NCBI GenBank assembly: GCA_973895155.1
Contig: OZ316895.1
Location: forward strand, 21,588,558 to 21,652,557
Reading direction: 5' to 3'
From: Marsupella aquatica
Lineage: Eukaryota > Plantae > Marchantiophyta
Length of the DNA stretch: 64,000 nt
Shown: positions 1 to 64,000 of the stretch, one piece after another
How positions within the stretch are numbered: the stretch's first letter is position 1
How the letters are laid out: each line of letters opens with the position of its first letter
Translations under genes and position numbers: made by a program
Notes under the pieces: model-generated
What the model was told of the DNA's origin: nothing
Databases searched by the model: none
The model's input: the letters and a program-made list of their open reading frames with translations, nothing else

Positions 1-254
1 ACCGCCCGACCTCGAGCTCGTCTACTACTCCCGCTCGTCGCCATCGCCACAATCGACACCGCCCTCGCTGCCTCTCTTCTCTCTGTGTGAGTGCAATATC
101 TCCACTGCAGGCCTACAGTACTGTAGGGACGTTCCTGGTGCGGACGAAAGAGAGGTGTGTGACGTAAGGAGGGCGTGTGGTCAGGGATGGGAGTCAATGG
201 CTGTAAGTCCTTTGGCACGGTAGAAGATCTTTTTTGAGAAGATCATAATATATT

Positions 255-1615
255 GACGCTTCAATTGACAGTTATGGGCCCGGGAGAAGGATTTTTCTGT
301 ATTTACACCTGTTTTACAACGACGGATGCAATGAGTGGCTTGAAGCTGGCCATAGATACCTTCAACAAATTTTTATGTTGTAGATGCCTGAATATGGTGT
401 AGATGGTGTGGGCTTTTTAGACGCTTTCAATTGACAGCTGTGGGTCCGGGAGAAGGATTCTGTATTTACACCTGTTTACAACGACAGATTCAATGAGTGT
501 CTTGAAGCTGGCCATAGATAGCTTCAACAAATGTTGTAGATAGCTTCAACAAATGTTATGTTGTAGATGCCTGAATATGGTGTAGATGGTGTGGGCTTTT
601 TAGACGCTTTCAATTGACAGTTTGTGGGTCCAGGAGAAGGATTCTGTATTTACACCTGTTTACAACGACAGATTCAATGAGTGTCTTGAAGCTGGCCATA
701 GATAGCTTCAACAAATGTTGTAGATGCCTGAATGCATAGATACCTTCAACAAATGTTATGTTGTAGATGCCTGAATATGGTGTAGAAGGTGTGGGATTTT
801 TAGGTGCTTTCAATTGACAGTTATGTGCCCGGGAGAAGGATTCTGTATTTACACCTGTTTTACAAACGGCAGATGCAACGAGTGTATTGAAGCTGGCCAT
901 AGATACCTTCAAACAAATGTTGTGTTGTAGATGCCTGAATATGGTGTGAGGGTGTGGGCCCCTTTAGACGCTTTCAATTGACAGTTGTGGGTCCGGAGAA
1001 GGATTCTGTATTTACACCTGTTTTGCAACGACAGATGCAATGAGTGTCTTGAAGCTGGCCAATAGATACCTTCAACAAATGTTATGTTGAATATGGTGTA
1101 GAAGGTGTGGGCTTTTTAGACGCTTTCAATTGACAGTTGTGGGTCCGGGAGAAGGACTCTGTATTTACACCTGTTTTACAACGACAGATGCAATGAGTGT
1201 CTTGAAGCTGACCATAGATAGCTTCAACAAATGTTGTAGATGCCTGAATGCATAAATACCTTCAACATTATGTTGTAGATGCCTGAATATGGTGTAGAAG
1301 GTGTGGGATTTTTAGACGCTTTCAATTGACAGTTATGTGCCCGGGAGAAGGATTCTGTATTTACGCCTGTTTTACAATGACAGATTCAATGAGTGTCTTG
1401 AAGCTGGCTAGAGGTACCTTCAACAAATATTGTAGATGCCTGAGTATGGTGTAGAAGGTGTGGGCTATTTAGACGCTTTCAATTGGCAATTGTGGGTCCG
1501 GGAGAAGGCGATTTTGTATTTACACCTGTTTACAACGACAGATTCAATGAGTGACTTGAAGCTGGCCATAGATACAATATGGTATGGTGTAGAAGGTGTG
1601 GGCTATTTCGAGGGT
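255..1615. repeat. Tandem array, about 8 copies of a ~162-bp unit with internal sub-duplications
   Basis: The motif GACGCTTTCAATTGACAG...GGAGAAGGATTCTGTATTTACACCTG...GAAGCTGGCCATAGATA...GAATATGGTGTAGAAGGTGTGGG recurs starting near 255, 420, 603, 803, 967, 1119, 1315 and 1471. Copies differ by small indels. Confidence 0.95.
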
Positions 1616-3853
1616 TAGTACTTGTGGAGGTGTGTACTTTTAAGTGTTTGATGTCAGCGTGATGAGGTGCTAGTCCAAAACTGAGGATTGTTTCCTGGCC
1701 CATGAGTGTCTATAAATTATCGACCCAGTTAAATCACACGTGTATATATTTCCCCAGCTGCGGAGCTGTGACAGACTGCCTTATACAAACGTTATAGAAA
1801 TATGACATATACTACGACACCCCTGCATACAGTGATAATGCTAGTTTTTTCCTTTCAATCAATGAATGCAGCCACATTTTGATGTGTGATTACCAGCAGG
1901 GAAGGTTATACTGGTACCGTCCAGGAAGCCAGATCCCACTTTATTGTAAGTCGCTGGCAATTTCCTTCATATGTGGCTTTGCATTCCACGGACGAAACCC
2001 CTATGTTTACTTCTAGTATCATCATCGTCCTCGAACGAAATAAATTGAGGCTTTCTTCGGGTGCAGGCCGTTAGATCTTTCAAAGTTTAGAACGAACACA
2101 AAGTTAGCTAACTGAAGTGAAGGTCAGGCTGCTGGATTGATTGAGATGGATTGAGATGGATGGGAGTGACGAAGTGTACTACAATTACTCCTTACAAGAG
2201 ATGCATTAGCGAAATTCTGCAACTTGTTGATAGCTAATGTGGATAGAGTCTGTGTAGTAAACATGGTTCCAGTAAGCCCCAAAATTGATCATCAATGTGA
2301 TTCTGAACTCCATCACTATGTTATTCTAGACTTTCGAACGGGGCCAGAAATGGAAAACCTATAACTGATTTTTAGGCTGGCGTAAAAACGCGTATCTAGT
2401 CGCGGATGTTTTGAATACAGATTACACAAATTCAGTCAGGATGACTAGCTAAAGAAACTTTTCTTGTTGAATTGTTCGTTCTGTTGTCGAAAACAGGACG
2501 GCCCACCCTCCTATGTTTGGCATCTGAATGTTTTGAGGAATGACAGCCGAATGCATAGAACCGGAGTTAACTAACCTGTGAAGGACGCAACTGTTGAGTT
2601 ATTGGTAAGAAAAGGTCTTAAAATGAGAAATTACGGTTGTGAGGAAGTGAAGACGATGGTGAAGACGATGACGTTTCTCATCATCCTCTTCATGCTTGAG
2701 CGTGCCTGACCAGAGCTGTGCCTGTTCTACAAAATCCGTTACTGTAAAGTCCTCTTGGGTGTCTTTAAGGTGTGTCTTGACATCCCGATTAGTGATCAGG
2801 TGTCGAAGTACTCCTTCCTTCCCTTAGAAAACAGAGGAAAGGGGCTCCTCGTAGGGTCTTGGCAACTCAGTGGTCGTGACTCTTGTCACTGGGTGTTACA
2901 GTCTTTCAGGACTTCACTCTGAGTTGGAACTTTTGCAAGCTTGTTTAGATGCCCTGCCCGTAATTGGGATGAACTACGTCGATACGCTAATGATTACTAC
3001 TAGCATCATTGAAGGCACAACTTACTTGCATTTGATTGCAAGCTAGAGTAGTTAGAAAATCTGATTACTAGATTGGTCACCAAGGAGTTTCATTTCTGCT
3101 ATCCATCCTTCGCTTTATCCTACTGAAGTTTCCGGGTGAACCAGTGATCTGGTTTCCTACATATTGACTGATCACTTATGCAGTTGGTCACTCTGACTGA
3201 GGAACATGTCCTTGGCCAAGATGATCACTCACCTATTTCTTACTCCGTTGTTTCTATAAATTAGAACGTAGACAGCAAATGATTAATCTCACCATGATTA
3301 AAGATCCTGTCCTGAGGCAAATGTAAACTGCAAAATGGATGTGTGGGTGACATTGATAGGATGTCAAACAGTTAACTACAACAGCAAATCCAAACAACAG
3401 ATCCAAATTCCACAACACAAGTAGAGTTCAGAAAGCACCAGACGAAATCCGTTCAAAACTCTACTCCGGAGAAATCTGGCCATCTTTTTGAAGGCGCCAA
3501 TTACTTTCAAGTCTGATCAATGCAGTGTATTAGTGTGGCATACGACTCTTCACAACGAGCCCGCCCGTGAGCATGACCAACATCACACTGCCTAACCTAC
3601 ATGTCACCCCTAAATGAATGAATGCGAATACCTCACTTCGGCCTCCAGACGGCTAAAGAAGGAGAGCCCAAACCATGGACACGTAAAAAAGGGTGAGCAC
3701 ACAAATTTCAGGTGGCCAGAGAACGACAACACTGCAATGCCTAAAGACCCACGGATCATAACCAACTCGGTAATGAAACTGCGGTATTTCTTGTTCAATC
3801 CAAGACCTATTGCATTCAAATGCAGTAACTATTATACAAACTTCCAGTTCACT

Positions 3854-6638
3854 CTAGCTCACTTGAGTAATCCCGTTCCTCTGAGCTTCCTGGGATGCAT
3901 TGAACGTGGGGTTTACGATTGCTGGCCTCACTTCTGTGGCGGAGGCTGAGTTCGACTTTTTCCCTACATCAGAAGGGCTCAACAGAATTGATGGCAGCTG
4001 TGGCTGCACATCACCGCCGGACAGCGGAAACGCACCGTTCTGCAAAGAGGACTGCCTTTGTAAGGTAACCTGCGGCACCTCCTGAGCATTTTGACTCACC
4101 GTTTGAATGCCTACGGGGGGATTGTTCTCAGTTGCTGCTGATTCTACATGTTGCAATTCCCTTGCTGAACCGGCGGGCGGCAGAGGAGCAGGATGCTTGG
4201 ATTGACTGGCCAAAAGTGTTTGAGAGACGAGAACACTGAGTTTTGCAATAGTCGACATACGATCTTGATCCCCATGTTCCACTGTCGGTTCATCTGTACG
4301 GACCTTCTTGTGAGCCGGCTCACCTGCTCCTTGATCTTGCCCTGTCGCAGTTCCTTTAGTTTCTGGTGGGCCGGATGGAGGGTCCGTACATGTAGTGACT
4401 GTGAGAAGTGAAGTGGATTCGGGGACACCTGAAAATTCTGCTTTCGAAACACCACCACCATACATATTTTGGGCCTCAATGATCTTCTGAAGACACTTGC
4501 CTTGTGCTTCAATGGAAAGCTGCAGTTGCCTTTGAAACTGCATAATGTTCAAGACGCTATCAGAGACCGGCACAACTCACGTACAGCTATCGCACCAAAC
4601 TCAACACGTCAAGCACTGGAAAAGATGTTTCCATACGAATATGCAACCATCACACCACGCATAAGGATAAAATGTACAGCTTACCTCCAATTGCTCATGG
4701 AGTCTCTTTTGAACTTCTAGTTGCAGACGCAAGGCTTCTGTCACCTGCATGCCACTGCAGATCCCGAAAAAAATTGTCATATCCCTCATTTTATATTATC
4801 ACTACACTTCTCCACAAATTCCAAACGTAAGTTGACGTTATCAACAACATTGCGAGACTCGTTCGTAACGCCTACCCATAATAGCAGACAATAGAATCCA
4901 GCATCTGCATTCCTCCTCATAGATTTGGTTCCAATTTTTATTTAAGAACTACCAAGTGCGGATGAGAACTTACGCATTATGGTCCAGAAGCTGCATAATG
5001 TCCTGCTTTCTTCTCTTCTCTCTCGTCGTTTCTTCAGATTCTGGTGGATCCCTTGCCAGCCTATATTTCTACAAACATCAAAGGTGAAAAAGTTGAGAAA
5101 TGCGAGCCAATCCAAGTAAACCGTCTTCGCTGCATTGCATGCCCAAGCCAGTGAACCTGAAGCAGATTCAGAAATGGATACCTGAAGGTGGCTTTTGACA
5201 TGGTATATAGTGAGGCCATCCACTTCCATTTCTCTCAGTACACCCTTTGGTGTTGCCTCTGTAAGCCACGGCAGAAGAAGTATAAGTACATCCACCTGTA
5301 ATCAACTGCCTGCAAATAGCTACGGTTCTATATCTATAAGGAGCATTCAACTCCCACACTCTTGTACGTGCGAGCATAATCGAACGCAAAAAAATGTCTC
5401 ATTTTACACGTGAAAGAAGCGTTGTTCACCAGGATGCTAAGGAACTTCACTTACTATCAGCACCGCCAAGATGGGCGACACCCTCCACAAAGCGTTCATG
5501 AAGCTCAGGTGTCCATCTCAAACGTTGCTTGGCCGCAGCGGTTTCTGATGAACGTGGAGCATTTTGTTGTGGTTGCGGAACAATACCTGCTGAATTTTGT
5601 CCTTGAGACGGACCCCCTACGGCTCCAATGCCTGAACCTGGATAGTCCCTAGAGTAGACAGGCTGCAATACACTAGTTTTGTCAGTATACGTCAGCACTA
5701 GGCAAACAGCAAGACCACAGCGCCCTTCTCTAATAGCCCCGGAAACTGTGAAGAGGAAAGTGAGCGGTGACCGACTTCGACGAATTCTTCTCCACGACTC
5801 TCTAGCTTCTGTTCTCAACACATTACAGTCATTCGCTCAGCGGAAGTGTCTGTCAACTAACTCCAAAGAGGGGGACGAGGTCAGAACGTACTCGATGCAT
5901 GGGTTCATCAGACAAGTCGATAGGGTCCAAATCGAAATGCGTATAATACTGTGTGATGGACCCATTTGGTGCAGGTGGTGCAGGCTGTGGCCAACCCTTC
6001 AAATAGTCATCTCCAGCCCCAGTTGCGAAGGGCTCATTTCCTGGAGATTCCACTATTCCACCATCACTGCAATCAGTGGGAGACTCCAAAAGCATCTGCC
6101 AGGGATCTCGCAATCCATCTTCCACATCTTCTTTGTTTGAGTAAGGGTGCGTCGGCCTCTCCTCCGCCGGGTAGAGCGGTTCAGCGAGGGCCTGATTGAT
6201 GGCCTGAGGTTGTGACGGAATGGGAAACACAGGAGCGTGTGAAGATGAAGAAGAGGGTGGAGGAACGAGAGAAACTTGATTGGGGTAAGTGTGAGCGGAA
6301 GCATTGGGTGAGGGCCCCGGATTCAGCACAAGCGCTCTAGACGTTTTCTTGGGACCACCCTGGTGCGCAATCAGGTAGCCCCCCGACCCTTGCTGTGGCA
6401 TCGGGGGAGACTGAGGATGAGGATATGACTGAAGGTGAGATTGATGCTGACCGGAAGGCGACGACACTTTGTTGTTGGGCAAATGTTGGCCGTAATTAAA
6501 GAGCGAAGGAGGCATAGCGAACGGCGGTGGCTGCTGGCCCCAGTTTGATTGCACCTTTAGCCTTCTCATGGCATCAAACGACGGAGGGAAGGCTAAAATT
6601 GGCCTCTGACTCTCCGCTGTGCTGCCCCAATCCAGCAT
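3854..6638 (-). CDS. PHR1/PHL-like MYB-CC (GARP) transcription factor. Exons approx. 6638-5862, 5662-5455, 5258-5182, 5068-4974, 4754-4685, 4537-3854
   Basis: The spliced product contains [33 protein letters not shown]...LTIYHVKSHLQKYR (SHLQKY MYB) and GMQVTEALRLQLEVQKRLHEQLE|FQRQLQLSIEAQGKCLQKIIE (LHEQLE coiled coil). All junctions are GT-AG and keep frame. The 3' end could instead splice at CAA|GTGAG near 3862. Confidence 0.93.
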
Positions 6639-8404
6639 GAATCCTGACTCTTGTCACCTGTTTGTCGCTGCTTCTGCTCAGAATTCCCCCGACGCCGCCC
6701 TTCCCCTTGTTTGCCAGTTTAAAATTAGAGGGCCTGTAGCACTCACCAGCGAAGAAGAAAAATAGTAGGACCATAAACGTCGCTTCCCAACCTTCTTCAC
6801 AATGTGAACTGCTTAATTCCCTTTCTTCTTACGTGTGCCTTGCAACAGACTACCACGGAGGCGAGACTACTCCCTTTCCCTCTCAGCAGAAAATTCCTTG
6901 CAAATGTGTAAAAGGCGGCCCTATCCTGTTCTCCTCGTCCCCTGCAGAAGATTCCTGTCCTCGAATGATAAAACTGCACTGCTTCCAGCCTACCTAGAAA
7001 GAGGTGAATTTATCCGTCGACCCAAAAGAAATTTCCGCTCCGCCGCCTTTTAGGCTACACACCTCGAATTCGAATCGCTAAGCCAGTGCCCCTCCCTGTC
7101 GAGTCCTTCCTTCCTTCCCGTCTTAAGTGCACGCCTGACTGTCGAGTCCGGCCAGCTGTCTATCCATACAACGCACAACTATATCCTCTGTCGAACTTAC
7201 TTCGTTATCGTCCGTCCTGAGAAACACGTATATCTTACGTGCGCTCCAAGTGGAGTACAATTTATAGTTCACGCACGGAACCTAAGCCTTATTGATATCG
7301 TCGAGGTGATAACCTGTCGAAGCTGGAATGACTATCTCTGCGACCAGACACTCTCTCGGCCTTCCTGTTGAGCAGCTGAACTATGAAATTGGGGAGCGGC
7401 AATATGCAATAATTCCCTACGCCGCCCGTGACCTTCTCGAGGTTCTTCTCTTCACCTGTTAATGAAATCTCCGGTGCGTCTTGACCCAAGCTGCGGAGAC
7501 AAGGCCTTCTCTACCGTTCTCCCGAGAGCTTGTAATTGAGCACTGCGAATAATCGGCCTCCAATTCAAAATTCCAATCAACAATCTGCAATCGCCATGCA
7601 GCTCCTTCGCAACTACGAAAACCTTACGACCCTTGCCCCACTGCAAAAGCAAAACCGACCTTTGCTCTCTTCGTCCGCCTCCTCAGATGCTCCTTCACTT
7701 TCCTCCCTTTCTTTTCTCACAACAACAGGAACTCCGGAATAACGGGCGGACGTGCGATGATTACTGCTCAGTGAGCGCCTTCCTCTGTCTGTCTTCGTCC
7801 AGAATGTTTATCAATCAGGAGGATGAAAGTAGACCTTATCCACAAACCAGACAGAATCCCTCGCCGGCAAAGTGAGCCTCCTTCCTGCCTGCCTCCCTTT
7901 CGTGGTTCCTCCCCTCACCTCGTCTTCGCAACTCTAATGTTCCTGCTTGCCGTCTGTCCCTCAGCTCACTCTCTCCTTCTCCAGCGGTCGTCGCTCACTC
8001 CTTAAAAAAAACGCCCAACCGACCTTGCCTGAACGTTCTCTCACTTGAGCGCTACCACTCCACCGAACCGAAGGAACACACTACAGCAGAGCAGTGCAGG
8101 GCTTGCGATCCTCCAACAAAGATGGAACCGTAGAGCGTATCCTGCTGACCTCCTTCCCTAGCTGGCTTGCCGATTCTTTCACGAAACCTCTCACTCCACT
8201 CCAATGAGTCCAACAATCCAACCCAATCCAATTTCAATCCAATCCACTCCTCGCCTCGCCTCGGTCAACTTCAATTTCGGCAGAGCAGCGAGAGGGAGAT
8301 GACCACGAGGAGGGGAGAGGATGATTAGAAAAATGAGGACGATGACAAAATTAACAAGGCCCACCCCCGCGCCCGAAGAATCCCCATCGCCTGCATCAGA
8401 ATTC

Positions 8405-8555
8405 TCGCATCCTCGACCTCGAGCTCGTCCTCTACTCCCGCTCGTCGCCATCGCCACATTCGACACAGCTCACGCGCTCTTCCCTCTGTGTACAAAATCC
8501 CCACAACAGAGCTATCCGGGTGCGGACGAAAGGAATGTGTGTGACGTAAGGATGT
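8405..8555 (-). promoter_or_regulatory. Probable promoter/TSS region of the MYB-CC gene, containing a TGACGT core; duplicated at window positions 1-170
   Basis: Lies upstream of a ~1.7-kb leader. Shares CGACCTCGAGCTCGTC..TACTCCCGCTCGTCGCCATCGCCACA.TCGACAC and GGTGCGGACGAAAG...GTGTGTGACGTAAGGA with 1-170. Promoter function is inferred from position. Confidence 0.45.
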
Positions 8556-9139
8556 TGTGGAGTCAGTGTCTCGAGCACGATGAGTTTCGGGGACCGACTT
8601 GTCTGATCTGCCTTCTGTTAATCCCGTGCGCTTATTATTAAGAACGAAGCCAGGATAACCGTCCGATCTCCTATTCAGTCCTTCTCTCCTGCGTTTCGAC
8701 CGTCCGATTCATAGTTCAGTCCTCCGTGCATCTCGGGGCGAGAGTCCTCCCGAACCAGGGCGAGGCTGGGCTCGGTTCGGTTTATTGACCTTGTCATTTT
8801 ATGACACCAGCCCATACCCTTGCTAATGTACTGTAGGCGGCACGGACCAAAGACCAATGTAGATTCCAAGCCAAGCTCGGTCCACAACGTGCATAAATCT
8901 AGAACTACAGTAGTGCATGGACCCAGTGTTTAAACTGTTTTCGAATAATGAGCATTAAATACAAAATTACGCACCAGGTAACAATGGCCTTGACAAGAGT
9001 TTCATCTGTCGATCAACCCTCATTCTTTGAATATTTATAAAAATGATGTCGAAAATCATTATTTGACATATATACTTCTCATTTTTTTCCATTCACATAC
9101 ATTTGGGTGGGACTCTAGAGTCACTATCAGCGTTCTCTT

Positions 9140-9450
9140 AATGGGAAAATTTTGCCAAATTCCACCCCCCCAGAAAGCTTTGGCCACTTTTGTTGATATT
9201 TTTCTGCCTCATTAGCCATTGTCCCACCTAATCACATGCCCAATTAGCCAGAATCTAACCATCATCCTTAAATCTAGAGAGATCTCACAGTCAGGAAAGT
9301 AATCACATAAATAATATTTTGAGCATCTTCTCCTTCACACACTAGACATTTCCTACTCTGGAAAAAAAGTAAAAACCTTGAAAATAAGCTGGTCACAATC
9401 TAGAGGCTTCACTCTAGAAGCTTCAACCCCAACTCTAGCTACTGATTAAG
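9140..9450 (-). repeat. Fragment of a dispersed AT-rich non-autonomous repeat family
   Basis: TTAGCCAGAATCTAA...AAATCTAGAGAGATCT is the reverse complement of sequence at 50305-50347. CTAGAGGCTTCACTCTAG...CCCCAACTCTAGCT is the reverse complement of 24787-24828. Confidence 0.6.
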
Positions 9451-12400
9451 ATTATTAGTAAGACTAGACCAAAGTTTTTCCACAATTTTCAATTTGTAAT
9501 TAATTTTTGCATCTCAGGCAGGCTAAGGGTTGCTCGGGCAGAGGCAATTGAGACATTGAAGGGGATATGGATGGATCTGACAATGCATAGAACAATTTTT
9601 TGATGAAGGGCTAGAAATGGTTCTGATTCTGTAAATGGATGGTGGACTATTTGATTGCTTTGAGAATATCTTATTTATACAAATTTGTAGAATGAGTAGG
9701 TACGAAGCTAGACAACACCATACAGAATCTCAGCTCAAAGCGACTTGAGACAACTAAGTTTAATCCCTAAATTAAAGACTCTTTTGATGCAACTTAAATG
9801 GTGACTCACCCCAGTTGCATAGAAACAACAAACATCATGAAAACTCAGAGTTGGCTAGGGAGCATAAACAAAAAAATAATAGAATAACCTTTTCGTTGGG
9901 TGAAACATAAATGGATACCAAGGCACCTCCAAGTAATAAATAGTTTTCGCAAGTGTATATATCACGCAATTGAGAATTGCAAATCCATGTACCACTATCA
10001 TATGTGTGCTAGGGGTTCCGTGGACAGGTCAGGACAGAGGCTCGGGATGCCCGAGGTAGGTTCGTTTGGGCAAATTCAGACATGGGCTTGTTTGGTAATT
10101 AATTAATTAATTAACAATTGGCAAAGTCCAGACTCCAGGCTGGGGGAACAGCTCGCCGGGAGGAAACTTGCCGGTAACAATTAGGCGGTGACTTATTAGA
10201 CGATGCAACTTACTCGTACGCTAATAGTAACAAGACGAAGTAAAAGACGTGAGCACCACACAAATCTGAAATAAACACTCGAAAAATAATCAACAAATCA
10301 AAATTAATTTTTAAAAATTGCAATAATATAATCACCTGTGCGGTGCATAGCCCCTTGTAGCCAGCTCTGCCGAAAATCCAGTCGATAATTCCTTGTTACA
10401 ATAATAATTAAACAAGTATGTCAATTGTCTGGACTCGTCAGTTGCTCCTCGAAGATCAATTGTTGTGGGTGTTTGTAGTTTGTGCGGGCCTTTAATGTGG
10501 GATGCCTCGAAGCTACACCATGAAATCAACTAATGTGGCCTTTGCACCTGATATTTATTTGATGGGGGTCCAAGATTTTTGTGTTTCATAACCAATGTTG
10601 TTAAAAAAAAAAATTAAAAAAAAAAATTAAAAAAAATTAAAAATTACATAGCTACTATAGCATGTTCATCTGGAACTTGTTTCAATATTTGTCCTCTAGC
10701 AACTACCGTTACCAGATTTGACCCACCGTGGGAATCCATGGGCAAATGGGCAAATGTACAAAATTTTCAGCATCCACCCCAGGGATCAGTTTGTGTTTGA
10801 GCCTCACTAAGACTGGTGGCAGGCAGTTGATCCCATCTTTGACAAATTCATGGAGGTGTTGTAACAAGCTTAGTTGAATGAAATGCATTAATTTGCCCAT
10901 ACTGCAGGCACATATACGCAAATGGAGTGATTTTGAGGCGTAAAGCTCCTAAAACACTCCCCAAAACCTAAGAACCAGCCATGATTGTCAGAGTCATTCT
11001 TGGGTAACATTCTTTTATGGAATCTCAAGATAATATATAATTACTCTCTACCAGTCATTGCTTTTCCCCCCTTACCCTAGTATTCACATTCATATAGATA
11101 CGAATACGTGACCCAGAAAAAGTGACCAGCAATAGTGGGTGTCACTTCACTACTCACAAAAAGTAACCTTGTGCTGCAATGGAGCCAAAATCAATTCTCA
11201 TTCCAATTAAGAGGATAGACAACTACTATTGCGTTGGGCCCTGGAGTAACTTCTCTCTTATGGGACTATGGGAGGCTCAGTGACCCCAAAGTCTATCTCC
11301 TTCCAATTTGGTTGTCATGGTGCTATTGCGAGGGAGAACTTAACCGGGCTTGATTTGAATGGCTAAAAATCTGACTTCCTTTCTGTTCACCCAATTGTAC
11401 TCTACAAGGGGATTTTTTGGTCCCCACGTTTAATTGATGGGGCTCTTTTATTACCCCTTAAAATTTAAGGAAAGCTGCCAAGAAAGGTCGCCGTGGGATT
11501 CACTAGCTTTCATAGGAAGCGTCAATCACGGTCAACTAGAATCGAGGTGGTTATGGTGAGATGGTGAAGCTTCATATGTGGGTCCTCATATGCAAACATG
11601 AATGTTACGATTGTTTGAAATTTTTGGAATGTTTCATTTCCCTTTTATTGAAATGAAACATTCCAACCAGTATAAATATATATAACTTTTTAGGAGGAAA
11701 GAATTTCCCCCTTCTAAAAAATCTCTTGGATACTAACTGAATCCCCAATCTTCAGTAGGGACCACTAAGCCAGAAATATACCATAGTCATAACTTAGCTG
11801 GTGATCAAAACTTAAACTTCCCTCCATACTTTCACGGACCATTGGCCAAAGAAAAGGCCAATGAAAGTTTTGCCAAAGAAATGGCCGATGGACTTTCAAA
11901 AAGTATGGAGGGAAGTTAAAGTTTCGCGGACCATTGGCCGAAGAAATGGCCAAAGAAACGGTTTTCTCAATCCTTTTTTCCAGTCTTGGCTGATACCTAG
12001 CCAAAACATGTGTTCATGGCCTCATTCAAGAGAAACACCATTTTCTGGAGTATCTGGAGTATTTTGCCTCATATAGAGTTTTAGAGTCTGTAGTGTCTAG
12101 AATTTAATTTCCTTCTCAAAACTGCTGGCATATTTTTCCAGCCCAGCATATGTAATATCACATTTTTGCACTGGGTGCCAGTTGTTTTATTTAATTCTTT
12201 TGGTGCAAACTTAATTATCATTATGGTAGTAGAGTCCCCGTGGACACCAGTCAACTCATAGTTCCCTCTCCATGGTTGAAACTTGGAACAGCAACAGTCT
12301 AATTTACTCCTACACTTGAGGGTTTGGAAGGATTGGGACTCTAGAGTGCAATCCATAAAAGTAAGGAGACCACATTCTACTGTGACTTTTCCAACTCCTG

Positions 12401-14216
12401 AATGTGACTACTCAACCTTAGCCTTGGGAAAAGAGAAAAGAGAAAAGGCGATCTTCATGCAGTTGGAAATTGGAACAACATGCATTGTTTTCTCAGGAAA
12501 AAGATGGAAAGATCAAGTTTACCTAGATACCAAGTCTGGAGAACCTATAGTCAATGCATGCCAAATCACGAGAACACTCTTCCTCCATTGGCAAGGGCTG
12601 AAAGGAACCTCTCGATTTCCTGTGCCACTTGCAAAGTTTTCTTTATGATGAAGTATAGAAATCACAATAAAAGATTGCATAGAGTAGTGTACTGCATGCA
12701 TGCATACATGAGGAACACATCCTTGAATCACACATGATTGATATTCTGAATCACATCGGCCACGCAGTAGAATGTCAGTACTACTCTATTCTAGGGTTTC
12801 TTTTGTCCAAGGTATCATGTATGAGTGGGATTAAGCATTCAGGCATTAGGGTTTAATCTTGCTGTATTTTGACATCAACTACAGTAGTTGAAAATTGGGT
12901 ATGGATATCTCTAATGTAGAAAAGGAAAGTTTTGCTCAAAAGAAGAAGTCAGGAGCACAACTCTCTGACAGTGTGGAAATCCATGCAAGGATCAATTATC
13001 CTTTATGTGGGAAAAGACATATTTGTTTTCTTGTTTGAGAAAGGAGGCCAAGTTAAGTGTTATTCATTTACATGATATCTGTAAGGCACCCTTATAATCC
13101 TTTGCATAATTGTCTGCCTATAAGGGTGCCAAGGAGCACGCCAATGAGTAACATTAATGTTTTGTTTTTGCCATTTTAAAGAGCAAAGTTTCACTTAAAT
13201 TTCACATGGAAACTGCTTTGGATACCCAATGAAACAGAAAAGGGGGATGTTCCCCTCCAATTTGCCAAATTCTTATCTAATTAAGAGGGCTAATTGCCAA
13301 TTCTATTGATGCTCCTGAAATTTACACTTAAATCTAGGGAAATCAAAAGAGTAGTACGCATGGTTTCAATTTGCAAATGATATTTTTGAGTGCTTTAAGG
13401 TTGAAAATGGTTCCCGTCAAAGGAAATAATCACCTCTCATACTCATTTCCCAACATGACAAAAGGATGCCTTCATGGAAACTCAGTTCACTCGCTTTGCC
13501 ATCCAGGTGCGGGTGAACGTGGCCGGTGCAGCCCATAAAGAAATTGCCACTCACATTGATTTTGCAAAATGAGAAAAGAATGGCTGGGGTATTCCTCAAG
13601 GAGGCACCACTCTCAATTTTGACTACATATTTTGTGAACGGATTTTGTCACATAATTTAGCATGCTCAAGCCTGAGCTATCCGGCATAGATCTTTAGCAG
13701 TGGGTACTAGTGTTTGCTTGGATAAAAGGCTTGCGTCATTAGAGGATGTCCATGTCCAGCTTAGTTACAACATTGGACTTGGATCACTAGATTATCACTT
13801 TTTTATTTTTTAGTTATTCTTCTTTCTATGCATTTCTGGTCTTCCCCACTTTGCCATCGTCCATCACTGTTAGTCCACTCTGGACCTATTTAGAGTTTCT
13901 CCTTGTAATTTGCTTGTCCCTTTCCTGTAAATGATTTATTTTTTCCCCTAAAGAAAGGTCAAGCAGTGTAGAATGGAAACTCTAACTTCTGGACCACAAA
14001 GATCAGTTCAGAGATATGTACACAGCATTTTTTAGTATAAATTATGATTGTTGGCTTAATTGAATTACTGTGGCAAAACCAATTCACCCGATTTTATCTC
14101 ACTGACAAAAGTATTTGTCATTATGGGCACAAACTATCAGGTCTGTTGTCTTTGAGTAGCCAGTTGTCCACCTAGCCACGGATCCCATGAGTCAACTCAT
14201 TCTTTTCCTCTAGAGA

Positions 14217-14425
14217 TCTAACGGACAAATTAATCCAGAAAAATTAGATGAGAAAATTCTTTTAGCATCCTCGCAAGAGGGGACATTCATCACCCTGGCG
14301 AAAAACAAAATTACCTTATAATTCTAACGGACAAATTAATCTTAGAAAAATTAGATGAGAAAATTCTTAGCATCCTCGCAAGAGGGGACAATCTGCACCC
14401 TGGCGGAAAACAAAATTACCTTGTA
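14217..14425. repeat. Direct tandem duplication, 2 x ~105 bp
   Basis: CTAACGGACAAATTAATC..AGAAAAATTAGATGAGAAAATTC..AGCATCCTCGCAAGAGGGGACA..CACCCTGGCG.AAAACAAAATTACCTT occurs twice in a row. Confidence 0.9.
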
Positions 14426-14719
14426 AATTACGGTGATACACATCAGACTAGAGCAGTAAGTTCTCGGCGATATCGCCCCGGTGACAAGGCCGGACTGTGT
14501 TTCCCGGCGTCGTCTGCAAAGAGGACGGGGGGCAGGGCCAGCAATCCCGGCGATGATTCCCGCGGCGTCTGGACGGCGCACGAGACGTCTCGGTGGGTGC
14601 TCCAAAGGGCGGACGTCGTGCACGGCGCTGCCAGCGCGTTGCCTTTGCAATCACCGTTCGACGGCTCAGGGTTCAAGCGACAAGGGCTCACCGGAGCAAA
14701 GGCCGGGGCGACAATTTTG

Positions 14720-14810
14720 TTTGGAGCGTCAGAAAATAATATGAGGTCACTTTGGAGCGTCAGAAAATAATATAAGGTTACTTTGAAGCGTCAGAAAATA
14801 ATATAAGGTC
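14720..14810. repeat. Minisatellite, 3 x ~31 bp
   Basis: TTGGAGCGTCAGAAAATAATATRAGGTYACT repeated three times. Confidence 0.9.
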
Positions 14811-15529
14811 GAGGAAGGAACGAAGGGGGGTGACTGGGTTTTGTGGGTTCCGCGCTATCCTAAACTTCGTGAAGTACGCCCAATGTCGCCTTGACCCTCT
14901 CTCCAGATATTAGGTACAGAGGAAGTACGGCGACACGGTGGAGTGAAAGAAACTGAAGATAGGAAAAGACTGTACTCTGTAGGCTGTAGAGATAAGAAGG
15001 GGGGGAATCTCATTTTCTAAACAAAAAAAGTTTGTCAGGTGCGTTTAGGGCCTTGCATTGCCTATGTACTTTTCCCCGCTAATGAAAGGGCTTTATTCAT
15101 TCTAAAAAACCAATAGAATCAGTCAATCAGAAAACAGAAGGCAACAAAAATGACCGACTAAAGGGCAGTGGAATAGTCAGGATACTGACCATTTTTGTTT
15201 TATCCTTTTTTAGAGACTAAGATTACTCCCCGATTCTGATCATTATTATTTTATCTTTTTTGGATTCTAAGATCACGGTTGTCCTGATACTTATCATTTT
15301 TATTTATCTTTTCTGGGTACCAACATACCTGATCATTTAAAAATATCTTTGACGGATTCCCACACTGGTCCGATACTGATCATTTAAAAAATAAAAAATT
15401 GGATACTAATATTATTATATGAGTCGGCACTGATCATTCTTATCTTGTATTTTCTGGATATTAGTCAGCCCCGATAGGGATAGTTGTAACACTCATTTGC
15501 TATTTTTTATACTAGATCCCATCAATAGA

Positions 15530-15792
15530 GGAGAGAACAATAAAATTGTCACCAAAATATATTTCTTATTCATATTCCTTGAATATTAATGAACTGATAA
15601 AAAAATTATCATCATTTTAATAATAATATATAATATATCATACTTTTTTTTATGTATATTCCTTGTCATATGTTATAGTGACCATGAAGCCCATTTTTTA
15701 ATGTAAATAAAAATTATGACAAAAAACATATATGTTTATTGACATAAATCATAATCATGATTTTTCTCATCCACATGATGATCCATGGAGTA
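15530..15792 (+). repeat. Copy of the AT-rich repeat family also found at 24780-25095 (-) and 49710-49960 (+)
   Basis: ACAATAAAA.TGTCACCAAAATATATT..TTATTCATATT and CACATG.TGA.CCATGGAGT are shared between the copies. Confidence 0.7.
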
Positions 15793-16290
15793 CCCTGGGA
15801 GGATGGTCTTTGAGCAGGGTTTCTGCAGGTTGCTTTGTCTTAGTATATTTTACACCTTGACAAGCTGGTTGCTTTGGGGGATGTCCATATTCTGGTATTG
15901 TGTTTTGTTTGTCATCCCTCCTATCTTCTTCGGACGGTCCTTCCCACTGCAATGTTTTTGTCCAACAGGTCCAAGCGGGTGTCTATTGCACTTCAGCAGG
16001 CACATGCCTTCACTATTCTCTTTAGGGGAGAGGCTCTTGTATTTTGGGCATCTAGCCGGATTCCATTGCTTGACCCTCCTAAGCAGTTTATGCCTCAGCG
16101 TTATTGGCAGGCTCTTCAGTTTACATCAGTTTACAGATAGCTAGGGTTTAGATTTGTGTGTTTGTGTGTTTTCTTGTGCCGGGCTCCTTCCCTAGTCTCT
16201 TGGCTTGTTGGCTTTCTTCTTGTTCTCCCTTGATTGTGTTTTTGGCCCTTGGGATCATGTGGCCCCGTTGGAGGCCTTCTGCTTTTTGGC
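15793..16290 (+). mobile_element. Degenerate 3' end of a non-LTR retroelement, possibly of the RLE (CRE-like) type
   Basis: The peptide ...KRVSIALQQAHAFTIL resembles the C-terminal 'RxSxALQRxNA' motif of RLE-bearing elements. The tail CCTCCTA.GCAGTT...CAGGCTCTTCAGTTT...TTGGGATCATGT recurs at 34795-34960. Confidence 0.4.
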
Positions 16291-17197
16291 AGTCTGAAAT
16301 AAATACCTCATCACATGTGCTATTTAGCTAAACATTTCAACTCAATGCCCCTGTCCCTCACCATTTTGCTGAGTGGACAGAAGGGCTTTATTCATTCTAA
16401 AAAACAGAAGGCAACAAAAATGACCGGCTAAACTACTAAAGGGCACTGTGGACTAAAGGGCAGATCAGGTCTGGAACAGGATGAAGGATTTTTGTAATAA
16501 TGGTGTTCATCTAGAGCCCTCACAGGCTCACAAGCTCAGAAATCATTGAGTGGAGAGTTAAAGGTTTGCACCAAAACTGACTTGCTCTGGCCAGAAAAGT
16601 TTAGGACGGCATGGAAAAGACAACTGCTGTGAGTTTCTTTTTTCCAATTCATGAATAATAGGGCGTCTCAGACCTAGGGGCCGTGACCCAAGTTACGGGA
16701 AAGCAGTTTTGGCTTTAACTCCAGTTACGACCATGTCTAATGGGTTCGGACCAAAGAGGGGGGCCTGGGTTTGATCCGTCTCGTGAGGCCCATGTTACGG
16801 GAATTGGCCCGCTCAAACCTGGACGAATTTTGCCAAAACGTCCGCAACGGCGAGGCAGAAAAAGCGTCCACGATAGCTCGCGAGGAATTCCCGGCATTTG
16901 AACTCGAAATCCTCCTAAAATTTAGTGTCGTTTTTGCAATCAACATCAATGCAGATTTGCGAGGTCCTTCGAATGGCGCCCAGGAAATTCAAACATGGAC
17001 AGGAGGCTCTGTTGGAAGATTTGATAAGAGGATGGGGCAGATTGGGTATCCCATTGCTCATTCTACCAGAAAATCTTAAACTTCAATTGCAATCTGGAGA
17101 GTCAACACCCAGAGTCGATACTTGCACTGTCGAAGTCGCTGCTCTCTCCGGAATCGATTATGTCATTGTCGGTGTAGCTACAACGAACGTCACAGAC

Positions 17198-18568
17198 ATG
17201 GCTCCCAGGAACGTTGTAGGTGCTGCTGGCACAAGTGGTGTTGGAGGTGGAGAGAAGTTCAGGCTGAAACATTCTGACTATGGATTGATTGTTGATTGGC
17301 TGGAGAACCCGGACAACTTCAACCTCATCCATGGTGGTGGAAAGACAAAAATCCAGGGGCGTCCGATGAGCAGGGCTACGATTTTTAAACAAATGCTTGT
17401 TGTCTTGCAGGCACATAACTTCCCGAGGAACATTAGCGGGCCTAATCTGAACAAACGATTTGCAAGGTATGTTGCTAAGTACAAGGAAGCTCGTGAATTG
17501 AAAATGTCAAGCGGAGGTGGTCTAACAGAGGAAGATTTTGTGGCTGGCCTGACTCTGGAGGACAAGCTCGAGAGGATGTGTCCTCATTTCGAGAGGATGC
17601 ATGCTCTCTTTGGAAGCCGGCCCAATGTGGCACCTCGAGGTACTGGAGATTTCGGGATAGACGAGGATGAATTCACTAGTCATGATCCACATGAAGATGT
17701 ATCCAACCTGCCTGATGCTGCGCCTGTTCCTCACTCGCCTACCATCATCCTCACAGGTACTATTTCTACAGAAGTTTTGCTGCTTCTTCTTGAATGAATG
17801 GATTTCATTTGATAGACTGAATTTGCCTGATTTTATGTTTGTTCTGAATTGAATGTAGAGGGACCGGCAGGTGTTGATGATGGACTGGAATTCAATTCTC
17901 CTGAATTCTGGGAGGAGGACCTCATGGACATTGGCACAGGGCATGTCCCCCATGATTCAGCTTCTAATTTCCCTGGTAGTGCTAACAGTCCACAGACCCC
18001 TGGGACTGGGCGAAATTCTCCCAACTTTGGTCCACCCAGGGACAGTGTTAGTGGTTCTTTTGGAGGTATGCCAGCACACACGGGAACACCACCTGTCACA
18101 CCTGTGGGGACTAGAGCAACTCCCAGACAACCAAATGTGGGATTGGCTAACAAGGAGAACCAACCACCTAAGAAGACACCACCAAAGAAAGTTGACGACA
18201 AGCAGCCTGCACCTCCAAAGCCCAATGTTGCACAGATCTATGCTGAGAGGCTCTTACAGAAGGCTGACTACAAGAAGGAGCTCCTCCAAACCCGGGAGAA
18301 GTGGAATATGATTGAGCTAGATGAGAAGAAGCAAGCTCGACTTTACTCATCAGCAGAAGCAGCAAAACGAGATAGGTTAATGCGGAAGCATCAACTGCAC
18401 ATGGAGAACGAAAGTGCGTCTAATGCTGAGAAGAAGGCCTGCCTTGATCGCTACCACCAGTGGCAGATGGGAAGAGCAGAGAGAAGGTCTCAGATGTTGA
18501 TTGAGTTGTCCCGAAGTAACAAGACTGATGAGCAGATTAAAGCTCTCATGGCTCTCGTTGAGGACTAG
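17198..18568 (+). CDS. Harbinger partner protein (Myb/SANT- or trihelix-like DNA-binding N-terminus, coiled-coil C-terminus). Exons 17198-17756 and 17859-18568; start may be upstream at 16973
   Basis: Two long ORFs are joined in frame by a GT-AG intron (ACA G|AG GGA). The N-terminal domain DYGLIVDWLENPDNF...LNKRFARYVAKYKEAR..SGGGLTEED..LERMCPHFERMHALFGSRPNV follows the pattern of Harbinger ORF1 proteins. The C-terminus is charged and helical. Confidence 0.8.
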
Positions 18569-18960
18569 TGTACTTGGATGTACTAGGGATATCTGTGCTT
18601 AGGCATGTAGAAGTATACCTCCAAGGATGAATCAACTTGTTTAGAACTTATGAAGCGACATTCAGAGGTTTGTTGTAGCACAGGTCAATGCAGCTTAGTG
18701 CAGGCACAGCTGACAGTGTTTAAATTATAAAACACGTTCTACACTAAAGAAAATCTGTTTGAGTGTTTCTTGTCATTCTTCTCCAAACATAACATGCTCA
18801 AGCAAAATTTTCTTGAATGTCTTAAACCGAACACTTTACTAAAATTTTGACATGTAACAATTAAGAATTTGCATGCATCACAAGCAGGAGTATGAAAAAC
18901 AATTCCACTTTCATTACACACTAACTTCAAATGTTATAATTCATGACCCACTCTAAAATC

Positions 18961-20468
18961 CTATGTTGCAACAGGCCACAGACATCCCCCTGGCTGCCTG
19001 TGAAATGCTAAGGCAGTTGCCATGACAGCCTGCAAGCGAGAACTGGGATTTGCAACTGGACGTCTACGATTTGGCCTCTGTTGTTCAGGACCTTCCTCCT
19101 CCAAAGGCTCGGACCCTTCAAGGATTATTTCTTCATCCTCCTCACTCCAGAGATCATTCCTGCTAAGCACATAGTTGTGCAATCGTGCACAAATTCCTAT
19201 CCACCTAACCATCCACAAGTGTTCCTTGGTGGTTTTCAATTGAATTCTAATTTCTTTCAGAGAGAACCAACGACTTTTTAAAACACCTATGCAATGCTCA
19301 TTTGTAACTCTAGCTTTTGCCACACAGAAGTTGAAGTCCTCCTTGTCCACGGACGTATCGTATTTCTTGAAGGCTGCAACAAAATACTCAGACGCCTGAT
19401 ATCCAGAATCACCCAACAAGTATTGCCCCTCCTCAAACAAGTCCTGACCATTCTCGCTGCATCTTCTCCACAACTTGCTCCGTTTCAAGCAAGTGAGATC
19501 AGACACTGATCCAGGCATTCCTGCTCACCAACAACACCAAGTGAGTAGAGTGACAAAGCTTGGCCACTTAACTAAATAGCAAATTTTGACTATATATGCT
19601 GCTAGTGATAAGAAAGGGGTAGTGTCCATACCAGTATAGAGGTACAAGATCTTGCGCCTTTCATCACAAACTACTTGAGCATTGATCGAGTATCGACACT
19701 TTCTATCAAAGTAACACTCTCCTGAATCCTTTGGGCGTTGGGAGAGTGGGATAAGTGTGCCATCGATGAGGCCAACACACCCAGGAAACCCTTTCTCTGC
19801 AAATTCATCTGAAATCCGAGCTCGTTCCTGTTTGTCTGGCCACTGCAAATGCACAACCAAAGCGTCCTCCAAAGCCTTGAAACATCGTACAGTGAAATTG
19901 CACAATGACCCATTACTGACACCCCAAGTGGGAATCATATGATTCAAGCAGGCCCCATTTCCATCATGGCCAAGCCTGTCCAAGGTGACTGCCAACTGCA
20001 AGCAAACTGGAGCCTGCTCATAAGGAGAATCATTTATAAAAACCGGATGGGATTCAATCATATTCACCAGCGTAAAGAAAGAGTCCTTGTCCATGCGCGT
20101 CATTTGCCTGAACAGCTTAGGTGGGAGGTTTTCAAAAAAATTCTCAGCAAAGTCCCTAGACTTAATAGTCATAGGCTTATCCACAAAATACCGAGTATTA
20201 TCCATGACAAAATACAATTCCATGATTTCAGTAGGCTTTGGCATAAAATCAAATGGTCACCTCCAACCTCAATGTCACAGGAGGTTTCATATTCCTGGTC
20301 TGATTTACTGACAGTATCTTGTGCATCACTAAACAGGTCCAATGTTGAGGAGTTTGAGTCACTGCTGAACTCGACACTCTCACTACTTGAGCTGTCCATG
20401 AGAATGGACATGTACAGTTGCTCCTTCACTTCCCTCAACACCCTTTGTCTGTCTGAAACACGTGGCAT
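18961..20468 (-). CDS. PIF/Harbinger DDE transposase (HARBI1/DDE_Tnp_4 family). Intron 19521-19631; one apparent 1-bp frameshift near 20252
   Basis: Motifs FRQMTRMDKDSF (HTH), GFPGCVGLIDGT (D1), RKCRYSINAQVVCD, YTG|MPGSVSD, YLLGDSGY (D2), FNFCVAKARVTNEHCIGVLKSRW (E) and ICARLHNY. The N-terminus MPRVSDRQ (20468) is in a different frame from MPKPTEI (20244). Confidence 0.93.
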
Positions 20469-20669
20469 GGTGAACCCTAGATTCGCAATAAACATGAAGT
20501 AGTGAGCAAAAAGATCAATGCAAGTGTACCCAATAATCCAGTCCAAAGAGACACCAACATGTCATAATATTTTGCTTTCAGGCATACAATTGTTGCAAAT
20601 GAAGACATCACTTGTACTCAATAACGTAAATCTCTGCACCAAGGTAATGCTTCTAATTCACGAACATAA

Positions 20670-21362
20670 TTACTGGACGTCATCTAAGTTCAATTCTTCC
20701 TGCAGCCTTCTAAGAAGTTTTGCGATGGCTTTTCCAGACACAGTCGGCCTATCTATTGGGCTGATATCGGGAATTGAGGGCCTCAAAGTATTATCAACAG
20801 TAGGACTGGATTGCTGAGCATGTTTAGCATATTCACCTGGTGTGCGACTCCGACCTAAGTGCAAAGAGAGGGGCTTAGGCACTCGGGGTGAGCCCTCCAC
20901 AAAGCTAATCCTCTTCACATGGATTTCATGATCAGAAATTTTGAAGATAACTTCAACCACAGGTGTGACTTGAGTCAATGACAGAACGTAGGCAATCTGC
21001 TCAGATTCTGAACAGCTTGGAAACTCACATGGAGAGCAATCCAAGACAGTCTCAGCTGCATCCCATATTTTAGCACGGATGGGCGGAACCCCTCCATAGA
21101 CAGCATCAAAGAAAATAAGATGAAATCTGAATTTAGGTTTTCCAGACAACGAGGAATGCTGACAGTTGTGACCGAACTCTAATGACTTCCCACATAGACG
21201 TCCTGTTGGCATTAGTGCTGGACATGACATGTACATGAATTTTCGAGGATAAGGATTTTCAGCAACAAAGTTTGCAATGTAGGCTAGTGTAGGCACTTGA
21301 GCAATCGTATGTCCATTCACTCTGTAATCTTCAACTTGAGCTAACGATGTGTACAACACCAT
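20670..21362 (-). CDS. ~230-aa protein resembling the RPA70 C-terminal (DBD-C) zinc-ribbon OB fold, located inside the Harbinger
   Basis: Uninterrupted ORF: FMYMSCP..CGKSL..CQH..KPKFRFHLIFFD..IRAKIWDAAETVLDCSPCEF..VEVIFKI..IHVKRI. This parallels the RPA70C pattern Y.ACP..C.KKV..C..C..P..RY.L...D..W...FD.AE..LG..A.E. A plausible 5'UTR intron lies at 21388-21490 (GTGAGT..TTGCAG). Confidence 0.7.
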   Translation of the reverse strand: MVLYTSLAQVEDYRVNGHTIAQVPTLAYIANFVAENPYPRKFMYMSCPALMPTGRLCGKSLEFGHNCQHSSLSGKPKFRFHLIFFDAVYGGVPPIRAKIWDAAETVLDCSPCEFPSCSESEQIAYVLSLTQVTPVVEVIFKISDHEIHVKRISFVEGSPRVPKPLSLHLGRSRTPGEYAKHAQQSSPTVDNTLRPSIPDISPIDRPTVSGKAIAKLLRRLQEELNLDDVQ

Positions 21363-21658
21363 TGCACTCAAAAATAAATCCTCTGCCCTGCAAAACTACG
21401 AAAATAATAATCACATGAATTTGTTCGTCTGATTCTCATATCACAAACAGTGTAAACCGAAGGGCACCAGAATGATGGACGGTAACTCACTTAATTTTTC
21501 ACCCTGCTTCAAGCTTCAAATGCAACCTCAAGCTCAATCCCCAGCTCAATCTCCTCAATCGTCTCTGCACTGACGCCCTCTTCAGTCCTATATGCCCATT
21601 CCAATCTCCCGGGTCAAACTGAGTGTGGGCGCAAAAGAACTTCAGCAACTCTGTTGCA

Positions 21659-21742
21659 GCGACGTCCACCTCTCCAACAAAGCGACGTCCACCTCTGTTG
21701 CAAACAGCTGCTGCGACGCCGACGTCCACCTCTCCAACAAAG
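21659..21742. repeat. Short internal repeats near the Harbinger right end
   Basis: CGACGTCCACCTCT(CCAACAAAGC) occurs three times. Confidence 0.85.
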
Positions 21743-23239
21743 CTTTACCGGCAGTGACTTTCGACAATGCTCGAAGAAAACCAGCGCCGAATGAAAGCGA
21801 GATATGGTGGAGAGGGCCGGGTTCAAAATAGTAGTGTCGGGAGCGGTGTCCCGCAAAAACAGGGAAAGACTACTATTCCCTGTTGCGGGAACGGGCAACG
21901 GCCAATTTCCGCGGCCAAATGTTAACGACGATGTTTTAGGTGTACCATTTGAGTTACGGGAATGTCTTTAACTGCAGGGTTAACGACGATCGTTAAGTCT
22001 GCTTTTCCTAGGTCTGAGACGCCCTAATGAGTAACAGACAAAGTGGTGGTGCAGGGAATGTCCAGAAAAAGCTATTCACTCACTACCAATTTGTCATTAT
22101 AGCATGTTCACTGTGGAACATGCTTCATTTTTTGTCTGTGATGATGTGTAACTTGATGTGATTTGTCATTTACTCACTCATTCATGGATTACTCAATCTG
22201 TTTGCGATGCAACTTAGCTCAGAGCACATGCAATATTGCCCCATGACTGATTGTTCTTCCTGTGCCGTTGTCATTACTTGTGCCCATTGGAAGCGTTGAA
22301 GTGTCAAGAGTTGAGGATGGCATGATTGGGCCAAATGATGGCAAACAAGAATAGTATTTTCTTTTATTAATTTTGAGGGAGGCATCTGATCAATTTATTA
22401 TATGGAAGTAAGGGTTCACAATTCAAAAATAACAGATGTCATTATGTGATTGGTTTAGTTTGAAAAACCAGAACTGTCCCACCCCATGTTGGGTGCCTAC
22501 AATTAGTGATCCCCTGAGATGGCACGCACTTATGTGCCACTGGCATCTCTAGGCAACAAAGAAGTCGGGGACAAAAGTTTAGGAGAGTGATTTGCTCAAT
22601 TGTGTATTACTTTTCACCTCACACCTACAAAGAATTTTTAGCATGCTGTTGACGTAGAGAATTAATCCATGGACCCCCATGTTCATCCAAGGAATGTGTG
22701 TTTAATGAAGTGAAATCAATTTTTAACAAGGCGGTAATTGACGGTTTTGAGTCTCCTTATGGTCTTGGTGTGTGCTCGTACGAAAGAAAACGCTCAAAAG
22801 ATAGAGGAGATTTATCAACGGAAGGTTGAATATGGAGGATTTGAGTTTTTTGACGGTTTTTGCTTACACATTGGAGAAATCGTGTTTCTATCATTCATGA
22901 TTGATCGTTTGTGAGTTACATGCATTGAGCATTACTACCACAAGACAGACTGGAGGAAAACACTTAGCTATTGGCAAAAGAGCGTTTGTCGATTTGGTGG
23001 GAAGAACACACAAAATGAACGAGTCATCGCTTCACATGAAGGATTTGTAGTTTTTTATTTAAGAAAGCTATGGTGTGAGAGGGAGACCAACAATTGTTTT
23101 TTTGACATAGAGGTTGCATTTGGCATCAACCTGTGTTCAGAGTGAGCTTCAGTTGAAGACTAGAGGAATGCGAACAATTCAAGCCCGGAAGCAAGCATTG
23201 TGGACAAGGGATGACAACGTAATCAAAGAAATCAATTTT

Positions 23240-23795
23240 CAACGGCTAAGTTTGTGACGGTGATGAGATTGTGATATTTCTTAATTGAGAAAGGGTTTCC
23301 AATGAGCCTCAGATTGACAAATTTTGTCAAGTTCCAAATGAGTTTTTGAATTTCTTTGTCTTTCCAATGAGTGTGAGTATAAGAAATATTAATCATGAGT
23401 CCATGAATTCTTTTAGATTTCCAACATTGAAGATTTCCAACATTGAGTCCGACATTGACAAATTTTACGTCAGATTTTGTCACGATGCTAAAGAGATCAT
23501 GAGGTTTTCAATCTCTCTAGCTTTCTAATGTGTGACATTGAAATTATTCGTCAAAAATTAGGGAGATCGTGAGTATCTGAATTTCTCTAGCTTTCCAATG
23601 AACCTAACATTGATAGATTTTGTCAAGTACTAAGGAGATGATGAGTTTTTAATTTTACTTTAGCTTTCCAATGAGTGTGACATTGAGAGATTTTATCAAG
23701 ACAATACTAAAGAGGTCACGAGTTTCTAAATCTTGATCTTGAGTTTTCCAATGAATCAAACATTGACAGATTTTATCAAGTACTAAGGAGATTGA
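23240..23795. repeat. Degenerate tandem array, ~58-60-bp unit, about 9 copies
   Basis: Recurring TTTCCAATGA.....ACATTGA.A.ATTTT.TCAAG...AGAGAT.ATGAGTTT. Confidence 0.75.
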
Positions 23796-24739
23796 TTATT
23801 TAGTTTTACAATGTGAAGCCAAAGGGGTTTTAACTATGTACATTTCTATTGGTTGGTTTTTTCAAGCTTGCAAACAATTAAAAAATACAATCATTTTGAT
23901 ATAAAGCACTGATATATCTTTGACAAACATCAAAATGGTAACTTTATTTTACTAAATGACATATCTCCCTTTGTATTTTGGTTTTTCTTACTTTCAATAT
24001 TTACGGCATGACGCCCCAAAAATTATGTTATTTTTGCCACAAACAGGAATGTGCACATTTGTTATTGTTAAAAGTAGGATCATTCCTGTTTGTGGCTGGT
24101 TGTGGTGATGTGGCGCAACCTCGTGGCAGGGAATTTGCAAGAGACCTCTCATGGGGGTCCGTAACTACTGTTTTTGTTTGGAAATTTTGGCGCAGCCCAG
24201 GATATGTAGAGAATCACTTATTGAGTGCAAAATGTAATCTATGCCTTATCGGTTCCGCTATCTTCAGCTTCGTGAAGTACGCCCATCTAGTCTTGACACT
24301 TTCTCCAGATATTATGAACAGAGGAAGTACTGCAACAGGGTAGAGTAAGATCAAGAAAAGCAGGAAATTCAGATAAAGATTAGATAAAGAAGTGGGGAAC
24401 CTCATTGTCTAAACCAAAGTGATCCCACCATTGCTGAACCTTGATATTAAATCTTAAATCAATGTACCCAAAACCTCCTGGGTCCCAAGTAACACTTTTC
24501 ATTTTGGGTCCTTCAAACAAATAAGTCCCAATAGTCAATGTTTTGTTTCTTTGTTTTGGTTAAGGCCTTGATTCCCAAGGAGAGAGCAAAATTTAGTTCA
24601 AAGCACGCCAGAAATATTTAGGTTTTACATCTCTTCCCAACCAAGAAACGAGACCAATGCCAGGGTGGTAGTGGTGGTAGCCATTATTTACTACAGGGCA
24701 GCATGACAGAACTCAATATTAAAAAACAGTTATCTCATA

Positions 24740-25095
24740 GTATTGGAGAACATTAATATTTCATCTTATTTATAAGAGTCAACTACAAGCTAGAGTTGGG
24801 GCCTAGGCTACTAGAGTGAAGCCTCTAGGCGGTAACTCCATGGCTCATCATGTGTACGGGAAACACATGACTATGACGTATGTCAAACTATAAACATGCA
24901 TGCTTTTTGTCCTGGTTTTTATTTACATTAAAAAATGCGCTCTATGGCCCCACCATAACATATGTGCAAAGAAAGAGGGATGTGCATAGAAAAGAATATT
25001 ATATCTTATGTACGATTATTAAAATGATAATATTTATCATTTCATTAACCTTACTATGAATAAATAATATATTTTGGGGACATTTTTGTTGTATT
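24740..25095 (-). repeat. Inverted copy of the AT-rich repeat family
   Basis: GGTAACTCCATGGCTCATCATGTG and AATATATTTTGGGGACATTTTTGTTGT are reverse complements of sequence at 49716-49956. Confidence 0.7.
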
Positions 25096-26449
25096 CAGGT
25101 TCAAAGAAGGGATAGTCAGGGCTAGTGACTCACAAAGGAAGAAAAAATTTACATAAATTTGCTACACATAAAAGAGTGATAAAAATATGAAAAGCGAGGG
25201 GGTGTAAGGTACTGACAGGAAGGTTGGATCATTATGATTGTAGTCTAACGAGATAAGGTGATACATATTGCCACAAGCAATGTACTGTACTCTACTCTAT
25301 TTTGTGACTAGAGGAGATAAGGCACTGCTCACATAAATCTGAATTCAGTTAAATTCTGTCATGCTAATTGCTTAGCACGGTGGTAGAAAGGCTCAACGTG
25401 GCTGGGAGGAGGTCAAGTGTTCAATGCTAGGCGAGTCTACTTTTAAAGAGCCTTGCAACTAGGACTTATAATGTGGGGTACTCTTGCAACCTGAGAGAGA
25501 CTTGAAAATGAGTTTCCTAAAAAAACAAACAGAACCTTTAAAGGGGTTCTATGTATATTTAAAACTTAAGGGAAAACAAAGAAGATACTCTGCTAAAACA
25601 AATTAAAATCTAAATACTAACCTCTGAAACATAGCACTCCTGAGCAGGTCAGGTGGATTCGCCAGACTGCAGCCTCAAACAATTCTGTTATATAGCAAGT
25701 ACAAGGCCACCGGCAGGGATCGTTACAAACAAAGAGAGATCAGAACTTTAACTGGTGACATAAGCTAGCTCTAGAAATCCCCGACCAGGGAGGATGGGAC
25801 CATTGACTTGGATCCATTCCTAGCCCAAGTTATTTAATTGGCGATTGCGGGTTCCATGTGGCAGTTGGTTGTTATGTACTCTGGACCCTTGGGTGGTGTT
25901 TTTCTTGGTTCCCCACTAGTCTTTGCTGCGGGGTCCTTGAAATATTAGAATTTTGATTTTTTAAAAGAGACAAAGTATGAAAAAGAACTGGTAACTCAGT
26001 ATTAGTGACAAAAGATGGCCAGCAGAGATTTGAATTATCAAGTTGTTAACAAAATATTTTTCAAAGCAAGTGGTGACTTTCCTTGTGGGTTTTACTTTTT
26101 AAAGATGATATGGTAGAACTTTAGCCTCTTAAATTCTTTTAATGTATTCCTTCTTTCCAATTGAGAAAAAAATTTAAAAATTAAAACTGTCAGCAGTCAG
26201 AGTACCTCTTCTAAGGTTTGAGTTTAATTTGATGGGGATGACAAAAGCATCTCACAATTTTATTATGATACACTGCATGTTTACTTAAAGAGCCACTAGC
26301 CACGACAAAAACCTGGTTCCACAGATTTTAATATTTTTTCCTGAAAATTGTGGAGCAAAGTCTCCGGGTAGAGGAGAGAAATGTCAAAAGGGAGACGATT
26401 TGGACTATTCTACTTTTATATGGCCACTGATGGTTTAATGAATCCCTTG

Positions 26450-27240
26450 TTCAATACCACTATCCCATAATTTGGGGAAGACCAAATAGTCACTTGTTGC
26501 CCATTTAAATAATAATAATTTAAGAACATCGTTGACTAAGTACAATGACCTGAATCCACCGGGTATGAAAATGGACTGTGGCGGTTTACACATCAAAACC
26601 GAGGGTCTGTTTGGAGATCCCTCCAAAAAGGACAACAACACAAAATGACATTCAAGTTGATACCATTATTCCAAAGGTAATTGCAGAAGGCTTAGCGTAT
26701 TTCAGATCCTTGGTCAATGAATCTGGGTGGGTGAGTTTGTCCCAGAAGTTATGGGAGGACCAAATAGTAACTTTTTGTCAATTTTTTTTTACTTTGCTAA
26801 GAACATTAGCTACGAGCCCTATACCTGTGCCCCTATACCTGTGAGTTGCACAACTGGCCCATAAGGAGTTGGGTCTGGGCATTTATGGGGCAGTGTGTGG
26901 GGAAGCACATATGCGCCAGGGGTGCCCATTTTTTCTATCAATGATCAGGAAAAACAGTCAAATAAATTCAACTGTTGTGGATCTTTTTTGCCCAGGAATT
27001 TTTTGTACTGGGACAAAGAACAAAAAAACATGAGATCCCTTATTATAGTTGTAAATTAATGGTGATCTAAATCCACCCAGTATTGAAAATGAACGGTGGC
27101 GGTTTAAACAACAAACCAAGGTTCTGTTTGGGGATTCCCAAAACAAGGACAACAGAGCAAAATGACAATCAAATCAATGCCGTCATTCCAAAGGTAATTG
27201 CAGAAGTGTATTAGAGATCCTTGTCAATCCAGGTGGATTC
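26450..27240. repeat. Diverged direct duplication (26547-26725 vs 27062-27235) with an intervening insertion
   Basis: AATCCACC..GTGGCGGTTTA..CTGTTTGG..AAGGACAACA..CAAAATGACA..ATTCCAAAGGTAATTGCAGAAG is present twice. Confidence 0.8.
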
Positions 27241-30200
27241 CCCTCTGTGGGTTCCAAGAGGGAATTTGACTCACCATAAATCAATTGTTAGAGCCAAACA
27301 AGACAAAAAAGTGAATGTACTCAGGAGGGTGTTGACCTGATGAGATTCATCAAAATTCCTTTCATCATTCCTTTCATCTACTCTAGAATATGTGGTACTC
27401 TTCGCACACTTGCATGTGGAGTATGACAAAGGCGAGGTTCCATGGAGAGGATGAGAATCACCAGTTACCTCCCAAGATGTGGAAGCAAGTATCAGTTTGT
27501 GCCTACTTCTACCGCACCAATAGCAAATAGAAGAATGAAAAGGCATTCCACTTAATCATCACGGAAAAAATAGAAAGTCTTAGAAGAGTACACTACAGAA
27601 ACATGTTTGATAAATAGTGCAAGGCCCGAGAATCCCCCCATTAATGGTGAGAGGCCTCAGACACTGCCTTGGGAGACTTCACCAAAGTCACTGTCACACG
27701 ACTGATTTATACAGGTCCAATTAGAGAGCTTCAAAATGTAATTATGTGAAAATCTATGGTCTCTAGATTGAGAACAGACTTTTGTGTCCTGTCGTGCAAG
27801 GTACTCAGGTGTCCTTTTTTCGAATTGGCGTCCTGAGTAATGTCCGTGGCCACAAAACAACGATGAAGAAGCTAGCTCAGGCCCACACTCCTCAGTGGGT
27901 CCTTCCCAAATGTAATCATTTGCTACTCATGCCCAAACTACTCAGGGAATTTCCCAATGTGCAAGGTACTTCCTAAAAGTCCATCCAAAACACAGGCTGT
28001 CCCTTTTCTTTTTGGTATAAAACTGCCTAATGACTTTACACAGCCTGTGGGGATGGGCAGGTAAAACATCTCGGTCCATCCAAGATTCCCTTTCTATTTT
28101 TCATTGACCCATGTCTAGTTCTTGGGTGAGAGTATCCACACAATGTTCTATACTTGTAGAGAACTAACCCAATGCTTGTGGTTGCACAAAAAATGTCAAT
28201 ATGAAACCAAGAGATACAGGGAGACAAGGAAGTGTTGTGGAGGCAATGTGAAGGTTTGACCCTAATACCTGTGAGTTGCACAGTTATTCTGAGTTGCACA
28301 GTTATCATTGCAACTGTGTTGTTGTTGTGACCTGGTTATCATTGCAGCCGTGTGGTGATTCTGGAAGTCAATTGTCGTTTTAACCAGATTGTCATTGGAG
28401 CCGTGTGGTGTTGTTGCGACCTATGTTTTTTCTTTTATTTTTCCCTTTTGTCCCCTTTTTTCCCTTTCACCCCAGTCCCCCTCAATCTTTCTCCCTCCCC
28501 TCTCCCCCTTTTCTCTCCTCTCCTCAATGGAGGTGCGTCAGGGAGGAAGGGAGAGGGGGCAGGCAAGGCCATGCAATGTCCTCCCCCTCCTCACATATCA
28601 GTTCATGGGCAATGGTTCATGGGCACCTTATTTTCTTGGGTTTGTTAGAAACGCTTGGAAAGATCTTTAAAAATGACCATAACAAGATCAAATTTCATTG
28701 AGATTTGAGACACTTACAAATTCAAAGATGACTCTCATTTTCTTACCACATTTCACATATCTGTTCTATGAGAGCAAAAAGAGTGATTTGCTGCAGTCCA
28801 TCTAGGTCCATACAAGCTTGTATGGACAAGGAATTAACACACGTGGCACAAAGGCAATAGATGTGCAGTTCCAGCACAAGGATCCATGGACTGATTTTTG
28901 GAGGGCTGAAGTCTCTTGATCAGAGATCCAACTATTGCCATACGGAAGCATCAATTTTCCTTTGAAGGCATTGTCATTTCTCAAAAGTCGTCATCAATCA
29001 TCAAGGGATTTAATTTCACAGAAATCCTGCAATCCTCTTCGTACGCATATTTTATAAAGACGCTTCACCGAACACCCAGAGCTCAATATTACATCATCCT
29101 GGTTCCCTCACATCATCAGCATACACTATTGCACTTCTCAGCATCTTTTCAAGACTTCAGTACAACATGATGTCTTTTCTGCGAGACCAACTTTCGTCCT
29201 GTTTGAAGATTTTCTACAAGCCAGGACAAGTGCACACTATCTAGGGAGAGATGGTACTCCTTTAGATTTCGAGATCCTGCAAACCCTCCACAAATTCTAG
29301 ATGTTTATTCTCTCGTACTGTGCCAAACTTATTGATCCATTGGCAGAAAGCCCTTCACTAGGCGCCCCATTATTTCTTTGTGGACCAAACTTCTTTGTAA
29401 GTGAAGCATGTCATCAGGTGCAGGAGGGCCTTTAGAAACGGCCAGATAAACTCGTTACAAGTGCTCCAGGCCTTCCAACCCATGCTAGGAAGAAAGATAT
29501 AAAGTTGAAATCAACTAAGCCTCGTGTCTGCAATCGCTTAATGAGCACACCAAATTAAATTTAACAGAAAATTACGACTAGATCAATTTCGTAATCTCCC
29601 TTGCAATCCTGATTGTGATGTCTCTGCAAACTTCTGGCTTAGTTAGAAAGCCCTATTCTGAAATGAATTCTGAAGCTTGCAACTTCTTCAGGGCAAAGAC
29701 ATGATGCTAATGAGTCGACATAACGGATGATTTGTAGAATATCTCGATGAAAGGAGAGAACTTCAAATCAGATTGGTCAGAAGCATACATATATCAAAAT
29801 GAGTCGAATATGTAGGTTTTCCAGGCACAACCGAAAATAAGAATGACATTGCTGGATATTTCTGCTGGGACAAAAGCAGTAACTCATGCGAAAAAATTTA
29901 GATCTTGGTGGCAATTGTGCGTCTCACTGCTATGGCCTAAAATCATGTTACACAACCAATTTCTGGACCATCTTTGATTAATACGGCTGCTCAAGGAGTG
30001 GCCCTGTAATTCACTGCTAAATCGAAATTTCGATTCTTCAACCGAAACACATCACAAGGATCTTCCCTAAAAGCATGTACTGGCTCACCATTTTTCAGGA
30101 AAGCTCGTGATGTGGAGATCGCCAAAGCAACAACTGCAAACTTAACTTAACGATGCCTTTACTAGAGAAGTGGAACCCAATTAAAGCTATACACATTATC

Positions 30201-31472
30201 TGATAAAACTGCCGCACAAACTAGGTAGAATTGCACATTGGCTCTGCCCCTAACACTGAGTTCACTAAGATGCATAGGTTGAAGCAAAGGAACCAACTTA
30301 AGGTCGCAAAAAAAGGAGAAAATCCGCCTTCAATACTGTCGTACACATGGACACACTTTCCTTCCTACGTTTTTGACTTGTGACAACGAGAAATTACTGG
30401 GTTGTCTAATTTAACTGCAATGTAACGTGTGGAGTGGAATAGCTGAAAGCAAGAAGGGTCCGAAGGCGCGAAAAGGGAGAGGCCCTTGTAATGATTAAGG
30501 TTAAAACAGACAATGGGTCCTGAGACCTCATGTCCATGCAAATTGAACATATGGTCGGAGTGTCGCAATGTAAATGGTAGCCAATTTGGACACTGCCAGA
30601 GATGTACGTCCGCCTTCAGTGAGAAGGCTAGCGTGCATTCACTGCATCTGAATCACCTCGAACTATCAAATACTATGGAACACTACTGAATTGCATCATT
30701 ATCAAGGAGAAAATACTTACTGGTACTACAAAGACGATTCGAATTGTCAACGCTGGTAGGTAGGCTCCGTCTAGTTTCTCAGGTGGTTCAATATGTGCAT
30801 CGTTGAAATCAGGAGAGCACCAAGGGCACAGAGTCTAGCCACCACGATCTTAGCGTCTTGGACCTCTAGAACTAAAGAACGTGATTATCATGCCCGGTCA
30901 CCCTTACATCGCGGTCGATACAAGGGCGTTCCCATGCTCATCGCAATTGCGATCAATTAGCTCTGCTGCCACATTAGCTCCTAGCAGCGTCCACGACCTC
31001 TAAACTGCTGATAGTTGTCCTGGTTGCCGAGGAACATACCCAACTCAGTAGGACAATTCAGAGGTGCTCCTCTACATGACCGTCCAACTTGTGGCCGTGA
31101 CCTATTATCCACTGAACCTACAAATTGAATGTTTGTCAATACTCACGGTGACCAACTTCCCAATTGTTTGTCAGTGAGATTACGTGACGGTTTTGGAGTT
31201 GCTTGCACTGTCCGGTGCTCGCAAAAATAGTAAATGGGTGAAACAGTCTTTCAGCCTGGTAAGAGCTAGTAACAACGCCAAATTGCATAATTTCAAATTT
31301 CCTGTCCCAGAACTGCCATCGCCGAGGTGCTTCAATAGCAACCTCTCGAAATTTATTCATTTTGAATGTATGACCTTCATCAAGCAACATCGAAAACCTG
31401 ATTTTATCTGGGCTGCTAGTGAATAATGTTTACAGTCAATTTCCAGCCAGCGCATCACAGCTTTCAATCTGG

Positions 31473-33200
31473 TCACCAATGATCACTACAAGAACACAAG
31501 CCATCTTCAAAATGGTCAAAGTGATTTGCACCTCTCGCTATAATCCCGCGTCCTGCCACCTTCGAGATAAGCTTGCTTGCTGTATGGCAATCCGGACACA
31601 CCCGAAGGTTCTTGCTTACACGAACTGCTTCTCCCCTGAGGTAAGTGCAAAGTCTATAAGCAATAGCCAATTTCTCACTATGAGAGCAAAGAGCTAATTC
31701 TTTATCCTCCTCATTAATATCATGCAAGACAAGCCGGGTATCCGGAATGTGGCCTTCAGATTTTCAGTCAATTTATTGAGCTCAGTATGTATCGCCTTCG
31801 CTTCTGGGTGAGATGTATCCCCTACAACAAATTCATGGATCTTGTTATCGACTTAAATCCAGCTACGCCCTGGCTCCTTCAGAACTCCCCTCCTTTGTAT
31901 CATGGTGCGCACCGATGACTCCTTCTCCCACTTACCAGCTGCAGCATAGATGTTGCAGAGAAGCACATATGTAGAAGCCCTACCGGGTTCTAACTTGAAA
32001 AGCTCGACAAGGAACCTCATTAGTAGAAGCCTTCCCGTTTCATTTGGAGAAACAGTCGATATGCTTCATACCCACAACCATGTGCAAGTCCACCGATCAT
32101 TGCAGTCCATGTGACTACATCGCGTTTCTCCATTCTGTCAAAAACCAGCCGGACTGCGTCTTACACTGCCAGTCACTGCATACATGTGAACCCGTGCACT
32201 GCGCACACACAAATCTGACTCCGGTCCCGCTTTGCTAGCATGGCTATGAACCTCCTTCACCGACTCCAAAGCCCCCGCACTTGCAGATGCGTTCAGGATG
32301 CCCAAGTTAGTAATCGCATTTGGTTCAAACCGTCGCATCTGGAGTAACAGTCGATATGGTTCCACACGATGGCCACGTTCTGAAAATGCTCGAATCATAA
32401 CATTCAATGTAATGAAATCTCGATTGGTCACTTTTCAAAAACTTTCCTTGCCTCGGTGATGCATCCACATTTTGCATACATCTGTAGGAGGGCAGACCCT
32501 ACAAGCGCATCTGATTCAAAGCCAACATTTCGAATATAAAAATGAATTTCCTTTCCCCATTTAGAGCTAATGGGTTGCCACATGCGGTCAGAATGCTCAC
32601 ATATGAGATCTCATCAGGCTGCACACCTTCTTTGCGCATTGATTGAAAAGTTCGGGTACAAATTCAGCATGATCACTCCTATCATATCCTGCTTTCATCG
32701 CGTTCCAAGTAATGACACTCTTCTTGTCAAGTTGATCAAACACTCGACGTGCATCCAACACATTCCACACATTTGATATACAAATTCAGGAGGGTTACCG
32801 CCACATGTAGATTCTTATCCATTCCACTCTGGATGATATGGTCATGCACCTGCGTGGCCGCTAAAAGGTCTTATTGTTTCGAGCACATTTGCAGGACTTC
32901 CATATGTGCACGAGTCTATAGTAATGCCTCGTTGTAGACGATCCTTGAAAACAGCAATTGTTTCACTTGTGGTACCAGCATCATGCATGTGCCTACTGCC
33001 ATTCTCTTGTGCAGTGACTTGAGACCAATCTCTCGTGTCATAACTAACACGAGATTGCAAGCTGCATTGAGTAATGAAATTCGCTCTTGCCTTAACCCAT
33101 GCTGGACTCGACCATCCATCGACCCGAGGTGCTTTCCTTGTCATCCTATGATTGAACTCAGGTGCTCTACGCTTCCTCTCAGTCCAAAGATGTCTTTCCG
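31473..33200 (-). pseudogene. PLS-class PPR-E-DYW (organellar C-to-U editing factor) pseudogene
   Basis: DYW domain HDINEEDKELALCSHSEKLAIAY..KNLRVCPDCH..HHF-like DHFEDGLCSCSDHW. E domain and PG box (KEPGRSWI*VDNKIHEF) contain a stop. PPR motifs such as EPNAITNLGILNASASAGALESVKEVH are present. Several frameshifts, and few PPR repeats remain. Confidence 0.9.
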
Positions 33201-34259
33201 TTTCTCCCTTGCTCTGCTGTGAAGTTTGGTACAGATAACTTGCAAAACTTGTTTGACTTCGTTTCAATTGAGAGTAGCGGGCTGTCTGAAGGCCTTGTAT
33301 AAGAACAACGGCTGGTGCCAATGCCAATCGAACCGGAAGATGGAGGATGAACTCTGGCTGTGGAGTTTTGTCTAAGACGATCCATATCCAAAATATATCC
33401 ATCGAATCATTCTGTTCCTGTGCCGGAAACAGAGAGTTTAATATAGTGGAGTTGTGAGAAACATTATCTTAGCCGGGTAGAGGTATCTGATCTCAATGTA
33501 ACACTTGGAGATACCCCTAGGAGCATGGCACAAGCAGTATATTCTCCAGGATCACTTCCTCCTGCACATCACCCTCTGAAGAACTTTGGCGCAAGTGCTC
33601 TTTCTTATCGCCCTCCAAGAAAGAACCCTTTCAAGCAAATTGTCCTACATACCACACGAAAAATTGACGACATTTATTCAAAGCAGAACTTGTGTACAAG
33701 TGAAACTCAGACCGTGTAAATAGCAAATTGGGCAGAAGGCTCGACTAATTCATACAGAACAACGAGTTTATGCAAGCGGGCAGTGAACGCCTCCGCATAC
33801 AAGCTCAGAAGGAACACAGTGCTCTAAACCCTCTACGGTCCCCTCAATCGCTTATCAGCTTTCCTTGCTCAATACAGGGGATCACGCAATAGCTGGTTGA
33901 CAGATTTTCAGGTGCAAGAGGAAAAGAGTTTGATCAAGACTGAAACATCGGTAGAATAAACTCTTTCGTGCGATTCATCCAGGATGAGAATGCCATCCTG
34001 ATCGAAATCGCTGAGGACTGCAACCAAAGGCGCATGAGGAAGCAGGAGAAGACGCCAGGACGAAGAAAAACTCTCCCGCTGTCTTCCAGACCCCTTCTGC
34101 CCAAATAAGTCGTCTTTTCAAGAATGATTGGGATCTCCAAACACCTTTGAGCTCAAATGGAATCCAAACCTGTGTGAAAGTGAAGCTTTGTAAACCTTTC
34201 TTTTGGTTTAGTGTCTGACCTCTTTAGCTTTAGTCCTCGTTCGACCTCTTTGCTACATA

Positions 34260-34990
34260 GGTGTGCCAAAGAGCAAAAAGAGCCGTACCAGGACACATGG
34301 TCCCAAAGGCATGAATACCAAATAAATCGAGAAATAAGGGATAAATCTAGGAAGCTCAAGAGCCAAGAAACTCAAGAGTCTCCCACCAATGGTCCAAGAA
34401 CTAAAGCCCCAACAAACTGAAAAGTCTGGTAGCTCTCAGGAAAATAGTGTAGGAGGCCCTGTAGAGGAATTTTGACTAGAGACACTAAAATCAAGTACCT
34501 AGGCCCAATGGAAAATAGTGAATGCCTGAGCCTGATCTTTTTCTCTGTTGTCTTTTGCTATTAGCCCATTTGTAGTTTGTTTGGCCCTTTCTTTAGATTG
34601 GGTCTTTTCTCTCTTTCTAACTCTAAACTTGCCTGATCTTAGTCAATTTGCAAGTCACTCTGGAAACCCTTTTTAGTTCAAAGGGTAGTTCAAAGGGTGT
34701 CAGTTGTGTTTTTCAGCAGTCTCAGACATTTACTATTCTTTGTAGAGGTGAGACAGTTTTGCTTTAAGTCTTCTAGTCATATTCCATTGCTCCACCCTCC
34801 TATGCAGTTCACCTTGAAGCTATACCAGGCTCTTCAGTTTGCCGTAGGATAGGGCTTTAGGTTTTAAGGTTGCTTTTGTTGTGCTGTTATGTCTTGGCTT
34901 TGGGGGATTTGGGGCTTGTTTGTTTGCCCCTTGATTGGGTCTTTCACCTTTGGGATCATGTCTCCTGGTTGGGCACCCTTTGTTCTTTTG
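34260..34990. repeat. Diverged inverted pair of retroelement-tail sequences (34260-34457 and 34795-34990)
   Basis: CCAGGACACATGGTCCCAAAGG pairs with CCTTTGGGATCATGTCTCCTGG. CTAAAGCCC..AAACTGAAAAGTCTGGTA..TAGGAGG pairs with CCTCCTA..TACCAGGCTCTTCAGTTT..GGGCTTTAG. Confidence 0.7.
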
Positions 34991-36184
34991 CAGTTTGCTA
35001 TTTATTCCTAGTTTGTCCTTTTAACTCTTTTGAAATCTTAGCTTGCCTTATCTCAGTCAACTTGGGAGCCCTCTCTCGACCTCTTTTGCTTTTCACTCCA
35101 TTGCACTTTTTTGGCCCTTTTTAGTACATTGGTCCCCTTTTCTCTTTTTACTTTGAATCTTGCCATATATGTCTTAGTCAGCTTGCAACTCCTCTCTAGA
35201 AGTCTTTTGCTTTTACTCCCTTGCACTATTTGGTCGTTTTAGTAAAATTGGCCATTTTCTGTCTTTTTATTTACAAAGTTGCCTTATCTTAGTCAACTTG
35301 CAAGTTTCCATTGACCCTATGCAAGATGAGGAGCACCCCAGGCCGAAAAGCTTGAGATAAAATCTTCCTACTTGTGCCTTTCATGTACACTGACAATAGG
35401 ACAAAAAGTTTGAGGTAACTCTTTCAGCCTTATTTATCTTCCTGGCTGTGCCTTTTCTGTAAACCAGACATTGACCGATAGCACACAGAGTTTGTGATAA
35501 CAATGCTCACATTGTGCAATGGATGTGAACAATCCTCTGTTTTTTTGGTCTTACTTTGGCCCCATTATTTTGGGGCCTACCATGTTGTGGTACTTTCTAG
35601 TTTTTTATCCCTTACATTAATCATTCCATTACAAATAAAATCAAATCCTAGAGCTTGTATTGCCACCCTAACCCTGTTGCTTTAATAGGACTCCCAAGCT
35701 TGCAAGGGATCCATAGAACATCATTTGAAAGTAAAAGAAAATTGATTTACACCAAGATTTGGGTGTTCATGTTGCAATATCCATGGATCATGTTGACAAG
35801 ATGCTTGGATGGGCCATTGCAGCTCTTGCATGTATCCCTTTGAAACATAACTTTTATATTTTTAATATGTTTTGGGTGTCAAAAAGTGCTTGGTCCGTGG
35901 GAGTCCCGAAATCAAATTTGAGATCCATCCGAGCCTCCACTTCTTTTGGGTGGAGGTCTCATCCAAGGTGCAAGCTTCCAGCTTTGGAATGGGAAGTTTT
36001 ATTGACAAAGAAAACCCACATAACAGGTGAAACAAAAGATATTAATTTGTGTTCCTTATTGGCATCAACTTCTATTAGGTAGAGGTCTCATCCAATTGCT
36101 TTGGAATTGGAATTGGAAATTAAATAAAAATAATAATTAAATCTTAGGATAGTACCTAAATCATCTGATCCTTTATTAATTCTA

Positions 36185-36345
36185 AGGGACGGTGTGGATG
36201 CGCCTCTCAATAAGTTTGAAAATAATGTGGCTCCCTTCATCTGCTCCGTCGACTGAGTAATGAACGGTGGGGATGCGCTTCTCAATAAATCGAAAGTAAT
36301 TAATCAAGCGCGCCATTTTGCCGGGTATCTTGTTATTAGGGTTTA
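36185..36345 (+). promoter_or_regulatory. GCN5 upstream region with a 25-bp direct repeat and a telo-box
   Basis: ACGGTG(T/G)GGATGCGC(C/T)TCTCAATAA occurs at ~36189 and ~36264. TTAGGGTTT (telo-box, AAACCCTAA on the minus strand) lies at ~36336. Confidence 0.45.
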
Positions 36346-36868
36346 CTGGGAGCTGACCGAACAACCTCGAGCTTTGCTCGATGAAAACACCTCTCGAGTC
36401 GTAATGTCCAGGATTCGTAATTCTCCGATCCCGACGCAGGATGCAGCAATTCTCAATGACTTTATGGCAATCATCTGATTCTCTGTTCGATGGTGATCAT
36501 TTTGACACCCGATTTCGTTGGAGACATTGGTGCTTTGTGGCGTTCAAGTGGTGTATTTGTGGCTCTTAGGTTTAGGCGGAGCGGAAGCGATTTCTTCGAA
36601 GGTATGCAAAGATTATCGCGGGCTAAGGGAACATATGGAAGCCCGATGTGACGGCGATCGTTTGGGAATGTGATGTGATTGGTAATTTTTGTGATCTGTG
36701 GAGCTGGAGCTGGAGCTGGAGCTGAGGGATATGGAGTTTTTTTCTCGAGGTCGAGGCTGGGAGCAGGTGAGTTCTTCAAAAAGTGGTGAAATTGTTTTTA
36801 TGGAAGGATTAATCACGACACGCACCAGGAGATCAAGGGGGCGAAATTGAGATAATAATGAGGATGAA

Positions 36869-42220
<5,352 letters not shown>

Positions 42221-44539
42221 GTACATTTACGATGAGCAGAATAGGTCGCAATCACTGTGCCATAAGGATTGTAATACTATACCAGAACCCCTTTGAGGGG
42301 TCGTCTCAAGAAAGGCAGCAAAATGTTGGATAGACGCTCCGGTATCAGACTGAGCTTAGGGTACCAAGTACAGAGAGTTTCCCCTCTTGTTCATGTTTTG
42401 TATCATATTACCAATTTTTCCAGACAAATAGATGCAAGGTTTGGCGGAAGTGTTAGCACTGTACCCTGCTCAGCATTGAATGTCAAGCATTTTGATGGTT
42501 AAGGAAATATTGATGGGTACCAAATGCATATCAGTAGTCTTCGATAGTGTTCAGCAAGTTTTCATCACTCTTTCAAACGGGTGAAAGTTTTTGGACGCAC
42601 TTGGAGAACGCTTGCTGTCCAAGGAAATCATCTCTGAATGAGATCTTGGCATCATAATGGTAAAATGTATTCTGGACCAACGGGAGAAAAAGGACTAGGT
42701 TTTTAGTTGGCTTCCCAACGAGAATTCTCGAAGAAAAATGCAGAATTTCGTCTAGTTTAAAACTTGAACAATCGTGCCAGCTATGTGGTCGGGGTTCTTC
42801 AACTTGAAAAGAACCGTCCTTGATTTCCCTTTTGATTTTTGAAATGGAGTAAAGAGTCTGAAGTCCAAAAGATCATATTTTTTTGAAGAAATGGAATAGA
42901 GATTTGAGCTCAGGACAAATATCACTTCGAAATAGTATATACAATGCCAAATGGAAAACATCGAGGTAAAGGTGATAGTTTGGATAGAACAGATTGTGCC
43001 AATTGGGAAGACGTCCAGGGTAGGACGGAAGATGGGCCTCGGCAAAGGTATTAGGGTTTGATTTGAGGTCATAGGGCCTTGCATGATTGTCTATACAAGC
43101 AGAAATTGGATGTAGAAGTAAACTTATCGCTAATACAAGGAATGAGAACCTGCCCCCAAACTATACTTAAACCGGATGAGTTACGTGACAATGCAGTGTA
43201 GTTGGTATGACTCAACTTTGATAACAGAAATTCACTCGTCTTAAAATCGCAAATTTCAGGACCAGTTTCTGTGCGACGTTGATAAAAATTTTCCTATTTC
43301 AAGCCATGAGTCTGAAAACCGTGGTTTCGTTTCTGTGCTTGGTTCAGAAGCGTAATTCGTTACCCTATTACTAGAGTTCGTCAACTCAAAATTATGGCAT
43401 TCTTCTTCAATCAGACATGGACTGGCAGTTCCGAACAGTACTCTCCACCGGACCTGCGCTGCGACTGGTGACTCGGAAATGTTCGGAAGCAAGTCACCGA
43501 ATCTGTCAGCATGTTCGGTACTTGACCCTGTCGATTTTGCTCTGACAGCGTACTTTCCAGGCGTGATGATCTTCACACTCCTCGAGTTCAGCACACAAGG
43601 TAAATTTGCGCATCGTGGGTAACATGTCCAAAAGGCTGATGGCCCACAAACTGGGCTTCTAAATATTGTGTGCGTTGCTGAGCTTTGGGTATTGATCATT
43701 TCCTGGCATTGACATGGCAAACAGGGCCTATCCAGTTTGCCTCAAGGTTGTGACTATGGTCGCTTGCCATGATAAATATGTCAGAAAGGACGGGGGGACT
43801 GCACCAATCCCTGAGTGATGCCCACGTCTTTGGCCATTATGATATTAACCTCAATAGACAGTAAACGCACCAGAATTTGGTGAGGATTATTTGGTCATCA
43901 TTCTCTCCTGCCGTTTCCCAAGGTTCCCAAGGTAATAGTCATGGTTGTCTTCAGGGATTTTCATAATGTTCCCAGGATTGTCTTTGGTCAATTTCCCAAG
44001 GTAAAATGGTCACATGGCTTCGATGATTTTCCCAACATATTATGATGCTCGTCTTCCTTCAGTCATGCTGGCAATCCCCTCGCAATGGACCAGAGCGCGA
44101 ATAAGCTCACACCCGTTGAGAGGAACATATACAATCACTCCTACGTTCTTTGGGGATCCAGGTCCGTATCCTCCTCACCAAGCACTTCAGAACCGTCAGA
44201 ATCAACAAGTCCTCCTCAGTCAAGACAAATGCATCTGCAACACAAGAGGAAACCATTTATAAACATTCTGAAACCAGGAATTTGTGATCCCACTGACCTT
44301 AGATTTATCTGCATTGTATGTACATATAAAAAGAGGATGCCTTTCGAAGCTTTGAAGTTCTTCAAAGCAGAACGTGTGAGGGAGAAGCGTCTCTCTGCTG
44401 TTAGTAGTGTATATATACAACTGCTACTAGGAGGCCGGACTGACCATGCCGGCCACTGACATGACATGTATGAGTCCCCAGGCAACCTTTGCAAACGATG
44501 CCTGAAGCTCAAATAAATTCTAATCTAGCAAAATCTAGT

Positions 44540-45278
44540 CTAGTCCAATAAATTAAAGATCACATTTGCTGGGGCACTTCGAGATGGTAGTATGAGATGC
44601 TCGCTAGAAAGTGATCTACGCCTGCTAATCGTAAGAGCATCCTTGTCAGTTACCATGTCCAGTCTTCTCCTCTGAACTGCGACCCTTTCCTTCCATATTC
44701 TGCCATCCTGTTGTCGCACACAAGGGCAAGGTTATGTCAACTGACCTGACCGTACATCACTAGAAGAAAATTCTACAGAGTTCAATTTAAGGTTTTGTAA
44801 CAATGATCGGGTAACATTTTGAACAATCGCTTACAGTTTCAGGGATATTGAAACACACTCAAACGAGTACTTCATTTCTACTGCATACAAAGGACAGACA
44901 AAGACACATGTCCATACGTACTCTACAAAACTTCCGAAGAAAGAGAAAGCAAATATACTATCTCAATCTGGGCGGACTCGGGACAGGTATACGATTTCAG
45001 AGTTGCACAGCTATATTACTAAAACGACGGGGTGAGAAAAGGTGTTCTCCGTCATCCTTGGAGAACTGCAGAAGAATGGAGCAACGAGGGAGAAAGGTAT
45101 GTCATTGACAGAAAGTGCTTACGTGTACTATGGAAGGTTCAGGGACTGGGCAGCGAGCAGGTTTGTCAATATCACGAGGTTCCAACGGATGCTCTACGGG
45201 AGCAAATTCCTCGCTGAGATCGACACCGTTGCCTGAAGGTGGGACATCACCAACCAGGCTTTCCGCCTCTTTCTCATC
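44540..45278 (-). CDS. Small conserved plant protein of unknown function. Two 3' exons (45278-45123, 44707-44540); upstream exon(s) unresolved
   Basis: The spliced peptide DEKEAE...EFAPVEHPLEPRDIDKPARCPVPEPSIVH|DGRIWKERV...ILPSRSAPANVIFNLLD* matches a land-plant motif set I recall (EHPxEPxDxDxPxxCPxP, DGRIWKER, LPSxSAP). Junctions are GT-AG, phase 0. Confidence 0.8.
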
Positions 45279-48200
45279 CTGCAAAGACATCCCCATCCAT
45301 GCTAAAATTAAGTACGTAGCTCAGAACCTCCAAACCCTGTCGGATCACATGAGATCACAACCAGTCCTTCACACATCACATGAAGTAAGTCAGTAGCCAG
45401 CTCAAGCCTTCCGAATCTATAGCATTCTATCACACTACAAGCTATCATTTGGAAACGCTTCTATAGCTCCACTGGATTCCAAATTACTCATTGCTGCACG
45501 AAACGAAATTCAAGGGGCCGGGGGTAATGTGTGACACTGAGTAACAAGTTCAATGAATGTGGGAAGAGGAGTGCTCAGGCTTCCAGCATGGTGCAGGTCA
45601 ACAATCCTGACGTGTAAAGTCATCATGTGGGTCAACAGATTGATCACATTAAACACCTAGCATCTGACGTCGCTACGAGACATTTTGTGCTTTCATCTCC
45701 TGTCTCGGTACAGTGCGAATGTATGGTCGCTGAAAAACTGAGGAGAATGACACACACGACAAACTAAAACACGAAACGTGGCTTTTCATCTAGAGATCGG
45801 GATCTCGACAATTCCCTAATCCATCTGACGATATTTCTTTCATTCCAGGAAATTGCCTTACTCTCAACCTGCAGAGGATCGGGCCTAATCTACCAGTAAA
45901 TGGACTTTACGTGGCCCTCTGCAGGGGTAATTTCGTGCAAAGCAATTACACGACCGAAACAGGTTCTATGAACGTTAGTCAACGAATCTAAGTGTTACAG
46001 AAAATGCGGAGGTAAACCCCACGACCACATTCCAAATGGCTTAGATTGTAGGATCTCATATTCCTGCGGGGTGGGGGGTTATGACAAATGAATTGCCTCA
46101 AGCTTCTGTGACATTCAATTCTCAGAACTGGAGGTCAATACTGGCCATGTGAGGGTGTCCATCGGGGCTACAAATCTAAGATTGGTCGCTTTCTGGAAGA
46201 ACTCAACAAATCGAATCTTAGCTAGGAACAAACTTATCCAGAGGAGAACCAATTTAGTAGGGCTCCAGACGAAGATCAGACCCTCGACTCGAGAGTAGAT
46301 GTCTGAGGACCCACTTATCTCCCAAACTACTGCCCAACAAGCAAATCAAGAATGACAGCTCCAATGGCACACAAAAGTATTCCAGAAGAACAATCTCCCC
46401 ATTTCCAATAGGCCAGTAACAAAGATTTGAGGTTCCGGCTCAATTTCTGCATACATTGACGAGGAGAAGGAGCTAAAGATCTACAGAGACCAGCCATCAG
46501 AGGCAGCCAGGGAGAGATTACCCTAGGGATATAACAGAAGCACAGCATTCAGTCAATCATCCACGAACAGCCCTTGAGCATCACAGCGGCGGAAGTACGA
46601 GGAGGGGACTAGCCAGGTTTTGATGCAGGCCACTACAACCAGCCCACCAGCGGAGGAAACCACACTACAGTCAATGAGCCAGAACAGTCCCCTGCAGAAA
46701 ACTAGAGGAGGTGGAGCAGTAGGTTCATTGAGGGCACGAGAGCCAATCATGAATCCTCAATAGAGCGAATTCAATGAAACAGCCCTGCAAAACGCAATAC
46801 GTGAAATCCATGATCCGTTGCTACTCAGTCAAGCTCAGATCTAGGACTTGGGAAGCAGATCTCATTCCCTCATTCACATCTTCTCGTACGCGACTAAAAA
46901 GCACAAATATATAATCCGTAGGGGCTGCGGCTGGTAGAACGAGTTACGTACTGGCCATCTATTCCGTCCATAATTCCACAGAGCCACAGAAATGCGCAGA
47001 GGGTGTGGACACTCAAGTAGATTCATTCGTCCCTCTGTCCTCCCACCTAGTGCAGGGAACGGAAGGCGACTTTGGGACTTAGAACCTTAGTCACAAGAGA
47101 TCTATGGAAGATGTAGACCGAAGAACATAAACATGTCGGCAGGGAGGAGAAGTAGAGGAGTGGTGGAGATGGAAATGGTCGAGGAGGATAGCATCATACG
47201 GAGTAGCAACACTTGCAGATTCTCCAGGGCATAGCTTTTCCAGTCACGGTACGGAAACAGCAAGTCATTCGTGCTTTGCTTGTTCCCTTTCTTCTTCTTC
47301 TCCTTCCTGTTCTTTCTGCTTGGCAAACAATGTCATTCTTGGATAGCGTCGTTTCTCTTCATGAGCAACACATGGGTTTCCACGCTGGGTTTCCACGCTC
47401 TCATCTCATGTCATCTCGAGTCATCTCTGCAGGGGTTCTACACGCAGGCCGGCGGGGGTACTGGTGGAAGACGATGATGATGACGATGGTGATTCACATG
47501 AATTGCCACACAGGAAGTAGAAACCTCTCTCTCTAGCAACAACGTTTCGTTTCATCTAACATGCCCTGCGCCCATAACGATCCCATGTGCGCGAGAGACG
47601 TCTCAATCTCTTCAAATCAAGCCTCATCCACTTCGCTGCCCTGCAACAGCAGCAGCCGACCGGACAGGATTGGACCCACTGGACAGTGAGGTGGACAGCA
47701 AAAAAGGTTCAATGACATCCTGACCGAAAGGCACATAAAGTTCATCATCGGAGGGGTGAAAACTCCATAGCATCCTAACCTCAAATTCCTCCCCACATCC
47801 CCCTTCCCCTCCCCTCCACTTCCATCATTCCCTCCTTCCCCACTGTTCCTGCCCTCGACCCCTGCCTCCCTCCGTCAGCCTGTCTGTACCTCACTCACTC
47901 TCAACGAACGAGAAGCGACGCAGAGCAGTATACTAGTAGTAGGAGTAGAGGTAGTAGTGAGAGGTGGAAGTAATCATAATGCCCACCAGAGACTGCTGCG
48001 GTCGATGTGCCACCTTCCCTGAGATCCGAGAAAATAATCCCACCATTGCCCCTTTCCTTTCTCCCGCCAACTTCAATTCCCTTTCCTCCCTGTCTCTCTC
48101 TCGTTCCTCCCTCTCTCTCCCTCTGCCTCCTCTCTCTCGATCCGTCTGTCAACTCTCTGCTGGCTGGCGTCTCCCCGTGGGGTCGGATGTATTTTCTGGC

Positions 48201-49359
48201 TGGAGGATGCATGCCCGGCTGGCTTGCTGGATTGCTGCCTTGTTACGGTTGTTGTTCCCGAAACGAGGACAAAACAATTATAAGTGTCTGTCTCTCTCTG
48301 TCTCTCTCTGTCTCTCTCTGTCGACTTCGTGGTTCCCTCTGGGAAAAAGGCTATAATGGTGGTAGTAGGACGAGGACACACAGTCATGCCCCTCCTTCAC
48401 CAGATTTCTGGACGTGTCCATCTAAAGCACTCCACACCCCTCATCAGTCGGATCACCATCGTCATCATCTGCATGATGTCAGTGTACAGAGGCATGCAGT
48501 CGTCCAGAAAGCAAATCCTCTACGGGTTCTCTACCTGCTGCACTCTTCCTCCTCTTCCTCCTCTAGTCAGCAGGAGTCTCGCCCTCCTCCTCCTTTGCCT
48601 CGTCCGACTACTACAAACAACAAGCTCTCCACCACCTCCACCACCCTGCAGCGCTGCCAGACTCCTTGCGTCCCGGATGTTGGTTGTAGCCCTGTCATAG
48701 CCCCAGTCACCCCACCAATCCATTTGCGTTCTTCCTGCCGCTGCCGATGCCGCTGCCAACCTCCCCTCCCTTGCCGGGAATCATCCAGCCAGTCCACTCG
48801 GCGATTGGAAAAGCACGCAGACAAACATTGATGATTGCTTCATCGCCGGAGCTCCTCCAGAGTCCAGACGGACCAGACCTCCACTCCTCTCTCTAATTTC
48901 TCGCGATCGCGCAATCATCTCTCATCCACAGGAATCCATCGCTCGCGCTTGGCTACAGTCACCGAATTTTCTTTTTGCCTCGAAAGTCGAAACACTTTTT
49001 TAGTGCGCATTTAAATTGTATAAAACAGAGACGAGATCTGACATTGTGCGACGAGACCGGAGTCCAGTGCTGAAATAACGTCTCCTCTCAAATTAATATC
49101 TCCTCCCTCGTGCAATTCGCCGTCTTGTTCGCTCATCTCAGTATCTCACACAGTTTCACTCTCGGACTCTCCGCTCCACCAGAAAGCCATAATTTCCTTC
49201 GGATCGGACAGTGCAGAGGAATGGAACGGAATTGGAATTGAAGTCGAGCATTGGTGGAGGATCGTCCCAGCATCAAGAGATTTAAGACGAGGGGGGAGAG
49301 GAATTAATGTTGGGTCTCGGCCGTGATGATTCGGGCGAAACATGAGGGTACCAAAAATA

Positions 49360-49660
49360 AATTTAGGGCGAGAGACTTTACTGCGTTCTTTGCTGTTTTC
49401 TGGCCCCCTATTTTGCCGGCCCGCTTTCTTGAGTGAACACGCCACTATTTTATTTAAGGAATTTAGGGCGAGAGACTTTACTGCGTTCTTTGCTGTTTTC
49501 TGGACCCCTATTTTGCCGGGCCCGCTTTCTTGAGTGAACACTCCACTATATTATTTAAGGAATTTAGGGCCAGGGACTTTACTTCTTTCTTTGATGTTTT
49601 CTGGCCCCCTTTTTTGCCGGGCCAGCTTTCTTGAGTGAATAGGCCAATATATTATTTAAG
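49360..49660. repeat. Tandem array, 3 x ~100 bp
   Basis: AATTTAGGGCGAGAGACTTTACTGCGTTCTTTGCTGTTTTCTGG..TTTTGCCGG..GCTTTCTTGAGTGAA..TTATTTAAGG repeated three times; the third copy is more diverged. Confidence 0.95.
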
Positions 49661-49699
49661 GTTTCATTTTTTAAGTAAACTAGACCCCCTACCCTTTCT

Positions 49700-50460
49700 A
49701 TATGAATAGGGGGACAACAATAAAAATGTCACCAAAATATATTAATTATTCATATTTTTTAAGGTTAATCATACATAGCATATCAAATTTCTTCTTATGC
49801 ATATTTTTCTTTCTATACACATATGTTACGGTGTGACCATAAAGCTCATTTTTAATATAAATAGAAATGATGATAAAAACCATGCATGGTTATCATTTTA
49901 CATATACATCATAGTCATTAGTATTTTCATTCACATGTTGAGCCATGGAGTTACCGTCTAAAGACTTTTTTCTATAAACCTAGGCTCAATTCTAGTTTAT
50001 AGTTGGCGCTTTATAATTAAAATTGACTCTAGAGATATTTAAATTTACAACATTATCATTTTCTTCATACAAAAATGTCACTATTTCCATATATAGTTCA
50101 TCTGATTACCTAATCCATATACAAAATTATGACATTTTTATAAAAACAAAAAAACCATGGTAGTATTGTCAATTAGAACATTTTTAGTAAAAAAATACTC
50201 AAAAATTGTTTAAGATTTTTATTTTTTGCCTAGGTGACTAATATCCAGTGTGTCAAGGAGAAGGTGCTTAATTTTTTTATTTATTCAATTATTTCTTCAC
50301 CATTAGATCTCTATAGATTTACGTATGACCATTAGATTCTGGCTAATGTGACCTATGATTAGGTGGAACATTGGTTAATGAAAAAGAAAATACTAGCAAA
50401 TTTTTGCCACAAATGGCAAAAGCTTTTGGGGCATTTGGGATTTGGCAAATTTGTCACTTA
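49700..50460 (+). repeat. Longest copy of the AT-rich dispersed repeat family (putative non-autonomous DNA transposon)
   Basis: Contains the segments that match 15530-15792, 24740-25095 and 9140-9300. Confidence 0.65.
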
Positions 50461-50869
50461 AAAAAACCGTTGGAGTGCGCACCCTGCAAAAAAGGTACCA
50501 TAGTGTTATTTGGGTTACTACCAATGTGTAATCATTTTTGGACCTCATATTATTTTTACAATCTCCAGAAATAGTAAAATGATGTTCCCATGGACCACAA
50601 AGTTAACCAATTATTTTTAGTTTTGAATATGTGATAGAGTATGTTCCCATGCACCACAAAGGGGACAAGTTTTTTAGTTTGTAGTTTGTGATAGAGGAGT
50701 AGGTAAGTTACACTTCCATCAAAGTACGTGATAGTCAATTTTTGGTCATTTGCATCGAGTTGTTTATCATGGGATGTGAGGGGTAAATTTTAATAGATTA
50801 ATTTTCATTGTATTAATATGGAATATGAGGGCTTGTGTTTTTCTACATCTCTTCTTTCTTCCTTGAAAT

Positions 50870-53800
50870 TGTTTTTTTCCGTTCATAAATAAGGGCCACG
50901 AAAACCCCGCGGCAAGGGGAAACAACCAGGCCATCAGACAACCATCAACCAAATAAAGCACCCCCTGGGAGGGCAAGCAGTAAGCAATAACAACACAATC
51001 AACAAGAGAGCCTAAAGCCAATGCACAACCAAATCCCCAGGACCTGTAGGGGAAAGCCAAAATGCAAGGGCTTTGCAGCCTAGGGACAACAACAATAAAG
51101 GGCCTTCCACACCAAACATAGTCTTATCCGGGGGAGGTCCAAACATGGCTTTTATGTAGCCAGACCATTCTTTTCTGGTTAAATATTTCTTTCACTCTTA
51201 TCAATCTAGTCTGTCGCCGCCCCGGAGGCAAGCACAAACCATCAGCAGTCACATGATCAACCACTTCTGATAAAATGAGTCTAAGGTCAAATTTCCTACA
51301 GCCGTTGGCCTGAAACATCTATGTATTTCGCCCCAACCAAAGAGACCAGAGGATCTGATAAAATACAAATAGTTTAGCCACCCTCAACTGATCTTTCTAG
51401 ACAGTCAAATCTTCCATCACTAGCAGCTGATCCGAGTAATCAGTGAAGGTGCCAAGGAAGCAACCAGCTCCCAGGGCCCAACATTTTCTAGCATGCACAT
51501 GCTGGGTAAAAAGGTGGGGAATTGTTTCAGTGACTCCAATACACAACTTGTAGTGTCCATCACCCTTGCCAATGCGAGCAACTCTTACCCCAACGAATAG
51601 CCCGAATGCCAAAATCCTCCATATGAATGTCTTGGCTCGGGAAGATAAGTCAAAACCCCACATTCGTGCCCAGTTTGTGTTCCATTCTGAATCAGTTTTG
51701 GTGCAACCCCAAGTCCGGTTCAGAGTGGCATAGTCATCAACAGCATGGCGAATGAGTCAAGGAATGAGTATGTAGGCCCTCCGATTGTTAATCTTAAAAT
51801 CCTTCAGTGTAGTCGGTCGGTTCGCCCAGCACCAATCGCCTGGTCCCAGCTCATAATGCATGATGCAACCCATTGTTGTCCTGATCTTCCCAAAAAAATC
51901 TCTAAAACAGTCATTCGCTCTCACTGTGCTTCCTTTGATGTGTTCTAGCACTCCATCCAGATTCCACCACTCATTCGATTCAATGTCCCACAGATTTTGA
52001 ATACACCTAACACCCATGCGACCACATAGAATCGTGACCATAGCATAATCCTAATTTTGACCAGGATTGAAAGCCCTTGAAGCATCTCAGGGTGTCGTTA
52101 ACATTCCATCTCCCTGGCATCACATTAGAAGGCAAAAAGATCAAGTGCGCACAAATCTGAATCCATGCATTCCATAATCCTCTAGTGTATGCCATACCAT
52201 TAAATGAACAAGGGCAGCATAATAGCATCTTGTCTGGGAATGAATACTTATTCTTGCGGATCAATTTGAAATTCTGCCACCCTACCAACTTTAGGTTTTT
52301 TGCAAAAAGGCAGACCCATTTGGTGTGGGGAGAGTCAAGAGCCCCAATGAACCACTTGACAGAAGTGCATCCGAGTGACACCAAAAATCTTTGAATCCAA
52401 GTCCTCCCTCCACTTTGTGCCTAGCCATCCGAGCCCACAAAACCAGAGGTACCCGCTTGCCCCCCTTTGGGTTGTATCCCCATAGAAAATCTTTACAAAG
52501 TGCGATCAGTTTCTTTGCCAAACCCTCTGAAGCCTTTACAAACATTGAGTGGTATATGGGAATAGCCTGTAGTACATGTCTGACTAGCATGGCTCTTCCA
52601 AAAAAGGATAGAAGTTTGTTTGCCCATGACGACAGCCGCGTTCCAACCTTGTCCAGAACAAAATGATGCAGCTGATCGGTCCTCAAATCCACTCCCAAAG
52701 GGGCACCCAAGTACTTATGTATCTCCCCGGTTTTGTTAATACAGGCATCTAGTGTTTGTCAGCCAGTGAGGGATCGATAGAATAGCTAAGGGAATCACTA
52801 CAGATTTCCTCAAATTCAGTTTTGCTCGTGTACCTATCTCGTAGTAGTTTAGCATAGTTCTCCCTCTCTAAAAACTACTCTCAGTAGCCAGAATGAACAT
52901 TCCTAGATCATCTGCAAAAATCTGTAGCAGATTGTTAGTGCCTCAAAAAACTTTAATCCCTAATAACTTGCCAGTCTTCAATTCCGCTCCATAAGATCCA
53001 TAAGTGATTGAGTTGATATGACAAAAAGCAACGGTGACAATGGACATCTTTGTCTGACTCCATGATTCAACCCAATGGTCTCAAAAAGTAGGTCATTCAC
53101 CATTGCTCTTGATGTAGCACCCGTTAATAATGCTTGAACTAGCTTAATAAAGTGACTACTTATCCCTAGTAGATGCATCGTCTCCCAGGTATACTCGTGA
53201 TTAACTCTATTAAATGTCTTCTCAAAATCCAATTTGAGAAACAGAGATTCTTGTTTCCTATTCTTCACCCAATCACACGTTAACCAAGCAAGTGATATGT
53301 TCTCCAAAATATTCCAAGTTCCAGGGATAAACCCTGTCTGCTGAGCATTTGTCAATTTAGGTAGTGTAAGCTTCAACCTATTTGCTACAATCTTAGCAAT
53401 GAGTTTGTATATTGTATTCAGCATAGTCAGAGGTCTCCAATCCTTCAGGACCCGTTTATCTGGTTTCTTAGGGATAAACTTGATGATTCCATCTTTTATC
53501 TCGATAGCCAATTTGCTAGTCAACCAAAAACCCTATACCATATAGCAGTCAAGTCTGCCTGAATGAACTCCCAGCAAGCCCTGTACACCTCAGTGGTCAT
53601 CCCATCTGGTCCAAGTGTCTTATCCAGTGGCAAAAGCCATAAAATCTCTTTTATTTCCTTGCAGTCCAGGAGTTTGTCCTTCCCACATTGGATAGAGAGT
53701 GGCTCGTATGAGCCAACAAAGCTCTCCTTGCTTGCAAAATTGCCCCACTCTCAGCTGCTGAAGGAGCAATAGGGGCATACAATTCTTCACACTATTTGAC

Positions 53801-56800
53801 CACTTCTTTCAGAATCAGCCCTGGAACCACGATCTCCAGTCCTCCCTTAATATTAGAGCCTTCATGCTCTCCCTATTCCGCTCGGCTTTCATAGTGGCAA
53901 AATAAAACTTGGAAGGCTCATCTTCTTCCCCCAATCACTTAATCTGAGCAACCCCCCTCCCAATTTGAGCTTCTTCCAATTTTGATGCATGAAGCTAATC
54001 CTCGACATCTATGTATGCCCTCAGATCTTCCACAGACTGCTCCTCGAGTAAGGAGATTTTGAGTAAACGAAGTTTGTTTCCTAAAAATTCCATTTCTTCA
54101 AAACGATCTCTTGGAGAGCTCTGCTTCCTCTTGTACATCTTCCGCATGTTAGAGTGTGTCTTATCAAATGCAAGAAGGGGGTCCGTGCAAACCCCCTTGC
54201 CACGACTCCAAGGAGCTTCCAGCACTTCCAAAAAGTCCATGTTTTTGATCACAACAAGATTAGCTTTGAACCACACCACCCTGGTCGGTACCAAACAACC
54301 AACCTTGTCACCTAATCAAAAGTGCAGCACCACCGGGTCATGATCTAAGAGCGCAGAGCCACCATTGATCATGTATCAAGTCCACTATTTCTCATAGTCA
54401 TTCTCCTTTTTCACTGATGTAGAATTTGTCTAACCTTGATTGTACTGTTACATTATTCTTGCATCAACGCCACGTGAACCTAGCGCCCGTAGCAACACCC
54501 TTAATCTAAATAGCATCAGCTAGATCAAACCTTACTTCCAAGAATTGCCTCTTATCATAGGTGAAATGCCCGTAAAGTCATTGCGGGTTTTAGTCATGTT
54601 AAAATCACTGCCCAGTATCCAATTTTCCTGGGGGAGGTTGTCCTTGAGCTCATTCCAAAGACTTGCACGAAACCGGGGCATGTTTGGCGCATAGATACTT
54701 ACCATACCAAAGGTGTGTCCCTCCGAGGAAACCATTGCCCATACAGCACGGCCCAAATCCACTACTCCGAAAGCCACTATTTTCAAGTCCGGGTGTAGCA
54801 GCAATGCCGATCCTCCACGCCCCTCGATTGGTGCTGAAGTCAAGTATTGGTACAAAGGCAGGATAGCTCTAAGAGCAATATCCAGCCTAAATTGCTCAGC
54901 CATGATTTCTTGTAATGCCAAAATGTTGATTCTTTCCTTCCGAGATTTGACCCAGTTTTTTACTACAATTTTCTTGTTGGGTTCGCACAACCCACAGACT
55001 TTCCAGGATACAATGGGAAGACTCAACATTTTCCTCCCGCTATCACCCTCAACTCCGTGTGACCAATCCTTGCTCTAGATTCTTGTAGGTCCTCTTGGGG
55101 AGGATCCAACTCCCTCATGCACTGCCCTTGATGACTATTTTTGTACTGGCGAATCCGCTGTAGCCTCTTCCATCTCCATGTCTGTACCTTGATCCCTCCT
55201 AGCGTCACCAAGATTTACTGCCATAGCTCTTCTTGGCTCTCTCATGTCTATTTCTCCCTCAGCTCCTTCCAACTCCATGTTCTCGCCTGTATCAGACATA
55301 GAGATTGGTGAGATATGAAGCAAGCATTGCTTTTTAGACTCTTGCATTCCCTTTTCTTTCTTAGCAGGTGGTGGGGTCCTGCTATCAATCTTACAAGCTC
55401 TTTCCTTCTCTTTGTTGGATATGTAAGCTTCTTATTCAGACATGTCCAAATCCGCCTATGAATCTCCATGGTAAGAGAAAGACTCAGATTCCTCCCCTTT
55501 GACGGATACTCCTTCAATTATAGCAGCCCTTTCTGGTGAGCGTTGCCTTCCTGCTTCCACATGGCCGATCTTTCTCATGTACAAAGGTGTATTCTCCATC
55601 ATAGAGGGCGCAACAGAGGGTTCCACTCTCCCCCCAGGGGAGGAGTAGACAATGCTTGAGTGTTCTCAGTTATTCTTGCAGTTGTCTCGTCCCTTTGCTC
55701 TTTCCTGATTTTGTCAACTTGAGTTGCTCCTACAGCCGGTTTCTCATTGATGTGCTCCAGTATCGCTTCTATTGTGTTGATGTCTGATGCTACCCCAGCC
55801 TGAAGAGAGTCCAGAGCACCGTTTCCTCTTGCATGCAAATTCCTGGCCAGTTGGGTCCTCAACACCTCCTCAGGATCTTCGTCTGCCTCCTCATCCTTCT
55901 CGTCTGGTGATAACGGCTCGTCCTCTCCGCCAGATGGTTTTGCTTCCGGTGCTGCCACCACGTCCATGCCTCTCTTTTTGTGTCCCACATAATACAAGTC
56001 CTATCATGAGGATAAGAGCTATACTTGTCCCCTTGGATATAGTGAAGCAATTTTTGCCCAAAGATTCAGCAATCTTAATCCGGCAGCCCTCCAAGACGAG
56101 CGCCCAAAACGGGAGCTCGATCCATACAAGTAGCTTAGTATATTTCTTAGTGCGGATATCAAATGAGGATTCCCATGGAAATGTGAATACCAATTTGCGC
56201 TCAACAAACCATGGCGCAGCCACCAAGGCCAGGTCTCTGTGGTCCGCATTTTCAAAGACAATGAGATAGAAATATTTGCCCACAAATTTCACCTGTAACA
56301 CTGGCCATCCTCTCTCATATACCATCATCTCTTCCACCCATGCTCGAAAGATTGGCAGAATTGGTGCTCGATCCGTGAAATAGCAAAGCATGGCACAATT
56401 GTATAGTTGCCAAACGTTACTAGCAGCGTCCTCCAATGTCCATTCCACTGTCGCAAACAATTTCTTGTGTCATTCTTCGTTGGACACTTTGTCAATTTCC
56501 TTTAAGATATTGATGCAGTCCTCTATCACTGCCTCCTTCTCCTGCCCTTTTCCATACGTAGCGTTCCTCCCAGGTCCAACTCTCTCTTGTTGTTCCGTCA
56601 GTGTGTTCATTACTGGGATATGGGCAATGGTTTTTGGTGCAGATTCCGATGCCAATGCCTCGACATAAAGACCATCACTCGTCATGTGTTGTTGCCTGCC
56701 AATCTCCGGTCGAGGACCCCCTTTCGGAGTATTTCCTTGCTTCCAGTTTGCATACAACTCCTGTGGTTGGCTTGAGTGCTCAGAAATGTCATATGGCTTT

Positions 56801-56950
56801 TGAGGAATGAAGGGGGGTCTCCTAAATGAATGCGCTTGAGAGAACCAACCACCACCCCAAAAAGGTGTGCTACACGAGTCCTGCCTGCTAAATATATGGT
56901 TCCAAATCTGCTTGTAGTGCCCGATTGTCCCTTGGGCCATAGTATCATTT
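50870..56950 (-). mobile_element. Near full-length, decayed L1-clade LINE (ORF1, endonuclease, reverse transcriptase, zf-RVT)
   Basis: ORF1 with a DUF4283-like region (VGKYFYLIVFEN..PWFV..VWIELP). APE endonuclease (IVSWKVCGL, ILALQE, SIYAPN, WILGSDFN). RT (DWRPLTMLNTIYKLIAK, LKLDFEKTFNRV, GVRQRCPLSPLLF, IFADDLG at ~52910). YLGAPLG and KTFIWRIL follow. Many stops and frameshifts; short T tract at 50872. Confidence 0.93.
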
Positions 56951-59900
56951 AGGGTTGAACTCTACCCCTCCTCTGGTGCCACCAAAATCCATGTCCTGTC
57001 CTGAGATCTAATTAACCACAATCCTAAGAAAAGGCTACTTTTTTAATGCTCACCTTGTTGGATTACATAAATGCCCTGCACATCTATTGCGTGTCAAAAA
57101 ACTACAGCTCACTTGTCTCCTTAACGCTGATCAAAACCTTCCCCCTTTGAGGTAACAACTCCCTCTTATGCCGCTCTTGATCTAATATTCAGTTTGGCCG
57201 GGCGAAGAAACATTCACCAGATTGCCTTTAAGCTCTCGGCTTGTCAATACAGGCTAAACGCTTGCCAGAACTTGTCTTTCCTCCCGAACACCACCTCTAA
57301 TAGCTTGCCATCAATCCTGTGTCCAATAAGGCAATACAACTATCCCTGAGAGCACCATGGCCCACGGCCAAACACCCCTGTCATGCATATCCCTGCAAAT
57401 GTCAAGTAATCACCGCCTTACGCCCACTCCTCAAAGCAAAGCTTGATCCCTAATAATGTTAAGCGCAGAACTCGATTGTCAACACCTTGCAATGGGGCTT
57501 AATTCTTCATTAGAGGTATATTCACCACTTATGTCCCTTATCGTTGTCCATATTTCTAGGATGGGCGAATAGCAAGACAGGAGATCCCCTTTCTCTCTAA
57601 CTCCCTATTTCTCACTCACACACCCAGCTAGGTAGGTTTTATTTCCACCGCTGAAAGATAACCTCAAAGGGTGGTTATCACTTCCTTGCTTTCCCGCTGG
57701 AAAACACTTACACAACCCCACTCTCAATCTCAACACGGCAAGTGCCCACCCACAAGTTGTCTCCACAAACTCCCAATATGGCTGCCACTACAAGAGTTGT
57801 CTCCGCTTACTTCACCAAGAGCTTCAAGACCATCACTTCCTATCTCAACAAGGCAAGTGCTTTGTTCCTCCGTCACTCCCTAGCTTCAAGCCTCACCCTC
57901 TTGGGTTGAGTCACACTTGAGCTTGCATACACACTCACTGGATTCAAATAACCGCTGGATAGACACTTCAAGACTGAGGCTTATACATGAGCCTTTACTG
58001 CAAGGAATGATACAAAATTAGATCACAAAACTTCCCCCTACCCTCTCCTTGTTGTCTACCTAGTGGACTAGTCCCCTATCCACACTCTATAGTGCCTCAA
58101 GCTGCCAATGCTGACTCTCCCTAGGTGAGATCTCAGCCCCTAGGCAAGTGAACAAGTGAGGAGACACCCCCCTGGTTCTCCTCTTTATTTCAACACCCCA
58201 GGGCTCCAAACCAGCCAAACCAAACCAGGTCTAAGGTGCTAACTCAGGTTAGTGGTCACCCTGGAACTTAACCCAAGCGTAACTACTTTCCCGCTAATCC
58301 TTAATCCGGGTTAAGTTTCTACCTTAACTGCAGGTCAACTTAACTACAACCAGTACTTTGGTTTCCACACAAGACCTGAACAGCGGCCACCTCTCGGTGA
58401 GATGAGAAACTAGGGTACCCCCTTGGTAACTCTTACAACTAACCGAGTTGTAAACTGACTGTAACACAATATTTCTCACGGTAACAACTTCAAGCTCGGC
58501 CTACACCTGAGGATTAATACGACACTAAGTTTTGGGTTACCATTGAGTCTCGGGTTTTGCCGTTGAGACTCCGGTTCCCACAAAAATACAGGTAAGCTTT
58601 TACATAGTTGTAAACTTACCAGAATAGTACAACTACCGCTTGAGTTGGTTTCAACTAGAATGTTGGCATTAGCAGTTATTCCATGGTTACTATGCGAGTG
58701 CAAGGTTGAGCTATCTAGCAACAATTCATCGTATACCAGTACCCATCAAGCGTTGCGCTTCATAATAGCCCAAAAATATATTACAACTAGTAGTTTTCGA
58801 TCAAGCCTTCATGAAAACTATTTAACACATTCCGTTCAAATTAAAAATAGCCTCCTGGGCCTCCATGAAGTTGAGGCACCCTTGCTAGGTCCTCCCCTAC
58901 TCGCCTTGGCCCCTCCCCGACCTTGAACAGGCCTCAAAGTTCCCCAAACAAGCCTGGTCGGATGTCACTACAAGCTTATCTAGAGTCGATGTTTGCTTCT
59001 TAATTGAATAGCCCTGGCGGCTTCCTTGGTAGCACATTTGAATTCCTTAGGAAGCAGCAGGTCGCAAGTTCCAACCTGGTCGCCGCCCTCTCCTCGGCAT
59101 CAACATTTTGTAGCACATTGCGCACAATAGCATAATTTAGCGCAGCAAGGCACAGCAAGCGCAAGGCAGTGTTAGTGAGGCGCAGCGCAAGGCAGCGGCA
59201 GTGCTCCCCACAAAATTCTTTTTTCTCTCTCTTTGCAAAGCTCAATGCCAGCACTTGTCCATAGCAGCAACGTAGCATCCTTCCATGGCATTAGCAGCAG
59301 TACCAACTCAATCACCATAGCTCTTTCCCAATTGCAGCATAGCATTTCATGAAACAAAATTTCATTTGAAGCTATCAAAAGCAGTAGCAGAGTAGCTCCT
59401 TCATTCAGTAGCAAGCATCAGCATAATGTTTTGTCTCAGCAGCATTTAAGCTATTTGCCTTGTTCTTCTCTCCAATAGTGCAGCAAGAAGGAAGAAGTGC
59501 CCTTCCACTTAGCAGCATCAACTGGATTTCAGTAGGAATGCAACATCGATCAACTTCAGGCAAGCAACGTGCAGCATCTCCAGGAAACTGCAAGGCTCAG
59601 CAGCTCCTTCTGGTTTGACAATTCTCCATTCAGTAGCGCCAGCCTTCAATACAACAACGCCCTCACAAAAATCTCCTAACAGCATCAGCATCGAGAACTG
59701 AATTGAAACAACAGGGCTGGAATGAGAGTAGTAGCGCCAACAGCATCACCCATTCCAATTTTCCTTATCGTCTCCTACCTTCAATCTGTCCAAATTTTGT
59801 GCTCTCCCTGGTTTTCACGAGTCCTACCTTCAATCCTTCAATTCCTGTGGTCTCTAAGCAGGTTTCCATGAGTCAACCATGCTTGTCCTTATGGAAAATT

Positions 59901-60349
59901 TTACATCCCATTTAATGCCCAAAAATCATGATCATGATGGTTCTATAATTTTCAAAATTCATCTTTGTTAATTATGGTCCCAACTTACAAGAAGGATCTT
60001 ATATACATTATCGTACTACCAATGTGTAATCATTTTTTAGGTTCATGTTATTTGTATAATCTCCTCGATAATCTTTTGCCCAAAAAATCACAATCAATTT
60101 TTTCCCGGTGTGTAACCATTTCTAGAGGTTGTAGCATCCCCCAATCCAACCATCAGTCCGCCATAGGCATAAATTCAGTCAAGGCAAGAGGCAAGAATAA
60201 TTTTTGGAGACCTTATTTCTAGCTTTATTGTTTTTTACTCTATTGTCCAAGAATTTTATATTAAGCTACATCATAAATTGCTAAGGGGCTGGCATGGAAC
60301 TTGTAACGATCAGATGGATAGGTTGTAGCAACTTTCCTTAAAAACATTT

Positions 60350-62946
60350 TATAATTATTTTATCTTGTGCCACGAAACCCCATGGCAGAGGAAACAATCA
60401 GACACACAAAATCCGGCCGACCAAGCAGCCCAAAAGTACACTGAGCAATACAACACAGACAACAAAATCAAGTATCCGTAATCAGGCCAAAGGCCCCCAT
60501 CCCGTTAAACTATTTCCCTATGTCACTTGGATTTTTTTGGGCAATCAGCTAGAGCAACATGTCAGTAGTACTTTCCTAAGACTTAGCCAACAGCATCTGC
60601 CTAGCCCGATGTGATCCATATATCTCTATGATTCAACCATACTAGCCTCTCACAGTTAACCAGTTCCTTAGCAAGTAGTAATCTCACTTTCTGGTGGCAC
60701 CTTGGCAGTGTGACCAAACAACAGAACATGATCTACTGCCTCTGATAGATGAATCTGTAATCCATTTTCCTGGTACCATTTACTTGGAACATGTGTTTAT
60801 TGCGCCCCAGCCATAATGCCCACAACATTTGGTAAAGGACCACCATCATTACCCTCTTTTTGTGGTGTCTACCGATAGCACAATCCACCAACCCAATCAG
60901 CCCCCCGAAATATCTAGCAAAGAGGCCTCCAAAGCTAAGTGCACAAAGAGCCCAACATTTATGTGCATGTGTGCATTCCAAAAAAAGATGTGAAAATGGT
61001 TTCCAATTGCCCCAAATAGAGCTTGCATTCTCCATTATCTTGCCTATTCTAGCTGCCCTCACACCAGTGAACAGCCCGGACGCTATGACTCTCCACATAA
61101 AGGTTTTGGCTCTCATAGCCATGCCTGAACCCCAAATTCCAGCCCAGCACCGATGCCATTCCAGCTCAGTCTTACTAGTCCCCCATGTCCTGTTCAGGCT
61201 GTATGTGTCTCCAGTCAACGGCCTAAGTAAGTGATATGATCTCTTATTGGGGATCCTAAAGCACCTCAGAGGAGTTGGGTTATCCGCCCAGCACCAACTT
61301 CCAGGACCAGGCTCATATCACCACTCATAGTATGCAATGTTATACAATGCCTCAATGAATCTGTCTCCTAAAATTCTATGCTCCTGTGTGAATCCCCTTA
61401 GATGTTCCCATCTCCCGTCCAGCCGTTTCCATTCCCCTCTTTCCACAGACTAGAGATTTTGTATACTCCTTATACCCAAACGTCCGCATATAACAGTAGT
61501 TGCATTCCTATCCATATTGCTCCATGCTTAAAATCCTTTCTGAATGCATCGAAGCACATCCCCCACCGACCACCGACCAAGTATCCATCATGCAGGACAA
61601 CAGATCAAATTTAGTCAGAGAAAATCCCAAGCTTTCGAGAGCCCACCTGTATAGGCTAAGCCATGAAGCACTCCAGGATTGCATAGCAGCATCTTATCCC
61701 GAAAAGAATAGTTATTTCTTCTTACGACCTTAAAGTTTGTCCATCCTATCAAAATTTAGGTTTTCAGAAACAAACAGGCCCATTCAATCTCAGGATGATC
61801 AATCGCTCCAGTGAACCATTTAGACAACAGAGCATCTGAGTGATCCCGAAAATCCTTAATGCCAAGCCCCCCCTCCATTTGTGGTCTAGAGATCCCGGCC
61901 CAGGATACCAATGGTACACGTCGACCACCCTCAGCATTGTAGCCCCAAAGGAAATCTTTACAAAGTGCCATCATTTTCCTAGCTAATCCAGTGGATGCCT
62001 TAAGGAACATTGAGTGATAAATGGGATTGCCTGCAGTATATGTTTCACCAGTAGAGATCGACCAGTGAATGTTAGCATCTTATTCACCCACGATGATAGT
62101 CTTCGTCCAATCTTATCAAGTACAATATAGTGTAACTGCTCAGTCTTCAGGTCCACACCGAGTGGGGCACCTAGGTATTTTTGTAGCTCTCCCCTTTCAC
62201 TGATCACACATCCAGTGTCCCTAAGCCACCTCGAAATGTCCCCCAACACAATATAGGGATCACCACTGATTTCCTCAGGTTGAGACGGGCCCCCGTGGCA
62301 ACTTCATAGCACTCAATCACTTCAGTTACCTATTTAAAACTCCTTTCCCTGACAGGGATAAACATCCCTAGATTGTCCGTAAAGAAGCGGTAGCAGATTG
62401 TAAGTGACTCAGAGATCTAAATCCCAACAAGTCTGCCAGCAGCTATCTCGGCATCCATGAGGTCCATCAATGGCTGCATGGAGATAATAAATAACAGTGG
62501 TGATCATAAGGGACAACCCGTTTTAAACCAATCTCAGCTGATACCATTCCATTTAGGTATACCCTGGATGTTGCATTTGAGAGTAGTGCCTGCACAAGTT
62601 TAATGAAGTTGTTGCTAATTCCCAGGAGGTGCATTGTCTCCTAGATGTACTCATGCTCCACTCTATCGAATGCCTTCTCGAAATCAAGCTTAAGAAATAG
62701 GGCCTCTTGTTTCCTATTTTTCAGCCAGTCAAGAGTCAACCAAGCAAGCAAAATATTTTCTAGAATGTTTCTCCCCGGAGTAAATCCCGTCTGCTGTGGG
62801 CTGATTATCTTTAGCAGAATCCCAATCAACCTAAGTGCTAGTATCTTAGCAATCAGCTTGTAAATGGTATTCAACATGGTTAGTGGCCTCCAGTCTTTCA
62901 GCATTCTCTTATCCAGCTTTTTGGGGATAAACTTTATCGTCCCTTC
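60350..62946 (-). mobile_element. Second decayed L1 of a related family, interrupted within the RT by a CACTA element
   Basis: IKFIPKK..DWRPLTMLNTIYKLIAK..LKLDFEKAFDRV, QKYLGAPLG and KTFMWRV. The catalytic motif has decayed to FFTDNLG. The 3' UTR GCCACGAAACCCC..GGCA..GGAAACAA matches 50895-50926. Confidence 0.92.
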
Positions 62947-64000
62947 CACTAGTACATTTTAGGCACTTTTCCGATACTAAAAACACGCGTTTCTCAACGC
63001 GCCCGATACTAAACACAACAGAAACGTTCCGATACTCTCAGCTACGGAACTTCCGATACTACCAAAATCGGACATTACTATCCGATAGTTTTTGTATCGA
63101 AAACCTTATCCAATCCCCATCATATCGGACAATGTCCGAAACATCCTGTATCGCAAATTGAGAGCCGACATGTTTTTCAGACGTCCGATAAGAATAGTAT
63201 CGAAAGCTAATTCTGATAGGTTTGCTTTCGGACATTTACCGATACAAGTGTTATCGGACTTATTTTTGCGATACTAGTTACAACGGAAATCATTTGCGAA
63301 GGCTTAGGTATCGGTTATTATCCGTTGAAATTTCTATCGGACCCCTCCTCGGCCTCGGGCTTAAGTGTTCGATCTGTGGAGTATCGGATAGTGGCTTCCG
63401 ATTCTTATAGTATTGGAAAATCCGATACTTTGAGGATGGGAAGGGGTTTTTGGCTTTGTCAGTACTGATGTGTGTCCGATATGTTTCCGATGGTATTTGA
63501 ATGGGACATATGGGACTTTAGTGTTTTACAATGTATAGGTTGCATGGAATTAATGGATTCAGATATGCGGCATACTTTAAGCAATAGATATGTATACTGC
63601 ATGAAATTGTGGACAATGAGAAAAATCGTAGAATGCCGATAAAAAGATAGTGCCGGTAAAAATATGAATGAAGATGGTGGGGTCTACAATTTATACTAAC
63701 TCGTGGGGGGTATGTCTCTATCTTCCACTACAACTACGTTGGGTCTCTCTTGGACTATGGACCGTGATCTGGGAATATACGGCATGACAATGGACCACTC
63801 GGGGTCATTGGGATAGGGTAGGTAAAAGCATTGCTCAAGGTGATGTGGGAAGGCAAAGGGATCTGAGGACCTCCAGTTGGAACTGATGACACTATTTGCG
63901 GATGTCTTCAAACGAGTAAAACCGCATGCATCATCTTCACAAGTACGATTGTGGCCTACAAGATTCATCTTGAACCATTTGCACTTGAATACCACTTCCT
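62947..64000 (-). mobile_element. Terminus of a CACTA (En/Spm) transposon, continuing beyond the window
   Basis: Begins CACTAGTACA exactly where LINE homology stops. Dense CCGATA/TATCGG subterminal repeats in both orientations (62970-63640). Confidence 0.9.
63696..64000 (-). CDS. C-terminal DUF4216-like part of a CACTA TnpD-type transposase (partial)
   Basis: VFKCKWF..DDACGFTRL..DPFAFPHHLEQCFYLPYPNDPEWSIV matches the 'LF.C.W..D..GF...EPF....Q..QVFY..DP....W..V' pattern. Confidence 0.85.
   Translation of the reverse strand, partial: EVVFKCKWFKMNLVGHNRTCEDDACGFTRLKTSANSVISSNWRSSDPFAFPHHLEQCFYLPYPNDPEWSIVMPYIPRSRSIVQERPNVVVVEDRDIPPTS

Follow-up and report, generated by a model that had tools for sequence, protein, structure and literature searches.

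The window analysed here, a 64-kb stretch of Marsupella aquatica DNA, contains a 5.4-kb transposon at 16660–22025 with three genes between its terminal inverted repeats (TIRs). The 19-nt TIR sequence has exactly two exact occurrences in the window, at 16660–16678 (+) and 22007–22025 (−), where 0.03 would be expected by chance and none of 100 shuffles gave two. The arms are 100% complementary and begin with AG at the outer end. At this single insertion, AAT stands on both flanks (16657–16659 and 22026–22028) as the target site duplication (TSD); if the boundary is moved over by one base, the flanks read ATA and TAA and no longer match. A preliminary description of this DNA had reported perfect TIRs with an intact TSD, and both are confirmed. 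A 10-bp subterminal motif is present on the plus strand in two copies near the left end (16692–16701 and 16794–16803) and two near the right (21882–21891 with one mismatch, and 21953–21962), so that four of its five matches in the window lie no more than 150 bp from the element ends. By chance 2.0 matches are expected per 64 kb, and 6 of 100 shuffles reach five. The copies are likely to be binding sites for the ORF1 protein.

ORF1 lies on the plus strand. Its exon 1 (17198–17756) has an uncertain start codon, with in-frame ATGs further upstream. A predicted GT..AG intron (17757–17858) keeps the frame, and exon 2 (17859–18568) encodes an S/T-P-rich linker and, after it, a charged C-terminal region, for a predicted protein of about 422 aa. 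The linker, taken as the first 125 aa of exon 2, holds 8 S/T-P sites versus 3.3 in shuffled sequence (p 0.006). The protein has no Pfam match and no significant PDB match. Its Atlas matches to Myb/SANT clusters score only 0.79–0.81, a weak lead towards a Myb/SANT-like protein that falls short of the Myb-like partner first proposed.

The transposase gene is on the minus strand. Exon 1 (19632–20468) starts at ATG 20468. A predicted 111-nt intron follows (19521–19631), whose position coincides with a break or join in homologs, and exon 2 (18961–19520; PF13359, E 2e-17) holds the motifs for the last two residues of the DDE triad (D and E). The predicted full-length protein is about 465 aa, and the D, D and E motifs of an IS5-like DDE transposase (PF13359) are all found in the translation. 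The earlier call of a DDE transposase on this strand stands by domain and motifs, but in the window copy a 1-bp frameshift near 20254, upstream of the DDE motifs, puts the N-terminus from ATG 20468 in a different frame from the rest. Near-identical contigs from runs X1, X3 and X4 have one extra base near 20254 and no frameshift.

The third gene, ORF3 (20670–21362, −), encodes 230 aa in one uninterrupted frame from ATG 21362 to a stop at 20670. It lies about 200 bp upstream of the transposase in the same orientation, as previously described. A putative 5′-UTR intron (21388–21490, −) is suggested by a good GT/AG consensus. GC3 is 0.39 in ORF3 compared with 0.47–0.48 in the transposase and ORF1. 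As a single query, ORF3 (P0001) had no relevant Pfam match and no PDB sequence match. Its Atlas matches scored 0.80 or below, word-index searches returned only one and three proteins, and a single-sequence model was unusable (pLDDT 36). With a profile of the ORF3 family, the sole PDB match was yeast RPA70C (E 0.0046), and a confident model had pLDDT 87.5. In this model, an OB fold with a Cys3-His zinc ribbon (residues 1–157) is followed by a low-confidence S/T/P-rich linker (about 170–205) and a C-terminal amphipathic helix (210–224).

Foldseek placed RPA70C and Teb1 OB-C at the top of the matches to the ORF3 model, the best being a chain of the RPA trimerisation core (1l1o). VIA Z scores were 13.1 for Teb1 OB-C, 12.6 for Ustilago maydis RPA70 and 12.2 for human RPA70C, with 136–139 residues aligned at about 3 Å rmsd and 12–14% identity; the alignments end at residue 157. 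The first match outside the RPA/telomere OB group is MCM (Z 7.8). POT1C, a protein-binding OB domain, is also among the neighbours (Z 9.8), and a viral fold library gave weak matches only. The model shares with RPA70 DBD-C and Teb1 OB-C (PF08646) the OB fold and a zinc ribbon between strands 1 and 2, and the ribbon, with predicted ligands C47, C57, C67 and H69, aligns with that of yeast RPA70C. Unlike them, ORF3 has Cys3-His ligands where RPA70 DBD-C has Cys4, lacks the A, B and N domains, and has a β4–β5 loop of only two residues, a loop that helps clamp single-stranded DNA (ssDNA) in RPA domains. RPA70 itself ends in a helix of similar length, which builds a three-helix bundle with RPA32 and RPA14; in ORF3 the terminal helix is displaced by the S/T-P-rich linker. 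A homotrimer prediction scored 0.00, but did not use the alignment and left the fold uncertain. ORF3 is thus predicted by modelling to be an RPA70 DBD-C-like OB fold with a zinc ribbon, in agreement with the signature noted earlier from the letters alone. The route to PF08646 is less direct: Foldseek and the profile reach RPA70C, but P0001 alone has no Pfam match, and PF08646 is weak in 4 of 63 family members (best E 0.0008), with PF17244 in 6 of the 63.

By sequence comparison, ORF3 belongs to a protein family without annotation that comprises at least 82 divergent clusters, whose phmmer representatives are single-domain and 59–383 aa long. The zinc ligands are C-C-C-H in 50 of the 59 rows covering all four positions. 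Among conserved basic and aromatic residues (R40, K/R41, Y44, K59, R79 and W/F100), Y44 is kept in 59/61, W/F100 in 60/62 and K/R41 in 54/61. None of 63 family members has a catalytic or chromatin-reader domain. The family tree is star-like, with at least four deep paralogs in Calypogeia fissa. Across 51 family tails, S/T-P occurs 145 times against 72–78 in shuffles, with no enrichment of the reversed P-S/T, and 42 of the 51 rows exceed their own shuffle mean. The CDK consensus S/T-P-x-K/R occurs 29 times against 9 shuffled, in 22 of the 51 tails only; the window tail has four S/T-P sites and no full consensus. Among host disordered exons used as comparison, one of three has an S/T-P excess (p 0.03), with P-S/T equally in excess. 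The C-terminal amphipathic helix appears in many tails, though above shuffles in only 17 of 46 rows; it is found in the close subfamily and poorly kept in the distant one.

Copies elsewhere bear on whether ORF3 belongs to the element. In a sister family about 85% identical, ORF3 sits beside the transposase on one contig. Record 25 of run X5 (1396 bp) can be aligned to both genes, showing 43 differences from the 5′ end of the transposase and 47 from ORF3. In a distant family, with 42% identity to the window ORF3 over the core and 69% to transposase exon 1, the ORF3 homolog retains an open 212-aa frame and the four zinc ligands. The longest contigs of the ORF3 homologs P0008 and P0086 measure 5965 and 2983 bp, exactly the figures for the transposases P0138 and P0102; the simulated chance of two or more such agreements is 0.003. 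From these two size matches, the 42%-identical homolog very probably lies on the same contigs as a related transposase. Such linkage was inferred for one of the 23 non-NCBI clusters examined. In C. fissa, four ORF3 homologs are not accession-adjacent to the five transposase accessions seen, the closest pair (P0006 and P0095) lying on the same chromosome 377 accessions apart. Alignment scans found no ORF3 match in metagenome and viral contigs; for the transposase they found nothing in viral and prokaryote contigs and a single locus elsewhere (L001, 1180 bp, 38% identical), which has no ORF3 match. The high-depth, amplified sister form has frameshifting indels in both ORF3 and the transposase, and ORF3-less joints occur among related copies. 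Four of five ORF3 differences among those listed for related copies are non-synonymous, though conservative. ORF3 is nonetheless highly likely to be a stable accessory gene of the element. The preliminary suggestion of a stable third component, not a recent host capture, is strengthened by the family of at least 82 representatives, retention in the sister family and the probable distant-family linkage, and ORF3 is not confined to this copy.

The preliminary description placed the element in PIF/Harbinger. TIRs, the PF13359 transposase and a 3-bp TSD agree with this, but the AAT duplication is of ANT type, and the TWA of the canonical PIF/Pong group (PMC4482050) is absent. Compared with the canonical elements Ping, Pong and Harbinger3_DR, the TIRs, 3-bp TSD and transposase with a partner ORF are alike, whereas AAT, a partner without a Pfam Myb/SANT match and a third gene are not. 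Pangu (Han et al., 2015), or Harbinger2 in Repbase, is described as a PHIS-superfamily group with an ANT TSD, TIRs of 11–40 bp starting AG or GG, and two ORFs in about 3.5 kb on average, the second reported without a detectable known motif (PMC4482050). Our element likewise has an ANT TSD, a short AG-start TIR, a DDE transposase and a second ORF without a known motif, but has three genes in 5.4 kb. This Harbinger-superfamily element is likely of Pangu/Harbinger2 type by TSD and TIR start, an assignment made from descriptions rather than reference transposases; the transposase tree comprised liverwort, Phytophthora and other matches.

Extra genes are already known in this superfamily. HarbingerS, described as akin to Harbinger2/Pangu, carries a SET methyltransferase, and PHISTA a TET/JBP gene and a third protein (PMC12730594), which qualifies the earlier statement that canonical PIF/Pong/Harbinger elements encode only a transposase and a Myb/SANT protein. 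Their cargo modifies chromatin or DNA marks, while ORF3 is predicted to be an RPA70C-like OB fold with no catalytic domain. Diverged RPA-like genes (PHRPA) have been acquired at least three times by Helitrons and Helentrons, and among plants are described there from monocots and dicots only (PMC4683698). ORF3 is likewise a transposon-borne, diverged RPA-like gene, but a lone C-type domain in a TIR/DDE element without RepHel. A nested Helitron fragment, raised earlier as an alternative, was rejected: the 13 CTRR-T sites in 20200–22025 have a best stem of 6 bp, and the element has no RepHel-sized ORF. Recent capture of host RPA1 (RPA70) was also rejected, ORF3 being a single-domain protein of 230 aa as against four OB domains in about 600 aa. 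Three-gene Harbingers and Helitron RPA genes are known, but a literature search found no RPA-like gene in a cut-and-paste element.

What ORF3 does can be proposed with less confidence. On balance we lean slightly towards a role in ssDNA binding at excision or replication. A more specific version, which we hold tentatively, makes ORF3 a cell-cycle-gated accessory under which the donor site is preferentially repaired from the sister chromatid. An expressed ORF3 would bind ssDNA at the excision break, CDKs would phosphorylate its S/T-P linker, the C-terminal helix would find its docking partner in the transposase, ORF1 or host RPA32/14, and repair would be shifted so that the sister chromatid serves as the template for restoring the element. 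In a haploid gametophyte, which has no homologous chromosome, a cut-and-paste element gains a copy only in S/G2. Homology-dependent repair permits replicative transposition of mPing in yeast (PMC10288884). The S/T-P bias common to the ORF3 tails and the ORF1 linker counts in support of the repair mechanism, and the S/T-P enrichment would favour a cell-cycle-linked role over the alternatives. The short β4–β5 loop and the weak binding of an isolated C domain count against ssDNA binding, as does the POT1C neighbour; the window tail without a full CDK consensus, found in only 22 of 51 tails, speaks against cell-cycle gating; and the indels in the sister form, the ORF3-less joints and the sparse linkage weigh against the mechanism generally.

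Several of these observations fit other functions. ORF3 could be a stable scaffold or targeting subunit that binds the transposase/ORF1 complex or chromatin and serves fork insertion, reading of element ends or anti-silencing, as VANC counters silencing of Vandal elements. The evidence for stable inheritance serves this reading equally, protein binding is a known role of C-type OB folds such as POT1C, and the short loop and the amphipathic helix of the close subfamily suit it too, as do the chromatin modifiers (SET, TET/JBP) described as third genes of known Harbingers (PMC12730594). We consider it possible but rather unlikely, since the pattern of conserved basic and aromatic side chains suits a nucleic-acid binder, the C domains of RPA and Teb1, which bind ssDNA, give the best structural matches, and the 63 family members carry no catalytic or chromatin-reader domain.

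The 1l1o match and the similar length of the RPA70 terminal helix, together with the amphipathic helix the family often keeps, would also suit an RPA mimic or decoy. On this view ORF3 would use the helix to take the place of RPA70 alongside host RPA32 and RPA14, either making an alternative RPA or tying up those subunits, and the damage checkpoint would be blunted while the element transposes. This is improbable, because the ORF3 helix is separated from the OB fold, where the alignments end, by a linker of about 40–50 aa, and is poorly conserved in the distant subfamily. Slightly less probable again is a passenger, an old captured host or Helitron RPA-like fragment that does not help the element, its family being maintained in host genes or other transposons. 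The C. fissa homologs away from the transposases seen, the ORF3 indels and ORF3-less joints, the low ORF3 GC3 and the repeated Helitron acquisitions (PMC4683698) point that way. Neutral DNA would not remain open at 42% core identity, which disfavours drift of an old passenger, and the very probable link of that homolog to a 69%-identical transposase, the lack of a CTRR-T Helitron 3′ end with a stem above 6 bp in 20200–22025, and the single-domain, star-like family with its deep C. fissa paralogs also argue against it.

A bolder form of the repair reading, which we consider rather unlikely, credits a clade of liverwort cut-and-paste transposons with an RPA mimic of its own under cell-cycle control. 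That protein would consist of one RPA70C-like domain joined to a linker carrying CDK sites and to a helix for docking. Either by covering the resected DNA at the excision break or by assembling with host subunits into an alternative RPA, it would have the donor site rebuilt from the sister chromatid. Harbinger-family transposases (Pong/mPing) serve in plant genome insertion, where a factor that alters excision-site repair could be useful. RPA-like genes, which rolling-circle Helitrons have recruited repeatedly, are here also carried by a DDE element. The usual account of copy gain by cut-and-paste transposons invokes host timing and host repair; if the repair reading is true, a transposon would steer donor-site repair itself through an element-encoded RPA-like factor. 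This would be the first element-encoded device making DDE transposition replicative, one that would suit a haploid host.

The element occupies 16660–22025 (5366 bp) and is bounded by terminal inverted repeats (TIRs). The 64-kb window contains exactly two copies of a 19-nt TIR, one at each end of the element and each with an AAT duplication next to it, which bears out the preliminary description of a TIR-bounded transposon with a target-site duplication. Two copies of a 10-bp motif lie by each element end and account for four of its five matches in the window. The element carries three genes. ORF1, the partner gene, lies on the forward strand and is predicted to encode about 422 aa in two exons. 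The reverse strand carries the transposase, of about 465 aa, whose two exons are divided at a conserved intron position, and ORF3 (20670–21362), whose 230 aa come from a single coding exon. Three 24-bp direct repeats at 21660–21743 probably belong to the 5′ region of ORF3. A possible splice acceptor at 20478–20490 (−) sits immediately upstream of the transposase ATG, so a donor at 21490 might serve both genes; from these signals, one promoter with alternative splicing from this donor might yield ORF3 and the transposase.

Related repeat pieces flank the element at 14853–16432 and 24256–25113: 15086–15162 is repeated at 16381–16432, 14853–14944 is similar to 24256–24346, and 15516–15739 is inverted relative to 24890–25113. 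A non-coding repeat at 22660–24164 reaches a summed depth of 200–400 times the unique flank in sequencing run X1, and has many loose ends at both boundaries, internal 73–80-bp tandem units and an 11-bp inverted motif slightly inside each end; it may be a non-autonomous element, asymmetric at its ends. A host gene for a MYB-CC (PHR1-like) transcription factor (exons within 3854–6653, −; weak PF14379 match) has the transposon about 10 kb upstream of it. Broken L1-like LINE pieces (52291–56469 and 60733–61317, −) match RVT_1, endonuclease (weakly), DUF4283 and zf-RVT. A long acidic low-complexity exon (36851–37648, +) has no Pfam match; its end looks similar to the N-terminal region of plant GCN5.

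The transposase matches PF13359. In the window copy its N-terminus, from the ATG at 20468, and the remainder are read in different frames. A near-identical X1 contig that covers the position (depth 41.4 of 55.9) contains one extra base, as do contigs from runs X3 and X4, so the window frameshift is a variant or an assembly error; the family likely includes an intact transposase. Named sources of its 43 relatives are Calypogeia, Riccia and Phytophthora. In a quick tree of exon 1 (28 rows, omitting 18 of 45 database rows with fewer than 120 exon 1 residues covered or no exon 1 match), the window transposase groups with C. fissa and other sequences (SH-aLRT 94, under the 95 mark) and Riccia falls outside. 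A liverwort is the probable host. The second gene is present, but its description as Myb-like is a lead only: ORF1 has no Pfam match, and the Atlas puts it near basidiomycete and streptophyte clusters (0.87–0.90), with Myb/SANT clusters at just 0.79–0.81.

A phmmer search of 1.84 billion representatives with ORF3 gave 82 matches at E up to 0.001; 62 were aligned with the window protein, mostly short fragments being left out. The sole PDB match of the family profile is yeast RPA70C (E 0.0046), while PF08646 and PF17244 are matched by 4 (weakly) and 6 of the 63 members. With an alignment-based model (pLDDT 87.5), Foldseek places RPA70C and Teb1 OB-C structures at the top, and VIA-align of residues 1–157 gives Z scores of 13.1 for Teb1 OB-C, 12.6 for U. 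maydis RPA70 and 12.2 for human RPA70C. The Cys3-His zinc ligands are found in 50 of the 59 rows covering them. As modeled, ORF3 is an RPA70C-like protein, and the OB fold proposed earlier is upheld by both profile and predicted structure.

C-terminal to this core, the model has a low-confidence linker and then a helix (210–224). In 17 of 46 full-length rows, chiefly of the close subfamily, the helix is more amphipathic than shuffled versions of itself. The tails of 51 family members together contain 145 S/T-P (72–78 when shuffled), 83 T-P (25–29) and 29 S/T-P-x-K/R (9), with no enrichment of the reversed dipeptide P-S/T. The tails are not near-copies (a score of 60 is exceeded by 21 of 1275 pairs), and 42 of 51 exceed their own shuffle mean for S/T-P. 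The ORF1 linker is similarly biased (8 S/T-P vs. 3.3, p 0.006); of three disordered exons from host genes in the window, two lack the bias and one has an excess of both S/T-P and P-S/T. Window ORF3 has four S/T-P and no full CDK consensus. S/T-P is also used by MAP kinases; judged against the CDK consensus, we infer that the tail sites are probably CDK sites.

The three-gene arrangement is real and wider than a single copy. Contigs near-identical to the window across ORF3 occur in four runs, and X1 depth over ORF3 (37–41 vs. 22–25 in the flanks) suggests more than one copy, depth being a poor copy count. The arrangement recurs in a sister family of about 85% identity, where X5 record 25 covers the transposase 5′ end and ORF3. 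This sister family is apparently strongly amplified in organism B and not A (16936–21400, runs X3–X5), at about 40 times the depth of the near-identical family or more, and its amplified form has an ORF1–transposase spacer 376 bp shorter. Because its depth in organism B is far higher (139 vs. 3–4 in X5) and both ORF3 and the transposase carry frameshifting indels, this form may be a defective element amplified in trans. There are also joints bypassing ORF3 (20601 to 21795, side 27), which may be deletion derivatives or an ancestral two-gene form.

The longest contigs of the distant ORF3 homologs P0008 and P0086 measure 5965 and 2983 bp, and exactly these lengths recur, in that order, for the related transposases P0138 and P0102, indirect evidence from size that the homologs and transposases share contigs; at least two such matches arose in 0.3% of simulations (34 by 10 lengths). 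The distant pair is 69% identical to the window in the transposase and 42% in the ORF3 core, with ORF3 open and its zinc ligands intact. If contig sharing is right, the three-gene layout predates that split. Generality is limited: this probable linkage to a transposase concerns 1 of the 23 non-NCBI ORF3 clusters examined (with the others, 27 of the 82 representatives), most contigs being 1–2 kb and the transposase search narrow. None of the four named ORF3 homologs, all from C. fissa, is accession-adjacent to the five C. fissa transposase accessions seen. The distant subfamily could travel in other elements. A quick tree of the ORF3 family has a star-like shape, long branches and no fewer than four deep C. 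fissa paralogs, a pattern that a mobile gene family would be expected to show.

The element's ANT duplication, short TIR starting with AG and partner ORF without a known motif are features described for the Pangu group (Han et al., PMC4482050), equated with Harbinger2 (PMC12730594); these features make the element a candidate member of this group. A third gene, which canonical elements lack according to the preliminary description, is not without precedent: three-gene Harbingers on record include HarbingerS, which carries SET, and PHISTA, which carries TET/JBP and a further protein (PMC12730594), whereas here the extra gene is RPA70C-like. RPA-like genes are reported to have entered Helitrons on three or more occasions (PMC4683698). 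Full-text searches turned up no paper that describes a gene of RPA-like or OB-fold type within a Harbinger or any other cut-and-paste transposon, though Repbase Reports, subscription journals or supplements could hold one. What appears to be new is the unannotated RPA70C-like putative accessory gene in a Harbinger; three-gene Harbingers and Helitron RPA-like genes were already known.

If contig sharing is right, an open ORF3 with intact ligands at such divergence implies purifying selection, which argues against a mere passenger, a quite improbable reading. A putative role as an RPA decoy is also unlikely, though marginally less so, and one as a scaffold, targeting or anti-silencing factor is possible but doubtful. 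We tentatively prefer a putative role in templated repair of the donor site at the right phase. A liverwort gametophyte is haploid, so the sister chromatid in S/G2 is the sole repair template. Excision leaves a double-strand break at the donor site; for mPing in yeast, replicative transposition through homology-dependent repair is described as possible (PMC10288884). ORF3, as a putative small ssDNA-binding protein, would hold the resected ends for templated repair, and its putative proline-directed phospho-linker and docking helix would fit such a role at the right cell-cycle phase.
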